Source: Candidatus Cloacimonadales bacterium | GTDB taxonomy: Bacteria; Cloacimonadota; Cloacimonadia; Cloacimonadales; DAONDQ01 | Direction: 5' to 3' | Assembly: GCA_963662275.1 (NCBI GenBank) | Contig: OY759316.1 | Location: 1,824,001-1,888,000 of the forward strand | DNA: 64,000 nt | Shown: positions 1 through 64,000 of the stretch, piece by piece | Position numbering within the stretch: the first letter of the stretch is position 1 | Layout of the letters: each line of letters begins with the position of its first letter | Program-made: the position numbers and the translations under genes | The notes under the pieces: model-generated | Databases searched by the model: none | Told to the model about the DNA's origin: nothing | What the model saw: the letters and a program-made list of their open reading frames with translations, nothing else

Positions 1-65
1 ATCGGTAATTCATTTAAAACGAAACCCTAGTAGGGAGAAAGTAATGCAATACATGAAGTTGGCTT

Positions 66-1982
66 ATGTTAAATAGAATTAGATTGATAAGCATCCTGTT
101 ATTAGTGTTTGGATCAGTCCTGGTCGGTTGTTCCAATAATGCTTGTAAGCAGATTAACTTACCTGTGATGAGTAAGCTGCCTAATAATCCTTCCCTGGAA
201 TCTGTTGTGTATTATGGATTGGGTGATGCAGCGCTGCAGAACCAGGACTTCCAAAATGCTCTACCACTTCTTCAATTAGCGGAAAAGTTTGATCCAAACT
301 CAATATTGATTAAACAGGACATGGTTGAAACTTATTGGAGTATAGCAAGAAGTCAGAACTCGGCTCCTACTGATATGCTCAAATATGGCGAAGACATCAT
401 TTCCAAGGGTCAATACAATGAACAAATCCTGGGAATAATGGCAGATGCTTATGTCCTTCAGAAAGAGCCAAGAAAAGCTATAGATGTAATCGCCTATTTA
501 GTGAAGCATAAACCCTCAGGAATGAACTATTTCCGTTTATTTATCCTCAATGCGAAGTATCTGAATAAGATAAAAAAGGATTTATTAGACGGAGCTTTAC
601 AAAGAGCCGGGGATAATGAATACTTATTATTAGCCATCGGAGATGTTTATTCTCAACTGGATCCGATGCGAGCGGAAGCAGTATTTAATAAAGCATACAT
701 TACATTTAAGGATGATTTGTCTTTTAAGGCATTATCGAATTATTATATCAGGCAGAATCAGAAAACCAAGCTTATCAATACCCTGAGAAAAAACATCAAA
801 AGCTTAAATGAAAATCAATTACAGATGTATATCGAATTACTTTACCAGACGAATCAATGGAAAGAAATCATTGCGAATAAAGATCACCTCTTGGCTGAAG
901 GCAACAGCATGGTCTTACGATACTTGTTTGCAGCTTCTCAACAAGAAAAAGATATAGACCTGATGATCTTGGCATTTGATAAAATTAAGATAGAAGCTGA
1001 TATCACAGCCGATGATAAAGGATCATTAGCGTTGACGATAGGGGATGCCTATCTCCAGAAAAACGATTCGATTCTTGCTGCTCAATATTTTGCACAAGTA
1101 TCTAACTATAGGATTTTATTAGGATATGTAGCTAATAAGATATTGATAGGAAATTCACTAGATAGTAAAAGTAGTCTTTTAACAACTTTGGAGTTGTTAA
1201 ATTCATATGGATATTCTAAAGAATTACAAGCTTTTATGATTGCAAATACTCAATATTTACTGGATGATTCAAATGCAGCTATTAATTCAATTCAGACAAT
1301 TCCTGATTCCTATTTTTCTGAAAATAATATGATACCTGAGGCTGCGCAGATATATTTAGCAGCAGGTAATGATTCCCTTAAAGCTCTCCAGTTGCTTGAC
1401 TTAAGAAAGGAGAAAACCCCTTCTACGAATACTCTAATGGGGCAGTTCTACATGTTTGCACAGAAGGATTCTATCGCTGAAAGATATTTTGATAAAGAGT
1501 ATGTTTCGAATCCCACTCCCGATTCCTTATTTTTTAGATATGCAGCTACACTTGCAGATCGGCATAAGCGATTGAATGAAGAAGAAGAACTTCTAGATAA
1601 AGCGATTACACTGTATCCAAACAATACTGAATTTCTCAATTGGTACGGTTATTTTCTAGTGATGCAGAATAAGGAACTTGAAAAAGCTGAGAAATTGATT
1701 CGTAAAGCCGTAGAAATTGATTCGACCAATGGATTTTTCTGGGACAGTCTTGCCTGGTTACTCTATATGAAAGGTTCGTATCAGGAAGCGATGGAAGCTA
1801 TGAAAATACCCATCCAGTCAAGAACAAAAAACAGTGTTATTTCATATCATCTAGGTGAGATAACATACAAGTTGAATCAGTTGAAGGATGCAAAAGCCCA
1901 TTTCAAACAAGCGATTACAGTTAATGATGATCAACAGGCTGTAAAAAATTCACAAAAGGCACTTGCGAATTATACATGGTAG
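66..1982 (+). CDS. TPR-repeat lipoprotein
   Basis: 638 aa; hydrophobic N-terminus with lipobox LVGC; TPR-like helices; C-terminal 'FLNWYGYFL...AEKLIRKAVEID...FFWDSLAWLLY..G.YQEA' typical of TPR lipoproteins. Confidence 0.8.
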   Translation: MLNRIRLISILLLVFGSVLVGCSNNACKQINLPVMSKLPNNPSLESVVYYGLGDAALQNQDFQNALPLLQLAEKFDPNSILIKQDMVETYWSIARSQNSAPTDMLKYGEDIISKGQYNEQILGIMADAYVLQKEPRKAIDVIAYLVKHKPSGMNYFRLFILNAKYLNKIKKDLLDGALQRAGDNEYLLLAIGDVYSQLDPMRAEAVFNKAYITFKDDLSFKALSNYYIRQNQKTKLINTLRKNIKSLNENQLQMYIELLYQTNQWKEIIANKDHLLAEGNSMVLRYLFAASQQEKDIDLMILAFDKIKIEADITADDKGSLALTIGDAYLQKNDSILAAQYFAQVSNYRILLGYVANKILIGNSLDSKSSLLTTLELLNSYGYSKELQAFMIANTQYLLDDSNAAINSIQTIPDSYFSENNMIPEAAQIYLAAGNDSLKALQLLDLRKEKTPSTNTLMGQFYMFAQKDSIAERYFDKEYVSNPTPDSLFFRYAATLADRHKRLNEEEELLDKAITLYPNNTEFLNWYGYFLVMQNKELEKAEKLIRKAVEIDSTNGFFWDSLAWLLYMKGSYQEAMEAMKIPIQSRTKNSVISYHLGEITYKLNQLKDAKAHFKQAITVNDDQQAVKNSQKALANYTW

Positions 1983-2025
1983 ACTAAAATCTGGTATTTG
2001 AATATATAATTTTGATGGAGGATTT

Positions 2026-2220
2026 ATGGCAAAAGAAGTAAAAAGATTTTACTGGAACATTTTAAACACAATTCTGATGATTATCGCGCTTGTCATGATA
2101 ACTGCGGGATACATCATCATGCGGAATAATGACATCTCTCTTTCCCCTGTATTACTCTTAATTGCCTATGTCGTTTTGATTCCTGCTGCACTCATGATAA
2201 AAGGAAAGAAATCTGATTAA
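2026..2220 (+). CDS. small two-TM membrane protein (DUF3098-like)
   Basis: 64 aa, two hydrophobic segments, 'ISLSPVLLLIAYVVLIPAAL'; GGAGG RBS upstream. Confidence 0.6.
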   Translation: MAKEVKRFYWNILNTILMIIALVMITAGYIIMRNNDISLSPVLLLIAYVVLIPAALMIKGKKSD

Positions 2221-2270
2221 TCAAACTGGATTCTCAATTACGGTTCGCCTGAATCCCAGGATCAATTAAC

Positions 2271-3158
2271 ATGGATAAGGATCTGTTATTAAATGAACCC
2301 TTAACTGCAAAATTAGATCGCTTTCACTTGCGAACCAGGATGATTGTGGAAGGTTTTATGGTTGGGTTGCATAAGTCTCCCTATCATGGATTCAGCGTTG
2401 AGTTTGCAGATCATCGGCAATACATACCAGGGGATGCTATCCGTAATGTGGATTGGAAAGTATACGCTAAAACTAATCGTTGGTATGTAAAACGCTATGA
2501 AGAAGAAACAAATGTACGTACGTTCATTATTCTTGATCATAGCAAATCCATGCAGTATGGTTCAGGAAACATCACAAAACTTGAATATGCTAAGCAATTA
2601 GCCTCAGCTTTGGCTTATCTGGTTATTCAACAGCAGGATGCTGCAGGTCTGATAACTTATACCGATAAAATCACCAACTATTTCCCACCTAAGGCATATC
2701 GAACTTATGTCAGTATTTTGCTGGAAAAGATGTATCATCTTGAACCTCAGGAACAAACCCATACACTTACTGTTTTACACAATCTGGCGGAACAGATTCG
2801 AAAACGAAGCCTGATCATTCTCATCTCTGATATGATTGATGATCCTGATGCAATACTATCCGGTTTGAATCATTTCCGTTATTCTCATCATGAAGTCATC
2901 CTTTTTCATATCCAAGATCCACAGGAAATTCAATTCCAATTCAAAGGTGAAACTGAATTTATCGACCATGAGACAGGTAGTAAGGTGACAGTCATGCCCT
3001 GGCAAATTCGAAATGATTATAAACAGGCATATGATGCTTTTTCCAAATATATGAAAGTGAAATGTCATCAATCTAAAATTGAATATAACGAACTCACTAC
3101 TTCAACACCTATCGAAGACAGCCTTTTACAATACCTGATCAAACGCAGCCGTATCTAA
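2271..3158 (+). CDS. DUF58 / VWA-domain protein (MoxR-associated type)
   Basis: 'GLHKSPYHGFSVEFADHRQY.PGD..R.VDWKVYAK...VKRYEEE' and MIDAS-like 'LDHSKSM'. Confidence 0.9.
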   Translation: MDKDLLLNEPLTAKLDRFHLRTRMIVEGFMVGLHKSPYHGFSVEFADHRQYIPGDAIRNVDWKVYAKTNRWYVKRYEEETNVRTFIILDHSKSMQYGSGNITKLEYAKQLASALAYLVIQQQDAAGLITYTDKITNYFPPKAYRTYVSILLEKMYHLEPQEQTHTLTVLHNLAEQIRKRSLIILISDMIDDPDAILSGLNHFRYSHHEVILFHIQDPQEIQFQFKGETEFIDHETGSKVTVMPWQIRNDYKQAYDAFSKYMKVKCHQSKIEYNELTTSTPIEDSLLQYLIKRSRI

Positions 3159-3162
3159 GTTC

Positions 3163-3320
3163 GTAGCACTGCCTTCAGGTGGTTACTCCGTAGCACTGCC
3201 TTCAGGCGGTTCCTCCGTAGCGCTGCCTTCAGGCGGTAATTCAGTAGCGCTGCCTTCAGGCGGTAATTCCGTAGCGCTGCCTTCAGGCGGTAATTCAGTA
3301 GCGCTGCCTTCAGGCGGTTA
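3163..3320 (+). repeat. tandem array of six 27-bp GTAG-type REP-like units
   Basis: GTAGC(A/G)CTGCCTTCAGG(C/T)GGT... repeated with a 27-bp period between convergent DUF58 and uvrB; internal hairpin CTGCC-TTCA-GGCGG. Confidence 0.85.
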
Positions 3321-3396
3321 CCCGACCTTACATCTCCGGAGCTACATTCAATAAGATCGGAATCTTATTCCACAACACAACCGGTTAAACCCGGAG

Positions 3397-5421
3397 CTAC
3401 TCTGTTACTTGACTGTGAAACACCAACTGCATTTCAGCAATTCTATCCCGTAATTCCGCAGCCTTCTCAAATTCAAGATTACCTGCAGCTTTCTTCATCT
3501 CTTTTGTTAATAATTGTATCACCTGGTCTACATTGTCCAACTCAATATACTGCATGAAATCCGCTTTATCGGGTTTTGCCTTCTTGTCCTTCTGTTTACC
3601 GAACTGAGCATAACCTTCTGCCACAGCAGTGGATTGCATGATCTGTTCAACAGATTTGTAGATTGTCTTGGGCGTAATATTATTCTCACGGTTGTATTCC
3701 AGTTGTTTCTTACGACGGTGTTCAGTGATATCTATTGTTTCCCGTATTGCATCTGTTATTACATCTGCATAGAATATTACTTTCCCGTCCACATTACGGG
3801 CTGCACGACCGGCTGTCTGTATCAAGGAACGTGTGGAACGCAGGAAGCCTGTCTTATCTGCATCCAGGATGGCTACCAGCGATACTTCAGGCAGATCCAG
3901 TCCTTCCCTGAGAAGATTCACACCCACCAGCACATCGAATTCACCGAGACGCAGGTCACGGATTATCTTTGATCTTTCAATCGTATCCACTTCACTATGA
4001 AGATAGCGAACCTTAATGCCGGCATTACCCAGGTAAGTAGCTAAATCTTCAGACATACGCTTTGTAAGCGTTGTAACTAATATCTTCTGATTCTTCTGAA
4101 CCCGCTGACGTACCTGTTCCATCAGATCATCCACCTGGTTTCCCACAGGTCTGACTTCAATGTCCGGATCAACAAGTCCGGTTGGTCTTATCACCTGTTC
4201 TACGATCACACCTTTAGTAAGGCTGAGTTCATACTTGCTGGGAGTAGCCGAAACATAGATCACCTGGTTCTGATGTTTCACAAATTCTTCAAATTGCAGA
4301 GGTCTGTTATCATAAGCTGAAGGTAAACGGAATCCATAATCGATCAGGTTCTTCTTTCGTGAATAATCACCTGCATACATGGCATGCAGTTGAGGTATGG
4401 AAGCATGGGATTCATCGATGACCATTAAATAATCCTCAGGGAAATAATCCAAGAGGCAAAATGGCGGTTCACCAGGTTTAGCACCTGTCAAATGACGTGA
4501 ATAATTCTCTATACCCGAGCAGGCACCAATTTCCTTTAGCATTTCTATATCAAATTTTGTACGCTGTTGGATACGCTGCGCTTCAACAAGCAGATTGTTA
4601 TCATTAAAATAGCGCAAACGTTCTTCGAGTTCTTGTTCAATAGATATCACGGCAGTGCGCAAGCGATCTTCACTCATTACGAAATGATTTGCCGGATAAA
4701 TCGGATATTGCTCCACTTTCTCCATCACTTTATTGGTAATTGGATGCAGCTTCTGGAGAGAGACAATCTCGTCTCCAAAGAACTCGACCCGGATGCAATG
4801 TTCCATGTAAGCGGGATAAATATCAACGGTATCGCCCTTCACTCTGAATGCCCCGCGTTCAAAGGCTATGTCATTTCTTCCATAATGTGCGTTTACAAGC
4901 TTTTTGAGCAATTCATCACGTTCATATATGTCTCCCACTTTTAAACGCACCAAGGCTTCCCGATAATCTTCAGGAACACCTAAACCATAGATACAGGATA
5001 CGCTGGCAACAATGATCACATCACTTCGTTCCATGAGAGACATGGTTGCTCGTAAGCGAAGTTTTTCAATTTGCTCATTGATATCAGAGTCTTTTTCAAT
5101 ATAGATGTCTTTACCGGGAATGTAGGCTTCCGGTTGATAGTAATCATAGTAGGATATGAAATATTCAACTGCATTACCAGGGAATAACTGTTTTAACTCA
5201 CCATAGAGTTGAGCTGCGAGAGTTTTATTATGAGAAAGGACGAGTGTCGGTTTACCATGCCTGGCAATGACATTGGCAATAGTATAAGTCTTTCCTGAAC
5301 CGGTGACACCCAGCAAGACCTGGTGCTTTTTCCCTTTTTCTAAATTAGCATATAATTCCTCAATGGCTTGAGGTTGATCACCTGTAGGCTGATAATCAGA
5401 TTCTAATTTAAATTCACTCAT
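3397..5421 (-). CDS. uvrB: excinuclease ABC subunit B
   Basis: 'PTGDQPQAI', Walker A 'GVTGSGKT', '[10 protein letters not shown]', DESH, 'GFRLPSA.DNRPL', C-terminal UVR '[13 protein letters not shown]'. Confidence 0.98.
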
Positions 5422-5861
5422 TTATTTACCTGTTTGCGTTTTGAATACTCATTCCAACTACCGAAAGGGATGGAAATCTGAAGATATTCATTTCGCATCG
5501 CTACATCTTTAAAGTTCACTGACATTTTAGCGTATCTTCCGAAAGTCATGAGTGTAATATCCCCGGAGAAATTAGCGATGCAGTAATTATATGTACTACG
5601 GGAAAATGAACCATCCTCCAAAAGGAAAAAGCGCAATAAACCGCTTTTATTCGTGTATCTCTTAATTTTATAACTCAACTCAAAATCTGATGAATAAGAA
5701 GAAATACATTGATAATTACCGGGCAAAGGCTGAGTCATCCGATCTGCTACGATTTCATGATAAGTAAAATTCGAACTAGTATTATCTGCTGTCTTTGCAT
5801 ATACCAATGACAACGGAATACTTGCCAAGTATGCGATCATCATCAGTATCACTATCTTCAT
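5418..5861 (-). CDS. hypothetical secreted protein, translationally coupled to uvrB
   Basis: 147 aa with a signal-peptide-like N-terminus; AAGGAG RBS; ATGA overlap with the uvrB start. Confidence 0.65.
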
Positions 5862-5950
5862 CTATGTTCTCCTTCTCGAATATTGATTCAGGATTATCAA
5901 TTGCATAATGCCTGTTTTTATGTCAAGATTTTGACGTGTCCTCTTTCCAT

Positions 5951-5998
5951 TCCTCTCTTTAGATAAAGAGAGGTGGCACTTTAGGGTCGGAGAGTTTG
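5951..5998. repeat. dispersed palindromic repeat (CCTCTCTTT..AAAGAGAGG family)
   Basis: similar to the reverse complement of 17831-17878; related to 6478-6506, 10388-10425 and the in-CDS copies near 27777 and 29790. Confidence 0.7.
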
Positions 5999-6197
5999 AT
6001 TCTTCTCTGATCTGCAATTCGTCATTCGTAATTCGTACTTATTCTGCCTTCTCCTTCTGCAATTCGTCATTAGTAATTAAATTTATTTTTGCATTTGCAA
6101 AAATAAATCACAATCCTCCCTCCTATATGGCAGAAGGTGACAGCTAACAGGTAACAGCTGACAGGTTCAGAGCATAGAAGAAAATGCCTCAGAAAGC

Positions 6198-6246
6198 AAC
6201 TTCGAACTTCGCACTTCGAACTTCGCACTTCGTACTTCGAACTTCC
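6198..6246. repeat. heptamer tandem repeat (NACTTCG) x7
   Basis: aacttcg aacttcg cacttcg aacttcg cacttcg tacttcg aacttcc; same unit at 17981-18036, 18113-18143 (opposite strand) and 18326-18352. Confidence 0.9.
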
Positions 6247-6323
6247 AGATAAGTCTCATTGAATATAAAAAAAGAAGAAAATAGCTGCCATAATAGCATC
6301 TTCCTAAGAAAATCTAAAAAAGT

Positions 6324-6364
6324 CTAGATGATCCCTAGATGATCCCTAGATAATCCCTAGATAA
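6324..6364. repeat. 11-bp tandem repeat CTAGAT(G/A)ATCC, about 3.7 copies
   Basis: direct reading of the sequence. Confidence 0.85.
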
Positions 6365-6650
6365 AACCCAGCTCATATTTTCAGCAGAAAATATGAGAAT
6401 TAAAAATTAAAAGTGAAAAATTAAAAATTACAGATGAAAGAGTCGAGAATCGCGGAAGTAAATCCGTCTGTTCTTCATCCCCCATTGAGAAGGGGGGTAG
6501 GGGGGTCTATTTTGTGAACTGTTTCCTGTTCGCTTTTCGCTGTTAGCTTCTGCTCGAATATCCGGTAAGGACTGTTGTGGAAGCGATGCAGAATGGATTG
6601 TTGTTTGAGATAGAAGAGGCGGGTATGCTAGTACATGAGATGTAGTAATT

Positions 6651-6677
6651 GTAGGGATAGACCTGTGTGTTTATCCT
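6651..6677 (+). repeat. GTAG-type REP-like hairpin, copy 1 of 3
   Basis: GTAGGGATAGACCTGTGTGTTTATCCT; reverse-orientation copies at 18745-18771 and 27566-27592. Confidence 0.8.
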
Positions 6678-6942
6678 CCTTTTCTTCTTTGACAATCTTA
6701 CATCTGAAATCCTGCAAGGATGAAATCCAAGAGCCTAACGTGTGAACGTCAGGAATGAATCCCCCAAACCCATACAGAATCTCGTAGAGATGATAGATAA
6801 TAACCCATAGCGTGAGCTATGGGAAAATAAACACCACTAACTTTTAGACCCCGGCAGAGGTGACACAATACATAACCTCCCAAAGAAGTCTCTACTTAGG
6901 AAAAGCTCCAAATAACAATAACTCAATAAAAATTTATTGCAC

Positions 6943-6971
6943 TTGACAAAACATTAGCACTTTTCGTTAAT
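6943..6971 (+). promoter_or_regulatory. possible sigma70-type promoter of the helicase/MTase locus
   Basis: TTGACA, 17 nt, then a weak GTTAAT, about 60 nt upstream of the ATG at 7032. Confidence 0.35.
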
Positions 6972-7031
6972 TTACGTTGAAGGGTCATCGGGTCTTCTAT
7001 CAGGAATGATGAAGAACGGGAGTATATATTT

Positions 7032-10000
7032 ATGAGCTATCCTGGTATCAGAGATAATTATACAAATGGTTCTGTGGGTGATTTTCTCAAAGAAGTAATT
7101 ACTTCCAGTTCTGATATTTCTATTGTATCAGCGTACTTCACTATTTATGCCTATAATCAATTAAAAGACAATTTGAATGGAATTGATCATTTACGTTTTC
7201 TCTTCGGTGAACCTACATTTATTAAGTCCATGGATCCTGATAAAGTAAATGCCAAAGACTTTAAAATAGAAGATGATAAATTAGTTATTCCAATTGAAAG
7301 TAAGCTCACACAAAAGAATATAGCAAGAGAATGTTACGATTGGATGCAGGAAAAGACAGAAATCCGTTCTATGGTAAAACCGAATTTCCTTCATGGGAAA
7401 TTGTATCATGTAAAACAGGAAAGCGGCATTGAGAAAGCCATTGCAGGGAGTTCAAATTTTACAGTGAACGGTCTTGGTTTGGGAAACAGCAAGAATATTG
7501 AATTGAATCTGATCATAGATAGTGATAGAGAAAGACAGGAATTGAAAGAATGGTTTGATTCCATATGGAATGATGATACAGGTCTGGTTGAAGATGTGAA
7601 GGAACAAGTCCTTAAATACCTAGAACAACTTTACATTGAGAATGATCCAGAGTTTATCTACTTCAAAACACTCTTCCATATCTTTGAAGATTATTTGAAT
7701 GAACAGAAACAAGGTGGCTTACTTAACGAAAAGACTGGCTTCTACGATAGTGAAATATGGAATATGCTCTATGATTTCCAGAAAGACGGAGTCAAAGGCG
7801 CAATCAATAAGATATTGAAACATAATGGCTGTATCATTGCTGATAGTGTAGGTTTGGGTAAGACTTTTGAAGCTTTGGCAGTCATCAAGTATTTTGAGAT
7901 ATTGAATGCCAGGGTACTGGTATTATGTCCCAAAAAGCTGACAGGGAACTGGACGATCTATCAGGCACGTCAAAATCATCTGTTAAATCCATTCAAGAAA
8001 GACAGATTTGATTACACAGTTTTATATCATACAGATATGGGACGTGTTTCAGGTAAATCAGATGCGAATGGTATTGAACTCCAGAATTTCAATTGGAGTG
8101 CTTATGATCTCGTCGTCATAGATGAGTCACATAATTTCCGTGGTAATCCAATGGAAAAATTGAAAGATGATGGCAATATCAAAATGAACAGGGCTAAGTG
8201 GCTGATGGAAATGGTTTTGAAATCCGGTTCAAAGACTAAAGTGCTCATGCTTTCTGCCACACCTGTTAATAATACACTACGTGACTTAAGAAATCAAGTC
8301 GCATTCATAACTGAAGGGAAAGACGATGCTCTGTTTGAGAACTGTAAGATTAAAAGCATTGATCTTACCTTGAAAAATGCTCAGAGAAACTTCACTTTAT
8401 GGGCAGAACAAAAAGGCAAACCCAAAGGCATGAAAGAACTTCTAGAAAGGTTAGATTCATCATTTTTCAAACTACTTGATGAACTCACAATTGCTCGTTC
8501 ACGGAAACATATTGTAAGCTATTACAAAACAGAAGCAATTGGTAAATTTCCTTTCAGAGAGAAACCGCATTCAGTTTACCCGGATATTGATTTGGATAAA
8601 CGATTCCCCTCTTACGATACTATCAATAAACAGATAGATCAGTATACACTCTCTGTGTTCAATCCTTCTGAATATGTAAAGCCATTTATGAGGAAAAAAT
8701 ATGAAGATATGGTAAGAGGTCAGGTTCTTAATTTTACACAAAAAGCTCGTGAACGGTTCCTCATTGGTATGATGAGGATTAATTATTTGAAACGTCTGGA
8801 AAGTTCAATTGAATCATTTGAGATATCACTCGATAGAACTATAATCAAGATAGAAACTCTTATTGATAAAATTGATAGATTCCAAAAGAGTACACTCAAA
8901 AATCAGGAAGAGACCTTGGAAGACTTAATACCTACCGATGATGAATTGGGAGAGGATATTGAAGAAATGGAAGAATGGCAGGTTGGTAAAAAATTAAGGT
9001 TTGATCTTGCCGATTTGAATCTGGATGGATGGCTTGTAGATCTCAAAAAAGACAAAGAAGCTTTAGTTAGTTTATTGAATAATGCCAAGGCTGTAACTCC
9101 TACTCGAGACGCCAAACTTAAAGAACTAAGAGAATTAATCCTTCAAAAAGTAAATCATCCCATTAATGATAATAATAAGAAGGTAATCGTATTTACTGCT
9201 TTCGCTGATACAGCAAAATATCTATATGATAACCTGAAAGAATGGATTAGAACAGACTTACATCTTAATTCTGCATTGATTTGTGGTGACTATACTCAGA
9301 CTACTCTCGGTAGAAACGACTATGATAATATATTGGTGAATTTCTCCCCAATATCAAAGAATAGAGCCAAGTTGAATATTGCAAATCAAACTGGCGAAAT
9401 TGATATACTTATTGCCACAGATTGTATCAGTGAAGGACAGAACCTACAGGATTGTGATTATCTAATCAATTACGATATACATTGGAATCCTGTTCGTATA
9501 ATACAGCGTTTTGGACGTATTGACAGGTTGGGTAGTAAGAACCAAACGATACAACTGGTTAACTTCTGGCCTACAAAAGACCTGGATCTCTATATCAATT
9601 TAAAAGAACGTGTAGAAGCTCGTATGGCTCTTGCAGATATGACTGCGACTGGTGAAGATAATATCCTGAATACAGAACAAATAGAAGAACTCATTTCAGA
9701 AGATTTGAAGTATCGTAATCAGCAATTAAAGAAACTGAAAGACGTTGTTCTCGATCTTGAAGATACAGATGTAACAATATCTCTTACTGACTTTACACTT
9801 GATGATTTCCGAATTGAGCTAACTAATTTTCTTGAGAATAACAGAAAAAGGCTGAATGATTCTCCAATGGGTCTGTATGCTATTGTTCCCGCTCCGGGTG
9901 GAGATTACTCTAGTTTAGATGCGGGGCAGTATTATACATCAATTGAAAAAGACATTATCAAACCGGGTGTTATCTATTGTTTAGCACAGAAAGGTGAATG

Positions 10001-10367
10001 TGATGGTAATGAAGAAGTAAATCCATTGAATCCATATTTCCTTATTTATATTCGAGATGACGGAACAGTGCGTTATAACTATACCAATGCCAAGCAGATT
10101 CTTGAAATATACCGTTTATTATGCCAGGGACGAAAGACCTATTATGAAAAGCTCTGCCAGTTGTTCAATGATGAGACAAATCATGGTGAGAAGATGGATA
10201 AGTATTCAGAATTGTTACAAAAAGCTGTTAATGCCATTGTCCAGATCTTCAAGAAAAAAGGCAGCGAAAAGCTTACTACTGATAGAAGTGCTGTATTAAT
10301 TCCCAAGACTAAGCAAGTAAATGAAATGAAAGATTTTGAACTGATAACTTGGTTAGTTGTAAAGTAA
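7032..10367 (+). CDS. PLD-nuclease domain plus SNF2-family helicase (RM/DISARM DrmD-like)
   Basis: N-terminal 'LHGKLY...IAGSSNFT' HxK PLD motif; 'ADSVGLGKT', DESH, LSAT, 'ISEGQNLQ', 'QRFGRIDR'. Confidence 0.88.
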   Translation: MSYPGIRDNYTNGSVGDFLKEVITSSSDISIVSAYFTIYAYNQLKDNLNGIDHLRFLFGEPTFIKSMDPDKVNAKDFKIEDDKLVIPIESKLTQKNIARECYDWMQEKTEIRSMVKPNFLHGKLYHVKQESGIEKAIAGSSNFTVNGLGLGNSKNIELNLIIDSDRERQELKEWFDSIWNDDTGLVEDVKEQVLKYLEQLYIENDPEFIYFKTLFHIFEDYLNEQKQGGLLNEKTGFYDSEIWNMLYDFQKDGVKGAINKILKHNGCIIADSVGLGKTFEALAVIKYFEILNARVLVLCPKKLTGNWTIYQARQNHLLNPFKKDRFDYTVLYHTDMGRVSGKSDANGIELQNFNWSAYDLVVIDESHNFRGNPMEKLKDDGNIKMNRAKWLMEMVLKSGSKTKVLMLSATPVNNTLRDLRNQVAFITEGKDDALFENCKIKSIDLTLKNAQRNFTLWAEQKGKPKGMKELLERLDSSFFKLLDELTIARSRKHIVSYYKTEAIGKFPFREKPHSVYPDIDLDKRFPSYDTINKQIDQYTLSVFNPSEYVKPFMRKKYEDMVRGQVLNFTQKARERFLIGMMRINYLKRLESSIESFEISLDRTIIKIETLIDKIDRFQKSTLKNQEETLEDLIPTDDELGEDIEEMEEWQVGKKLRFDLADLNLDGWLVDLKKDKEALVSLLNNAKAVTPTRDAKLKELRELILQKVNHPINDNNKKVIVFTAFADTAKYLYDNLKEWIRTDLHLNSALICGDYTQTTLGRNDYDNILVNFSPISKNRAKLNIANQTGEIDILIATDCISEGQNLQDCDYLINYDIHWNPVRIIQRFGRIDRLGSKNQTIQLVNFWPTKDLDLYINLKERVEARMALADMTATGEDNILNTEQIEELISEDLKYRNQQLKKLKDVVLDLEDTDVTISLTDFTLDDFRIELTNFLENNRKRLNDSPMGLYAIVPAPGGDYSSLDAGQYYTSIEKDIIKPGVIYCLAQKGECDGNEEVNPLNPYFLIYIRDDGTVRYNYTNAKQILEIYRLLCQGRKTYYEKLCQLFNDETNHGEKMDKYSELLQKAVNAIVQIFKKKGSEKLTTDRSAVLIPKTKQVNEMKDFELITWLVVK

Positions 10368-10438
10368 GACGTCGTTCTACTGTCTTATCTCCCTCCCATT
10401 TGTAAAGGGAGGGGCTAGGGGAGAGCTAGTTCTGATGC

Positions 10439-10547
10439 GTAACATAAGATTGTATCTTGTTTTCCCCGACGGTTTGTAACTTCGGGGTCTTTTAAGAGTT
10501 GTCGAGTAACAAACCCAACAACAAAACAGCTTACAAAGCTATGTTAC
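10439..10547. repeat. inverted pair of REP-like hairpins between helicase and MTase
   Basis: GTAACATAAGATTGTATCTTGTT ... AACAGCTTACAAAGCTATGTTAC, ends are inverted (GTAACATA / TATGTTAC). Confidence 0.55.
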
Positions 10548-10596
10548 AAATCTTTATAAATGCTAAAAAGGTAAAAGTAAAAATTGAGGTAACCTA

Positions 10597-13500
10597 ATGT
10601 CAGACACAGATTCAAAAAAAGATATCCAATCTGCAATAACTGCATTCTCTACGGGGAGTCTGTTCGATAACACCATGGCACTATTTCATACATTAGGTTA
10701 CAATACAAATAGACAAAATCCATTATCCCAAAATACCTATACCTGTTTCAAAGATACATTTATTCCATCAGATTGTCGCTTTAATGAAGATAAGGCATTA
10801 GCAAATACGGATTGGAAAAGCATAGATTTACAATTTCAACTGACAACAGAAGAATTATCGGATGATTTATTTCAATTTACGAACAAGAAAGTAAATAATA
10901 GAGACATTCAATCCTATCTGTTCATTGCCGTTGAACTCTTGAAATCTGAATACGCGCGTACAGCATTGGCACAAATCACACGTGAAATCAATAAAGTTTT
11001 ACCATGCCAGTGATGGTATTATTCAAATACGATGATAATCTCACATTATCAGTTATCAACCGCAGGCAGCATAAGAAAGATGCCCAGAAGGATGTGCTGG
11101 AAAAAGTCACTTTAATTCAAGGTATTTCAATCTCCCACCCACATCGTGCCCATGTTGAGATCCTATTTGATCTTTCACTGGATGAACTCAGGAGAGTCTA
11201 CAAGTGTTCCAATTTTGTCGAGTTGGATAATGCCTGGCAGAAAACACTTGATATAAAAGAATTGAATAAAAGATTTTATGAGGAATTATCGAATTGGTAT
11301 TTCTGGGCAATTAAGGAAGTTACTTTCCCTGGATTAGAGATAGAAAGTGACAAGGATTCAGCATTTTTGCAAGAGGATGCAATTCATGATCATAACGCGA
11401 AAAATCTAATTCGCTTATTAACACGACTTCTATTTGTTTGGTTTTTTAAAGAGAAGCATCTGATACCTGAAGAGATTTTTGATGAAAAGTATATAGATAA
11501 ACAACTAATATATGGCTTTGAAGCTTGTCATTTATCTGAGAGTAAGCCTGAAATGCAAAAGGATAGATATTATCGTGCAATTTTGCAGAATTTATTTTTT
11601 GCTACCTTGAATCAATATGTTGGTAAACGTTCTTTCCGATTAGATAGTCAACAAATGAATATCACAAATCTTATGCGTTACAAGAGTTATTTTAGAAACC
11701 CTCTTGAATTCATAATTATGCTTGATAACATGGTTCCTTTTATTAACGGAGGTCTGTTCGAAAGTTTGGATCATCCTGATTCATCAATTAAAGGGAAACT
11801 TGGAGGTGATTTTATAATTTATCAAGATGGATTTTCAGATCGAAAAGACAATATCTTGAATGTACCTGATTTCCTATTTTTTGCTAAAGAAGTTCATGTA
11901 GATCTTTCAGGAGAATTGCGAGACAAGAAAAAGAAGGATGTAGAAGTGAGTGGAATTATCTGCATCCTTAAAAAATATAAATTTACTGTAACCGAGAATA
12001 CACCAATTGAAGAGGATGTAGCTCTCGACCCTGAATTATTAGGAAGAGTCTTTGAAAGTCTACTTGCCAGTTACAATCCTGAGACAAAAGTCACTGCTAG
12101 AAAACAAACTGGAAGTTTCTATACCCCAAGAGAAATCGTTGATTATATGGTTGATGAATCACTGAAATCATATTTAAAACAAAAACTAATCACATTTACA
12201 AAAATGAATTCGGAAGATGCTGATATTGGTTTAGAATTCCTATTAGGTTATTATGAAAAGGAACATCTTTTTAACCTTGAAGAAACCAAAGTACTTATAG
12301 AAGCAATTGATGAATGCAAAATACTTGATCCCGCCTGTGGCTCAGGTGCATTCCCGATGGGTATATTACATAAATTTGTTCATATTTTGCATAAACTTGA
12401 TCCTTTTAATAAACTATGGAAAGAAAGGCAGATAACTAAAGCTCTGAAAATTGATGATCCTCAAATTAGGGATAATGCTGTTGAAGAGATCGAGCTTGCA
12501 TTTAATAGTATTGAGCTGGATTATGGACGTAAACTATTTCTGATTGAAAACTGTATTTATGGTGTAGATATACAACCAATTGCTATACAAATAAGCAAAT
12601 TACGTTTCTTAATTTCACTAATCGTAGACCAGAGACCTGAAAAGGGTAAAAGTAACTTTGGTATTCGTCCCTTGCCTAACTTGGAAACTAATTTTGTAGC
12701 AGCAAATACTTTAATAAGAATTGAAAAGCAAACGGAAAAACAAGATCTATTTGCTAATGATGAAATTAGAGAATATGAGAAACAACTTGAAGATATTAGG
12801 CATAATATCTTTTCTGCTAAGACACCTTCTGATAAAAGAGATTTCAAGGAACAAGATAAGTCAATAAGAGTTAAAATGTCTCTAAAGCTTGAAGAATTGA
12901 TGAATGATGAATGTATAAGTTTTGTATCTAAAAGTAAAGAGTCTCTTAAAATAGAATATTACAAGGATATGATTCATAAACACGGGGAAACCCCGGAGTA
13001 TTTAAAAGAAATAAAAAAACTCAAGGATAAATTGAGCAAATCAACAGATGTTTTGCAAGAAGTCAATAGAGAAAATGCACATAAGTTAGCATCCTGGGAT
13101 CCATATAATCAAAATAAAAGCGGTCAGTTTTTCGACCCAGAATGGATGTATGGCATAACTGAAGGGTTTGATGTGATGATTGGCAATCCCCCGTATATTA
13201 GTGCATTAGATTTCTCAAAAATATATAGTAAAAAACTCAGAGAAATTTATAATAATCAATTTCACTCAGCGAAGGGATCATATGATTATTATGTCCTATT
13301 TTTTGAACAAGGACTATCATTATGTAAAAAAGAAGCTATTTTATGCTTTATAACACCAAACAAATACCTTGCAGCAAAGTATGCAGAAGCGCTTCGTGCT
13401 TGGATTCTACAAAATGCGTCATTAGTTAAGATACTAGATGTATCAAAAATACCTGTTTTTGAAGAAGTTTCTGTTTACCCAATTATCTCAGTTTTAAAGA

Positions 13501-14537
13501 AATGTAATGAGCAAAAGAGTATCGTAGAATCGGTTTTACCCAAGCCAATACAATCAGATATATTAGACCTCGATGACTACGAAAAATACATGATACCTCA
13601 TGAATTACTTTCAAAATTACCAGAAAACATTTGGGGGTTTTTGTTATCTAGAAATTTCGATATGTTAAATCCGATTATGCGACATACAAAACCATTAGAT
13701 GAATTTGGTGAAGTTAATGCAACTACTACAGCCTCAGAAGCAGATGAATATGGTAAAATGTTAACTAATAATGAGACAATAAACTCAAAAAAAGTAATAA
13801 ACACTGGAACAATAGAACCATATGTTTCTCAATGGGGGATTAGTAGTATGACTGATTCTGGGCAATCTTTCCTAACACCGTACTTGACTTTGGACGATAC
13901 TTTAATTAATCAAAGGCGTATTGATATGTATTGTTCTCCTAAAGTAATCTATGCAAAGATTGCTAAATCATGTGAAGCTGTTGTTGATATAAACTCTGAA
14001 TATGCCTCACTTAACACAAATTGCTTTTATAATCCCAAAAAGGATATTACAATTGAATATGTAGGAGCAATAAGCAATTCAAAACTCTTTATGTTCATAT
14101 ATGATTTATTCTTCGGTGCATTAAGAATGAGCGGTGGATATTATCAATTTCAAGCTCCACAATTACGAGTTATCCCAATCGCTGATAATAGTTCAAAACC
14201 TTCTGCACTTTTCGATCAAATTGTAAGAATAATGATGTTGTGTATCCATCATAAAATTGCGATAAAAATAATGTTCTTCTCTGATCTAATCAACGCTATG
14301 GTTTACGAACTCTATTTCCCGGAAGAGATCAAATCAGCAGATGCAGAAGTGTTGAAGCATTTAACAAATCTGCCTGAGTTGAAAGACGAATGGAGTGATC
14401 AGCAGAAGATGGAAGTTATAGAGAAGGTTTACCAGGAACTCTCTGATCCAAAGCATCCTGTATCAATTGCCATGGCGAAACAGAAGACGGTGCCGGAAGT
14501 GAGGATAATAGAGGGGCTGGAACGCCTCACCCCGTGA
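10597..14537 (+). pseudogene. Eco57I/Type IIG-like N6-adenine methyltransferase with TaqI_C-like TRD, split by a -1 frameshift near 11000 (ORFs 10597-11013 and 11004-14537)
   Basis: Motif I 'ILDPACGSGAF', motif IV 'IGNPPY', 'RKQTGSFYTPREIVDYMV'; the two ORFs join as 'ITREINKVL(P)MPVMVLFK' if one base is added; ORF2 alone could still be translated from its own ATG. Confidence 0.8.
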
Positions 14538-14780
14538 GGTGGCACAGTGCACCCCGTGCGCTGTGAAGCCTTATGAACACTCGCAGTTTAGAATTAAGAA
14601 AAGACTTGAAAATAAATAGAAGCAAATCTAATTGTCATTGTTGTTTATCAGTTGAATGACTTGTAGCACATACTTCAGGATATAAGTCATTAGTGGCAAT
14701 TGCAAAATTAAGCTGAGTGATTTGCAGAAGATTTGAAACGCACGGGGTGCGTTTTGCCACCTGACGGGGTCAGGCGTTCC
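14519..14780. mobile_element. 262-bp REPIN/MITE-like element with about 42-bp terminal inverted repeats
   Basis: left GGAACGCCTCACCCCGTGAGGTGGCACAGTGCACCCCGTGCG; right is the near-perfect reverse complement (14739-14780); solo third copy at 18654-18698. Confidence 0.75.
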
Positions 14781-14784
14781 GATG

Positions 14785-14856
14785 AAGCATCCTGTATCTA
14801 TTGCCATGGGGAATCAGAAGATTGTACCGGAGGTGATGAGAATAGAGGGGTTGGAA
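14785..14856 (+). pseudogene. diverged duplicate of the MTase C-terminus
   Basis: 62/72 nt identical to 14451-14522; encodes KHPVSIAMGNQKIVPEVMRIEGLE versus KHPVSIAMAKQKTVPEVRIIEGLE. Confidence 0.8.
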
Positions 14857-14917
14857 GAGACAATTAAAAGTAAAAATCAAAAATTGCAGAAGTGTGCAGT
14901 CAAATTATGGAGGTTGT

Positions 14918-15892
14918 ATGATAAATAACTGGTACGATCCCAATAAAAGAATGTATGGCAACCCGGAAATTTATAGACTGATAAGTGACTATCTGGAAAA
15001 GAGATATGATGGGATTGAACAAATCCATAAAACATGGAAAAAACAGATCGGGACTCTCCTTTTAAGTCTATCTGCATTTAAACTCTCTACAAATGAAATA
15101 AATAGCTCCATCATTAAGAACAGCAGGATGTCTATCAATGTTCCTATAGAAATTGTGCGGTTGGGAATAAATGATATAATGAAAGTTCTGGGAATGAACG
15201 ATGTGGTAGAATTATGGAAAGCGATTATAGTTCCCAAAATTAAATCAGCAGGAACAGGAATTAGATTACTGGAAGATTATTGGGATCTGTTTGCTGGGGA
15301 ATTAGATTCTGCTGACTTTGATATTAGAAAAGGTCATGTATCTTCACTATATAAACTTATTCAGTCATTAAGAAGCATCAATACAGAAGAAATGCTCAAC
15401 CATTTATTGAAAGAAGAAGATATTGCCGGACAAGTCAGAGACTTTCTCGGTGTCTATTTTCATAGAGATTCAAGTCAGAGAATCGAACTATATGCTGAAA
15501 AAATAATAATCTCCGCTGAATTACTTGGAGTTGGGGTTGAAGCCCTTACTTTCGTCGTCTTAGTCCACGAAATGACACATGCATATACAATATCGGGTTT
15601 TGATTTAAATGGTGACCAAGGTCAAATAAAAGGAAAATGCTGCGACAAAAATATTGTAGAAGGGGTGGCGCAATTCTATACTGATGCTATTTGTAGACAA
15701 ATGGAGGATAGAATTCCTGGAGTATATAGCGCTTTTTCTAAACTTATGAATTTTCAACCCTCACCTTATACAAGACATCGACAATGGTTCATTCCATTTG
15801 CTTATAATCACGAAAAGGTTAGAAAAGCTTTTCTACTTTACAGGAATAACCCCGATTTGCATTCGCTTGACTTTGAGAAGGCTCTTCATTAG
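14918..15892 (+). CDS. hypothetical HExxH zinc-metallopeptidase-like protein
   Basis: GGAGG RBS before ATG 14918; 'VLVHEMTHAY' with a downstream 'IVEGVAQ' as candidate third ligand. Confidence 0.6.
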   Translation: MINNWYDPNKRMYGNPEIYRLISDYLEKRYDGIEQIHKTWKKQIGTLLLSLSAFKLSTNEINSSIIKNSRMSINVPIEIVRLGINDIMKVLGMNDVVELWKAIIVPKIKSAGTGIRLLEDYWDLFAGELDSADFDIRKGHVSSLYKLIQSLRSINTEEMLNHLLKEEDIAGQVRDFLGVYFHRDSSQRIELYAEKIIISAELLGVGVEALTFVVLVHEMTHAYTISGFDLNGDQGQIKGKCCDKNIVEGVAQFYTDAICRQMEDRIPGVYSAFSKLMNFQPSPYTRHRQWFIPFAYNHEKVRKAFLLYRNNPDLHSLDFEKALH

Positions 15893-16029
15893 TTGATTAA
15901 CTTTATAAAATCAAGTAGGATACAAACAAAATGTACAGAAGATAATAAATTTGAATTGAAATTCAGTCAGAGAATAAAAAAATATGTGTTTTTAATTAGC
16001 AGGAGGGAAGATGTCGGTTAAATTATTGC

Positions 16030-16056
16030 TTGACGAGTTTACCCATAGGTTAACTT
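16030..16056 (+). promoter_or_regulatory. putative TA promoter/operator
   Basis: TTGACG followed by imperfect palindrome AGTTTACCCATAGGTTAACT directly before the toxin ORF. Confidence 0.45.
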
Positions 16057-16482
16057 ATGGGGCGTAGTTACACAGAAATTCCGTTGGATGGATTTCGAAA
16101 GGAATTCAATATTGCAGATAAAAGAGTAACATTGTATGTTGATGATTTGAATTCTGAAGAGATCTTTGAAGTCTTGGCAACTTATATTAAGCATTTTAAT
16201 GTTGTTTTGTTTTGGTTATTGAAAGGAGTTAACACCTATAATGATGATCATTATGGAGATGAAAGCATATCTGCTGAAACCAAGGGAATTAAGGCAATGA
16301 AGTTCAAAACAGGGAAAGGTCAGAACTATCGTATCTATTGCCGCGAGTTTTTTAATTCGGATAAAACAAAAAAGAAAGTAATTATGTCATATGCCTTTCA
16401 TAAGAAATCGGAAGGCATGGATAAAAAGTTGATAAATCTACTCAAAGCAATTGGGGAGTATGATTATGAAATCACATGGTAA
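16057..16482 (+). CDS. RelE/HigB(Gp49)-like toxin
   Basis: 141 aa; 'IKAMKFK...NYRIYC...VIMSYAFHKKS' matches the RelE-fold pattern; sits toxin-first before an XRE HTH gene. Confidence 0.7.
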   Translation: MGRSYTEIPLDGFRKEFNIADKRVTLYVDDLNSEEIFEVLATYIKHFNVVLFWLLKGVNTYNDDHYGDESISAETKGIKAMKFKTGKGQNYRIYCREFFNSDKTKKKVIMSYAFHKKSEGMDKKLINLLKAIGEYDYEITW

Positions 16483-16912
16483 AAAAATAGATCTGCAGGA
16501 TAAACTTTCAAAACTTCTTGAACCAACTGATATCAACGATCAAATCAAAGTCAAAGAAATGATCATCAATTCAGTCATCATGGAACAAATTGACTTTTAC
16601 TTGAAAGACAAGGGTCTAAACAGATCAGATCTGGCTAAAATACTTGGTGTTTCCAAGTCCTATGTGAGCCAGCTATTCAGTTGTAATAAAACAATCAACC
16701 TTAACATGATCGCTGCCATTGAAAAGCATCTTGATCTGAGTTTTTTTATCAAGATCACTCCACCACTTTATTCAACATTCTGTGAAACAGAGCCTTTGAA
16801 TGAAGGGTTTTGGAAACAGGTGGATGTGGTTCGTGACATTGTAGAGCCGAGTGACCAAGATCAATTCAAAAAATTGCCGAAACGAGCAATTAATTTTAAT
16901 GGGGAGAGTTAA
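16466..16912 (+). CDS. XRE-family HTH antitoxin (HigA-like) with C-terminal extension
   Basis: 'KGLNRSDLAKILGVSKSYVSQLFS...INLNMIAAIEKHL'; about 55-aa tail; GGGGAG RBS; overlaps the toxin 3' end. Confidence 0.8.
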   Translation: MKSHGKKIDLQDKLSKLLEPTDINDQIKVKEMIINSVIMEQIDFYLKDKGLNRSDLAKILGVSKSYVSQLFSCNKTINLNMIAAIEKHLDLSFFIKITPPLYSTFCETEPLNEGFWKQVDVVRDIVEPSDQDQFKKLPKRAINFNGES

Positions 16913-16915
16913 TTC

Positions 16916-17365
16916 ATGGATATACTACGTTCAGAATTAGACTTAAAGGATTTTGTAGTACTAAAGTGCAACTTTGAGTCGATCTTTCCTGAAAAAGAAG
17001 CAGTAGAAGCTTCAAAAGCTTTAAAAGATTTGCCCGTGGATATTGATTTCAATCTCTTTCAAAATGAGAAATCAAATGAATTTCGAATCGTTATTGATGT
17101 TAAGATCAACTGCAATGAAGAGAAGTTGCCAGGTTATACAATAGTAGCGAAAGCAGCTTCAAGATTTGATTTAAATATTATTGAAGAGAATCCGGAAGAT
17201 AAGAAGAACGGATTGATTAACTCAGCAGTTCAAATTACAATAAACTCTGTACGAGGATATCTGTGGAGTGGGACTTCATTCGGAATCTATGGCAGATATA
17301 CATTGCCAACAATCAATCTACCAGCATTGATGAAGGCTAAAGTCGATCAGAAAGAGAAGAAATAG
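16916..17365 (+). CDS. SecB-like chaperone
   Basis: 149 aa; beta-strand N-half, then 'NSAVQITINSVRGYL...TSFGIYGRYTLPTINL' resembling the SecB C-terminal helix and 'LP.IN' motif; 3 nt after the antitoxin stop. Confidence 0.7.
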   Translation: MDILRSELDLKDFVVLKCNFESIFPEKEAVEASKALKDLPVDIDFNLFQNEKSNEFRIVIDVKINCNEEKLPGYTIVAKAASRFDLNIIEENPEDKKNGLINSAVQITINSVRGYLWSGTSFGIYGRYTLPTINLPALMKAKVDQKEKK

Positions 17366-17677
17366 CAGAAAGATGGAAGATATAAGATTGGCAGAGTTTG
17401 CAGGATTTGAGATAGAAATTTCCTCTTGACTCATTCACTAAAGAAGGAAACAATACTTAATATACAGCATGGGAAGATACATAGCACATCCGGGGGTAAA
17501 GAAATGGCAAAGAATCAAATAAAAGAACCCTCCATTCAATACAAGCATAGTTGTACACTTTGAAATTGGAAATTGAAAACCTCTATTCTGAATTACAAGA
17601 AAATGAGAAGTTATCTGATGAATGGGCAAAATACAAATTTACGTTACAAAGTATAATAATAAAGCACTGCGAATAAC

Positions 17678-17827
17678 GCTCAATTTAGCACGAATCAGAT
17701 ACTGAAAGTATGCCAGGATAAGCTTGAAATTGAATTCAAGAGAACCAAAGAGTATAATGGCTGGTATGTATTGGATGAGAAACGTATTTGCCCTATTACC
17801 ATCCCGAAAGGCAGAAAAGCAGACTAG
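17678..17827 (+). pseudogene. possible HicA-like toxin remnant
   Basis: start-less frame AQFSTNQILKVCQDKLEIEFKRTKEYNGWYVLDEKRICPITIPKGRKAD*, ending at a palindromic repeat; similarity judged by eye only. Confidence 0.3.
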
Positions 17828-18442
17828 ATCAAACTCATCCGTCACTTCGTGCCACCTTCTCTTTATCCAAAGAGAAGGAGAAATTTAGATTATTTTCATT
17901 TTTTTAAAAATAAATCGAAATGCTCCCTCGATTTGGGCAAAATGCTCCCTCCTATATATATATGAGAGGACTTTTTCAAAAGTGCGAAGTTCGAAGTGCG
18001 AAGTTCGAAGGAGCAGAGCAGAAAGTTCGAAGTTCGTCAGATGAAGGACTCCCGAAATAAATTAAAAGAGGAAATGAAAATGAAACCCAAATTCAATCAC
18101 ATACAGCCAGATAGTGCGAAGTACGAAATTCGAAGTACGAAGTTGAAGAAAAGAAAAAATGAAGTACAGACAAAGTCAAAGAGATTGGTTTCATTTAGCT
18201 GTTTTTTTAGAAGCTACTATAATGGATGTAATTTCGTTCATTTCGTTGTACAATTGAGTTAATTGAGGTTCATCAGAACATCCTAATTCTTTCAATAATT
18301 CCAACCAATACAAATTGGTAATTCTTACTTCACACTTCGCACTTCGCACTTCATTAATGTGTTATTTAACTTCCATCATTCATCTGCATAATGACTATAT
18401 TGAAATGGATGGGCATAAAGAAATGGAGATAATAATAAAGCA

Positions 18443-18547
18443 TTGAAGAGCATAGCCGTTTGAAAACAGCGTTCCATTGTTGAAGAGCATAGCCGTTTGA
18501 AAACAGCGTTCCATTGTTGCAGAGAATAGCCGTTTGAAAACAGCGTT
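18443..18547. repeat. 37-bp tandem repeat x3
   Basis: TTGAAGAGCATAGCCGTTTGAAAACAGCGTTCCATTG at 18443, 18480 and 18517; its core recurs in reverse at 29441-29466. Confidence 0.85.
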
Positions 18548-18653
18548 ACGTTATAATGCCACCCCTAAAAGGGTTTGGGAATTGGGATGTGCCGCATGTT
18601 TCCTGAGGTTCCACTTCGTTCCACCACAGGCTATCGGATTTAGAACAGCAGTC

Positions 18654-18698
18654 GGAACGCCTCACCCCGTGAGGTGGCAAAACGCACCCCGTGCGTTT
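18654..18698 (+). repeat. solo copy of the GGAACGC double-hairpin repeat
   Basis: matches the ends of the 14519-14780 element; hairpins CCTCAC-CCC-GTGAGG and AAACGCAC-CCC-GTGCGTTT. Confidence 0.8.
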
Positions 18699-18744
18699 AT
18701 AACTCCCCTCTAATGTGATTTCATCATCCAGGATTGCAAATCAG

Positions 18745-18771
18745 AGGATAAACACATAGGTTTATCCCTAC
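18745..18771 (-). repeat. GTAG-type REP-like hairpin, copy 2 of 3
   Basis: reverse complement GTAGGGATAAACCTATGTGTTTATCCT. Confidence 0.8.
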
Positions 18772-19009
18772 ATGCTGCATTGCAAGAATGACATTGACAA
18801 AAAAGTTAAACTAACCACATATGACACCAGATATGTATTTATCTATAAATTACAAGGAGTTAGTGACATGATGATTAACAATTAAAGTTCAGCTGCTTTC
18901 CTTTCATTTATTATAAACCAAGAAAAATAATACTTTCTTTGAATATAAATTGGCATGGAAGTCGGCTGATAACGAGTTGATACCATGCTATTGTTTTATC
19001 CAGATGGAT

Positions 19010-19048
19010 AACAGACTTGGGATCAGCTCTCAAGTCCGTTTTTTATTT
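19010..19048 (+). terminator. intrinsic-terminator-like hairpin in the hflX 5' leader
   Basis: GACTTGGGA-TCAGC-TCTCAAGTC followed by a T-tract, about 20 nt before the hflX start. Confidence 0.55.
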
Positions 19049-19066
19049 GCATAAAAAGGAGATTTT

Positions 19067-20401
19067 ATGAACCACATACACGACCCGAACTTTTTTGAGA
19101 AAGAATTTGATCCCGCAACTGATACATTAGACCTTAATCGTGTGCTCCTGACCGGCATATGCCTGGATAAGGATAATTTCGATGAATCCCTGGCATCTTT
19201 GGATGAGTTGGAGAGACTAGTTGATACAGCAGGATTGGTATCTGCCGGTAAAATGCTGCAGCGTAGGAAGAAGCCTGACCAGACCACTTATGTGGGGAAG
19301 GGTTATGCTGAATTACTGAAAGCTGAAATGCTGGAAAAAAGGGCAAGCATGCTTGTCTTTGATAATGAATTAGCTCCCAAGCAATCGCAGAACCTGGAAA
19401 AGATGCTGGATGTGAAAGTGATAGACCGTACAGAAATCATCCTGCAGATCTTTCATCAGCATGCTCGGACAGGAGAAGCTAAGTTACAGGTGAAATTAGC
19501 GGAACTGAAGTATCAGTTACCCCGTTTAAAGCAGTTATGGGGTCATTTTGACAGGGAGGCAGGTTCAGCCAGATCCGGTGGTGGTGGCAGTGCTACCAGA
19601 GGTATGGGTGAAAAGCAGCTTGAAATTGATAAGAGGCGTATTCGTAATGATATTTATAAGATCGAAAGATCATTAAACCAGATCATTTCTCAGAACGAAA
19701 CACAACGCAAACTGCGTCAATCCATGAAGAAGATATGTATCGTCGGTTATACCAATGCAGGGAAGTCAACACTATTTAATTATTTGACCCATGCAGGTGT
19801 ACTGATGGAAGATAAGCTTTTTGCAACTCTTGATTCAACAACACGTACGCTGAAAATCGAGAAGGGGGAAGAGGTTGCATTGTCAGATACCGTTGGCTTC
19901 ATTTCACGTCTTCCGCATCATCTTGTAGCTTCATTCAGGGCAACTTTGAAAGAAGTTGTGGATGCTGATTTACTGTTGCATATTGTAGATATTTCTGATT
20001 CCCGTCATCGAGTCTATATCCAGGAAGTCGATAAAGTCCTGGAACAGCTTAAAGCGGATCAGCTTCCCCAAATAATGATTGCGAACAAGATGGATAAACT
20101 GAGTATGGAACAATTGAAATTCCTGAAACATGCCAATAAGGAAGCTTGTTTCATTTCTTCAGTAACCGGTGATGGGATTCCTGAATTACTCAAATCTATC
20201 GATGAGCTGATGCATACCACTATCACTAAAGTCCTGTTAATTCCTTATACCGAACAGCGTATGGTACCGATACTTCATCAAAAGGCGAAGATCATATCCC
20301 AGGAATGTGAAGAGACAGGAACCAGGTTTATTGTGGAATTACACGCTGATGATGTGCAGAGGTTCGAGCAGTTTGAATTGAAAATTAAGAAGAAAAAATA
20401 G
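19067..20401 (+). CDS. hflX: ribosome-splitting GTPase HflX
   Basis: 'VIDRTEIILQIF..HART.EAKLQV.LA', 'GEKQLEIDKR', G1 'GYTNAGKS', 'LFATLD', 'DTVGFI', NKMD. Confidence 0.97.
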   Translation: MNHIHDPNFFEKEFDPATDTLDLNRVLLTGICLDKDNFDESLASLDELERLVDTAGLVSAGKMLQRRKKPDQTTYVGKGYAELLKAEMLEKRASMLVFDNELAPKQSQNLEKMLDVKVIDRTEIILQIFHQHARTGEAKLQVKLAELKYQLPRLKQLWGHFDREAGSARSGGGGSATRGMGEKQLEIDKRRIRNDIYKIERSLNQIISQNETQRKLRQSMKKICIVGYTNAGKSTLFNYLTHAGVLMEDKLFATLDSTTRTLKIEKGEEVALSDTVGFISRLPHHLVASFRATLKEVVDADLLLHIVDISDSRHRVYIQEVDKVLEQLKADQLPQIMIANKMDKLSMEQLKFLKHANKEACFISSVTGDGIPELLKSIDELMHTTITKVLLIPYTEQRMVPILHQKAKIISQECEETGTRFIVELHADDVQRFEQFELKIKKKK

Positions 20402-21635
20402 ATTGGAATAAAAGCATGAATGATAAACTAATCAAGATGATGATCGTAGCCCAGCCAATTATGTTCTGGATTGGTTTATTCACATACTTACCCATAATTT
20501 CCTTATTATTGACTAACAAGATCATGCACACGAGCACAATCGGCAGCAGAATACCATTAATGATCTGTGACCATAAACTGATTTTGACCAATGGAGCATT
20601 GGGAAGCATGATAATGGATGCTCCAATCACAATAATCCCGGTATAAAGCCAATAAAATTGAGGAGCTTCTTTCCATTTTTTATCAATACCCGCTTCAAAT
20701 CCGAAAGCTTCACAAACATAAAAAGCGGTAGCTACTGGTAAGATTGTGGCAGAGAATATAGAAGCGGAGAATAACCCGAAAGCAAATAATAGAGATGACA
20801 TTTCACCTGCCAGGGGTTTCAGGGCTAAGGCTGCATCTTTTGCTTCATGGATCGTTATGCCTTGAAGATGAAGTGTAGAAGCGCAGGCAACAATAATAAA
20901 GAATGCAACTACTACAGTCAGGATTGAACCAACAATCACGTCCATGACGGTATATTTATAATCCTCGATCTGCAATCTTTTTTCGATGACTGCTGATTGC
21001 ATGTAGAATTGCATCCAGGGAGCAATAGTAGTACCAATAATGCCGATAACGACTGATATTGATTGGAAATCCATATTCATCTGAGGTTTCACCAAAGAAG
21101 TTCCTATTTCCTGCCAATTCGGCTTTCCCAGGAGGGCAGAAACTACATAGGATAGCAATAGCGCACTTAATACAAGGAAGATACGTTCAGCTGATTTATA
21201 TGTACCTTTTACAACCATAATCCAGACAACAAAAGCGACAATAGGTATCCCAATATATTTGCTGATCCCAAATACCTGCATACTTCCTGCAACTCCGGCA
21301 AACTCAGTAGTAGTATTAAAAATATTCGATAACAGGATTGGTAAAAAGACAAAAAATGTAAGCTTAACACCAGCATGTTCACGGATTAGGTCAGCAAGAC
21401 CTTTTCCCGTTACAATACCCATCCTGGCATTCATTTCCTGGATTATGACTAATACAAAAAAAGCTGGGATCAGAGTCCAGAGCAGTTGGTATCCATAAAC
21501 CGCACCTGCAACACTATAAGTTGTAATTCCACCTGCATCATTATCAACACTACCTGTCACAATACCCGGTCCAAGGACAGCCAGGAAGATACCGACTTTC
21601 ATCCAGAAATTACGTTTCATAGGCTTTGATGTCAT
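20385..21635 (-). CDS. Nramp-family divalent metal transporter (Mg-type Nramp-related)
   Basis: 'GPG...DNDAGGITTYSVAGA', 'QEMNARMGIVTGKGL', 'GTTIAPW'; about 11 TM segments. Confidence 0.9.
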   Translation of the reverse strand: MTSKPMKRNFWMKVGIFLAVLGPGIVTGSVDNDAGGITTYSVAGAVYGYQLLWTLIPAFFVLVIIQEMNARMGIVTGKGLADLIREHAGVKLTFFVFLPILLSNIFNTTTEFAGVAGSMQVFGISKYIGIPIVAFVVWIMVVKGTYKSAERIFLVLSALLLSYVVSALLGKPNWQEIGTSLVKPQMNMDFQSISVVIGIIGTTIAPWMQFYMQSAVIEKRLQIEDYKYTVMDVIVGSILTVVVAFFIIVACASTLHLQGITIHEAKDAALALKPLAGEMSSLLFAFGLFSASIFSATILPVATAFYVCEAFGFEAGIDKKWKEAPQFYWLYTGIIVIGASIIMLPNAPLVKISLWSQIINGILLPIVLVCMILLVNNKEIMGKYVNKPIQNIIGWATIIILISLSFMLLFQSIFSS

Positions 21636-21648
21636 ATACTTCTCAAGT

Positions 21649-22887
21649 TTATCGTTTACGTAAACGGGTTAATAGATTATATGCAACATCATCGATGATC
21701 ACCATTCCAACCATTTTATGTTCATGGTCAACTACCGGTATACAAGACAGATTATATTTGGAGATTACTTCTGAAAGGTCATCTATCATTTCATCATCAT
21801 AAACATAGATGACTTGTTTATTCATGATTTCACTGAGATGCGTATTAACGTCGGAGATGATTAAATCTCTTAAAGAAAAGCTGGCAATCAAGTGTTCATC
21901 CTGGTCCAGGATATACATGGAATAAATTGTATTCGCTTCCGGTTTGAGACGACGTAGCTCAGCAATTGTATTAGCAACAGAAGTTGATTCATGGAATGCC
22001 ATGAATTCGGTACTCATGAGACTGCCAACCTGGTTCTCCGGATATTCCAGTAATTCCCTGATTTCATCAGATGCCTCAGTTTCCATTTCACTGAGTAATT
22101 CCTCTGCTTTATCATCTTCCATATCGTCCAGGATATCTGCTGCTTCATCAGCAGGCATCTTTTCCAGAACATCAGCAGCTTTTTCCACTGATAGTTTAGA
22201 AATCACATCCTGTTGTACTTCCGGTTCCATTTCTTCCAAAACATCAGCAGCTTTTTCTTCATCGAGGGATAAAAACACATCTAACAAAGATTTGCTGTCT
22301 AACTCTTCAAGGATATCAGCAAGGTCAGAGGGATGGAGCTTGCTCAATTTATCATAAGGTTGTGATAGCTGTATCCCATATCCTTTGTAATTGATGGCTT
22401 CCACTTCCTTCCAAAGAATAAATTCGCTAGGAATATTACCTTTGAAAGGCTTAAGTACCATCTCTAATGGACGATTGACACCTAAGCGTCTTAGCAGACC
22501 TTCCCAGCCCACATCCACTGCCAAGAGAAAAGTACCGGAAGGGATATTTATCAATCGCAGATCATTGACACGAACCACTTTGCGATCTGAAACATCAACC
22601 ACTTGCTTATCTAATAGATGCTTAACCATAAACAAAGCTTGTATAGATGAGATATCAAACTCTTCAATTTGAGGACAGGCTAATACTATTTTACCTTGGC
22701 TGCTGCTGATAGTGTGATTTTTGAGACTTATATATTTGATTTTCTTACCGGATAGGACTTTTGCAGCAACAATATTAGAACGATCAATACTGGCATCAAT
22801 AACTAAATCCAACAATTTGCCGATGACTTGATCGGAACTACCGATAATATCTCTATTGAGTATCTGACTGATGTAAAAAGTTTTCAT
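21649..22887 (-). CDS. PRC + MgtE N-domain + CBS-pair cytoplasmic protein (no MgtE membrane domain)
   Basis: 'LLDKQVVDV..RKVVRVNDL', 'LHPSDLADILEEL', acidic MgtE_N repeats, 'YPENQVGSLMSTEF', CBS pair. Confidence 0.88.
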   Translation of the reverse strand: MKTFYISQILNRDIIGSSDQVIGKLLDLVIDASIDRSNIVAAKVLSGKKIKYISLKNHTISSSQGKIVLACPQIEEFDISSIQALFMVKHLLDKQVVDVSDRKVVRVNDLRLINIPSGTFLLAVDVGWEGLLRRLGVNRPLEMVLKPFKGNIPSEFILWKEVEAINYKGYGIQLSQPYDKLSKLHPSDLADILEELDSKSLLDVFLSLDEEKAADVLEEMEPEVQQDVISKLSVEKAADVLEKMPADEAADILDDMEDDKAEELLSEMETEASDEIRELLEYPENQVGSLMSTEFMAFHESTSVANTIAELRRLKPEANTIYSMYILDQDEHLIASFSLRDLIISDVNTHLSEIMNKQVIYVYDDEMIDDLSEVISKYNLSCIPVVDHEHKMVGMVIIDDVAYNLLTRLRKR

Positions 22888-22889
22888 AG

Positions 22890-22926
22890 CTAATCCTTCC
22901 TCTGGCAGGTATATAGGAAGGACTAA
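22890..22926 (-). promoter_or_regulatory. RBS-sequestering hairpin
   Basis: mRNA UAGUCCUUCCU pairs with AGGAAGGAUUA (11 bp), covering the Shine-Dalgarno of the MgtE-N gene. Confidence 0.7.
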
Positions 22927-22934
22927 CCCTTATG

Positions 22935-23000
22935 TTAAATCTTCCCTGATATCCCTTCCTGGAGATTGTTCAATCGACTAGGGCCAGGTTCTGATTCCAT
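22935..23000 (-). CDS. putative Pro-containing leader peptide MESEPGPSRLNNLQEGISGKI (MgtL-like)
   Basis: 21 codons plus TAA with AGAGG RBS; contains AGGAAGGG able to pair with the anti-SD strand. Confidence 0.65.
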   Translation of the reverse strand: MESEPGPSRLNNLQEGISGKI

Positions 23001-23120
23001 TTAAATCCTCTTACTAGATTTTTATTAAATTCTCAATCTCATTTTCCATGGTTTATGTCAAGTTAAAGAATAACCAGGAAGTTGGATTTCTATCACTAAT
23101 GAGAAAATAATAATCTCATT

Positions 23121-23156
23121 AAAAAAAGCCAACTGCAATATAGCAATTGGCTTTTT
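23121..23156 (-). terminator. intrinsic terminator downstream of the secreted-protein cluster
   Basis: AAAAAAAGCCAACTGC-AATATA-GCAATTGGCTTTTT. Confidence 0.75.
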
Positions 23157-23171
23157 AGTGATACTCGGATG

Positions 23172-26100
23172 TTATTTCAGCATCAGCATCTTATGCGTAA
23201 AACACTTACCTCCTGCCTCCAGGCGATAGAAATACACACCTGTCGCTACTGGTTTGCCAAATGAATTTTTGCCTTCCCATAGAACTTTATGTATGCCTTT
23301 TTCACAGACACCATTTGCCAAAGTCTTTACAACTTGCCCTCTAATATTATAGATTGTCAGCTTGACTTTCTGCTGTTTAGGCAGGGAGAACTCAATCGTA
23401 GTATTTGGATTGAACGGATTCGGATAGTTTTGTCTTAGAGTGACTGCCTGCGGAATTGGAACTTCCTCAACGTTCTTGTTCAATAGAGCCATCAGTTGTT
23501 GCATATGCGCTCTATGATTAACCTTGTAAGTTTTATGGTCAGGATAGCGATATTGAGCGAAATTAGTAGTCACAGGTTTCTTTGATTGTCCCAGGGAAGC
23601 AAGCAGGTAACATATTTCCAGGTCTAATACGGCATTCAATGAATCTACTTCCGATTCCGGATCCTCTAATACCAGTTCAATGAGATCTGCCGCACTTTGA
23701 TAATCCTCAAGTTCAATAAATGTTTTCGCCTGGTAATCACGAACCAGCAGTTTCAGATCAGACAGACTGTCAGGAGTCTGGGTAATTTGCGCATCATAAT
23801 AACTGATCAGGTCATATAAATCCATTTCACCCCAGACAGCATTCTTGAACGATCTATCCACACAACTGCCCCATTGAGAATATTCTTCATCTAAGCGATC
23901 AGATAAGATATCTCGAAATGCATAAGAAGCATTCTCATATGAACAGGAATCTTCAAGCACTCCTGCATTATCATATCGATCCGGATAATATGCAGGTAAA
24001 ACATAATTAAGAGGAGCAGTATCCATATAGTTAGCAATTACCGGATGATTTCCGGAAGTTGTATGCGTATTGATTTCATTATCACCCCAGTAATTTCCGT
24101 CAGCATTGATAAAAGTATAAATTCCAGATGGTTCTTCCGAATTTTGACGTTGTGTATAATAACCGAAATCATAACCTCCTGGACCATTATAGAATTGGTT
24201 GTGTCCCCACCTTAACTGTATGTCATCCCCGTTACTTGTTAAGGCAATACTGGCGAAATTGCTATCAAAATAGTTTCTCGCATTGCTGCCAAGATTCATG
24301 AAGGAAGAACTTACATTGCCAATACCCTGTTCATTTGCTTCGAAATTACTGGTGCATATTCGGGATGATGATTCACGACATAATATACCAACTGACATAT
24401 TATAGAAAGAACATCCGTTGATGTCTCCAATTCTGCTGGTATGCATATTTCCAATAAGATACTCAAGAGATATTCCGTAAGCAGAAGTTAAAGAAAATGA
24501 GTTTTCACCCCCTAAAAAAGTGCAGTTATCTATATTAGGCTGATAACCACTGGTTTCTATCCCGATATAATTAGTTAAAAAAAAAGACAATGTGCTATAG
24601 AACTCAATCCATGAGCACCTTCAATCGCTATTCCGAAAAAACAGCTATTAAAAGTAGAATTACTGATTGCATCTGCATGAGCAACACTGGCTAAGTATTC
24701 TATTCCCTGGTAAAGATTACGGAAAACAGTATGATCAACTACTAGATGATTGGAAGATTGGCTGTAATCAATACCCATTTCTTCTCTATTCCCGGTTCCT
24801 AATGAATATATCAAAGTGGAATCAGATACACTGCCGGTTATGTGAATTGATCTGTTTGAATTGTTCCCGGTGATTTTAATACCTGTTCCATTATGTGGCA
24901 CTAAAATGCTGCCGGATTCAAAAACCAAGGAACTATTGTTTAGTTCCAATGCGATATCAGCATCACTAAACTCACTACCGTTTGTAATCTCTACGACGCA
25001 ATTGGAACATATAATTCCTTTCCAAGTATTTGGAGCATCCATCTCTATCATGGTTGAACTGCTAATCATGATACCGGAACTGTCAGCCGCTATTCCAGCT
25101 CCCAAACCCCACTGGCAGACTGCATTTGAAAGATCAAGCGTGCTCCCGGATTCTACGATGATCTGTGTTGAATCACTTGCATTTAAATTACCGTGTATTC
25201 TCAATACTGAACCATTTGTAACATAAATTTTCTTGTTTTGGGTGAGATACAACGTTGTTCCAGAGAGTATTCGGACAACACCTCCACAATCTATATTGAC
25301 ATCATCAATGGCATAGAAGTCGCGATTTATTGATAATGAATCAGTGACAACTGTCGGTAACACAGCAATGATTTTCCTTAAGCTGGCTTCACCAGGCTCA
25401 AGAGTAATTTGAGCTTTTCCGTCCTGGAAAAACTGGATATCTTTTGTATAAGGGTCATAAAGACCTGGATTTGGTCCATACTCTGATATCATACTTCCAC
25501 CATCCAGAATTGCTAATTCCACGGTTTGGGAAGGCATAGCAACGTATGCATCCTTATAAGCTGACACTGGTGTAAAATACGGATCTGTATATAATGAGGT
25601 TCCTGCAAATGCTGCAGTCCTCCGATTTACCAGCATATAGTAATTATCGATATCACTATGAAAAAAGCCACATTGCACATAACCGTGATATGGTTCTGAA
25701 TCAAATGGACCAGCCATACTGATACTTGTAAAATGTTCTGCCCCACCTGAAAAATCCTGTGAAAGACCTGTTTCACTTTCTATACATTCGGATCCCTTCC
25801 AACTGGCGGTTTTTACGATGGGACCATAGACGAGAATTTTCTCGTTAGCGGATTTGATAGCATGGTAATTGGAAGTCAGTGATAAATCAGGATTGATGAG
25901 AACTGGTTCAGCAAGGCTGTTATTATAAACAGCATAATTGATAATACCTGAAGGTCCATAGCATAAAGGCAGATACTGCAGACATTTTTGTGATGTTGAA
26001 TCCGGATACATGCCCCCCCACCATTTTGGAGGGTTGTCATTTGGATGCCAATCCCCATAGGTTTGAGTAACCGGATAAAAAGACATATTTGTTTCTTTTG

Positions 26101-27532
26101 TTGCTTTGTATTCATCAAGCATTTTCTGAAAATTTCTTTGAATAAATGTGCTGCTTGCAGGATTATTAAAATCTGTATCGAAGCGTATTGGATACAAATG
26201 GAGACATTGAAGATCAGGATGTGCATAACTATTAAAACACTTGGAAACAGAAAAGCTCTCAGAAGAACTTTTTCTTCTATCCATCAGTAAATGATGATTG
26301 GTTGATAGAGGACGAGCAGCAGATGAAGTAGAGTTCACGAGATGATCGTTCACAAGATCACAGGAATCAAAGTTACCGGGATAAGGTTCATTAACACCCA
26401 TATAGGAGATGATGTTATTATGGGGCAGAGTATTGTAATATGATAATCTATCTGCAATCCAAGTATCCAGGGATGAAGGGGTTAGCCGCATCTCCCTGTG
26501 AATATCATCCTCGTACTCAATATAATCCAGATACACCGTTCGATTCTGCTTCCATGATATTATCGGAACTACATAATACAAAGCATAATGGTCTCCCAAA
26601 AACGGTTGGGTACATGATGTGGGTATCACATCTAACTGTGCTAAATCGATGGAATATGTAAATACGCGAAAACCACTATTAGGATGCAATGGATCAACGT
26701 TCAAGTTACTGCTAATATCAGAGACTTTTAGAATTTTCTCATAATTGCCTTCGGGTTGAAAATCCAGACCTTCATAGATTTCATTATTTAACGTAATCCC
26801 AAGAAAATCGACTTTAATCAAGTTATCATCATTACTATTCGTATCATCCCATTTGAGAGCGACACTGATGTATAGTTTGTTATTATGAAGATAAGAATAT
26901 CCTGCACTTGGATTACTATAATTCCAATAGTGGGCAAATTTGAACATGTAAGTCAGGCATTCATCCACTACAGTATCAGGTGCATAGAACCAACGCCAAT
27001 ACATAGGACCTGATATAACTTTCCAGGTACTATCATTCACAGGATTATATGGGCAATACCAATAGGCATTATTTGATACGTTCTGAATATCATGAATAGG
27101 AGATCCGACATTAGGAGTTTTCTCAAACCGATAGAAAAACTTATCATTATCCAGATCACCTGTATTTACTTCTGTATTGAGAGCACCATACTCTTCTTCA
27201 AACCGGAAGTAATTACTAGTGGAAAGAAATTCAATACTCCTATCTGCGCCAACGCCAGTATAATAGGAATACTTATCATTAACGTTGGAATCCATTTCTC
27301 TTTGATCAAGATTGTTCAACAATCCTGTAATAGATTGGTAGGAAGGATTTAACCAATTAACCGTTTCCACGCTATTATAATGAGCTTCTTGGATTAACTG
27401 AAGAACCTGATCATTAGTTGCTGTTAAATTGCTGATGCCGTTAGCACCAAGCAGAAAGTAATCAGAATAATGAGCATGGACCAAACAGGAAAGAAAAAGT
27501 AAAATGCTAAGAATGAAGATAGATTTTTTCAT
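23172..27532 (-). pseudogene. large secreted protein (possible GH-A-like barrel, beta-helix, TPR, FlgD/T9SS-like CTD) split at a T9 homopolymer (ORFs 24575-27532 and 23172-24590)
   Basis: signal peptide in ORF1, 'QNYPNPFNP...IYNIRGQ' CTD in ORF2; beta-helix-like repeats continue across the junction; A9 at 24577-24585; 'GVNEPY' motif. Confidence 0.75.
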
Positions 27533-27565
27533 GAGTCCCCCTTGAAAAAAGTTATTACTATCCAG

Positions 27566-27592
27566 AGGATAGACACATGGGTCTATCCCTAC
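27566..27592 (-). repeat. GTAG-type REP-like hairpin, copy 3 of 3; supplies the TAG stop of the FG-GAP gene
   Basis: reverse complement GTAGGGATAGACCCATGTGTCTATCCT; TAG at 27591-27589. Confidence 0.8.
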
Positions 27593-29253
27593 CTTACTAT
27601 CGTTATTTTTCCTTTATGTTGTGCTTCACCGCTGGTGAAAACACACACATAAACCCCTGATGAAAGATCATTTAAATTGTAAGTCACAGAACCGGATTTG
27701 GCTTGTTCTGCATTCATAGTAAACGACTTGACTTTCTGTCCCCTAATATTAAAGATTTCGAAAGTTGATGTAATCTCCCCTCTTTTGCGTGCAAGAGAGG
27801 GGTCGGGGGTGAGTCGGGGGTCAACAGTGAATCTGATGTTAAGTTCAGAATTCCAAGACTGCAGCGGATTCGGGTACAACTGCAGTTTGGAGATTGCTGG
27901 AGTATTTGCATTATCCGAGATTGGGGTTGGATCATCCAGTTGCGTGTTTCCGGCATAGACAAATACTTTTCCCGGATAAGGAGATCCTGAATAATTAAAC
28001 GGAGCTGATATGGCAGCATCACAACAGCCGTCACCATTGTAATCGCCCATGGTCAGGCAAAAACCATACATTTCATTGTTTTCATTCAGAGACGGTATCA
28101 GATGAAGATCAGGATTTCCATTCATAGGAACACCACCCATCCACAGATACGCATCTCCGTAGCCATCTGCCTGACTGACATTCGTTCCCATCAGATCGTC
28201 TGTGCCATTGCCGTTTACATCACCATGTCCGAAACCTTCACCTGAAGAATTTCCATTGTAAGGTGGTGCAAAACTCACGTATTGAGTACCGTTAAAACCA
28301 GGTCCTCCATAGTATAATCTAGCATCCGAAATAGTAAATGCGCTTACAAAATCAGCATATCCATCCCAATTAAGATCACCGGCAGGATAGGCATAAGGAT
28401 TTCTAAAATTCAACCCGTCACTAATCACAAGGCTATCATTATATACTCCTAATGAATTACCGAAATATAAAATCACTCTGGAAAACCATTCATTATTAAT
28501 CACATATTTGTATCCTATGCAGAAATCAGAAATACCATCGGCATTGACATCTCCTAGTCCATGCATATCAACAACATCTGTCGGAGAGCCTGCTTCCTGG
28601 AAAACATTGTTAGTAAAGCTTCCCCCATATATAATTCCATATGTATTTGATCCTACAAAACCCGGTCTTGCCATAATATATCCAATATCCTCAAAACCAT
28701 CATGATTAATATCTCCTAAACTTCGAACATCGCATTTTTCATTTTCCCATTCCTCTCTCGGGAAAGTGAGCACATAATCGGGAATGGTATCGGGAGTCGC
28801 TCCACCGTAAAACACACAGAGCTGCAGGTCATAATGCTGGTCATTGTTGTCTTCATACATGGTTGCCCGGAATAGTGCCAGGTCATCAATGCTGTCTCCA
28901 TTCATGTCACCCGCATTGCAGAGAGATGTGATGTTTCCATATTCGATTTCGTGTGTTCCGGGCATTTCTATTTCAGGTTCATTATCAAAATTCGGACCTC
29001 CAAAATAGATGTAATATTTACCACATGGAAATGGAGGTGGAGTAGGTGTAAATCCTCCTGTGTTCCAATTCGGTGCAAGGACAACAAGATCATCATAACC
29101 ATCTCCATTCCAATCCAGTGTGGTCATTTGTGCTCCTAAAAGAGAATATTCCTGTTCACCTGTCATTGTAGCAATGATATCCATGTGGTTCAAGGCGGGG
29201 AGAATGCTGGTGAAAAGAAGAACAGCTAAAACAGCTAAAATACCTTTATCCAT
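27589..29253 (-). CDS. secreted FG-GAP (integrin-alpha-like beta-propeller) protein with CTD, paralog 1
   Basis: repeated 'GD.N.DG..D' Ca-binding motifs; signal peptide; C-terminal 'YPNP...FNIRGQKV'. Confidence 0.85.
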   Translation of the reverse strand: MDKGILAVLAVLLFTSILPALNHMDIIATMTGEQEYSLLGAQMTTLDWNGDGYDDLVVLAPNWNTGGFTPTPPPFPCGKYYIYFGGPNFDNEPEIEMPGTHEIEYGNITSLCNAGDMNGDSIDDLALFRATMYEDNNDQHYDLQLCVFYGGATPDTIPDYVLTFPREEWENEKCDVRSLGDINHDGFEDIGYIMARPGFVGSNTYGIIYGGSFTNNVFQEAGSPTDVVDMHGLGDVNADGISDFCIGYKYVINNEWFSRVILYFGNSLGVYNDSLVISDGLNFRNPYAYPAGDLNWDGYADFVSAFTISDARLYYGGPGFNGTQYVSFAPPYNGNSSGEGFGHGDVNGNGTDDLMGTNVSQADGYGDAYLWMGGVPMNGNPDLHLIPSLNENNEMYGFCLTMGDYNGDGCCDAAISAPFNYSGSPYPGKVFVYAGNTQLDDPTPISDNANTPAISKLQLYPNPLQSWNSELNIRFTVDPRLTPDPSLARKRGEITSTFEIFNIRGQKVKSFTMNAEQAKSGSVTYNLNDLSSGVYVCVFTSGEAQHKGKITIVR

Positions 29254-29440
29254 TGGAACTCCTTATTTCTACAACCCACAGAATATAAAATATAATATTC
29301 ACATGTAATTTTCATTCCATAGCAAGTTTTATCCAGTATCTTGCCGGATAATATCCATTTTCACTTTAATTTATCACGTTTCTGTTTACATCGGTAGTTA
29401 TTTCTTCAGGAATGGTGGCAGCATGGTTCACCTTGCTTTC

Positions 29441-29591
29441 GGAACGCTGTTTTCAAACGGCTATGCAGTTTGGTATCACAGACAGTCGTGTCTGTTCTGC
29501 GATGGGGAAGTCCCGTCCCCAGAGCTTTCGAAGAATATGTTTCGAGGTCGGGACGACACTCTCATACAACAGACAAGACTGTCTGTGCTAC
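29441..29591. repeat. cluster of REP-like hairpins between the FG-GAP paralogs
   Basis: GGAACGCTGTTTTCAAACGGCTATGC plus the inverted pair GTATCACAGACAGTCGTGTCTGTT / AACAGACAAGACTGTCTGTGCTAC. Confidence 0.7.
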
Positions 29592-29602
29592 GACTTAGCC
29601 AG

Positions 29603-31267
29603 CTACCGAATCACCGTAATCTTCTGTTTCTGCTGTGCTTCACCGCTTGTGAAAACACACACATAAACCCCTGATGAAAGATCATTTAAATTGTAAGTCA
29701 CAGAACCGGATTTGGCTTGTTCTGCATTCATAGTAAACGACTTGACTTTCTGTCCCCGGATATTATAGATTTCGAAAGTTGCGGTAATCTCCCCTCTTTT
29801 GCGTGCAAGAGAGGGGTAGGGGGTGAGTCGGGGGGCAACAGTGAATCTGACATTAAGTTCAGAATTACAAGACTGCAGCGGATTCGGATACAACTGCAGT
29901 TTGGAGATAGCGGGAGTATTTGTTTCATCAGCATTGGATGTTGGGTCATCCAGTTGCGGGTTTCCGGCATAAACAAATACTTTACCCGGATAAGGAGAAC
30001 CGGAATAATCAAACGGAGCGGATATGGCAGAATCGCAGCAGCCGTCTCCATTGTAATCGCCCATGGTCAGGCAGAAACCATACATCTTATTGTTATCGTT
30101 CAGAGTTGGTGTCAAATGCAGATCGGGACCTCCGTTCATGGGAATGCCTCCTATCCACAGGCAGGCATCTCCATAGCCATCAGCCTGCGTGACATTTGTG
30201 CCCATCAGATCATCTGTGCCATTACCATTCACATCGCCGTGATCAAAGCCATTTTCCCAATTGCCTCCATTATAGGGAGGAGCAATGTTTACACAATTGG
30301 TTCCGTTAAAACCAGGTCCTCCGAAATATATTTTAGCTTCTGTCATAGTAAATGAGCTGACAAAGTCTGAATAACCATCGCCATTTATATCACCTGCGGG
30401 ATAAGCGAAAGGAATTCTGAAATTTGAACCATCACAAATCACAAGACTGTCACTATAAACGTCAGATGGATTCCCATAATATAGAATTACTTTGGAATAT
30501 CTTACATTGTTTATTTTATATTTATAACCCAGGCAAAAATCATCAACACCATCTGTATTGACATCACCCACTCCGCAAATATCAGCCCAATCCAGTGTTG
30601 TACCAGCTTCTATAAAAGCAGTACCAGTCATACTATCACCGTTTACGATTCCAAATGTGTAAGAAGCAATAGGATAATTTTTACCTATAATGTATCCAAT
30701 ATCATTATAACCATCGTGATTGAGATCACCTAAACCACGAACGTAACCAAAGGTATTATCCCATTCCTCCCTCGGGAAAGTGAGCACATAATCGGGGATA
30801 GTATCGGGATTCGCACCGCCGTAAAAGACGCAGAGCTGCAAGTCATAGTACTGATCTATATTCTCTTCATACATCGTCGCCCGAAACAATGCCAGGTCAT
30901 CTATCCCATCACCATTCATATCGCCCGCATTGCACATGGAGGTAATATGACCATATTCGATCTCATGATGACCGGGGATTTCCATTTCCGGAACATTATC
31001 GAAATTCGGACCACCGAAATAAATATAGAGTTTACCATATGGGAATGGAGGAGGTGTTGGAGTAAATCCATTTGGACTCCATTGATTCTCAACTGCAACG
31101 AGATCATCAAAACCATCACCATTCCAGTCGAGCGTGGTCATAATCCAGCCCATTTCTGCAAAATCAAATTCCCCTGTCATGGTGGTCATAATATCCATGT
31201 GGTTTTGGGCAGAGAGAATTCCTGTGAAAAGAAGAACAGCTAAAACAACTAAAATACCTTTATACAT
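29603..31267 (-). CDS. secreted FG-GAP protein with CTD, paralog 2 (tandem duplicate)
   Basis: same length (554 aa) and architecture as paralog 1; about 110 bp of upstream DNA also duplicated. Confidence 0.85.
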   Translation of the reverse strand: MYKGILVVLAVLLFTGILSAQNHMDIMTTMTGEFDFAEMGWIMTTLDWNGDGFDDLVAVENQWSPNGFTPTPPPFPYGKLYIYFGGPNFDNVPEMEIPGHHEIEYGHITSMCNAGDMNGDGIDDLALFRATMYEENIDQYYDLQLCVFYGGANPDTIPDYVLTFPREEWDNTFGYVRGLGDLNHDGYNDIGYIIGKNYPIASYTFGIVNGDSMTGTAFIEAGTTLDWADICGVGDVNTDGVDDFCLGYKYKINNVRYSKVILYYGNPSDVYSDSLVICDGSNFRIPFAYPAGDINGDGYSDFVSSFTMTEAKIYFGGPGFNGTNCVNIAPPYNGGNWENGFDHGDVNGNGTDDLMGTNVTQADGYGDACLWIGGIPMNGGPDLHLTPTLNDNNKMYGFCLTMGDYNGDGCCDSAISAPFDYSGSPYPGKVFVYAGNPQLDDPTSNADETNTPAISKLQLYPNPLQSCNSELNVRFTVAPRLTPYPSLARKRGEITATFEIYNIRGQKVKSFTMNAEQAKSGSVTYNLNDLSSGVYVCVFTSGEAQQKQKITVIR

Positions 31268-31511
31268 TGGTACTCCTTATTTTTAACAACCCACAGAACA
31301 TAAAATATAATATTCATATGTAATTTTCATTCCATAGCAAGTTTTATCAAGTATCTTGCCGGATAATATCCATTTTCTCTTTAGCCTATCACGTTTTTGT
31401 TAATTTCACAGTTGTTACTGGGGCGCCATCTATCTGATGGTGCTACGTGCTCTTTTAGAGGACGTATTCTCTTCACCGGCATTTCGATGGGGAAACACCG
31501 GATGTCAGATA

Positions 31512-31618
31512 ATGTTAAAACATTATAACGGCTGAAGCAGTTGATCCAACGACTGAAGATCATGTTAAAACATAATAACTGCTAAAGCAGTTGATCCAAC
31601 GACTGAAGTTGTTGCTAC
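31512..31618. repeat. about 50-bp direct repeat x2 ending in a REP-like GTAGCAAC end
   Basis: ATGTTAAAACAT(T/A)ATAAC(G/T)GCT(G/A)AAGCAGTTGATCCAACGACTGAAG twice. Confidence 0.7.
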
Positions 31619-31651
31619 GGTGTTGCTACTGAATACCCGTTGAAGTGGATG

Positions 31652-34600
31652 CTATTTAACTAACATAATTTTTCTAGTCATTATTTTATTGTCGAAGATC
31701 ATCCTGATGAGATAGATACCTGATGGACTTGCATTATTAGTACTATCAGTTCCATTCCAGGTAAGGGAATAAATACCGGCTTGATTATATTCATTCTTCA
31801 TTTCTTTCATCAATTGACCTTTAATATTGAATATGGCAATATTCACATGACCGGAATTCTTCAAGCTATACTTGAAAGTCGTTTCCGGATTAAACGGATT
31901 AGGGTAATTCGGGTGTAACGCAGTTACTAAAGGAATTATGAATTGATCGTCATTATCTGTTGGAACAGTGACTGTCCAAATTTGGGTTAGTGTTGTCAGG
32001 TTATCTGTTATTTCAGCTTTCACTTCGTATGTGTTTGATGCTGTAAACAGATGTTCAAATGTATTTAAACCAACATTTTGATTAACACCATTAATATACC
32101 AGCGATAACTAATAGCACTATCTATATCACTGGCAGCCACACTGAATACTTGTGAATCATTAATATCCACAGTTAGAGTTACCTGTGGAGGATTGAAGCT
32201 ATTGATTACAGGCGGATCATTCACACCGTTGATCGTGATAATGAAAGTATCATTACATGTAGCACGTGTCTTAACTGATGATTTTCTTGCCATCTGTGCT
32301 TGAAGATAAAGATCATCTGCTGTCACGGTTACACTCGTTGTACCATAATAGTTTAAGAACGGAGTGATTGTCAGAAGATTATTAGTAATCGAAGCAGTTA
32401 TCTGATTGTTGTTGTTATCTACCGTATAAATGAGGATATCTCCATCATAATCTGCAAAGTGACTGGAAAGATTAATTACAAGAGGAGTAAAATCTTCATT
32501 CTCAGTCAGATCAGGGAAAGGTTGGATTAGGAGTGGAGCTTGATTTGTTGCACTGATCATATCCTGTAATGTCATTGTATTCGAAGCAGTACTTGAATCT
32601 CGAACAGTTAGTGATACCGTATATATTCCCCTTGAATATATATGAGTAGGGTTCTGTTCTGTAGAAATCGGAGTGTTATCCCCAAAGTTCCATTCCCATG
32701 AAGTAATTGGACATGTACCCGGAATCGAAAGATCATTGAAAGTCACACTGAGCGGTGCTAATCCGGTACTCACATTAGAAGTGAAGTTAGCAGCAGGTGG
32801 AACGTTAGGCACAAGTGTCAGAGTACCCATATTTAAATTCGTTTCCAAAGTAGTTATACTTCCTGTTACAGGCTGGAACCCGCTTGCTGTGATCGTGTAA
32901 TCATATGTACGATTGGCATATACATTATTTATGTTGAAATCACCGTTTGCAACTGTATTTGTGCTGTAGGATTCATAACCTGTAAGATGAAGAACAGCTC
33001 CCTGGATACCTTCAGTTGGAGTTAAACTGGAAGCTACACGTCCGGACACACTAACTTGCAACATTTGAGTGAGAGAGATATTCAAAGTAATAAGACTCCC
33101 ATCAATAACATCCACTTGTTGTGTGTAATTAACATACCCATGCTTTTCAACGGTTAAGGAATATGTTCCAGCAGGTACATTATTCATATGAAAAACACCG
33201 AAATTGTCTGTATTAGTCTCTTGTAGTCCAGCTCCAAGATTTACTGCGGCGTCTGGAATCGGAAGAGAATTGGAAGTCACAGTGCCAGTAATGTAACCAC
33301 CACCTGAAATGAAATACAAGGAGACGTTTGGAAATTGAGTTATTATATTACCTGTTGGTGGTGCTGATGGGTCTGCATTAATGATATTATTATGATATTC
33401 ACGTGATCGACCTGCTCCACCCACAGATACGAAAAAATTATCAGCTACGTTATAGCTATTCGAATCTAGCGGTCGACTTACCATAATTACAAGATTACCT
33501 CCGGTATAGATAAATGGAGTCGTAAACTGAACTGTAATGATATTCTGCCCGGATGGGTAGTTCACAATTCCATTGAACACAGAAGTCAAAGCAGTGGAAG
33601 GAATCCACCCTGAGGTTAGATTTGTCTGAGTTGTAGTACCAACCCAAATATTGGTTGGCTTATTAAGAAGAGTTGTAGTAACAAAGTTATTATACCAGGA
33701 TAATCCTGTCAGTTGACCAATGGCATTGATTTCGGAAGCCAGGTAAATGGTCTCACTGATGTTATTCTTCCAGTTCATAGCGATGGGAATTGTATTTAAG
33801 CTGGAAACATCATTTCCGATAGTAACTGCATTTGTTCCTGCTGCTATAACGTTGACGTTGAAATGCGAGGTTTCATTATTTAGAGGATTTGAATCTCCTG
33901 CTAAGACTACTATCCCATAAACAAAGGTTGGACCAGTATCTGCTGGAATCCAGTTGAGAATAAAGCTTTGTTCAGCCCCTGCTGCAAGGATTGTTCCGGG
34001 AACAGAAGCAATTTCAATATTTCCAGCTTTCATAAGCTTGACTGAATAACCAGATTCAGGAGTGTCACCCAAGTTCTTCACAACAATAGTATAGGGAGCT
34101 GCAGCTCCAACAACAGGTATATGATTTCCTGCAATTGAGAATGCCAGCATGTCATTCGCAGTTGTCGATCCCCAAATATCTGTCTTACGTTCACTATCTG
34201 TCCAGGAACCTGAAACCATCTCCTGTGATAAATCCTGGTAAAGATTTCCGTATATATCATAAGTATAAATGTTTTTGGTTCCATTATCAAAGGTTGAACC
34301 ATCCCAATAATGGTACTCATATCCGATTAACTTGTTAGAGCCATCATATGTATAGTGCGTATTTGAATCATCAACCCAATTGCTTCCAGACCATTTTCTG
34401 TATATTTCACTATTAACCATTCCAAATGATATAGAATTACCGGTAATCACTGACAATGCGTATTCATGTGCGAGATTATTATTGAAAATGGCACCTGTCA
34501 TTGTATCATTAGGGTGATATGTTCTGGTAACCTGTTCATCATTTGCCCAGTATAATGAATCCGGAGAAGTTTGATTTGTTTCAAGAATGATTCTTCCCTG

Positions 34601-35179
34601 GATATCTAAATCGAAAGTTCTCTTCTCATAATAGGGAAATGTAGTGTCATCTCCAGCATTCCAATTGACAGATGAGAAAAAATTATTATTAGAATACATC
34701 AAGCACATTCTTGCTGATTCAGACCAGTTTCCTGTTTGGATATTATTGATCATTAGGGAAAAATTAGATAGATAACCATTATTATTATAGGCAAGATGCT
34801 CCATCAAGAATGGGAATCTCATCACAGAAGGTACAATAAAGTACAGTACCACTGCAATAACATGTTCATGTGTTGCATTATAAGTAAAAACAGCAGAAGA
34901 TGATAATGTCCAGGACGAATTACTTTGATCATAATTAAAGGTTAATAGACTATCTACAGCATTTGGATGTACAGAATTGTAATAATACACTTGTTTAGTG
35001 TCATTAACCCAAGAATTATTGTCTCGAGTCTCCTGAATTTGTTGGCTTAAATGCCAAATCCGCTCAGAGTTGCGTAATCCCATGGTTTTATGATTGTGAT
35101 TACTGAAAGGATTAACCGTAGTATTTGCCCAAGAGATCATCGGTATTAATAAAAAGAAAAGAATCAAAGTACGATGCAT
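31652..35179 (-). CDS. large secreted multidomain protein (YD/DUF3836-like repeats, CARDB, carboxypeptidase-regulatory-like, PKD, Ig/cadherin-like, CTD)
   Basis: signal peptide; 'YTYD..GN' repeats; PKD 'WEWNFGDN...QNPTHIY...YTVSLTV'; 'NYPNPFNP' CTD. Confidence 0.8.
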   Translation of the reverse strand: MHRTLILFFLLIPMISWANTTVNPFSNHNHKTMGLRNSERIWHLSQQIQETRDNNSWVNDTKQVYYYNSVHPNAVDSLLTFNYDQSNSSWTLSSSAVFTYNATHEHVIAVVLYFIVPSVMRFPFLMEHLAYNNNGYLSNFSLMINNIQTGNWSESARMCLMYSNNNFFSSVNWNAGDDTTFPYYEKRTFDLDIQGRIILETNQTSPDSLYWANDEQVTRTYHPNDTMTGAIFNNNLAHEYALSVITGNSISFGMVNSEIYRKWSGSNWVDDSNTHYTYDGSNKLIGYEYHYWDGSTFDNGTKNIYTYDIYGNLYQDLSQEMVSGSWTDSERKTDIWGSTTANDMLAFSIAGNHIPVVGAAAPYTIVVKNLGDTPESGYSVKLMKAGNIEIASVPGTILAAGAEQSFILNWIPADTGPTFVYGIVVLAGDSNPLNNETSHFNVNVIAAGTNAVTIGNDVSSLNTIPIAMNWKNNISETIYLASEINAIGQLTGLSWYNNFVTTTLLNKPTNIWVGTTTQTNLTSGWIPSTALTSVFNGIVNYPSGQNIITVQFTTPFIYTGGNLVIMVSRPLDSNSYNVADNFFVSVGGAGRSREYHNNIINADPSAPPTGNIITQFPNVSLYFISGGGYITGTVTSNSLPIPDAAVNLGAGLQETNTDNFGVFHMNNVPAGTYSLTVEKHGYVNYTQQVDVIDGSLITLNISLTQMLQVSVSGRVASSLTPTEGIQGAVLHLTGYESYSTNTVANGDFNINNVYANRTYDYTITASGFQPVTGSITTLETNLNMGTLTLVPNVPPAANFTSNVSTGLAPLSVTFNDLSIPGTCPITSWEWNFGDNTPISTEQNPTHIYSRGIYTVSLTVRDSSTASNTMTLQDMISATNQAPLLIQPFPDLTENEDFTPLVINLSSHFADYDGDILIYTVDNNNNQITASITNNLLTITPFLNYYGTTSVTVTADDLYLQAQMARKSSVKTRATCNDTFIITINGVNDPPVINSFNPPQVTLTVDINDSQVFSVAASDIDSAISYRWYINGVNQNVGLNTFEHLFTASNTYEVKAEITDNLTTLTQIWTVTVPTDNDDQFIIPLVTALHPNYPNPFNPETTFKYSLKNSGHVNIAIFNIKGQLMKEMKNEYNQAGIYSLTWNGTDSTNNASPSGIYLIRMIFDNKIMTRKIMLVK

Positions 35180-35289
35180 TTCAACCTCCTTTTTAAATAA
35201 AATTATTAATCCGGAAATTGTGAATATGTGTCAAGAAAGTATTATTAAAAGGGAGATTAATTGTAAGATGATGTTCTTTCAAAGTTTTT

Positions 35290-35439
35290 CTATAGTGGAA
35301 GTAACATCAGATGTACAAACTTGTTTCCGTTATCCTGGAGTGTAATTTCTTTCATTGCACTTCCAGCTAAGTCTGTAGTCTGATTCACTTTTATTATAGC
35401 AATTCCTGCAATGCTTCGTTCGTTTTTTGTTGATATTCC
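35290..35439 (-). pseudogene. start-less 3' gene remnant ending at the candidate transposon end
   Basis: open frame GISTKNERSIAGIAIIKVNQTTDLAGSAMKEITLQDNGNKFVHLMLLPL*; upstream it runs into the element and hits TGA at 35464-35466 with no start codon. Confidence 0.45.
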
Positions 35440-35485
35440 TGTTATAAAGAGACACCTATAATTTCAAATAGGGACACTTAAAATT
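35440..35485 (+). mobile_element. candidate left end of a Mu/Tn7-superfamily transposon
   Basis: TGT terminus followed by two 16-bp direct repeats with a 22-bp period (AGAGACACCTATAATT at 35448, AGGGACACTTAAAATT at 35470). Confidence 0.55.
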
Positions 35486-35529
35486 ACCGAGATAACGCTT
35501 TGAGTGGTGGAGAGTTATAGCGGATATGT

Positions 35530-36535
35530 TTTGGACTGTTGCAGATGGACATTTGGACTGTTTTGGCATCATTTAGGACACGAAAACTGCAAATTTGGAC
35601 TGGTTATGGACTGGTTTTGGACTTTGACATTTTTACGTAAAAAAGTGCTATTCTGGAAGCTCGCAATTGGTTTGATTTTACACCGATGAGCAGTTTGTCA
35701 GAAGTCTGAAGTCAGTCTAAATTAGGACGCCGAAAGTCCATAGTAAGAGGTTGTGGGATAATATCTTCCATTCTGTAGCCGATAATCGTATTCTTTGACT
35801 CGCTCCCAGTTTAGAGCCTGTTTTGAACTCTGCATTTCATTCTATTTCACCAACTGATTCAATACATATTACTGCGAATTTCTCTGCTTTTATCGCATAT
35901 TTCAATTTATACTTTATAGGATAGAGCCACCATCTTTTTCGGTGTGCAGATTGTTTCCAGAATGAGCGGAAAGCCCTTCCCAACATATTGCATACAAGGT
36001 AGTTAGCACCCTAACTAAAGTATATGTGAGGTGACTATGAACCCTGTAACGAACAGAAAAAACAAGAACAGAGACTGCCTCGAAAAAAATGTCCATGTGC
36101 TGAAGCGGATGGACACACTTGGACACAAATCATGTCCAAGTGCTTCGAAAGTCTCTCTACGTAAGGCTTCGAGCCAAAATGTCCAAGCGCATCCAAGATT
36201 TATGTCCATGTGCTTCGCAAAATGTCCATCCGCTCCCTTGAACTTGGATGTTTTTATCATGGATGATATGACCAAGTTATTCTGGAAGCAAGGCAAAACT
36301 GGAGGTCAGCATGAGTGCTGATAACCTCGAACCCAAGCAGTCAGTCTTTGACAGTGTCGAAATAACCAGTTACCAATCAGACCATTACATCGTAAGAGAC
36401 AGGATTCTATCCAGACAGCAGATTGTAGGATCGACTGAAAAGAAGCTTTTCCCGATAGAATTAGAAGCCACTAAAACAGCCCAAAAGAAGACTAAAATCG
36501 AGTCGAAGCACTTGGACACGGATGGACATTTTGAA
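35530..36535. repeat. array of TGGAC / TGTCCA(A/T)GTGC motifs upstream of and inside the transposase 5' end
   Basis: six TGGAC in 35531-35622; TGTCCAWGYGC or TGTCCATCCG copies near 36090, 36106(rc), 36116(rc), 36133, 36180, 36203, 36223 and 36503-36533(rc). Confidence 0.7.
36037..36321 (+). CDS. hypothetical small ORF overlapping the transposase start; may be a by-product of the motif array
   Basis: GAGGTG RBS, ATG at 36037, stop overlaps the transposase 5' end. Confidence 0.35.
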   Translation: MNPVTNRKNKNRDCLEKNVHVLKRMDTLGHKSCPSASKVSLRKASSQNVQAHPRFMSMCFAKCPSAPLNLDVFIMDDMTKLFWKQGKTGGQHEC

Positions 36536-38383
36536 AATGAAGATGTAAAGACTGTTTTTATAGATATGGTACCTTCTGAAAAGCTACCTTATACCCATGA
36601 TAAAGAAGCCAGATTATTCGGAGCTTTCTGCTCGGAAGTGTTAAATCGACTCGAATTATGTGACTCCAGAGTAGATGAGTGGAAACATATAGTGGATGGT
36701 TTCAACTCTGGTGGTTTTATGCCAGAGCTTTTCAAAATCAAGGGTAAACGCTCTGAGCGTTGCTTGAGACTGTGGTTAGAAAACTATACCCAGAGCAACT
36801 TTGATATGTATGCTCTTCTGCATAAACGCAAGAATGAGATCAGAGGTCGCAAGGTGACTATTGCCGAACAGAACTACCTGCTGAACTTATTACTCACACC
36901 TAAGCAGGTCAAGATCGGCTCTGCCATTTCACTTTTGAAACGCATGGATGCCCTGAAGCTGGTGGAATCACCCAGCAGCACCAAAACCCTCAAACGCTGG
37001 ATTATCGACTGGAGAGCCAACCATCCAGCTGAGTGGGCGCAAGCTACCAAGGGCAGTAAGTATGTCGCAGAGCATATAGTGAAGTCTATAATGAGAGATG
37101 CCAATCTGCTATCTGTCGGTAATGTCTGGGTAGCGGATGGACATACTCTGGCATTTGATATCTATAACCCGGTAACCGGGAAGACCCAGCGCATGACCCT
37201 GATTTTGATAATCGACTGGGCAAGCAGATATCCGGTGGGTGCTGCTCTGGCAGTTACCGAAGACAGCCAGCACATTTGCGCTGCGTTTAGAAATGGCTTT
37301 CTGAACTGGGGTGCTTTACTTGAGTATGTGTATCTGGATAATGGCAAAGCCTTCCGCTCCAAGCTGTTTAATGAGAAATGGGAAGACCATGACCTCTCGG
37401 TCGAACTGGGTGGCATCTTCCCCAGACTGGGCATCGGAGTATCCTTCGCACAGAAGTATAATGCCAGAAGTAAAATCATCGAACGCTTCTTCTTAACCAT
37501 GCAGGAGCAGTTCGAACGCTTTATCTCCACCTTTAGGGGTGCCTCAGTCGCAGACAAACCTGCTACTCTGATGCGGAACGAAGTCTGGGCTAAGAAGCTG
37601 TATGAAGGCACCGCACCCACAGTGGAAGAGACGATGCAGATGATTACTTTCTATATCCGGCACATTTATGGCGAGACACCGCACTCGGGAATCGGCAACA
37701 GAAAGCCGTATGAAGTATTCAGTCAGGCTGCTCTGCCGGAAGAGAGAATCATCACTGCCGACAAACTCAACTTCCTGATGCTATCCGCAGAACGCAAGCG
37801 GGTCAGGTCGGAAGGCATCAGACTGAATCACATGCTCTACTGGCACGATGCTCTGGTCGACCATATCGGCAAACCTGTCGTGATTAGATACGACCATGCC
37901 GATGCCAGATGGATACTCATCTTCACACAGCAGGATCAGTTCATCTGCCAGGCAGAACTACGAAGAGCGCAACACCCCTTTATCCACTTAGTCAAAGACG
38001 ACCCTATAGCTCATAAAGAACTTAGCCGGGAATATAACCAAATCAAAAAACTCCAACGCAAGACCGAGCAGAAGACCAAGCAAATCGTCAAACAAACGCA
38101 GGAAGCAGTCGACCGCTTAGTCAAACCCATCCCAGTGCAACTGCTGGAGCCTGATGGCAAGCTCTTCAATAAGACACCCATGATAGCTGCACCTATTGAT
38201 AACTTGGATATAGTAGCCTCGCATGTCTATGAGCAGATCGTGCCGAGAGTGGAAGAGCCACCCCGGATTATCACCAACCCATTTCCACAATATGTAGATA
38301 ACAGCCTGGATAATGAAGATGATGAACCGGTCTTAAAGCAAAAGACCTTCGCCGAGATGATGAAGATAGTCGGGATTAAATAA
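36311..38383 (+). CDS. Mu/TnsB-like DDE transposase
   Basis: catalytic triad 'VWVADGH', 'VYLDNGKAF', 'SKIIERFF'; Mu-transposase C-terminal-like 'GIRLNHMLYW...VVIRYD'; GGAGG RBS. Confidence 0.9.
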   Translation: MSADNLEPKQSVFDSVEITSYQSDHYIVRDRILSRQQIVGSTEKKLFPIELEATKTAQKKTKIESKHLDTDGHFENEDVKTVFIDMVPSEKLPYTHDKEARLFGAFCSEVLNRLELCDSRVDEWKHIVDGFNSGGFMPELFKIKGKRSERCLRLWLENYTQSNFDMYALLHKRKNEIRGRKVTIAEQNYLLNLLLTPKQVKIGSAISLLKRMDALKLVESPSSTKTLKRWIIDWRANHPAEWAQATKGSKYVAEHIVKSIMRDANLLSVGNVWVADGHTLAFDIYNPVTGKTQRMTLILIIDWASRYPVGAALAVTEDSQHICAAFRNGFLNWGALLEYVYLDNGKAFRSKLFNEKWEDHDLSVELGGIFPRLGIGVSFAQKYNARSKIIERFFLTMQEQFERFISTFRGASVADKPATLMRNEVWAKKLYEGTAPTVEETMQMITFYIRHIYGETPHSGIGNRKPYEVFSQAALPEERIITADKLNFLMLSAERKRVRSEGIRLNHMLYWHDALVDHIGKPVVIRYDHADARWILIFTQQDQFICQAELRRAQHPFIHLVKDDPIAHKELSREYNQIKKLQRKTEQKTKQIVKQTQEAVDRLVKPIPVQLLEPDGKLFNKTPMIAAPIDNLDIVASHVYEQIVPRVEEPPRIITNPFPQYVDNSLDNEDDEPVLKQKTFAEMMKIVGIK

Positions 38384-38393
38384 GGGAGCAAAC

Positions 38394-39107
38394 ATGTTAC
38401 AAGGAAAATTAGTCAAAACACGCAATGTTCTGGAAGCTGATAACTGCATCCAGTATCTTTTAGAGAGACCCAAGATGGAGATGGTGGGACTGGGACTGAT
38501 CTATGGCAAGCCTGGACTCGGCAAGACCACGTATGCCAGCCGGGTTGCCTTCAGTCGGGGCTATCTGTATCTCAGACTGGAAGCAACCACCACAGCCAAG
38601 TCCTTCGCTGCTGAGCTTCTGCTCGCACTCTATAAACGCTTTAACATGGGAGAGTTCCTGCCCTACGGCACAGCCAACGGACTGTTCAAGAAGTGCCTGG
38701 CTATCCTGGAAGACAATGCTGATACGATTATCGTCATAGATGAGATAGACTATGCCTTCCGGCATCCTCAACTCTTGGGAGCGATTAGGGATATCGTGGA
38801 TGAGACTCTGACTATTGTCCTGCTGGTGGGTATGCAGAATGCCAGAGACCGGCTCCTGCAAATCAATGAGTATTACTTCGATAGATGCAATTACTTCTAT
38901 GAGTTCACTCCTGTGACCCAGAGAGATACCAGACAGCTCTGCAAGGAACTGCTGGAGATACCTTTTGATAACGATGTCTCGGACTTCATCCACTTCCATA
39001 GCAGTGGCAACCTCAGAAAAGCCATGAAGATAATGTATGAGATGGATAACACCATCAAAAAGCATAGCCTGACCAGCATCACTCTCAAGGACATGGAAGC
39101 ACTATGA
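38394..39107 (+). CDS. MuB/TnsC-like AAA+ ATPase
   Basis: Walker A GKPGLGKT, Walker B IIVIDE, 'LVGM', 'GNLR'; directly follows the transposase. Confidence 0.88.
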   Translation: MLQGKLVKTRNVLEADNCIQYLLERPKMEMVGLGLIYGKPGLGKTTYASRVAFSRGYLYLRLEATTTAKSFAAELLLALYKRFNMGEFLPYGTANGLFKKCLAILEDNADTIIVIDEIDYAFRHPQLLGAIRDIVDETLTIVLLVGMQNARDRLLQINEYYFDRCNYFYEFTPVTQRDTRQLCKELLEIPFDNDVSDFIHFHSSGNLRKAMKIMYEMDNTIKKHSLTSITLKDMEAL

Positions 39108-39673
39108 CCGAGACTGAACTGCTCACCAACTTTGTAAACCAGTACAGCAAACCCTTCACAGTGGATACGGCAGCCATGCTGACCGGGATAGCCAAAGATT
39201 CGGTCGCTCCCATCCTGAAAGAACTGGAAAAGCAGAAGCGGATTAATCGCATCTATGAGAAGCCAGAGGTGATTTATGTGCGTAATAACCGCTATAATAC
39301 CAGCCTGTGTGCCACCAATGACAAATGGAACCTTAACCTGTCGCAGGCGAATGAACTGCTCAACCTGCTGGAAAAGGGCAGATATACATCTCTGCGGGAT
39401 ATCGCAACAGAGATCGGCAGAAGCAGACAGTGGGTCTATATCTATCTGGAAGCTCTGGCATCCATCGAGTGCATTGACCTGCGTGGTTATGTGTATGTAG
39501 TCATCTCCCGCAAGAACCTGCCTAAACTCGGCACTAAGGTTACCAAGGGCATCTTGGGTGACTTGAGAAGTCTGAACCGGCTCGGTGGCTACCGGGACTT
39601 AAGAGAAAAACCTAAGAAAACAGATAAACAGAAACGCTCAGACTCAAAGCGAACCTATTTTATGATATTCTAA
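39104..39673 (+). CDS. tandem winged-HTH DNA-binding protein
   Basis: two HTH-like segments 'FTVDTAAMLTGIAKDSVAPILKEL' and 'TSLRDIATEIGRSRQWVYIYLEAL'; ATGA overlap with the ATPase. Confidence 0.65.
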   Translation: MTETELLTNFVNQYSKPFTVDTAAMLTGIAKDSVAPILKELEKQKRINRIYEKPEVIYVRNNRYNTSLCATNDKWNLNLSQANELLNLLEKGRYTSLRDIATEIGRSRQWVYIYLEALASIECIDLRGYVYVVISRKNLPKLGTKVTKGILGDLRSLNRLGGYRDLREKPKKTDKQKRSDSKRTYFMIF

Positions 39674-39883
39674 ATGATCACGAGTTAAGCCATTTCTCAA
39701 CGTCTCATAAGTTTGAGTATTGCGCTTAATGTACATCTATCTAACTATTCACACAATTCATTACTATTAATCGAATCACACATTGGAAAGCTACTCGAGA
39801 AGTTGAACCGTCGCCATCCTAGCAATTTCTTATTGACTTTTCAATAGTATCAGCAGTATTTATTTCAGGAGATAAGATAAGTC

Positions 39884-42351
39884 ATGGATTCAGAAACAAA
39901 TAAAGAAAAACTCAAAGAAGAATTAGCAAAAAATCTTGAAGAGATAAGCGTTCTCAAAGAAACGAACTCCAGTCTTAAGGCTCAACTCGCAGAGTCAGGT
40001 TCACATTACGATTTAGTTTCTGAGTTACAGCTTGCAATTATGATGAAGAAAACGTCATACCTATAGACAGTGACTATATAATAAAGGATGCATCTCATTT
40101 TTATCAGGTAGATAACCAGTCCTACCCAATAGCGAAAGTCGCTTTATTTCGAAGTCTGTTCAAAGGTCGGGAGGATGTTTTTGCTATTCGTTGGTCTGGT
40201 AAAGATGGCAAATCAGGATATTCTCCTGCTTGTTCTAATGACTGGAAAACTGGAGTATGCGGGAAATTTAACAAAACCTCGTGCTCAAATTGTGACAACA
40301 GAGAATTGATACCCATTACTGATGAAGTAATCTTTCGACATCTCAATGGTGATTTCGTCATAGGTGTATATCCTTTAATGCCAGATGATACATGCTATTT
40401 CCTCGCTTTAGATTTTGATAAGAAAGAGTGGCAAACTGATGTATTAGCTTTTCATGAGACTTGCAATGAAATCGGTATTCCCGCTTATATAGAAAGATCA
40501 CGTTCAGGGAAAGGGGCACATGTTTGGATATTCTTTGAGCAATCCATTCCTGCTCGGATAGCAAGAAACTTGGGATGTGCTTTATTGACGGCAACTTTGG
40601 AGAAACGTCATCAGGTTGGATTGGATTCATATGACCGACTGTTTCCCAATCAGGACACAATGCCAAAGGGCGGGTTTGGGAATCTAATCGCTCTCCCGAT
40701 GCAAAAAGATGCTCGAAAACATAGCAATAGCATCTTTGTTAATGGACATTTACAGCCTTATGAAGACCAGTGGGCATTTCTATCAAAAATGATAAAACTC
40801 TCACTGGATAAGGTTAACCAGTTTATTGCATTGTTGACTAAGGAAAACTCACCCATTGGCAGCCTGAGGATTACTACCGATGAAGATACATTGCCTTGGG
40901 AACAAGTATTCAGAAATGAACCTGTGTTTAGTGATCTTCCATCTCAAGTTAATGTGTTCATTAGCAATATGATATTTATAGAGAAGGAAGGCTTACCTCA
41001 GAAACTAATAATCAGTATTATTCGGCTAGCCGCCTTTCTCAATCCCGATTATTACCGAACTCAGGCTTTGCGCCTCCCCTTATACAACAAACCCAGAATC
41101 ATAAATCTGTCAGTAGAAAGCACAAATCATATCGGTATTCCCCGAGGTTGCTTAGATGAACTGGTGAAGCTATTTGAGCAGTTAGAAATAGAGGCGATAA
41201 TACATGACAACACAAATCATGGTATTTCAAAGGATTTTGAGTTTGAGGGAAAGCTATATGATGAACAGTTAAATGCAGGAAAAGAACTGCTCTGTTACAA
41301 CAACGGCATATTATCCGCGTCGACTGCATTTGGCAAAACGGTGGTAGCTCTATGGTTGGTAGCTCAAAGGAAGACAAGCACATTGGTTATAGTTCATCGC
41401 AGGCAACTGCTCCAGCAATGGAAAGAACGCATTGCAAGTTTCTTGAACATTCCAATCAAAGATATTGGAGAGATAGGAGCAGGCAAAGACAAGCGAACTA
41501 TGAAAATCGATGTTGCTATCATTCAAAGCCTTTATCACGACAAAGAAGTGAAAGAATTTGTAAAAGAATACGGCATGGTTATCGTTGATGAGTGCCATCA
41601 TATCTCTGCATTTTCATTTGAACAGGTTCTCAAAGATGTTAAAGCTAAGTATGTCTATGGGCTTACTGCTACTCCAGTTAGAAAAGATGGTCAGCATCCT
41701 ATAGTCATTATGCAGTGCGGATCTATCAGAGTGAAGATTGATGCACGTAATCAGGCAAATTCCAGAGCTTTCAGTCATTCAGTAATCGTCAGGCATACAA
41801 CATTTCGATTGCCAGATAGTCTGGCTCGTATTGAACCTAAAATTACCGATATCTATCAGGCTTTAGTGGATGATAAAGAGCGAAATGATTTAATCATAGA
41901 TGATATTATAGCAGCGATTGAAGCTGGCAGAAGCCCTTTGATTCTCACTGAACGCATTGCTCATGTGGACTTCTTCATGGAGAAGCTGACAGGTTTTGCG
42001 AAAAACATCATTGTCCTCAAAGGTGGTATGGGCAGAAAGCAACTCAATGCAGTCATGGATAGACTTCACTCAATACCGGAGAATGAGGAAAGAGTGATTA
42101 TCGCCACCGGTAAATACATCGGTGAAGGCTTTGATGATAACAGACTGGATACTCTGTTTCTAACAATGCCAATCTCCTGGAAGGGCACTCTTCAACAATA
42201 TGCAGGCAGACTGAACAGAGTAAATGATTCAAAGACTGAGGTCATCATCTATGATTATGTGGATCGTGAAGTCCCGGTTTTGGCTGCAATGTATGCAAAA
42301 CGAGTCAAAGGCTATGCTTCGATAGGATACAGTATCACTGATAAGCAATGA
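39884..42351 (+). pseudogene. TOTE-type archaeo-eukaryotic primase plus SF2 helicase fusion, -1 frameshift between 40024 and 40066
   Basis: AEP motifs 'ALDFD', 'RSRSGKGAHVW', 'GNLIALP'; helicase 'STAFGKT', DECH, TAT, 'QYAGR'; conserved-looking 'KVALFRSLFKGREDVFA.RW...C..C' lies upstream of the TTG at 40306 in a frame with no start; coiled-coil N-terminus in ORF 39884-40066. Confidence 0.8.
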
Positions 42352-45300
42352 TCAATCAGCAGTCGACAAATATCTGCAGCCTATACCTGTAATAATACTA
42401 ACTCCACCTGCCTGTGGGATTACTTGGATTTGATTTGTGATACGTTCTTTGATTGCTGGAACATGTGATATGATGCCAATTAATTTCCCTTCATTGTTTA
42501 ATGCGGCAAGATTTTCCAGAGCTATTTCTAAGCTGTCTTCATCCAATGAACCAAATCCTTCATCCAAAAACAGAGAGTCGATCCTTACTTTCTGGCTGGA
42601 CATCGCTGATAAGCCGAGAGCAAGGGATAAGCTGACAATGAAGCTTTCGCCACCTGATAAATTCTTGATAGTTCGAATCTCTCCGCCTTGGTAATTGTCT
42701 ATAATATTCAGTTCCAAGGAATCACTTTCACTATTAATTAGAAGGTAGCGATCAGATAGTTTTTGTAGTTGAGCATTGGCATGAGCTATGAGCATTTCAA
42801 AAGTAATGCCCTGAACAAAACCGCGGTACTTCTTGCCATCAGCAGAGCCAATCAAATCGTTTAGCATTTCCCAACGGGTAAGCTGCGATTTTTGCAGGTT
42901 AATTTGGTGATATTGCTCAGCTTGTGCGGTTTTTTGTTTATTATCTTCTTTCAGTTGCGCCTCGATGGTGCCACTTTCACGGTTTAATTGACTCATTTGT
43001 TCCAAAAGGGTTGCGGAGTAACTTTTAAGCTCATGCATTTCGCTTGTGGTAAGCTGCCTGGCGGTTTCAGTTTGTAGCTTTGTGTTGTTGTCATCGATCA
43101 GGGATTGAAGCCTGTTCTTCTCCTGATTAAGTTGTTCATCTCTATGGTTTAGCTCTTCAAATGTTTTCAGCGGCAGGATGGCTGCTTCAAAATCCTGAAG
43201 CGTAGTAAAGCCAGTTTGGGTAATGGCAGTTATAAATCCTGCACTGCTTAGCGTGTGCTGCTTCGTTGTTTCGCTAAATTGCTTCTCGGTTTTTTGCATG
43301 TTTTCCATTGCTCCTTGCAGATCAGAAGTGCTGGTTCCAAGCTTTAATTGCAGAGAGTTCAGAGTGGATTTTTGTTTGTTTAACCGCGTTATCCAGTTTT
43401 GTTCTTCGCTTTGCACATCTTTATCACCAAAGAGCTGTTGCCTCAGTCCAACTTTATCTTTTATTTGGGCTTGCATTGCCTCTATCTTCTGCAATATAGT
43501 TGCTGTCTGGTTGAGGTGATCTTGTGCTGTGGATTGCTTGGTTAACAATATTGTTTTCTTCTGGTTTAGCTCTGCTTGAAGCAATGCTTCATTATCTTTG
43601 TGCTTCTTCCAGTGATCCCTGGCAGTTTCCAGCATGGAAATAAGAGCTTTAGGTTTATCCAGATCAACCAGTTTCACATTCTGGGTATTGAGTTTGTTTG
43701 CTATGATTTGCTTTTCGGCAAAGATTTTGTCTCCCAAGTTGTTAACGGACTCAAAGCACCGATTATACTCCTCAGTAATGGCTTGCATTTCATATTCGAG
43801 ACCGAGCTTTGCTTGCTGCAATGTAGAAAGGCTTTGTTTTTTCTGATTATGCTCCCGCTCCAACGCTATGATTTCTTTGCTTAGCTTTTCTCCTTTGGCG
43901 ATGATTGCAGCCAGTTTTTGATTTTCTGTGCGATTTGTGGAAATAAGTTTTTCAATCTTAAAAGCAGAAAGCTCGCTCAGGGATAGCTTGAGTTGTGCAC
44001 ATAAGGTTACCAGGCTCTGCCGATTCATGGTATCTTTCGTTTCATGATCCTGCAATAGTTGTTTTTGGAACTGCAGCCTTGTGCGAGTTTCTGTATGATT
44101 ATGTTCCTTGGCTTTCAGTTCCATCTGGAGCTTATTGTAAATGATGTTAAGTTCTTGCATGTCTTCAGCAAGAATATTCGGCACTGACGTTCCAGTATCG
44201 GCATAGGGATGATGCAGTGCTCCACAGAGGGGGCAGGCTTCATTGTCTTTCAGCAGCTTGCGTTCATCTTCCAGATTCACTTTTTTCTGTGAGAGTACTA
44301 ATATGGCGTTTTTATCCTCGAGGCTTTGCTCGGTGGATGCCAATTCTTTATTAAGCACAGTGATTTCACCGTCAAGCTGTATAATAAGTGCATTATCTGT
44401 GCTTATCTGTTTATTCGTAATACTTATAGCGCTTTGGCTTGAGGTATGGGCATTGTATAGGTTTTGCAGTTCAATGAGCTTATTGGCATAGTCGCTAATT
44501 TCTTGCAGATTATTGCGATAGTACGTGATATCATGTTCACATAATAGATCTTCCAGGGATGCTGTTAGGTCATTTTTGCTGATTTGAGTGACAGAGAGAG
44601 CGCTCTGCATGGCTTCCATCTGTAGGATAGTATTCTGTAGTTCGGTTGCCTTGGCTTTATTATCAGCAGCTATAAGTTTGATCTTGGCTTTGCCCTGCTC
44701 CTTTTCCATATCTACTAAGCGCTGGAATTGGTCTAAAAGCAGCGGAAGAGAGCCCTCAAGCTCTGCGTCCTGTGCGTGTTTTTCCTGATAATCGTGCACG
44801 GCTTTAAGATTTTGTTCTGCAGTATTTATTTCAGCTTCGAGACCACTGATTTCTGTGGCAATACCTTGGTATTTGGTTTCTAAATCCCTCTTATCGTCCT
44901 GCAGGGTTAAAAGGGCACTTTGTTGGGTCTGGATCAGAGTGTCCAATTCTCTTACCTGAAGGAAAATCTTCTGATTAGTGGTATCTTGCAATTCTGCTGC
45001 ATTTACCAGTTCTTGTTGCTGTTGTAACTCGAGGGTAACAGACCTGGTAAGGATTTCCAATGTGGTAGTCTTTTCTTGGTATCCCTCAAAATCAGACTTA
45101 AGCTCTTCAAGACGCTTAGCAAGAGATTTTACATTACTGTGCTCCCCCAAAAGAGGCTGAGTTTTACGGGCATTTTCCAGATGTAAACGCTGGGGGGCGA
45201 AATCCTTGATCTGATCCTGCAGTGCGCATAGATTTGTCTTGCTCTCGCTAATCTCTTGGTTTAGACGCAGCAAATTTTCTTTCCAGGAGATCAGAGCATT

Positions 45301-46029
45301 GGCTTCCTCGATGTTTTGTTTCAAGCCCTTTTCTTGTGCGCCTAATTCCATCAGCCTGGCTTGCAGTTCACCGCATTCATCCTGGCTCAATACCTGATAG
45401 GCATTCACCAGTCCCAGTAATCTGCTAAGTAATTCCCGCTCGTGATTCCTGCGTTGAAACACTTCTACCGAAATTTTACTATATATATCTGTACCTGTGA
45501 TTTGCTCCAGAATGGTTGCACGCTCATTAATATCAGCTTTCAAGAAAACATCAAAACCACCTTGCGCCAAGAGCATGGAGCGGGTAAAACGCTTGAAATC
45601 CATGCCGGTGACTTCTTCTACCTTATCCTTCACAGTGACAATTGTACTGGCTATGATAGTAATTTCTTCTGCAACCAATGCAATTTCATGGCTGGGGTTT
45701 TGCAACTTTCCATCTACTTTGTTTCGAGCCTTTTTTTGACTCCAATGGCATAAATAGCTTCCTTGACTTGTCTCAAACTGAACTTCTGCAAAACAACTTG
45801 CCGTCTTGCGAGACATTATATCGTTTCCTGATTGATTTACTCGTTTCAGACGCGGTGTCTCTGCATAAAGGGCAAGACAAATTGCATCCAATATAGTAGA
45901 TTTACCAGCTCCAGTAGGTCCGATTATTGCAAATATTCCATTATTGACAAAGCTGGTATTAGTAAAATCTATCTCCCATTCTCCCTCCAAGGAATTCAAG
46001 TTTTGAAATCTCAGCTTTTGTATTCTCAT
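42352..46029 (-). CDS. sbcC: SbcC/Rad50-like SMC ATPase
   Basis: 'GPTGAGKSTILDAICLALY', long coiled coil with zinc hook CPLCG, 'LSGGE', 'LFLDEGFGSLD'. Confidence 0.95.
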   Translation of the reverse strand: MRIQKLRFQNLNSLEGEWEIDFTNTSFVNNGIFAIIGPTGAGKSTILDAICLALYAETPRLKRVNQSGNDIMSRKTASCFAEVQFETSQGSYLCHWSQKKARNKVDGKLQNPSHEIALVAEEITIIASTIVTVKDKVEEVTGMDFKRFTRSMLLAQGGFDVFLKADINERATILEQITGTDIYSKISVEVFQRRNHERELLSRLLGLVNAYQVLSQDECGELQARLMELGAQEKGLKQNIEEANALISWKENLLRLNQEISESKTNLCALQDQIKDFAPQRLHLENARKTQPLLGEHSNVKSLAKRLEELKSDFEGYQEKTTTLEILTRSVTLELQQQQELVNAAELQDTTNQKIFLQVRELDTLIQTQQSALLTLQDDKRDLETKYQGIATEISGLEAEINTAEQNLKAVHDYQEKHAQDAELEGSLPLLLDQFQRLVDMEKEQGKAKIKLIAADNKAKATELQNTILQMEAMQSALSVTQISKNDLTASLEDLLCEHDITYYRNNLQEISDYANKLIELQNLYNAHTSSQSAISITNKQISTDNALIIQLDGEITVLNKELASTEQSLEDKNAILVLSQKKVNLEDERKLLKDNEACPLCGALHHPYADTGTSVPNILAEDMQELNIIYNKLQMELKAKEHNHTETRTRLQFQKQLLQDHETKDTMNRQSLVTLCAQLKLSLSELSAFKIEKLISTNRTENQKLAAIIAKGEKLSKEIIALEREHNQKKQSLSTLQQAKLGLEYEMQAITEEYNRCFESVNNLGDKIFAEKQIIANKLNTQNVKLVDLDKPKALISMLETARDHWKKHKDNEALLQAELNQKKTILLTKQSTAQDHLNQTATILQKIEAMQAQIKDKVGLRQQLFGDKDVQSEEQNWITRLNKQKSTLNSLQLKLGTSTSDLQGAMENMQKTEKQFSETTKQHTLSSAGFITAITQTGFTTLQDFEAAILPLKTFEELNHRDEQLNQEKNRLQSLIDDNNTKLQTETARQLTTSEMHELKSYSATLLEQMSQLNRESGTIEAQLKEDNKQKTAQAEQYHQINLQKSQLTRWEMLNDLIGSADGKKYRGFVQGITFEMLIAHANAQLQKLSDRYLLINSESDSLELNIIDNYQGGEIRTIKNLSGGESFIVSLSLALGLSAMSSQKVRIDSLFLDEGFGSLDEDSLEIALENLAALNNEGKLIGIISHVPAIKERITNQIQVIPQAGGVSIITGIGCRYLSTAD

Positions 46030-47264
46030 TTTGCTTCCTCCGCGTTGGGATCACTCTCTGATAGCATTTGCATAATTTCGTTATAGCAGTTTCGCAGTTC
46101 TAATGATTGAGGTTCATCAATCCCATGCTTTTGAAGGCAGCGTTCAAAAACTTGAATCGTACTGAGATCATCCAAACTCTCATTCAAAGCAGTAGCTGAA
46201 AGTGCCCTACGCATTATACGTTCATTTTTCAAACGTAAAAGCTCAACATCAGTACCAGAAATAATAGACTCAATATCTTCTTTGAGAGATGGTAGAATTT
46301 CATCGCCTGTATAGTAGACTTCAATCCAACATGGTTCACCTTGTTCAACAATCAAATTTAGCTCACTTAAAATTGCGTCCCAGTTACCTTCTATGCTCAA
46401 AAGTCTATTATTCTGTGGGATAGTAATCGGATTGACTGTGGTTTGGGTATCAGAAATATCAATAATTAGCACCTGTTTTTCGTGATCAGCTTCCTTAAAA
46501 CTTAGAGGAAGAGGTGAACCGCTATAACGCAGATTATCCCTACCTTTGATTATTTGCTGTGAATGCAAATGCCCCAATGCGACATAATTGATCTCTGCGG
46601 GGAAAAGGTCTGCCGGAACATACAACAGATTTCCAATATATAGCTCTCTGACTGCTTCCCCTTCTTGTAAGCAGCCTCCAGAAGCAAAGAGATGCCCCAA
46701 TGCAACGATCGGTGGATGGTTTTTGTCTTTTGCTTGAACATCAAACGCTATACTAAAGACATCTTGATAATGTTTAGTGATCCCTGCAAGTAACTTCTGT
46801 TCTTTTTGCTCAATGGATTCATAGGCTTCTATACTACGGATATCGCGTTCTCGGAGGTATGGTACCGCACAAACAATCAAAACACATTTGCCTTCTGCAT
46901 TCTTTATCAGCAAAACCTCATCCGAGGGATTTTCAGTCTTACTTCCTACAACGTGAATTCCCAAGTGCTTAAGCAACCCGCCAGGGGCATTTAAAAAAGT
47001 GGGAGAATCGTGATTGCCACCGATTATGACAATATTTTGACAAGAAGTTTGTTTCATCTGCCACAAGAACTCGTAATACAACTCTTGAGCCCTGCTTCCC
47101 GGCAACGCAGAATCAAACACATCACCAGATACCAAGAGCACTTCTATTTGCTCAGTATTAATTGTGCTAATTAACCAAGATAAGAACTCCCGCTGTTCTG
47201 CATAGCGTTTGTGTCCCATCAAACTGATACCCAGATGCCAATCAGATGTATGTAGAATTCTCAT
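46026..47264 (-). CDS. sbcD: SbcD/Mre11-like nuclease
   Basis: 'ILHTSDWHLG', 'GDVFD', 'GNHDS', 'ALGHLH'; ATGA overlap with sbcC. Confidence 0.95.
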   Translation of the reverse strand: MRILHTSDWHLGISLMGHKRYAEQREFLSWLISTINTEQIEVLLVSGDVFDSALPGSRAQELYYEFLWQMKQTSCQNIVIIGGNHDSPTFLNAPGGLLKHLGIHVVGSKTENPSDEVLLIKNAEGKCVLIVCAVPYLRERDIRSIEAYESIEQKEQKLLAGITKHYQDVFSIAFDVQAKDKNHPPIVALGHLFASGGCLQEGEAVRELYIGNLLYVPADLFPAEINYVALGHLHSQQIIKGRDNLRYSGSPLPLSFKEADHEKQVLIIDISDTQTTVNPITIPQNNRLLSIEGNWDAILSELNLIVEQGEPCWIEVYYTGDEILPSLKEDIESIISGTDVELLRLKNERIMRRALSATALNESLDDLSTIQVFERCLQKHGIDEPQSLELRNCYNEIMQMLSESDPNAEEAK

Positions 47265-47394
47265 ATTCTCTCCATTAAAATAAGCATTGAATTCATCTGT
47301 AATCCATAAGATGTATTACTCTTTTTTCTTTATCATATAGAAATTATAGATCCAATCGATTAATCCAATTTGATTGATTACTTATGACAATTCA

Positions 47395-49509
47395 CTAATT
47401 GACATCCAGACATAGTTTAACAGCCAGTTCCTTACTAATCTCTACTGGAGTACTGTTTTTCAGTCTTTTTAATATTGCTTCGATAGATTTATCTTTCAGC
47501 CAGTATTGTAGATACTCGTGAAGTTGCATCTCAAGTGGAAGCATCATTTGAAATATGGATTGTGCAGTGGTCTTATCAAACAATTTATGGAAGATATCTT
47601 CGTATTCTAAAGGATTATCAGGGAGTGACGCCCATGATAGCGGAGAACTTATGGTCATCGATATGTCATCAGTTTCAAATTCAAAATGACCTGCTTCCAA
47701 TGCTATTGCTCTATTGACTATCTTACCACCAAAAGTGTAATAACGGATACTACCCAGGGATTTTACATATGGGATCGACATCAAGTTTATTGTGTCATGG
47801 GCAACTTTCCGTAATGCATCAAAATAGGAGCAAAGTTTTGGTTCTATAAACTTAAAACAATCAGAATCTGAGTTTAGCATTCTCCAGGTGCGGTCGACAA
47901 TAAATGGGTCAATACAAATTTTGCCACCTGGATACATAAAATCGATTGGATTTCTTCTATTTTCAGTAGGATCAAGTGTTATGGAATCCGGAGAAATTTT
48001 CTTTACGATCCAATATTTACCATGAAAGCGAACAACACTACCCTTATGCAACTTAATTAAGTTAATCTCTGGTACTTCTCCCAGATTCTTAGCCCCATGC
48101 TGAATCCTAATGGATTTTGATCCTAAGCTGAAGTTTCCATAGATCATCCGTAAGTCAACAAGCTGGAACAGTTTCTCGTAAGCCGCATACTTGTATTTAT
48201 AATCGTGTTTAAGGACATACTCTTTATCAGCCAATTCAGAAAGAAGAGAGTCAAGTTTAGGTCTATCAAGATAAGAAATATAACGCACAAGATCATTTAA
48301 ATCAGCAACTTTTACAAATTTTCCTTCATTTGCAGCAATGATACTTAAACACTGTTGTGTTAAAGCACCATACAATTCATAAGGTGTCCTTTGGGAAACC
48401 TCTCCATTAATAGAGCAATCGGTTAAAACACAGAACTTTAAAACATCTATCATTAGCTTCTTACTTGTATCAGGAATCAGGCATATGACATTTACTTTGT
48501 TGGACCTTCTGTTTCCTCTCCCAATTCTTTGCATAAATGCTTCAACACTACTTGGAACATCCCAAACTATTACTGCATCTATATCTCCAATATCAATACC
48601 TAATTCTAGGGTACTTGTCGCAATGCATATCGCTGAGTTTAAAGACGCAAATTTCTCTTCAGTCTCGATGCGAACTTGTTGAGATAAAGATGAATAATGC
48701 ACTAACAATCTTTGTGACAGCATCGTTGATTGACTCAAGCATGAGGCAAGACGCTCACATTCTTTTCTGGAGTCGGCAAAGACCAACAGCTTCAGATTAT
48801 TGCCCATCATGAGCCTTTCAATTAACTGCCGGAACTCTGACAAGTGCCTAACATGTCTTATTTGACAATCAATCATTCTTTCAGATGGGTAGTTAAAGAA
48901 ATCTGCTTTTTCCGTAGAACCCATCAAAAAGTCGCGGACACAAGACACATCACCAATTGTTGCAGAAAGTGCGGCCCATTGAATTGGCTGACCTACTAAA
49001 CCCATTAAACGGTGTAGAAGAATCGATAACTGCAACCCACGTTGCGTATTGTATAGTATATGAACCTCATCCAAGATGATAGCTTTTACAGTTTGAATAC
49101 ACTTTTCTTTTCTAAAGAGAAGAACGTCGAGTGATTCTGGAGTAGTTATCAGGATATGTGGTTTTTGGCAAAGGACAAGATCATCTCGATCTCCGTGCCT
49201 AATGCCAACCTTGAGACCAAGGGAAGCGAGAGGAATTGATAATCGTTTTTCAAGGTCATTGACCAGGGCTTTTGTAGGCGAAATGTAAATCAGAAACAAC
49301 TCATTGTTTGTGATTGCATCAATCCAGAACCTACTTACAATAGGGGCAACTACTGCTTCAGTTTTCCCTGAGCCTGTCCCTGAAGTTAGCACTATATTCC
49401 TCCCAGTCACTAACGGTTCTATCACCGCTTCTTGAGAAATACGTATTGAACAAAAACTGCCGTAAAAAGCAGTTGCTACTCTTTTGTCTAACAGATCTAC
49501 TGATCTCAC
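47395..49509 (-). CDS. Lhr-like DEAD/DEAH helicase (BrxHI/SngC-like)
   Basis: 'SGTGSGKTEA', 'SPTKALVND', 'TTPESLD', DEVH, LSAT, 'TSTLELGIDIG', 'QRIGRGNR'; GTG start overlaps the upstream TGA. Confidence 0.88.
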   Translation of the reverse strand: MRSVDLLDKRVATAFYGSFCSIRISQEAVIEPLVTGRNIVLTSGTGSGKTEAVVAPIVSRFWIDAITNNELFLIYISPTKALVNDLEKRLSIPLASLGLKVGIRHGDRDDLVLCQKPHILITTPESLDVLLFRKEKCIQTVKAIILDEVHILYNTQRGLQLSILLHRLMGLVGQPIQWAALSATIGDVSCVRDFLMGSTEKADFFNYPSERMIDCQIRHVRHLSEFRQLIERLMMGNNLKLLVFADSRKECERLASCLSQSTMLSQRLLVHYSSLSQQVRIETEEKFASLNSAICIATSTLELGIDIGDIDAVIVWDVPSSVEAFMQRIGRGNRRSNKVNVICLIPDTSKKLMIDVLKFCVLTDCSINGEVSQRTPYELYGALTQQCLSIIAANEGKFVKVADLNDLVRYISYLDRPKLDSLLSELADKEYVLKHDYKYKYAAYEKLFQLVDLRMIYGNFSLGSKSIRIQHGAKNLGEVPEINLIKLHKGSVVRFHGKYWIVKKISPDSITLDPTENRRNPIDFMYPGGKICIDPFIVDRTWRMLNSDSDCFKFIEPKLCSYFDALRKVAHDTINLMSIPYVKSLGSIRYYTFGGKIVNRAIALEAGHFEFETDDISMTISSPLSWASLPDNPLEYEDIFHKLFDKTTAQSIFQMMLPLEMQLHEYLQYWLKDKSIEAILKRLKNSTPVEISKELAVKLCLDVN

Positions 49510-50693
49510 ATTGATTCCTGAAACAGATCGTCGAGAGCTTCCACAACTTTTATGATTACATTTCTGACCCTATCCTGAATTTGAACAGCAGCAGCTTTTC
49601 TAACAACCGATTTGAGCTGTGAATCCAACATTATGGTATCAGGTTCCCAATCATATGCAATACCATGTACATCAAAGATTAATAGTGATAGCTCCTCAAG
49701 TTCAATTGTTTGCAATGGACTCATTTCATAAATAGGTAGTTTATCGAATCTAGCGTAATCAAAATCCCACCTTTCCTTCCTCAGTAGAACGCCTTTGCAC
49801 TTTTCAGCAAATTCAGGTGTCACGGCATAGAAAGTTTTTCCAGGGAATAATTTCCCTGAATAAAAATGGAAAAGATTCCAAAAAGCAGTTTCTTGAAATC
49901 TAATATTCCTAAGGTTTGTGATAACATCTTCAAACTCGTCAAAAAGAACAATGAATCCACTTAGCCCAGACTGTTTGCACAAAGTATTAATATCTCTAAG
50001 GATTGCCCAACTCTGTTCATGCCCGTTTTTGTTCATCACAAAAACGTCATCATCGTAGAATTTCCAATCCGGTCTGGGGTCTCTGAAATAAATCCGCAAA
50101 TCAGTGACCAAAGTCTTAAATAGTATTCTTCTCTGACTATTATAAGCTGATGGTTGGTAAAACCAATCCATTATTGTTTCTTGAACTGATTCAATTCCTG
50201 TTGCCCAAGCTCTTATTGCTACATACATTGCCTTAGAATCAAGTACTTCAGAATAATCCCATTTACCATTATTGCACAAATTTTTAAAGTACTCATTATC
50301 AGCTAGTCCTTGATTAATTTTCTTCGTGAACAAATCAAATAAAAGTGATAGTCCCTTATAGTTTTGTAATCCTGGTATTTGGATATTGCGGCATACAGCA
50401 CCAAGAATCTGATCCATACGATTAAATCGGACTGCTGAGTTAGCATCTAAAGTAACAGAACTTACAGCATAGTTCTTTTCTAAGGCTTCTTCTCGAATGA
50501 ATTTCAATAAATGTGTTTTCCCTGAGCCATAGTTTGCCTTTAATAAAAGAACTGTACCGTTGTGTGTATTTAGTCTCTCTGAAAGATCATTAATCTCATG
50601 TTTGCGTCCTACAGTAAAATGCCTTACAAATCCTTCCGGAGGGATACCATTACGAAGCGATTCGATAATAATCTGTGCTTGTTGGGTATTCAT
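49506..50693 (-). CDS. DUF2791/BrxD-like P-loop ATPase (second copy)
   Basis: 'IIESLRNGIPP..FTVGR', Walker A 'ANYGSGKTH', Walker B 'IVLFDE'. Confidence 0.82.
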   Translation of the reverse strand: MNTQQAQIIIESLRNGIPPEGFVRHFTVGRKHEINDLSERLNTHNGTVLLLKANYGSGKTHLLKFIREEALEKNYAVSSVTLDANSAVRFNRMDQILGAVCRNIQIPGLQNYKGLSLLFDLFTKKINQGLADNEYFKNLCNNGKWDYSEVLDSKAMYVAIRAWATGIESVQETIMDWFYQPSAYNSQRRILFKTLVTDLRIYFRDPRPDWKFYDDDVFVMNKNGHEQSWAILRDINTLCKQSGLSGFIVLFDEFEDVITNLRNIRFQETAFWNLFHFYSGKLFPGKTFYAVTPEFAEKCKGVLLRKERWDFDYARFDKLPIYEMSPLQTIELEELSLLIFDVHGIAYDWEPDTIMLDSQLKSVVRKAAAVQIQDRVRNVIIKVVEALDDLFQESM

Positions 50694-50698
50694 ATCAC

Positions 50699-51967
50699 CT
50701 ACTCGTTTCTTAAACGCTCCATAACATCGTCGTAGAGCTTTTCTGTGGGTCTAACTTCTCCCTCGAGATGATCATCAAAATCAGCTATCATGGAAGAAAC
50801 CAATAATCTCCAAAACCTGATACCTGCTAAATGAGAATGTTGCTGGAATAAATCAAGGACACGTTTTTCGACAGCAGTATCCTCAGGTAGTAAGTCAGAA
50901 GCTTCAGGGAATGCACTTATGTATATTTTTTTTATTTTAATTGCTGCCTCTTGATAGTCTTTTAGCTCAGTTTGTACAGCATCAAGATTCCATATCGTAT
51001 CCAAGGCTCTTGGATATCTATTGTCGTCTGGCTTTCCTATTCTTCCAGATAATGCTCCATATATCACAATTCCAAACTTAGGATCTGAGTAAAAGTCAGG
51101 GGTCGTCGCATATATCAAAAACAAACCAGGAAGAGATTCAATGTTGTTTATTAATGATAATAGATTGTTATGAGCTTCTCTCAATACTGATTGACGCATT
51201 ACTGAATAAGCTTGCTCAGCTTCATCAAATAGGATCAATAATCCCTTGTAACCTGATAATCTGACAAATCCTGCCAATGATTGTAGCATGATCTTAGCAT
51301 TATCTTTTGTAATCAATTTACTAACACCAAATTGCTTTCTATATACTCCAATACTCCCTTCTCCACAAAACCATTGCAGTATTTCACCACGAGCTTGTTC
51401 CACAATGGATTCATCTGGAGCTTCAGGTAAGAACGTTTCCCAATACTTCTTAACCATTTTCTTAAAATCGATATCAATACTATGATCAGCCATTAACTTT
51501 TCAGTTGCCTTTTGGTAGTTATCATAGGATATATTGCTTTCTGTGGAGTGTACTCCTGTCGATAGCCAAGCTAATGATTCTCGAATTACTGTTCCGAATG
51601 GAGCAATTTCATTTATACAGTTACCGGCATAGTACGATGGAGTTGCTACCATCCTTACTATTGCTGCAAAGACACTTTGGAATTTATTTAGAGCTGCGCT
51701 ACTCTTTTCAAGTTCTACATTTGAGACTAGGCAGTTGTTCTGCAAAGCAAGTTCCCTCAACTGGCGGAAAAAATGTGTTTTTCCAGAACCCCAAGAACCA
51801 CTAACAAATCTGATAATGCCATGATTTGACATACCGGAAAAATGGAATCGTTTGATTCCATCCATAATTTTCTCATTACCCACTGAGTATAAATCAACGC
51901 CTTTTTGCGGAGGAATTCCGGTACGTAATGATTCAACTACCTGGGATGCAATATTCTGATTACTCAT
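50699..51967 (-). CDS. DUF2791/BrxD-like P-loop ATPase (first copy)
   Basis: 'VVESLRTGIPP', Walker A 'GSWGSGKTHF', 'GYKGLLILFDEAE', 'ATTPDFY', 'ALSGRI'. Confidence 0.85.
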   Translation of the reverse strand: MSNQNIASQVVESLRTGIPPQKGVDLYSVGNEKIMDGIKRFHFSGMSNHGIIRFVSGSWGSGKTHFFRQLRELALQNNCLVSNVELEKSSAALNKFQSVFAAIVRMVATPSYYAGNCINEIAPFGTVIRESLAWLSTGVHSTESNISYDNYQKATEKLMADHSIDIDFKKMVKKYWETFLPEAPDESIVEQARGEILQWFCGEGSIGVYRKQFGVSKLITKDNAKIMLQSLAGFVRLSGYKGLLILFDEAEQAYSVMRQSVLREAHNNLLSLINNIESLPGLFLIYATTPDFYSDPKFGIVIYGALSGRIGKPDDNRYPRALDTIWNLDAVQTELKDYQEAAIKIKKIYISAFPEASDLLPEDTAVEKRVLDLFQQHSHLAGIRFWRLLVSSMIADFDDHLEGEVRPTEKLYDDVMERLRNE

Positions 51968-52791
51968 AGTTTCTCCTTAAAAATCATAAAACCAATATAT
52001 CCCCGAGCGGCTGCACCACTTAAAAGGATGCCTTGGTTTGTATCTTTTGTTTGTTGCAAATCAATAGCACGACCATCTATTTCAAAAGGACCCTTTTCAG
52101 CTAAGTATGACAGATCAGTAATGAACTCATCCATACGAAATCCCTTGTCTTTCTTTCTTAGAAGCTTGGTTATATCTTTGATTGGTACACTCGAACCATC
52201 CGGCAAGTGTTCTTTATTTATAATGTACTTATAGTTAGCCCGTAATTGTTTGAGAAAATTACTGCCATGAAATCTTCTGCCAAAAACACGAGTATATTCC
52301 TTTCGGATGATTTCAACAACAGCTTCAATATCTGCAGGTATTTCTGCTAATTTACCTTCATTGTCAATAAGTCTCGCCATGCGTTTAGTTTCGAGTATTT
52401 CCAGTCGAAAAAAACCATTTTTGATACCGTATTTAGGATGAGGGCTGTTCACATCCAACAAAATTCTGGATGATTTACACGCTTCATCAAGTAGCGACGG
52501 ATAACGCCTAAATATCCTATCCGCATCTTCTTTCGCAAGTCGGTATGCCTCTTCTAAATAATTCAGTTCAAGAGGTTTATCCAACCGCATCTTTTTTAGT
52601 CGTTCTGCTTCACGATCAGCCAATGTTAAGAAGTGCATTGACCACCCCTTAGACAGACAATCTAACAAATCGGTGAATAACCGCTCTCTTTTAAAGGTCT
52701 CCTCAGTTTCAGCTTTTAGCTTTTGGTATTGTTCACTTAAACTATTCTTAAGCTGTCGTACTGAGTTAATAATGTCATTATTAAACTCCAT
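51964..52791 (-). CDS. hypothetical protein (coiled-coil N-terminus), first gene of the ATPase-ATPase-helicase module
   Basis: 275 aa; overlaps the brxL stop by 11 nt and the next gene by ATGA; no family recognised. Confidence 0.7.
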   Translation of the reverse strand: MEFNNDIINSVRQLKNSLSEQYQKLKAETEETFKRERLFTDLLDCLSKGWSMHFLTLADREAERLKKMRLDKPLELNYLEEAYRLAKEDADRIFRRYPSLLDEACKSSRILLDVNSPHPKYGIKNGFFRLEILETKRMARLIDNEGKLAEIPADIEAVVEIIRKEYTRVFGRRFHGSNFLKQLRANYKYIINKEHLPDGSSVPIKDITKLLRKKDKGFRMDEFITDLSYLAEKGPFEIDGRAIDLQQTKDTNQGILLSGAAARGYIGFMIFKEKL

Positions 52792-54868
52792 GTTTTGCTC
52801 CGTCTATTTGTAATTCATGCTGTTTTACATACGTCACTTCAAAAGCCCGACAAAGTCTATACCTTTGATTTCTGTTAGTAATCGCAAAGGCATCTTTGTA
52901 ATCATACTGCTGAAAGATGTCGAGTCCTCTACCAAGGATTATCTTCCAGCCTGTATCAGTTTGGATGTAGCGGTCATGTATGGATTCATCGTATTCATAC
53001 GTGAAGAGGATACCCATTGCGATACATGACTCCTGGATTTGTTTAAGGAAAGAATCCTGCTGAGAATCGTCAAAGTCACTGGGTTTGGTTAACAGGTGCA
53101 CTTCAACCTCATCAGCATCTGATTTTCCGAGAGCAATAGTCTCCATCAGTTCCATCAGGTTCTTGGACTGATAGAAGGCACTGATGTAGGGGTCTTTGAT
53201 TTCTAACTTAGTTGCTCCCTCCAGATACTTCCCGAAAAGCTTCTTATAAGATATTCCACTTTGGTTCTCTTTGATGACTATATTCCCTGCTTTGAGAATA
53301 AGCGTTTCTGGCGCATCTTTCTGCTTGGGTTGAGTATTTTCACCAGATACGGGTTCAGTCGCCAAAATGGGCGTTAAATCGTCCTCTGTTTCGGGAATTT
53401 GAGCATTATAGTAAAGCGGATATTGAATCTCCTCTGTGGTTTTCACAAAATACAGCTTTTGCTCTTTATCAGAATAGGCAAAACGCACCGGTTCATAAGT
53501 GGTGTCAATTCGCATAAGCTGGTCTTTGACTCGTTTCCTGCCTTCCATAGAAAATTGAAGTAATTCTTCAATTTCTTCCTTTGAAGCTTTTTGATTGGGA
53601 TAGATAACTTTCATCAACCCGGAGAATGTCTTTTGCACACCATCCCGGTCACGAGTCGAGATATCTGAAACGAGATCAAAGTGCTCTTTATACAATTGCG
53701 AATAATCAGAATTACGAAAAGCTCTTAGTATCTCTGCCAGATAATCCACTACAAACCCATAACCATCAGAGAACATCTCTCCTCTGATTATTGGCACTTC
53801 CCAACCGGGCAGATAGCCATGCAACCTATCAAGAAAGGCTGAATCATAGTACTTTTCGGGCAGCTCGTCAAACAGGTCAGAGTTCTTCAGCATGTAAGCT
53901 ACATTATGGCGTGTATTGCCCACAAATGTCATCGAAGCTTCTGCACCCAAGGTTTCGATACCTCTGGAGAAGGTCTTATTTGCCATATAGTTTTTCATGA
54001 TGTCCACTAAGGCTTTATCCACCGTCTTTTTCTTTCCGGCAAATTCATCAAAGGCAACCACATCCCAATAGCCTACCAGTCCGATTCTGCCATTGGAGTT
54101 ATTCACGAATAGCTTAGGAACAGACACTTCTCCACCTGAGATCAAAATCCCATGAGGAGAGAACTCAGAATAGATATGTGATTTTCCGGTACCCTTAGGT
54201 CCAAGCTCTATTAGGTTATAGTTTCTTTCACAATACGGCACCAGACGTGTAAGCTGCATTAGCTTCAATCTGCGGCTCATGGTTTCAGGGTTGAAGCCGA
54301 TACTCTGGATTAGCAGGTCTATCCACTCATCAGAAGTAAATTCTGTCCGCTTTTCCAGGAAGGCATCCATATCAAATTTGGATAGCTGCACTGGCTTTAT
54401 GGAACTCATTATCCAAGGGACGCTGTTCTTATCCTCAGTATAAACGTATTCAAGCTCTGAGATGCACCAGACACCGCTCACTAAGAGCTTCGGGTGCTTC
54501 TTTATAGTGTCAGAATCAACTACGACCTTACTGATACCCAGGCTGGAAAATGAAGCTTCATAACAGTCGTTTTTATCATTCAAAGATACGGAAATTTTAT
54601 CTATGACTTTATGCCTGCCCTTTTCCTTGATGATGGATTTGATAAGACCAGCTTCATTGCGATGCACATAATGCTTGGCAAGGATATCTTTGACTGTGTC
54701 GATGCCTGCCAAGATAGTCGCTTCGTCAGATGATGCACAGTATTGCCCAAGAAGGTATTCCAAAACGTATGTCGGGACAATTGCATTACCCTTTACGGTT
54801 TTGACTAAGTCTTTCCTGACTACCAAGCCCTGAAAGTGTTCATTGATTTTCTCATCCAATTTGGTCAT
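52781..54868 (-). CDS. brxL: BrxL-like AAA+ protein with a C-terminal MIT_C/PLD-like domain instead of a Lon protease domain
   Basis: 'VPTYVLEYLLGQYC', 'ELGPKGTGKSH', 'VAFDE', 'AFLDRLH'; tail 'IKDPYI...SIHDRYIQTDTGWKIILGRGLDIFQ'; probable ATG at 54868. Confidence 0.85.
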   Translation of the reverse strand: MTKLDEKINEHFQGLVVRKDLVKTVKGNAIVPTYVLEYLLGQYCASSDEATILAGIDTVKDILAKHYVHRNEAGLIKSIIKEKGRHKVIDKISVSLNDKNDCYEASFSSLGISKVVVDSDTIKKHPKLLVSGVWCISELEYVYTEDKNSVPWIMSSIKPVQLSKFDMDAFLEKRTEFTSDEWIDLLIQSIGFNPETMSRRLKLMQLTRLVPYCERNYNLIELGPKGTGKSHIYSEFSPHGILISGGEVSVPKLFVNNSNGRIGLVGYWDVVAFDEFAGKKKTVDKALVDIMKNYMANKTFSRGIETLGAEASMTFVGNTRHNVAYMLKNSDLFDELPEKYYDSAFLDRLHGYLPGWEVPIIRGEMFSDGYGFVVDYLAEILRAFRNSDYSQLYKEHFDLVSDISTRDRDGVQKTFSGLMKVIYPNQKASKEEIEELLQFSMEGRKRVKDQLMRIDTTYEPVRFAYSDKEQKLYFVKTTEEIQYPLYYNAQIPETEDDLTPILATEPVSGENTQPKQKDAPETLILKAGNIVIKENQSGISYKKLFGKYLEGATKLEIKDPYISAFYQSKNLMELMETIALGKSDADEVEVHLLTKPSDFDDSQQDSFLKQIQESCIAMGILFTYEYDESIHDRYIQTDTGWKIILGRGLDIFQQYDYKDAFAITNRNQRYRLCRAFEVTYVKQHELQIDGAKHGV

Positions 54869-54881
54869 GTTTACCCCTTGA

Positions 54882-57377
54882 TTAAAAATCAAAATCCGAT
54901 GTGAAAGAGCGTCTCAAAGTATAGCTCTCGGTTTTGTATATCTGGAATTTGTTTGTTCCCGGTATCGGTTTTTCCAGCCTTAGGATTACATCCTGATTAT
55001 TAGCTTTTTCTGCCTTTCTTGACAGCATCAGCTTACAGGTTATTTCTCGTTCTCTGGGACTATCAGATGTGTAATTAAACGAGATATTCTTTTCTTCTGA
55101 AATCAACTCATCTTGCTGATTGTAAATCCCAATCCGCAGATTAATAGGCTGCAATTTATCGCTAATCGGTTCTTTCTGGTAGAGATTTATGACTAACTGC
55201 CCGGCTGAGATGATCCTTCCACTACTGCTAATGATCTCGACAGTAACAAAATCGACATCACTTACCCGTTTTTTATTGATCTTCAGCACAGGGATAGTGA
55301 TTTCCTGTAATGATGCTCCACCATGCACATACCTACTGCCGGAGCCACTCAACCTCATTCTTTGATTCCCTCTCGGAATGAGAGCTTCTATAGAACCATC
55401 TAAGCCCAATTGCTTTGACTTGAAGTGGATTAAAGAAGGATTAGCTTTCAATTCCTTTCCCAAGATAAAGCGTCTATCTTTATACAAGACTTGTCCTGAG
55501 ATTGTATCCTCACTCAGGAAGTCACTGGTATCCAGTTCACTATGTTGGTAGAGGAAACCATGATCAGCAGTAATTATGATATTGTTGGCATTGCCGGAAG
55601 TAAGCTTACGAACCACATCTATCAGCTCATATAGAGAGGCTTCCACCGCTTCAAAGACCTTTGTTTCAGTAGGCAGTTTATCACCCATAGCATCAATTCT
55701 ATTATGATAGATATAAATTACATCATATTCCCGATAGAGCTTCTTGCTTTCATCCGAAGTCTTTGCCAAAACCTCATCAACAGTCATAATCAGCGTTCTC
55801 TTGGGAAGGTATTTGTCCATTATCTTTGCCCGATTCTCTCTTCCACTGCTATTCATGCCATCTACTATTACGTTCCCGGTCACATCATCAGAAATAGATA
55901 ACAACTGATGCGGTAGCAGAGCAGCCATTCCCAGTTGAGTATAGCTCGGAATCATACCCAGCGTAGCTTCTAATTCAGCTTCATATCTATCTTCCTGACG
56001 GATCAGGCTCATCAATTCAGTGGCTATTTCATAACGCAGAGCATCAGAGATTATCACGAATATCTTTTTGTTTGTCTCCAGATATGGAGTAATCTGCCTT
56101 TTCCAGAAACTGCTTTGAGGATAACTCTCAGTAGATCTCCATTCATTAGCATGATATACCTGCTCTGACCATAATGTGTTTAGCTTGAGCAGATACTCAT
56201 TTACATACTTGTTTTCAATCTGCTCATACAGATCGTTTAGTAAAGTTCGTTGTTTAGCCTGGCTGAAATGATAGATAAACTTACGATAGAAGAAGTCAAT
56301 TTTATACCACTCAGAGGTATAATATCGGATTCCATCCTGCATAGAATTGATTTGATAAAAGCTTGTTTTGATTAATGTCAGGAACTTAGCTGCCGCATCA
56401 AGGCAATCGTATTCATTGGAATAATCATCATACCAATGACTCATCATTCGCTGTCTTATTATAACCTCAGTTTCTCCTGTGGTAATAGTACCTTCATTAA
56501 TGAATTTGGTCAGCTCTGAGAGGATTTTACGTTCGATTAGTTCAAAGTAGTCAATGTCCAGCAGTTCTTTCAGTCCTCTTTTGTTTAGGTCGTTTTCTAT
56601 TCCTAACCATTCAGAGCAGTTTTCAGATAGAACTCTGAAAGCTCTTTTATGATGGATATTATCTTTCCATCGCTTTAGCAGGTAGATGGCTTCTATATTC
56701 AGCTTGGCTTTTTCATCAAATCCGGACTGGTAACATGCCTTGAAAAGCTCATAGGTAAAGTCTTTCACACTCGATTCACCGGACTCATAAGCAAGTAGCT
56801 TTTTTATCTGTTCCCATAAGAAAGTGCCGAGTTTGGCTTTTTGTATGAGGTTGTACTTCTCGCTTTTACTCAAAGCACATTCAGATAGCAGATTCATGAT
56901 TACTTCATCCCATCTGGCATCAGAACCGGCACACACAGCCAGCATTTTCCACATAATCTTGTTTTCTGTATCATCTGCAGAGAGCATCTTCTTGAGAGCT
57001 TCTATTCGTTTTGCTGAGGTAAAGAACTCCGTATGTTGTCTGGGAATATCAATAAACTCACGTCCCAATCCAAGTTCTGAAAGCCATAATGAAGGTTGGT
57101 CTATCTTTAGCTCTGCATTTGACAGCAGGATATCAGCCAACCAGTTTTCTTCAATAGAAGGTTTTATTCCTGCATTATACAATAGAAACTTGGCTTCTGG
57201 TTCGGATATCAGGACTCTGTACTTGATTCCATACTCGTTATTATCGATTACGATTCTTTGGATATCAGGTAAGTCAAAAGTATCAAAGTCAAAACGAAAT
57301 TCTTGATTCTCATCATACCAGAAGATGATGCGATGCTTGTCAAAGTGGCTTTTGATGATATTGGTTATTCTATCCAC
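54882..57377 (-). CDS. pglZ: BREX-1 PglZ (alkaline-phosphatase fold)
   Basis: 'RIIFWYD', 'IISDALRYE', 'PSYTQLGMAALLP', 'TADHGF', 'YVHGGASLQE'. Confidence 0.93.
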   Translation of the reverse strand: MDRITNIIKSHFDKHRIIFWYDENQEFRFDFDTFDLPDIQRIVIDNNEYGIKYRVLISEPEAKFLLYNAGIKPSIEENWLADILLSNAELKIDQPSLWLSELGLGREFIDIPRQHTEFFTSAKRIEALKKMLSADDTENKIMWKMLAVCAGSDARWDEVIMNLLSECALSKSEKYNLIQKAKLGTFLWEQIKKLLAYESGESSVKDFTYELFKACYQSGFDEKAKLNIEAIYLLKRWKDNIHHKRAFRVLSENCSEWLGIENDLNKRGLKELLDIDYFELIERKILSELTKFINEGTITTGETEVIIRQRMMSHWYDDYSNEYDCLDAAAKFLTLIKTSFYQINSMQDGIRYYTSEWYKIDFFYRKFIYHFSQAKQRTLLNDLYEQIENKYVNEYLLKLNTLWSEQVYHANEWRSTESYPQSSFWKRQITPYLETNKKIFVIISDALRYEIATELMSLIRQEDRYEAELEATLGMIPSYTQLGMAALLPHQLLSISDDVTGNVIVDGMNSSGRENRAKIMDKYLPKRTLIMTVDEVLAKTSDESKKLYREYDVIYIYHNRIDAMGDKLPTETKVFEAVEASLYELIDVVRKLTSGNANNIIITADHGFLYQHSELDTSDFLSEDTISGQVLYKDRRFILGKELKANPSLIHFKSKQLGLDGSIEALIPRGNQRMRLSGSGSRYVHGGASLQEITIPVLKINKKRVSDVDFVTVEIISSSGRIISAGQLVINLYQKEPISDKLQPINLRIGIYNQQDELISEEKNISFNYTSDSPREREITCKLMLSRKAEKANNQDVILRLEKPIPGTNKFQIYKTESYTLRRSFTSDFDF

Positions 57378-57385
57378 TTTAGTTC

Positions 57386-60300
57386 CTACTCCTCGCTCTT
57401 ATCCAGCCCAGGAATCTTCTTCAAGGCAGTACCGAATTTAGCATAGTTCACTTTCACTCCATCGTCCAGATCTATTTCTATCTTGGCAGCAGCCAGGTTG
57501 AAGATAACATTTCTTTCCCAGTTTTCGAGTTCAAGGATAGTAGCGGTGATCTTTTCCAGTTCTTTGCCTGCGATGATTTTATCTCTCTGGCAAGTGGAAG
57601 AGCTGATAATCTGATGTTCAAGATCAGCTTTCTTGGCATTGAGCTTAACCACAAATTCCCTTAAGTAATCGTTCAGGATAATTGAAGCCGTGTCAGGTGT
57701 GTAGCGGTGCATATAGATCAGGGCATTAAAACTGTCTTTGGGGCTGCTGAACAGCCAATAAATAGGTCTCTTCTTATAGCGTTTGATGTGGTCATTATAG
57801 AAATCCTTTAGGAAGTAGGAGCGCAGATCTTTGCCAATAGCTTCTTCAATGAACTGCAGATTCTGGCTGAAATTACTGTATCCAAAAGTAACCTTCAGGA
57901 ATTCCTTAAATCTCTCTACGATATCATCGGTAAACCACTCACCATCCAGAATGGGAATTACGTTGTCCTTATCCGGTATGAAGCTTGGATTAGGGACTTG
58001 CTTCAGATAATCATCTATAGTCTCTCCCTGATTAGCAAGGATCAACCCCGGCTTGTCTATTGAATATCTGCCAAGCATACATCCTAGAGCATAGGAAATA
58101 TACTCCTTCATAGTGTCGGATAGTAAGTCTGCTTCTAACTTTTCGTTTAAGGGAAATTCCTCTTTGAATTCTTGATTTGCTTCTTTAGAATAGCGATAGT
58201 AAGGATTGCAAGTAAGAGTGATTTCTTTGAGTGGAACGTCGGGAGAAAATTCGTTCTGTAGACCATATGCTTCTATGAAGATGCCGTTATTCTCTTCTTC
58301 TAAGCAATGCATTTCGATAGTATTATCTATCCATTGCTTTCTAAGATCAAAGTAAACTTCTTTTACAGACATTTGATCTAAATTCAACATCATTAAAAGA
58401 GGTGATCTTGTAAAGTTCCAGGAGGTTTCAAATGAATCCCAGTCTTGCTTAGAGACATTTAATAATAAATTGCTTAAATGGTCTATATTCCTTTTATTGA
58501 CTATGATTTTACTCTCTAACCATGGCAACGAGCCAACATTACCTACCTGAAAATTAAGAGTGGGATTAAGTATTTTCAAGAAGTTGAAGACTAATTTAGA
58601 GCACAAATAGGCAGACAATACCAATTGATAATCAGCTTTTTTTAAAAATGCTGAGCACCCCCCCATATCAAACAAAAACCCCGGATCAGATACTCTGACT
58701 CCAAAATAAGAAGAGCTCACGAACGACCATGTAATCGATTCTTTGTAATAGAAATTTTGAGACCTAGCAAAAGCCCTGCCGTTCGTAATTACATCATATC
58801 CATCATTTCCCCAATTGATAACGTACTCATTGTTGCCAAACCATTTTCGAAAAGAGCCTCCTTTGTTGTAAGGAAACCACTTATTTTTGCTTAAGATAGC
58901 GTCATTTTTACATGTATAACCGAATCCTGTTTTGGCATGACTCACCTCAAACCATAGTCTCAAAAATTGATCATTATCTCCCGTAGTCATACCACATACA
59001 ACGTTAGCAATATCAGATACTTTATCGGAATTTGCATAAATACTTCTAACTCTTTCGCTGACCCAATATGCTATAGGTGTTCCAGGAATATTAATAAAGT
59101 CAGAAGAAGAAGCCACAGCTAATCGACTGTTTTTGACTGGAAATTCTTTCGGAGTATTATTTTCATCTAAATCTTGGCAACTTAAATAGGAATAAGACCC
59201 TTTGAAGTTTGGATTTAAGAACTTTTGCCAAACTGTTGCAGATGTTCCAAAAGCTATACCCATAACCATATTATCCATGTGAACCATGCATTCAATAGTG
59301 TAATTATCTAAGAGATGACTTCTAAGTTTTTCGTATGAAGAAAGAAACATCCAACTTTGCATTGTTACTAATGCACAAAAGCCTCTATCTAAAACAAGTT
59401 CCAAACAGCGTTGAATAAACATTGCAAACAAATCTGATTTAGCTAACGGATAATTAGTTTTGGCAAAATCACTCAAGGTGTTATTCATCCCCTTACTTCC
59501 CATGTAAGGAGGATTTGTGACTACGATATGGTATTTGGAATTGAGATAATCTGCTTGTCTCAGGATTTTTACCACTGCTTTATGGGTTCCATAATACTCA
59601 GTATCATTGACTATCTCATTGTTATCTATTAACATGTTATAAGTTTCAACAACGTTGGTATCAGCAGGTACAATCAAAGAACCATATGTATTCGTTTCAG
59701 TAAATTGTTTCAGAGTGGTTTCCAGCTTTGCTGAAAAGACATCGTAACCAATCTTACGCATGTATTTATCAAGTTCATCTTCTGCTATGCTAACACTCGC
59801 CAAGACGCAAATGTTAGGTTCAATCTTCCGATTAAACCACAGCTTATCTTTGGCACGTGCTTTCATTGTCAATGCAAAGGCAGCCAATTCGCCAGCACGT
59901 TCATCGATTTCTATTCCAAAGAGATTGTTCTTAATGATCAATTGAGGAATCTCTACCAGATTAAAGCCATCTTCTTCATACATCGCATAGAGCAAGTCAA
60001 AAGCATAAGTAAGAACATGACCGCTCCCACTACAAGGGTCACAGAAACGAATCTCTTGTGGAGTATTTATTTTATGATAAGCAGTTTCAGATTGCTCTGC
60101 CTTTATGTAGTAACGCATGTTTTCCGATAAACTTGAATTCGCATGATTCAGTATCCACAATCTACCCAATGAATTCTCAACCATGAATCGTACAATCCAA
60201 TGGGGAGTAAATATCTGAGTGGCAGAAGGGATATCTTCGCTTTTTATCTTAATATTCTTACTTAAATCTTTAAAGACCTCGTCTTTCTTTTCTGAAATAT

Positions 60301-60913
60301 AGTATTGATACAGCCAGCCAATGACTTCGACATCTTTGCAATTGTCTTGAGTCATAGCTTCGCAGATAATAGTCAGAATGGAATTACTACTCAGCAGGTC
60401 ATCCGGCATCAATAGCTCTGTCCAGTCCGCTATCCTTTCAAAGAGGAAAGGCATTATTAGGGCATAGTAGTTACAGGAAGCCATGATCAGGATACGGTAA
60501 GCTTCACTTTGAGGGTCTTCATGTTTTGCTGTTCCAGAAAGTAAATCATACACTTTTTGTTGGTTATCTTTGGTAACCATATCTTCATCGATATGACCCA
60601 TTTTAGCTTCTGCCAGTATCTCGGGCTGAGATTGACCCGGCAGAGGAGATAAAATACCTATCCGGGTATAACGGTTTACATCCATAAAACGCAAGGCACA
60701 GAAGCGGTTGAACCATGTATAGGCGACCTTGTCGATTAAGAGGTCTTTACTCTTAAGCCTTTTAAGCTCTTCTTCTAATGCCAGAACTTGTTTGGAATTG
60801 CGCCTTCTTTCATCACTCCCATCTGCCAATACTTTATCCAGCTTGATTCTAACCTGCTCCAGCAGATAACGACGTGCATACTTAGCAAAGCGTTCGAGTT
60901 TTGATGTATCCAT
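57386..60913 (-). CDS. pglX: BREX-1 adenine methyltransferase PglX
   Basis: 'VAYTWFNRFCALRFM', 'ATQIFTPHWIV', 'DPCSGSGH', 'TNPPY', 'YKKRPIYW', 'DLDDGVKVNY'. Confidence 0.94.
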   Translation of the reverse strand: MDTSKLERFAKYARRYLLEQVRIKLDKVLADGSDERRRNSKQVLALEEELKRLKSKDLLIDKVAYTWFNRFCALRFMDVNRYTRIGILSPLPGQSQPEILAEAKMGHIDEDMVTKDNQQKVYDLLSGTAKHEDPQSEAYRILIMASCNYYALIMPFLFERIADWTELLMPDDLLSSNSILTIICEAMTQDNCKDVEVIGWLYQYYISEKKDEVFKDLSKNIKIKSEDIPSATQIFTPHWIVRFMVENSLGRLWILNHANSSLSENMRYYIKAEQSETAYHKINTPQEIRFCDPCSGSGHVLTYAFDLLYAMYEEDGFNLVEIPQLIIKNNLFGIEIDERAGELAAFALTMKARAKDKLWFNRKIEPNICVLASVSIAEDELDKYMRKIGYDVFSAKLETTLKQFTETNTYGSLIVPADTNVVETYNMLIDNNEIVNDTEYYGTHKAVVKILRQADYLNSKYHIVVTNPPYMGSKGMNNTLSDFAKTNYPLAKSDLFAMFIQRCLELVLDRGFCALVTMQSWMFLSSYEKLRSHLLDNYTIECMVHMDNMVMGIAFGTSATVWQKFLNPNFKGSYSYLSCQDLDENNTPKEFPVKNSRLAVASSSDFINIPGTPIAYWVSERVRSIYANSDKVSDIANVVCGMTTGDNDQFLRLWFEVSHAKTGFGYTCKNDAILSKNKWFPYNKGGSFRKWFGNNEYVINWGNDGYDVITNGRAFARSQNFYYKESITWSFVSSSYFGVRVSDPGFLFDMGGCSAFLKKADYQLVLSAYLCSKLVFNFLKILNPTLNFQVGNVGSLPWLESKIIVNKRNIDHLSNLLLNVSKQDWDSFETSWNFTRSPLLMMLNLDQMSVKEVYFDLRKQWIDNTIEMHCLEEENNGIFIEAYGLQNEFSPDVPLKEITLTCNPYYRYSKEANQEFKEEFPLNEKLEADLLSDTMKEYISYALGCMLGRYSIDKPGLILANQGETIDDYLKQVPNPSFIPDKDNVIPILDGEWFTDDIVERFKEFLKVTFGYSNFSQNLQFIEEAIGKDLRSYFLKDFYNDHIKRYKKRPIYWLFSSPKDSFNALIYMHRYTPDTASIILNDYLREFVVKLNAKKADLEHQIISSSTCQRDKIIAGKELEKITATILELENWERNVIFNLAAAKIEIDLDDGVKVNYAKFGTALKKIPGLDKSEE

Positions 60914-60926
60914 ATTTTCTGCCCCT

Positions 60927-62090
60927 TTAATCCTGACCTAAGGCTTCATGCATTTGATCTTTAATGAATTTCTGAATCTCTTCAGGCTTGGGAAGTTCAA
61001 GCAGGTATTGCGAAACAAAGAGTTGGTTATCCATGCCTGCTAAGGCATATTCGACTAAGATGTCATCTTTTTCGGTGCAGAGCAGTATCCCGATGGGGGC
61101 ATTATCTCCATCAATAATTATATTCTTGCGATACCAACTTACGTATGTATTCAGTTGTCCAATATGCTCGTGATTAAATTCGGACAGCTTGAGTTCAACT
61201 AAGATATGGCATTTCAGGATACGGTGATAAAAGACCAAATCAATAAAATATTGGGTATTACCGATTAAAATTCGCTTTTGTCTGGATTCGAAACAAAAAC
61301 CATGTCCCAGTTCAAGTAGAAAGTCCTGTAGTTTATCCAGCAGTTGGTCTTCAAGATGAGATTCGCTCATAACTTCCCGAGGCTTCAGACCAAGGAACTC
61401 AAATACATAAGGGTCTTTCACTGTAAGGGCAGGGTTGTATAGGTCAGCATTTTGCTTACTTTGTTTTGCTAATTCACTTTTATCTATCGAGAGTCCTGTA
61501 CGCTCATAGTATAGAGAAGCAATCTGACGGCGAAGCTGCCTCACAGACCAGTTTCCCCTGATGCATTCAAACTCATAAAAAGATCGTTTTAGAGTGTCCT
61601 CAATATTCAAAAATTCACTGATATGCGAAAAAGACAACTTAGTAACCAATTGCCTTACATCAATCTGTAATTGTGGAGACACTGTCTCCACAATCAGACT
61701 TGCGTGCTTTTCGATCAGTGACAATTGATTATTTACATACCCGGTTGTATCAGAGATGTTGATTTGGGCGAGCAATTGTGGAGACAGCGTCTCCACAATT
61801 TGAGGATAAGTCTTAAAAAATTGGTAATAACGGTAAAGCTCACGTTTATCCGTGCGGAGTACCATCTGAGATTTTAGTTCAACGGCAAGACGCTCTATTA
61901 GTTTCTCGCCATATTCTGCCCGGTCTGTGCCTTTAATCTCAAATTCAGCTATATAATACCCTATTAACCAATTCCTGAGTGTAAGTGCTACATTTACAGA
62001 TTGAGTAGCCTGATGTTTTAGATCATTATGAATCGTCTGTATCGCAGTAACAAGAGCTGTAAAAGTCAGTTCAGAAGTATTTGTTTGCAT
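60927..62090 (-). CDS. DUF1016/YhcG PD-(D/E)xK nuclease-domain protein
   Basis: 'WLIGYYI', 'WSVRQL', 'KDPYVFEFL', 'LLELGHGF', 'IDLVFYHRIL', 'VELK', 'GQLNTY', 'IGILLC'. Confidence 0.92.
   Translation of the reverse strand: MQTNTSELTFTALVTAIQTIHNDLKHQATQSVNVALTLRNWLIGYYIAEFEIKGTDRAEYGEKLIERLAVELKSQMVLRTDKRELYRYYQFFKTYPQIVETLSPQLLAQINISDTTGYVNNQLSLIEKHASLIVETVSPQLQIDVRQLVTKLSFSHISEFLNIEDTLKRSFYEFECIRGNWSVRQLRRQIASLYYERTGLSIDKSELAKQSKQNADLYNPALTVKDPYVFEFLGLKPREVMSESHLEDQLLDKLQDFLLELGHGFCFESRQKRILIGNTQYFIDLVFYHRILKCHILVELKLSEFNHEHIGQLNTYVSWYRKNIIIDGDNAPIGILLCTEKDDILVEYALAGMDNQLFVSQYLLELPKPEEIQKFIKDQMHEALGQD
61670..61800. repeat. two perfect palindromes inside DUF1016
   Basis: ATTGTGGAGAC-ACT-GTCTCCACAAT (61670-61694) and AATTGTGGAGAC-AGC-GTCTCCACAATT (61774-61800). 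Confidence 0.9.
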
Positions 62091-62098
62091 ACCTTACC

Positions 62099-64000
62099 CT
62101 ACAATTTAATGCTATTGCCGTCATTGATTGCGTCAAGATAAGCTTTCTTGACCGCTTCGATATACTGATTCAACTCTTCTATATTATTGATATCTGTCTT
62201 GTGATATGCTATTGGAATATCAATTCTATCGATTCTTTTACTTTTTTCCTTTACCACATCATTAATAGGTTCTTTGGAACCCTTTAATTGTATCAAGATT
62301 AGAGGATAATCAACTTCTTCAAACCTACGGATCAAATCCTTGATTACGGCTATTATTGTTGCAGATGAGATGCTGGTTTGTACGGATAGGATGGTGCTAT
62401 CAATAGAGGCTTTAATCTCATCAGATGCTACTTGAAATTGCTCAGACGTTGTTATCTCTTCTGACCTGTGAGTTAAAGCATTCAAAGCTTTATTCTTTTC
62501 CGTTTCAACTATCCTGCTGAGTTTATCCTGCAAAATATCAAGCAGTGGTTTCAACTGCTGCATCCGATTACCTTTGTAGCACTCAGAATCTGTGAAACCA
62601 CTCTTGAGTCGATTAATGTCGTCATGATTCAAGTAGGCAAGATTTGACTCCTGCTCACTCAGGAACATTCTGATTGAATCATAAATGCTCTTTTGATTGC
62701 CGGACATGAAGGCTAATATCGGGTCAATGATCTCTGCCTTGATTTGCACAAACTCATCATCATGTTTAACGAAATCAGAATAAAACCAATTGTAGGGTTT
62801 ACCTTTGGCTTCTTTGAATCTCTCTGTAATGGGAGCTAAGTCTTGCGTAAAAGAATAGATTGCTTTCTGCTGAATTAGCTTCTCCAGCTTTTCTGTATGC
62901 TGTGCAAGTGTCTCACCTGTTTCTTTGGCAAGAGCCTTGACATCATTACCGGATGGAGGAGCGTCAAAGAGATTATTGTATAGGTCTTTTAATCTGCGTA
63001 CCTGAGAAGGAGTATATTCCTGCTGAGGTTGCAGAATCATACTTGAATGTTTGGCAGTGTTCTTGAGAGCTTTATCGAGCAAGCTGTTTTCTAAAAGCAC
63101 TCCATCGGCATAGACTTCCACTTTGCCGTTTGAGTAAAGCTTGGCAATCTGGCACAAAATAGCATAGAAACCCCATCCATAGGGCTTGTGACTAAACTTA
63201 TCCATTACATCATTCAAAGTGGTGCGTTTGGCGATTCGGCTATTTGCTGTGATGTGAGAAAAAACTTCCTGCTCAGCTTCAGTTAATTGAGCTGCATAAT
63301 CTGCCGTTATTTGACTGGTATCCAGATACCTAATGATATCTTGTTCAGAATATGATACTCCCTTAAGCATCCTTAAATTGGGATATACTTTGCTGACTAC
63401 TGTTTGAAACCCTTGCACAATACGGGTATTGGCATCCTTAACATCGATATCAAGTGCATCTCCACCTGCATAGAGCTTTGCTTCTATAATCAGCTCTGTT
63501 AATCTGGTTTTGATAATCAGTGCTCTATCTTTATTCTGGTGCTGTTTCTCAGATAGAATCTTCCGGGTGGATTCGTTTTGCATCGATGAATAGGTTTGTT
63601 GGAAGCATTTCTCGGTTTTGATATACATTCCCAAGTCATCCCAAAATCTCTTATCAGCAGGTATGACTACAGTGAGTTCAGGTTTTCCCAATGAATGAGC
63701 TATTAGCTGCTTATCATTTTCCAAGTCATAGAACTCATAAGACGGAGTAACAACATGAATAGTAATTTCGTGTTCTTTCCCAGATTGCTTATAGTCAATC
63801 CTCCGGGTAAACTGGAAATCCTGCTTGTTCTCTTCATAGCGGATTTTAAGAGATTTCACAATCTGTCCACTCGAGAAAAGCACTTTATCAAGCTCATCAA
63901 ACAAAGCCATGTTATCAATCTGAGTATTCTTTATCTCCTGTTCCACGTTCTTTTCTTCATTGGTCAAAAACTCATATAGCTCTCCATTCCTTTGAATGTA
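62099..64000 (-). CDS. brxC: BREX ATPase BrxC, C-terminal part (gene continues beyond the window)
   Basis: frame open to the edge: 'YIQRNGELYEFLTNEEK.VEQEIK', 'FSHKPYGW'; upstream of pglX-pglZ-brxL. Confidence 0.85.
   Translation of the reverse strand, partial: YIQRNGELYEFLTNEEKNVEQEIKNTQIDNMALFDELDKVLFSSGQIVKSLKIRYEENKQDFQFTRRIDYKQSGKEHEITIHVVTPSYEFYDLENDKQLIAHSLGKPELTVVIPADKRFWDDLGMYIKTEKCFQQTYSSMQNESTRKILSEKQHQNKDRALIIKTRLTELIIEAKLYAGGDALDIDVKDANTRIVQGFQTVVSKVYPNLRMLKGVSYSEQDIIRYLDTSQITADYAAQLTEAEQEVFSHITANSRIAKRTTLNDVMDKFSHKPYGWGFYAILCQIAKLYSNGKVEVYADGVLLENSLLDKALKNTAKHSSMILQPQQEYTPSQVRRLKDLYNNLFDAPPSGNDVKALAKETGETLAQHTEKLEKLIQQKAIYSFTQDLAPITERFKEAKGKPYNWFYSDFVKHDDEFVQIKAEIIDPILAFMSGNQKSIYDSIRMFLSEQESNLAYLNHDDINRLKSGFTDSECYKGNRMQQLKPLLDILQDKLSRIVETEKNKALNALTHRSEEITTSEQFQVASDEIKASIDSTILSVQTSISSATIIAVIKDLIRRFEEVDYPLILIQLKGSKEPINDVVKEKSKRIDRIDIPIAYHKTDINNIEELNQYIEAVKKAYLDAINDGNSIKL

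Follow-up and report, generated by a model that had tools for sequence, protein, structure and literature searches.

An intact transposition module within a bounded element

The window, the whole 64,000-nucleotide stretch of a Cloacimonadales contig analysed here, contains three adjacent plus-strand genes, referred to as A, B and H. A (36311..38383) encodes an intact Mu-type DDE transposase of 690 aa with both Pfam and PHROG matches (Mu-transpos_C, E 5e-18; rve, 7e-6; phrog_310 transposase, 6e-74), in which DDE-type motifs predict D276, D343 and E391 as the catalytic residues. Its family profile matches Villandry A (6e-28) and MuA (2e-7), with no match to the A protein of B3. B (38394..39107) encodes a MuB-like AAA+ ATPase of 237 aa with intact Walker A and B motifs, which matches AAA_22 (3e-13) and phrog_296 DNA transposition protein (6e-23) and reaches 93% in an hhalign comparison against MuB, whose N-terminal HTH domain is absent from B. 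Both A and B are nearer to transposable-phage proteins than to TnsB. The B ORF overlaps by 4 nt that of H (39104..39673), a 189-aa tandem winged-helix protein with predicted domains at residues ~3-60 and 79-133 (mean pLDDT 81). The ORFs, domain matches and winged-helix model bear out the coupled transposase, ATPase and double-HTH gene that a first-pass annotation had read from this DNA. The same annotation described the module as richer in GC than its flanks, and this is indeed so; its GC content is 0.472 versus 0.372 in the left flank and 0.393 in the cargo, and a GC content this high is reached by 0.3% of genome windows of that size.

These genes lie in a mobile element of 32,168 bp with inverted ends, which runs from window position 35443 to 3.6 kb beyond the window end and is flanked by a 5-bp target-site duplication, CCTGT (35438..35442, plus strand; second copy directly after the right end, genome 1,891,611-615). 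The left end (35443..35625, plus strand) opens with TATAAAG and carries GACAC repeats at 35450, 35472 and 35576, which resemble transposase sites and may serve as binding sites; the block up to ~35620 shows conservation across both prophages and phage-less elements. At the right end, whose last base is genome position 1,891,610 (window-equivalent 67,610), five inverted GACAC repeats are found. TGGAC/GTCCA repeats, the densest in the genome, form unstranded clusters across 35532..36527 (35532-35622, 35736, 36091-36228 and 36513-36527), an arrangement suggestive of operators or enhancers; partial rank correlations favour domain 2 of H as their binder (0.26), a weak signal from pairs that are not independent. 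The 96-aa ORF at 36031..36321 (plus strand) matches no family and occupies the position of the relatives' Ner-like HTH gene, and probably represents a remnant left by decay. The CI-like repressor that most relatives possess in the leader is missing from this copy, and a promoter scan returned a single site, fewer than by chance.

Defence genes had been noted as following the module; they lie inside the ends of this bounded transposon, mostly on the minus strand, which upholds the suggestion that the element carries defence islands. The cargo starts with a TOTE primase-helicase (39824..42351, plus strand) whose 5' part (from 39884) is not in the reading frame of the remainder; its counterpart in the related element G095, by contrast, is a gene of 820 aa. 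There follow, on the minus strand, SbcC and SbcD (42352..47264), then a BrxHI-like helicase, two BrxD-like ATPases and a 275-aa protein without a match (47395..52791), and a type I-like BREX system comprising BrxL, PglZ, PglX, an inserted YhcG nuclease and BrxC (52781..64000). Past the window end lie BrxB, BrxA and a 66-aa HTH protein, together with an inverted leftover of the 3' tip from a different H gene and the element's right end. Among the scanned proteins of the element there is no TnsA, TniQ, resolvase or member of a Cas family, and no terminase, portal, head, tail, lysis or repressor gene was found within its 32 kb; a prophage-marker search picked up nothing in the element beyond A, B, H and one small HTH protein resembling an excisionase, in agreement with the absences listed by the first-pass annotation.

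The cargo of element G095b matches positions 45433-47265 at 98.4% identity. This copy is a chimaera of its own A-B-H, inverted cargo from a G095-like element, and an altered right terminus; the latter reads ..TT where ..TA is expected, so this copy may no longer move. In sequencing runs from two studies, of which one may be the source, mismatch-free contigs cross both the left junction and that between H and the cargo; in both well-covered runs the depth of the element equals that of the host. No joints were seen in these runs on a 14-kb reference, which is too short to reveal a 32-kb empty site.

Prophage and phage-less relatives in Cloacimonadota

Of 232 Cloacimonadota genomes, 91 contain relatives of A. 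The 75 loci comprise 43 with phage genes, 29 without, and three at contig edges; the same A-B-H block heads full Mu-like prophages and phage-less transposons. Homologs are therefore not confined to complete Mu-like prophages, since 29 of the 72 classifiable loci lack phage genes. One locus, G004b, is a whole prophage with terminase, Mu F, lysozyme, portal, protease-head and tape measure genes, and prophage relatives keep the repressor, the Ner-like gene, terminase, Mu F and portal. The ORF after H in prophages was labelled gemA by position only, a name that none of Pfam, PHROG and BLAST supports. H follows B in 42 of the 43 prophage loci; among 80 viral contigs it does so in 74, with the remaining six cut at the contig edge. 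These counts do not support the proposed transposon family as one separate from Mu-like phages. Genes, ends, 5-bp duplication and cargo were established for the element, and its A-B-H block is common with prophages. Prophages and phage-less elements also share individual genomes (G023, G041, G044, G056, G089 and G117).

The transposase phylogeny yielded several separate phage-less lineages, at unrelated sites, and not a single clade; the phage/phage-less label takes nine changes on the A tree, and grouping the phage-less loci as one clade was rejected (36 of 75 rows, fast search, 2,000 replicates). Prophage G041c is nested in a phage-less clade; labels can be scattered across the tree by swaps of A among elements, too.

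Collecting homologous loci, as had been proposed for defining ends, cargo and insertion sites, delivered both ends and a duplication in 13 phage-less elements, and cargo in phage-less relatives, with no common insertion site. Both ends with identical 5-bp flanks were identified in 17 of 41 loci tested, 13 of these being phage-less and every insertion at a different site; the other 24 have no closing duplication, mostly from too little sequence covered, and G042a, G070a and G117b show a right-end-like cluster without an adjacent duplication. Cargo in phage-less relatives includes BREX, Ssp, type I and III R-M, Hma, DRT and others. It is not always defence; PADLOC returned no match for six of eight tested cargo proteins of two small G007 elements, nor for several of large elements. 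G070a is a minimal A-B-H unit of 4 kb.

Mu-type transposable elements have TG termini as a rule (PMC10201428). Here, the ends do not follow the TG...CA pattern and are mostly TA; the termini of closed elements (n = 34) are TA in 25, TG in seven, TT in one and AA in one, and the left termini (n = 57) are TA in 48, TG in eight and TT in one. The end core sequence tracks A residues 181-262 (partial rank correlation 0.49, weak, from pairs that are not independent).

Taken together, we consider it probable that the element is an autonomous transposon without phage genes, descended from a Cloacimonadota family of Mu-like prophages, in effect a natural mini-Mu with defence cargo. By analogy with Mu, A would bind the repeats at both ends, nick the 3' ends (mostly ..TA) and join them to the target with a 5-bp stagger; as TnsA is absent, movement would be replicative or nick-and-paste. 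B would coat target DNA with little sequence choice, and H, the least certain component of this scheme, would be a needed third subunit or a regulator. Copies at many sites suggest that the family is active in transposition.

The third gene, H

H is conserved in prophages and phage-less elements, and is whole in 28 of 29 phage-less loci, with half retained in G185a. Its dN/dS is 0.09-0.15 in five phage-less clades versus 0.22-0.29 in three prophage clades. This retention under purifying selection suggests that H probably serves transposition or its control, though coupling to B could partly account for it. The protein is neither a recognizable TniQ nor Mor; there is no Pfam match to TniQ/TnsD at E 0.1 or to Mor, its profile reaches only E 0.7 against B3 Mor, and the model is a tandem winged helix without a zinc finger, with TniQ absent among the PDB matches listed. 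Nor does the H profile match Mu GemA, Ner or Gam. Fold searches gave generic tandem winged-helix matches only, and the Atlas neighborhood consists of unnamed clusters from Cloacimonadota plus loose HTH leads. An origin of H as the split C-terminal part of a B3-type TnpB was rejected for want of similarity.

Its most likely single role, favored at somewhat short of even confidence, is that of a DNA-binding partner of B, making up for the missing N-terminal HTH of the ATPase. A B2-ATP-H complex model scored 0.44 (best of three controls, 0.00), with contacts agreeing to at least 40% and partner pLDDT of at least 77. This points only weakly to a B-H contact, because in calibration a pass at or below 0.60 was rare among solved complexes (18 of 157) and was shared by both passing mismatches (2 of 215); the job also used its own alignments and a ligand, which places it outside that calibration. 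A second, tentative possibility is autoregulation by binding of H to the leader repeats, and both roles may be combined.

It is improbable that H is a phage transcription factor only, acting as a middle or late activator instead of Mor/C and carried along by its overlap with B. H is a core prophage gene, and no Mor was seen among the scanned prophage genes. In 4 of 43 prophage loci H forms a fusion with the phage protein DUF3164, as would suit a phage function. However, H lacks similarity to Mor, selection on it is as strong or stronger after phage-gene loss, and independent deletions stop after H in 28 of 29 loci.

Persistence, target choice and known systems

A dead prophage remnant, in which a defence island replaced the phage genes in place and A-B-H has merely not yet decayed, would explain several features of this copy, namely the missing repressor, the off-consensus right terminus, the inverted cargo and the cargo gene out of frame. 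Descent from prophages is clear, and the G117b transposase is identical to that of prophage G117a, suggesting that G117b is a recent deletion. Against this, the phage-less clades reach back far, to synonymous distances of up to ~1, and purifying selection acts on their A, B and H; G095a/b and G007a/b are near-identical phage-less pairs, each within one genome, at different sites with their own duplications. The remnant explanation, which we regard as quite improbable, is already contradicted at family level. The first-pass annotation had opposed a transposon to a Mu remnant; each term describes the element correctly, and they fail as alternatives, as prophage derivatives appear to have gone on transposing.

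Least probable, and very unlikely, is a Tn7-like element in which H replaces TniQ/TnsD as a sequence-specific target selector, as the first-pass annotation had envisaged. The gene order resembles tnsB-tnsC-tniQ, and H has a DNA-binding fold under selection and the weak contact model with B. Yet no shared target site, neighbor gene or flanking motif was found among the insertion sites; the 57 left flanks show no positional signal besides the duplication (largest column 0.17 bits; shuffles, mean 0.15, 99th percentile 0.24), 52 neighbor ORFs contain two homologous pairs, and flank homologies are confined to palindromic repeats and one tandem case. Hairpin targeting, suggested by palindromes beside some ends, was rejected, with hairpins at 8 of 74 flanks and 8 of 85 control spacers (p 0.8). 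Site-specific targeting was rejected accordingly, nothing being shared across sites. The greater similarity of A and B to transposable-phage proteins than to TnsB also counts against this reading, as does the equal presence of H in prophages. As a core prophage gene that is neither TniQ nor Mor, with no shared target site, H is, on sequence evidence, not a site-specific selector. An IS21 element (IstA and IstB, compact, short inverted repeats) was rejected, B having no Pfam match to IstB, A being a 690-aa Mu-type protein and the relatives being prophages.

As a phage-derived transposon, the element shares with Mu and Mu-type prophages (c-ner-A-B) a DDE transposase and AAA+ ATPase, repeated end sites, 5-bp duplication and broad targeting, but has no virion, lysis or repressor genes, lacks the MuB N-terminal HTH, and encodes a tandem winged helix as gene 3, which is kil in Mu. 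Engineered mini-Mu derivatives keep ends and transposition genes and not particle genes (PMC3145075); the elements here occur naturally, have several separate origins and bring along 10-30 kb of cargo. In Leptospira, TA-TA ends occur in 28 of 74 complete transposable prophages, which have no Mor/C, so TA ends are not unprecedented; these are whole prophages of B3-type organization with a 6-bp duplication, and not cargo transposons (PMC8705779). CasMu-I and CasMu-V combine MuA and MuB, CasMu-I also with an HTH gene (PMC10910872), whereas no Cas gene or array was seen in this element, nor a Cas effector system among its cargo protein matches. Tn7-like and Tn5053-like cargo transposons likewise have end-site arrays, an ATPase and defence cargo including BREX (PMC8649781, PMC10293859), but the element lacks TnsA, TniQ/TnsD, a resolvase and an att site, and the Tn7 clade is defined by TniQ/TnsD. 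No description of these elements was found in the literature searched, subscription journals aside, and the supplements of the CasMu and TnsC-tree papers could hold such proteins.

A transposable phage appears to have turned cargo transposon several times within one phylum, a step between Mu and Tn7-like elements that is usually only assumed. The A-B-H elements mark a new hot spot for the discovery of defence systems, and G070a with TA-ended substrates offers material for probing how Mu-type transposases read termini. A-B-H is also a possible integration tool for Cloacimonadota, for which we know of none.

More speculatively, and on balance unlikely as a whole, the phage-less elements could be satellites of transposable phages, moved within genomes by their own A-B-H and between cells by co-resident Mu-like heads, spreading defence islands, with H obligate as a replacement of the MuB HTH. 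If helper packaging is true, they would form a satellite class that integrates by transposition. Sizes hint at such packaging, as they stop at prophage length; 9 of 13 closed phage-less elements measure 25.1-34.7 kb, and none exceeds the prophages (33.7-34.9 kb), with 37-54 kb downstream covered for most. The expected place of a packaging signal is the left-end block, which these elements retain, and prophages and phage-less elements coexist in the genomes named above.

Bounds and cargo of the element

ORF calling places the three coupled genes where they were first annotated, all on the forward strand: A (36311..38383) and B (38394..39107) match Mu-type transposase and AAA_22 ATPase families, and H (39104..39673) drew only loose HTH matches in family searches. 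The window is positions 1,824,001-1,888,000 of one 4.38-Mb contig (G000:C1). The module is indeed GC-rich (0.472, top 0.3% for this genome). A 42-base stretch at 35444 matches, in inverted orientation, a place 3.6 kb past the window; repeated GACAC sites occur at both ends of the 32,168-bp element so bounded, and the pentamer CCTGT stands just outside each of them. As the first-pass annotation proposed, defence genes rather than virion genes follow the module: TOTE, SbcC, SbcD, a BrxHI-like helicase, two BrxD-like ATPases and a BREX set, with prophage markers matching nothing in the element except one small HTH. Mismatch-free contigs from two studies' runs, one study possibly being that of the source sample, cross both the element's left junction and the junction between H and cargo.

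Spanning 39824 to window-equivalent 67,166, the cargo is an inverted but collinear counterpart of that of G095a, a related locus in another Cloacimonadota genome; the element's two ends are not inverted with it. Near the right end there is an inverted piece, about 80 bases long, of the 3' end of a G095a-like H, whereas the element's own H is whole, its end resembling the H of its closest relatives; the cargo therefore derives from a different element. Its SbcD region shares 98.4% identity with a second such locus, G095b, and G095-type end sequence is present in the same sequencing runs as this element's junctions. G095b (L039) holds a 543-aa host-type dehydrogenase gene inside its right end.

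We scanned 69 cargo proteins from ten phage-less elements (A-B-H without phage genes) against PADLOC models. Models for BREX, Ssp, R-M, Hma, DRT and other systems account for many of them, and others have no PADLOC match; the proposed carriage of defence islands is borne out here and in relatives. In the phage-less G008b (L120, L152) the cargo is an extended series of small, repeated genes of stress type, judged by eye to be Ter/vWA-like. Elsewhere in the window, a second defence-like cluster (7032..17365) comprises a PLD-SNF2 helicase and an Eco57I-type methylase, then small HTH genes that recur at other places in the genome, and 27589..31267 holds a tandem pair of FG-GAP surface-protein genes whose family is multi-copy in this genome; a relative is cargo in prophage G114a.

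Prophage and phage-less relatives

A was matched in 91 of the 232 genomes of phylum Cloacimonadota, to which the named relatives belong. From 150 of 264 A matches, plus three loci found separately, 78 loci were picked for strong score and flank, and removal of three (two duplicates, one partial A) left 75. Phage genes follow B in 43; 17 comprise repressor-A-B-H without phage genes, nine (this copy among them) A-B-H alone, and three are phage-less but truncated on the upstream side, the other three being contig-edge loci. Homologs are not always within complete Mu-like prophages, which would have counted against the earlier reading: 29 of the 75 are phage-less. An H-anchored search of viral contigs gave 133 relatives, of which 80 were kept; in 74 of these H lies between an upstream B and downstream phage genes, and six are cut upstream of H.

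Phage and phage-less labels change nine times on the A tree, and a single phage-less clade was rejected on 36 rows, in a fast search with few replicates. A quick tree, with SH-aLRT only, gives good support to several phage-less clades, one of them with 16 rows. Exchange of A between elements is noise in this pattern. Change counts give no direction; because the phage genes are shared and syntenic, we infer repeated loss of phage genes. The element descends from Mu-type prophages, yet is no prophage itself. Both earlier readings, transposon or Mu-prophage remnant, therefore hold in part, as a phage-less transposon with ends and duplication and as descent from Mu-type prophages, but a family separate from Mu-like phages is not supported, A-B-H being common to both.

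Closed phage-less elements (both ends and a 5-bp duplication) measure 9.8-12.3 kb (n=4) or 25.1-34.7 kb (n=9) and closed prophages 33.7-34.9 kb, with the first 200 bases conserved in both kinds. A size ceiling at prophage length is a lead rather than a result, because five of the nine large elements share one clade. G004b is a whole prophage of 33.7 kb with a central cargo block; G004a/b, G114a/c, G117a/c and G089a, all whole prophages, have a swappable 9-11 kb block between the Mu F and lysozyme genes, holding R-M, BREX parts or secreted surface proteins. This genome also contains a second, distant Mu-like prophage (L005:5440-12470; genome about 1,523,000-1,560,000) with repressor, A (784 aa), B (27% to this element's B), a 190-aa HTH gene after B, DUF3164 and tail-like genes, and a terminase on the opposite strand; it is a possible helper.

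The H protein and its possible partners

H is predicted to comprise two winged helices, and fold searches found no specific structural relative. One search returned 358 relatives and a profile search 225; among the best 120 of the 358, all with a named source organism are from Cloacimonadota. H is the gene after B in 42 of the 43 prophage loci and in all 29 phage-less loci, 28 of which keep it whole; four prophages carry an H-DUF3164 fusion. Mean pairwise dN/dS of H, over pairs that are not independent, is 0.09-0.15 in phage-less clades vs 0.22-0.29 in three prophage clades. P0139, P0158, P0172 and similar proteins are tandem arrays of 3-9 units, each corresponding to the first winged helix of H.

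MuB, B3 TnpB and Villandry B have ~90-145 residues ahead of the ATPase domain, described for MuB as an HTH (PMC11292022); this element's B begins at the ATPase domain. A B2-ATP-H model passed weakly (0.44 vs 0.00 for the best of three controls), with contact agreement of 40% or more and a partner pLDDT of 77 or more. Its score falls in a range (<=0.60) in which 18 of the 157 solved complexes passed and which also contains the only two passes among 215 mismatches. The leader repeats are kept after repressor loss, which leaves A or H as their candidate binder. A Ner-like ORF (36031..36321) overlaps the start of A with the same frame offset in six loci (the window, L001, L003, G004b, G023a, G089a; ORF coordinates, by hand), and a frameshift fusion might give A back an N-terminal HTH.

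Ends, target sites and known systems

The element probably works like Mu. Tests of Tn7 membership place it outside that clade, which TniQ/TnsD defines (PMC10293859; PMC8649781). CasMu-I, as described in PMC10910872 and PMC11656645, is likewise a non-phage Mu transposon with an HTH gene, and engineered mini-Mu has the same layout as these elements (PMC3145075). The portion of a review of helper-dependent elements considered here (PMC11389934) does not mention transposable-phage satellites, and a literature search, supplements being outside its scope, found no description of these phage-less elements.

A profile seeded with 16 ends chosen by eye, and scored from the third base on, identified 57 left ends after removal of two off-position hits: 48 TA, eight TG and one TT. 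A 5-bp duplication closed 17 of the 41 loci whose available sequence was long enough for the attempt (13 phage-less, four prophages), whose 34 ends read TA (25), TG (7), TT (1) and AA (1), the last being the right end of this copy. TG termini are the rule for Mu, Tn7 and IS3 (PMC10201428, PMC3562280), and TA-TA prophages occur in Leptospira (PMC8705779).

Target pentamers have a pyrimidine at position 2 in 44 of 57 and a purine at position 4 in 44 of 57. Mu has a similar preference at both positions. Comparison of the flanks of family loci revealed nothing in common beyond this bias, which argues against the suggested role of H as a site-specific target selector. G070a (L114) comprises 4,043 bp, with A, B and H as sole genes between its two ends; its matching five bases lie 85 bp past the right end, not adjacent. 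At G114b (L059/L060) and G117b (L045), a same-family right end lies 5-8 bases ahead of the left one, an arrangement consistent with tandem insertion or a cointegrate.

Follow-up and report, generated by a model that had tools for sequence, protein, structure and literature searches.

A candidate autonomous cassette of two ORC/Cdc6-clade ATPases, a winged-helix protein and an Lhr-type helicase, probably for defence, behind a BREX type 1 operon in a Cloacimonadales bacterium

Four genes that directly follow brxL in the genome of a Candidatus Cloacimonadales bacterium (here A to D; Table 1) appear, on balance, to form an autonomous mobile cassette, probably for defence, in which A, B and C would act as a loader for a DNA motor and which has been appended here to a BREX type 1 operon. 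The BREX operon is complete, with brxA and brxB outside the window (the whole 64,000-nucleotide stretch analyzed) and brxC, pglX, pglZ, and brxL within it. Its BrxL scored 1104 bits with the PADLOC BrxL model and contains the Pfam domains BrxL_N, BrxL_ATPase, and MIT_C (PF16565, 1.3e-42), ending in a PLD-like domain at the C terminus. Direct inspection of the junction sequence placed the brxL stop 11 nt inside gene A. From the ORF coordinates, A and B overlap by 4 nt, B and C are separated by 5 nt, and C and D overlap by 4 nt, and the identical series of 4-nt overlap, 5-nt gap, and 4-nt overlap is found in the two closest relatives (L001 and L005). These junctions, together with the order A-B-C-D kept in other genomes, confirmed the original prediction that the four genes constitute one unit, and because the same gene order recurs elsewhere the arrangement is far beyond chance. 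The cassette is probably co-transcribed with the BREX type 1 operon in the source genome; promoter and terminator calls did not convincingly separate or join brxL, the cassette, and sbcD.

Table 1. Features of the BREX type 1 operon and the adjoining cassette
Feature	Position	Strand	Description and basis
gene D	47395-49509	minus	704 aa, Lhr/BrxHI-like SF2 (DEVH) helicase; PADLOC, Pfam
gene C	49506-50693	minus	395 aa, second paralogous AAA+ ATPase, more diverged; PF10923, fold match
gene B	50699-51967	minus	422 aa, BrxD/SngB-family ORC/Cdc6-clade AAA+ ATPase; PF10923, PADLOC
gene A	51964-52791	minus	275 aa, unnamed family; homologues found by profile search
brxL	52781-54892	minus	Final canonical BREX type 1 gene; PADLOC BrxL, Pfam
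pglZ	54882-57377	minus	Upstream BREX type 1 gene; PADLOC, Pfam
pglX	57386-60913	minus	Upstream BREX type 1 gene; PADLOC, Pfam
YhcG-type PD-(D/E)xK nuclease	60927-62090	minus	Insert between brxC and pglX; PADLOC, Pfam
brxC	62099 to window end (64000)	minus	N-terminal part beyond the window, in locus L145; PADLOC, Pfam
brxB, brxA	Just past the window end, after brxC		Found in L145

The product of gene A matched no family in Pfam, PADLOC, NCBIfam, or PHROGs, and its homologues comprise 115 clusters at 90% identity; a profile search extended these to 312 clusters at 50% identity (E<=1e-3). The AlphaFold model (pLDDT 92.9) has long helices at the N terminus, a sheet of four strands, and a winged helix at the C terminus, with residues 172-275 matching winged-helix domains at Z 5-6.3, which are middling and generic matches. 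The first gene had been predicted not to encode a TerB protein, and this held: Pfam searches (E<=0.01) gave no TerB, TerB_N, or TerB_C match, and comparison with the 763-aa SngA of a genuine Shango locus from the same phylum (L049), which carries TerB_N, TerB, and TerB_C, returned an hhalign probability of 0.24%. Gene A is therefore not the SngA of Shango and, as it is not BrxE, it does not mark BREX type 6. A predicted complex of A with B and C, in which A residues 93-275 formed the scored chain, reached a score of 0.45 (runs 0.02/0.45/0.45; best control 0.00), with contacts agreeing by at least 71% between runs and partner pLDDT of at least 81. The mark applied to such scores was reached by 116/157 solved complexes and 2/215 mismatched pairs, and the passes at scores of 0.60 or below comprised just 18 of the 157 solved complexes plus both mismatched pairs, so the prediction weakly supports contact of A with B and C.

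Genes B and C both encode ATPases of the PF10923 BrxC_BrxD family (B, 2.1e-46 and 159.1 bits; C, 5.3e-23 and 82 bits, with the best stretch at residues 3-134; Pfam cut-off 22.2 bits). PADLOC models for BrxD (3.9e-38) and SngB (4.9e-28) matched B, and both models also matched C. An hhalign comparison aligned the two proteins colinearly over 370 profile columns (probability 99.8%), and, as originally noted, both retain Walker A and B while being strongly diverged, with 25% identity over 325 aa. Across 30 B and 29 C sequences, the Walker A (GxGKT) and Walker B (DE) motifs show little or no variation, and both proteins are apparently able to bind and hydrolyze ATP. B is the more conserved paralogue, with a mean column identity of 74% over 24 orthologues. 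The model of C (pLDDT 86.6) was closest to archaeal Cdc6/Orc1 (2qby_B; Z 15.0, rmsd 3.1, 236 residues aligned) and ORC2 (1w5s_A; Z 14.5) and contains no winged helix. The gathering-level scores, Walker motifs, and initiator-type fold of C place both proteins among the PF10923/ORC-Cdc6-clade AAA+ ATPases. An identity of either with BrxD was rejected, as both fell below the curated cut-off of the NCBIfam equivalog NF033438 (125.6 bits for B and 64 bits for C vs. 350) and lay outside the BrxD clade in a tree of 60 sequences, for which the tree tool warned of long branches meeting. This tree grouped the B proteins from the three cassette clades described here, and likewise the C proteins (SH-aLRT 83 each, a moderate value); so far as such values allow, B and C are ancient paralogues whose duplication is older than the split of the three clades. 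SngB and SngB-like proteins formed one group separate from B and C (SH-aLRT 100), and BrxD fell outside the group of B, C, and SngB (SH-aLRT 92), with its own grouping weak (40).

The product of gene D contains the Pfam domains DEAD and Helicase_C and helicase motifs I, II (DEVH), III, and VI. It matched the PADLOC BrxHI model, which has no curated cut-off, over residues 19-681 (profile positions 22-689 of 698; 4.1e-90, 301 bits) and the SngC model with a lower score (2.9e-70, 236 bits). The DExH core and colinear C-terminal region assign it to the Lhr/BrxHI-type SF2 helicases; its best NCBIfam matches are Lhr-type helicases, headed by a ligase-associated DNA-damage helicase, all far under their cut-offs. 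No model in PADLOC 2.0.0, NCBIfam, or Pfam covers all four genes, in keeping with the earlier expectation that the set corresponds to no described system.

A search with the gene A profile yielded 33 loci in species-representative genomes, which come from at least 15 phylum-level groups, two of them archaeal. The same four genes in the same order, predicted to be conserved if the system is real, were intact at 21 loci; six more are colinear up to a contig end, four are colinear with broken frames or insertions, one is A-B-C without D, and one is A alone. Mean column identity across phyla is 58-74%. Among 61 related genomes, a strong gene A match was present in one, that of the window itself. 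The 27-kb plasmid pDESTI.01 of Desulfomonile tiedjei carries the cassette in a setting without BREX. Horizontal mobility is the best reading of this distribution as judged from sequence comparison. No fifth gene recurs with the cassette, the commonest neighboring family being found at just three loci. At least one flanking ORF matched a PADLOC model in 24/33 loci, including RM, CBASS, AbiE, MADS-like, and PDC-S68 components; this is a lenient count, since the matches include generic helicase, kinase, and repeat models. The other 9/33 have no PADLOC-type neighbor.

Two more distant clades of cassettes (clades 2 and 3) retain A, B, and C. In clade 3 the order is A''-B''-C''-short BrxL, with a short MCM-like BrxL of about 490 aa (BrxL_N plus BrxL_ATPase) in the place of the helicase. 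Of 11 loci examined, 10 had this arrangement in full and one was cut off by a contig edge, and A'' was found in 13/232 genomes of the phylum. Comparison by hhalign identified A'' as a homologue of A (probability 91.3%, E 9.6e-7, 151 columns). Clade 2 and many clade 3 cassettes lie among ordinary genes, and 29 ORFs flanking clade 3 cassettes contained no PglZ, PglX, BrxP, or BrxC domain.

These distributions bear directly on the relation to BREX. Canonical BREX genes adjoin the cassette in 4/33 loci and Hma/DUF499 genes in 1/33, and in the neighboring DNA examined at the remaining 28 loci there was no BREX or BREX-related gene. Such neighbors in 5/33 loci could be taken to mean that the cassette is an integral BREX extension or a new subtype, unable to work without PglX, PglZ, and BrxC, in the manner of BrxD and BrxHI in types 2 and 6, and the reading draws further on the same-strand, 11-nt overlap with brxL, on L030, in which the cassette lies between pglX and pglZ-brxL, on L024, in which A-B-C without D stands beside BrxP, and on the best PADLOC scores of B and D being with BrxD and BrxHI. 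We consider it improbable: besides the 28 loci without BREX-related genes and the position of B and C outside the BrxD clade (with B well under the equivalog cut-off), PglZ (PF08665) was absent genome-wide from 8/10 carrier genomes lacking adjacent BREX and present in two, and L017, a BREX locus, has retained a BrxD-BrxHI pair of its own beside A-B-C-D, so that pair and the cassette cannot be equated. The cassette was likewise rejected as an obligate BREX component, which would be expected to share a locus with pglZ and brxC (plus pglX or brxP): it does so in the window, yet canonical BREX genes adjoin it in so few loci, with PglZ in so few of the carrier genomes. BREX type 6 is characterized by BrxE with a single BrxD and BrxHI. 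An identity with this type was also rejected, and counts against the extension: the BrxE model (PDLC02495) had no match in the source genome even at E<=10, A has no PADLOC match, and the BrxE-bearing type 6 genomes G274 and G268 (loci L126 and L127) contain one BrxD, one BrxHI, and no A-like ORF. The originally proposed "new BREX subtype" is thus unsupported as a general statement, given the loci without BREX, the genomes without PglZ, and the absence of BREX neighbors in L001 and L005, which are from the same phylum as the window; the proposed link to BREX at this locus is real, as judged from the overlap with brxL and from the second case in L030. The suggested check of co-occurrence thus showed the cassette beside BREX in a few loci and without it in most.

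A different reading, rather unlikely in our estimate, is that at this site the cassette and BREX are functionally uncoupled and simply lie side by side in a defense island. In other genomes the cassette is autonomous, L001 and L005 having no BREX neighbor, and BREX operons often host inserts, such as the YhcG-type nuclease in this one. Overlapping coding frames on a common strand argue instead for co-transcription and possibly translational coupling, and adjacency to BREX is seen again in independent phyla. It is also hardly probable that the cassette is a Shango variant in which another protein has taken the place of SngA while mechanism and family are unchanged. Both are stand-alone modules in which PF10923 ATPase and Lhr-like helicase genes follow, in that order, the gene for an accessory protein, B and D match SngB and SngC, and B, C, and SngB form the group that excludes BrxD. 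Membership in Shango was nevertheless rejected: A lacks the TerB domains of SngA, there are two ATPases rather than one, with a duplication predating the three-clade split, SngB forms a clade of its own apart from B and C, and the BrxD and BrxHI models outscore those for SngB and SngC, D being nearer BrxHI. The original view that the cassette is related to Shango and to BrxD/BrxHI while distinct from both agrees with the PADLOC matches and the separate tree groups.

We also judge it improbable that the cassette has no part in immunity and instead serves mobile elements in replication initiation, maintenance, or DNA repair. In its favor are the resemblance of C to archaeal Cdc6/Orc1, a motor that is a helicase or MCM-like BrxL, the best NCBIfam match of D (far under cut-off), the placement of the pDESTI.01 cassette after parA and an HTH gene, and the frequent lack of defense neighbors in clades 2 and 3. 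The nearest characterized relatives, however, Shango and the BrxD/BrxHI of BREX, belong to defense systems; PADLOC-type neighbors are present at most loci, and the cassette lies within BREX operons in two phyla; and integrase, relaxase, and rep genes are not among its recurrent neighbors, nor was it matched in 50,697 phage records.

The autonomous cassette most likely represents a new relative of the helicase-based defense modules already known, and a role in defense is probable from its homology to BrxD/BrxHI and SngB/SngC and from its neighborhood. On these comparisons it is related to, and distinct from, both the BrxD-BrxHI pair and Shango. With the BrxD and BrxHI of BREX types 2 and 6 it shares tightly linked genes for a PF10923 ORC/Cdc6-clade ATPase and a colinear Lhr/Ski2-like helicase, but it has the extra ATPase C and the winged-helix protein A, is mostly found without BREX, and coexists with a genuine BrxD-BrxHI in L017. 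PMC10164562 describes BrxL as resembling MCM and assigns BrxB, BrxC, and BrxD to the ORC clade; PMC12839542 proposes BrxD as a possible loader of BrxHI. Clade 3 resembles BREX types 1 and 4 in encoding ORC-clade ATPases with an MCM-like BrxL, and its short BrxL is built like the type 4 form as described in PMC12839542, whereas its ATPases are of the BrxD type and not BrxB or BrxC.

In the mechanism we propose, B and C would jointly act as an ATP-dependent DNA sensor or loader, and A would contact them, providing the winged-helix domain that these ATPases lack. The A-B-C complex would recruit or load a DNA motor onto invading DNA, the motor being the Lhr-type 3'-5' helicase D in this clade and presumably the short MCM-like BrxL in the sister clade, and the motor may unwind intermediates formed as the invader enters or replicates, or strip proteins from them. 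The cassette genes encode no recognizable nuclease, methyltransferase, membrane effector, or other effector domain, so any restriction would be the work of the motor or of nucleases from outside the cassette. In its position after the BREX operon, it would probably add a second motor or loader layer that does not require BREX. MCM loading by archaeal and eukaryotic ORC-Cdc6 (with Cdt1) offers an analogy, with no membership claimed: two initiator-type ATPases, C folding like Cdc6/Orc1, accompany a winged-helix protein and either a helicase or an MCM-like ring. The cassette differs in carrying its winged helix on a separate protein and, in this clade, an SF2 helicase rather than a ring as its motor, and loading by it is putative. 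A bolder version, which we regard as doubtful, is that A, B, and C are a portable ORC/Cdc6-like licensing module of prokaryotic immunity that loads an Lhr-type helicase or an MCM-like BrxL ring on foreign DNA; on this view, cassettes that stand alone would represent the simplest version of a motor-loading step also found in BREX (BrxB/BrxC with BrxL, BrxD with BrxHI) and in Shango.

The cassette is small, with four genes, no modification enzyme, and two interchangeable motors. If it protects alone, it would be a minimal system to test helicase loading onto invading DNA by ORC-like ATPases, and if the licensing-module reading is true, it would allow direct experiments on the way in which BREX halts phage replication. 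Annotation pipelines label its genes just "hypothetical" and "BREX system ATP-binding domain-containing protein," so tools could miscount BREX components. Gene A adds an unnamed family to the catalogue of defense-island genes.

Behind brxL in the window lie four further minus-strand genes, A (a 275-aa protein), B and C (BrxD-like AAA+ ATPases) and D (an Lhr/BrxHI-like helicase), together termed the cassette A-B-C-D. ORF coordinates reproduced exactly the joints reported in the original prediction, with overlaps of 11 nt at brxL/A (a joint also read directly), 4 nt at A/B and 4 nt at C/D, and a 5-nt gap at B/C. Because brxA, brxB and the N-terminal part of brxC were found just past the window end, the BREX type 1 system is complete, and eleven genes share one strand. 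A YhcG/DUF1016 nuclease gene is inserted within the operon, with brxC on one side and pglX on the other. The C terminus of BrxL is a PLD-like MIT_C domain (Pfam PF16565, 1.3e-42), a form that corresponds to the HKD-endonuclease BrxL variant as outlined in PMC12839542. The promoter/terminator scan gave 17 promoter-like sites, fewer than in shuffles (mean 26.1), and no terminator-like site in the D-sbcD interval. The cassette and BREX are probably co-transcribed in this genome.

Positions of the genes and stretches discussed, in the window or in loci of other genomes
Location	Feature	Coordinates	Strand	Remarks
Window	brxC	62099 to window end	-	
Window	YhcG-type PD-(D/E)xK nuclease	60927-62090	-	PADLOC PDC-S02 2.1e-124; Pfam YhcG_C and DUF1016_N
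Window	pglX	57386-60913	-	
Window	pglZ	54882-57377	-	
Window	brxL	52781-54892	-	
Window	A	51964-52791	-	275 aa
Window	B	50699-51967	-	422 aa
Window	C	49506-50693	-	395 aa
Window	D	47395-49509	-	704 aa
Window	sbcD and sbcC	42352-47264	-	
Window	TOTE-type archaeo-eukaryotic primase-SF2 helicase fusion	40306-42351	+	PF22548 1.8e-74; ResIII; PADLOC PrimPol 9.4e-77
Window	TnsB-like transposase and two small ORFs	36311-39673	+	PADLOC TnsB 1.6e-8
Window	1175-aa ORF	31652-35179	-	
Window	HKD+Snf2 protein, then type IIG restriction-methyltransferase-like protein	7032-14537	+	HKD+Snf2: PADLOC C3a139 5.5e-129; type IIG: 1177 aa
L010	PDC-S68 beside cassette	6539-10189		Sedimentisphaerales
L015	PDC-S68 beside cassette	4954-8664		Armatimonadota
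L032	PDC-S68 beside cassette	6025-9750		Methanosarcinaceae
L037	RhuM-family gene	1683-2420		PADLOC PDC-S05 1.9e-107
L022	Cassette broken by ORF pair	10800-18600		Egbenema sp.
L121	SngB-like ATPase and preceding genes	4275-10700		
L137	SngB-like ATPase and preceding genes	3643-8000		

Both ATPases matched the Pfam family BrxC_BrxD (PF10923; B at 2.1e-46 and C at 5.3e-23), the best stretch of C spanning residues 3-134 only. Among PADLOC models, B matched BrxD (3.9e-38) and SngB (4.9e-28); in NCBIfam both proteins fell below the cut-off of 350 for the BrxD equivalog (125.6 bits for B, 64 bits for C), and neither was matched in PHROGs. B and C are 25% identical over 325 residues, and the alignment of their profiles across 370 columns at 99.8% probability indicates that they are full-length paralogues. 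In each family (mean column identity 74% for B, 58% for C) the Walker A and Walker B motifs show little or no variation, which bears out the earlier description of two diverged ATPases that keep these motifs. The predicted structure of C (pLDDT 86.6, pTM 0.84) combines an AAA+ base, which bears a large helical insertion at about residues 93-241, with a lid, and lacks a winged helix. Its best fold match was Sulfolobus solfataricus Cdc6/Orc1 (2qby_B; Z 15.0, rmsd 3.1, 236 aligned), followed by Aeropyrum pernix ORC2 (1w5s_A, Z 14.5) and, at Z 10-13, TnsC, ORC subunits, RFC and BrxC; Foldseek found nothing for C in the PDB at E<=0.001, the best entry being BrxC 9zdx at 4.6e-3. Helicase D, which carries a DEVH box, matched the PADLOC BrxHI model end to end (4.1e-90) and SngC at 2.9e-70.

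A had no match in Pfam, PADLOC 2.0.0, NCBIfam release 20 or PHROGs, and tblastn returned zero matches among 50,697 phage records. Its homologues form 115 clusters at 90% identity, nearly all of 267-296 aa and unnamed, with a mean column identity of 61%. A profile search of 1.84 billion representatives gave 312 clusters at E<=1e-3, 228 at E<=1e-10 and 139 at E<=1e-30, and the protein atlas matches were exclusively "hypothetical protein" clusters. The fold prediction proposed for this protein in the original prediction produced a model (pLDDT 92.9, pTM 0.80) in which long helices at the N terminus (residues 5-107) are followed by a four-stranded sheet (120-152) with helices on its flanks and by a C-terminal winged helix (172-275); Foldseek gave no PDB match to it at E<=0.001. 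In a wide structure search with the whole of A the winged helix dominated the matches. The winged helix of the model resembles many such domains at Z 5-6.3, including those of ORC1, Cdc6, Cdt1 and the kleisin Brn1, and these scores are middling and generic.

A scan of one genome per species yielded 33 loci. The gene set, whose conservation had been posed as a test of the proposal, was retained: 21 loci carry intact A-B-C-D in order, six are colinear up to a contig end, four are colinear with frames broken or genes inserted (L011, L022, L026 and L033), one has A-B-C without D (L024) and one has A alone (L031). According to record titles, at least 15 phylum-level groups are represented among the hosts, including the archaea Methanoregula and a member of the Methanosarcinaceae. 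There is no recurrent fifth gene, and the commonest neighbour family, PADLOC PDC-S68, occurs in 3 of the 33 loci; it is a large RecD-like candidate defence protein, encoded on the same strand and adjoining A-B-C-D in three distant lineages. In L022, the cassette is broken twice by one ORF pair (115 and 391 aa), once per orientation, probably an insertion sequence.

Two related clades were traced, one (clade 2) via weak A matches in related genomes and the other (clade 3) via weak matches to the SngB model. Clade 2 consists of A' (281-298 aa), B' (411-415 aa), C' (441-442 aa) and D', a shorter Lhr-like helicase of 517-530 aa in L038 and L052 that runs into the contig end in L037; all three loci are placed among ordinary genes. 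A RhuM-family gene is inserted between C' and the helicase in L037. Clade 3 comprises A'' (about 253 aa), B'' (about 398 aa), C'' (about 430 aa) and a short BrxL (485-504 aa) that has BrxL_N and BrxL_ATPase and no C-terminal domain, a build matching the type 4 BrxL as outlined in PMC12839542. Across the phylum, 13 of 232 genomes encode A''. The four clade 3 genes stand together in 10 of 11 loci examined, the eleventh ending at a contig end; their contexts differ by genome, and a BREX domain was found in none of 29 flanking ORFs. Homology between A and A'' spans residues 99-262 (hhalign probability 91.3%, E 9.6e-7). Comparison of the three clades gives a constant core of A, B and C, to which is added a motor of exchangeable type, either an SF2 helicase or an MCM-like AAA+ protein.

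The original prediction had offered a new BREX subtype as one reading and had suggested examining co-occurrence with BREX. In a PADLOC scan of 227 flanking ORFs (120 + 107; with flanks of unequal length and some short contigs), canonical BREX genes stood beside the cassette in just 4 of 33 loci. The four comprise BrxA, PglZ and BrxC on the opposite strand (L006); PglX, PglZ and the locus's own BrxD and BrxHI, then A-B-C-D (L017); BrxP (L024); and PglX, then A-B-C-D, then PglZ and BrxL (L030). Hma/DUF499 genes occur in one locus (L014). PglZ at E<=1e-10 was absent from 8 of 10 carrier genomes without adjacent BREX, and was encoded elsewhere in the genome in the other two. These counts give no general support to the subtype reading. 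The closest cassettes (L001 and L005; identity 63-64% for A, 85% for B and 74-80% for C) have no BREX neighbour, and A gave a strong match in 1 of 61 genomes of the window's group, the window's own; a same-genus genome lacks it. Together, the few BREX neighbours, the general absence of PglZ, the single occurrence among related genomes and the BREX-free closest relatives argue for an autonomous, mobile cassette. It has nevertheless become part of BREX operons on two independent occasions, in different phyla and at different places. Despite the overlap of brxL with A in the window, an obligate extension of BREX is unlikely; that the two are merely neighbours in the window is a separate question, and there we find the idea conceivable if doubtful.

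The other known systems built on such ATPases fit the cassette poorly. BREX type 6 differs in that the BrxE-bearing genomes G274 and G268 (L126 and L127) have one BrxD and BrxHI after pglZ and no A-like ORF. A was ruled out as BrxE, since the PADLOC BrxE model was unmatched in the window's genome even at E<=10. In the same phylum, L049 represents a genuine Shango locus; it encodes a 763-aa SngA with TerB_N, TerB and TerB_C, an SngB scoring 494 bits on PF10923, and SngC. A is unlike this SngA (hhalign probability 0.24%) and has no TerB match; it was therefore rejected as TerB/SngA, in agreement with the earlier description of a non-TerB first gene. In a 60-row maximum-likelihood tree, for which the tool flags long branches meeting, the B proteins of the three cassette clades group together (SH-aLRT 83), as do the C proteins (83); SngB and SngB-like proteins form their own group (100), and BrxD falls outside the group of B, C and SngB (92), with its own grouping weak (40). 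These groupings, moderately supported for B and C, suggest that the B/C duplication predates the cassette clades and that neither paralogue is BrxD or SngB. Although B and D resemble SngB and SngC, a Shango variant is thus very improbable. L121 and L137 show a further architecture of the family, in which two unrelated proteins of 440-462 aa take the place of the TerB protein ahead of an SngB-like ATPase that is widespread and scores about 555 bits on PF10923. Two plasmids also carry the cassette: pDESTI.01 (27 kb) of Desulfomonile tiedjei DSM 6799, where RefSeq labels its genes "hypothetical protein", "BREX system ATP-binding domain-containing protein" (twice) and "DEAD/DEAH box helicase", and a 216-kb conjugative plasmid of Aulosira laxa. 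No recognisable nuclease, methyltransferase or membrane domain was found in the cassette. In 24 of 33 loci one or more neighbours are of PADLOC type (type I, II and IIG RM, CBASS, AbiE, MADS-like, PD-T4-6 and PDC families), a lenient count because some of the PADLOC models are generic. We consider it improbable that the cassette serves mobile elements as a replication, maintenance or repair module.

For an autonomous cassette probably directed against invaders, we infer a mechanism that goes beyond what is shown, namely the conserved gene set, the BREX independence, the paralogy and intact ATPase motifs of B and C, the motor swap and the lack of recognisable nuclease, methyltransferase or membrane domains. 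B and C would form an ATP-dependent, ORC/Cdc6-like DNA sensor or loader, with A giving the winged helix absent from both; the three would set helicase D (BrxL in clade 3) on invading DNA, and the motor, or host nucleases, would then stop the invader. Beside BREX in the window's genome, the cassette would probably act as a second motor layer. This loader model follows published proposals, as outlined in their sources, that BrxD may load BrxHI (PMC12839542) and that BrxL is MCM-like and ORC-clade BREX factors may act at replication origins (PMC10164562). When the complex was predicted with residues 93-275 of A as the scored chain and B and C as its partners, the score was 0.45 (runs 0.02, 0.45 and 0.45; best control 0.00), with at least 71% of contacts agreeing between runs and partner pLDDT of at least 81. 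Of 157 solved complexes 116 reached the mark, against 2 of 215 mismatched pairs, and at scores <=0.60 just 18 of the 157 solved complexes passed, plus both passing mismatches. The prediction lends weak support to a contact of A with B and C.

PADLOC 2.0.0 and NCBIfam hold no model for the cassette and, to our knowledge, neither does DefenseFinder. No description of it was found in the literature searched, although loci of this kind may appear under different labels in the neighbourhood tables that supplement PMC12839542 or in the founding BREX paper. MANTIS/Gao_RL and ARMADA were rejected as names, being different systems as far as they are outlined in bioRxiv 10.64898/2026.09.23.753747 and bioRxiv 10.1101/2025.09.15.676423, respectively.

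In the window, an AT-rich gap of 130 nt lies between D and the sbcD and sbcC genes downstream of it. SbcD occurs in 5 of 21 related genomes and is absent from the same-genus genome, so the pair may belong to the island and not the core genome. It was ruled out as a conserved cassette partner, as a relative of the window's SbcD/SbcC stands beside the cassette in 1 of 33 loci (L012), where SbcD-like and SMC-like genes come right after D. The primase-helicase fusion faces the island. With 45-47% GC in surroundings of about 38%, the TnsB-like stretch may be a transposon at the edge of the island. The 1175-aa ORF equals PglX in length and had no PADLOC match at E<=1e-6. The HKD+Snf2 and type IIG-like genes constitute a second defence locus in the window.
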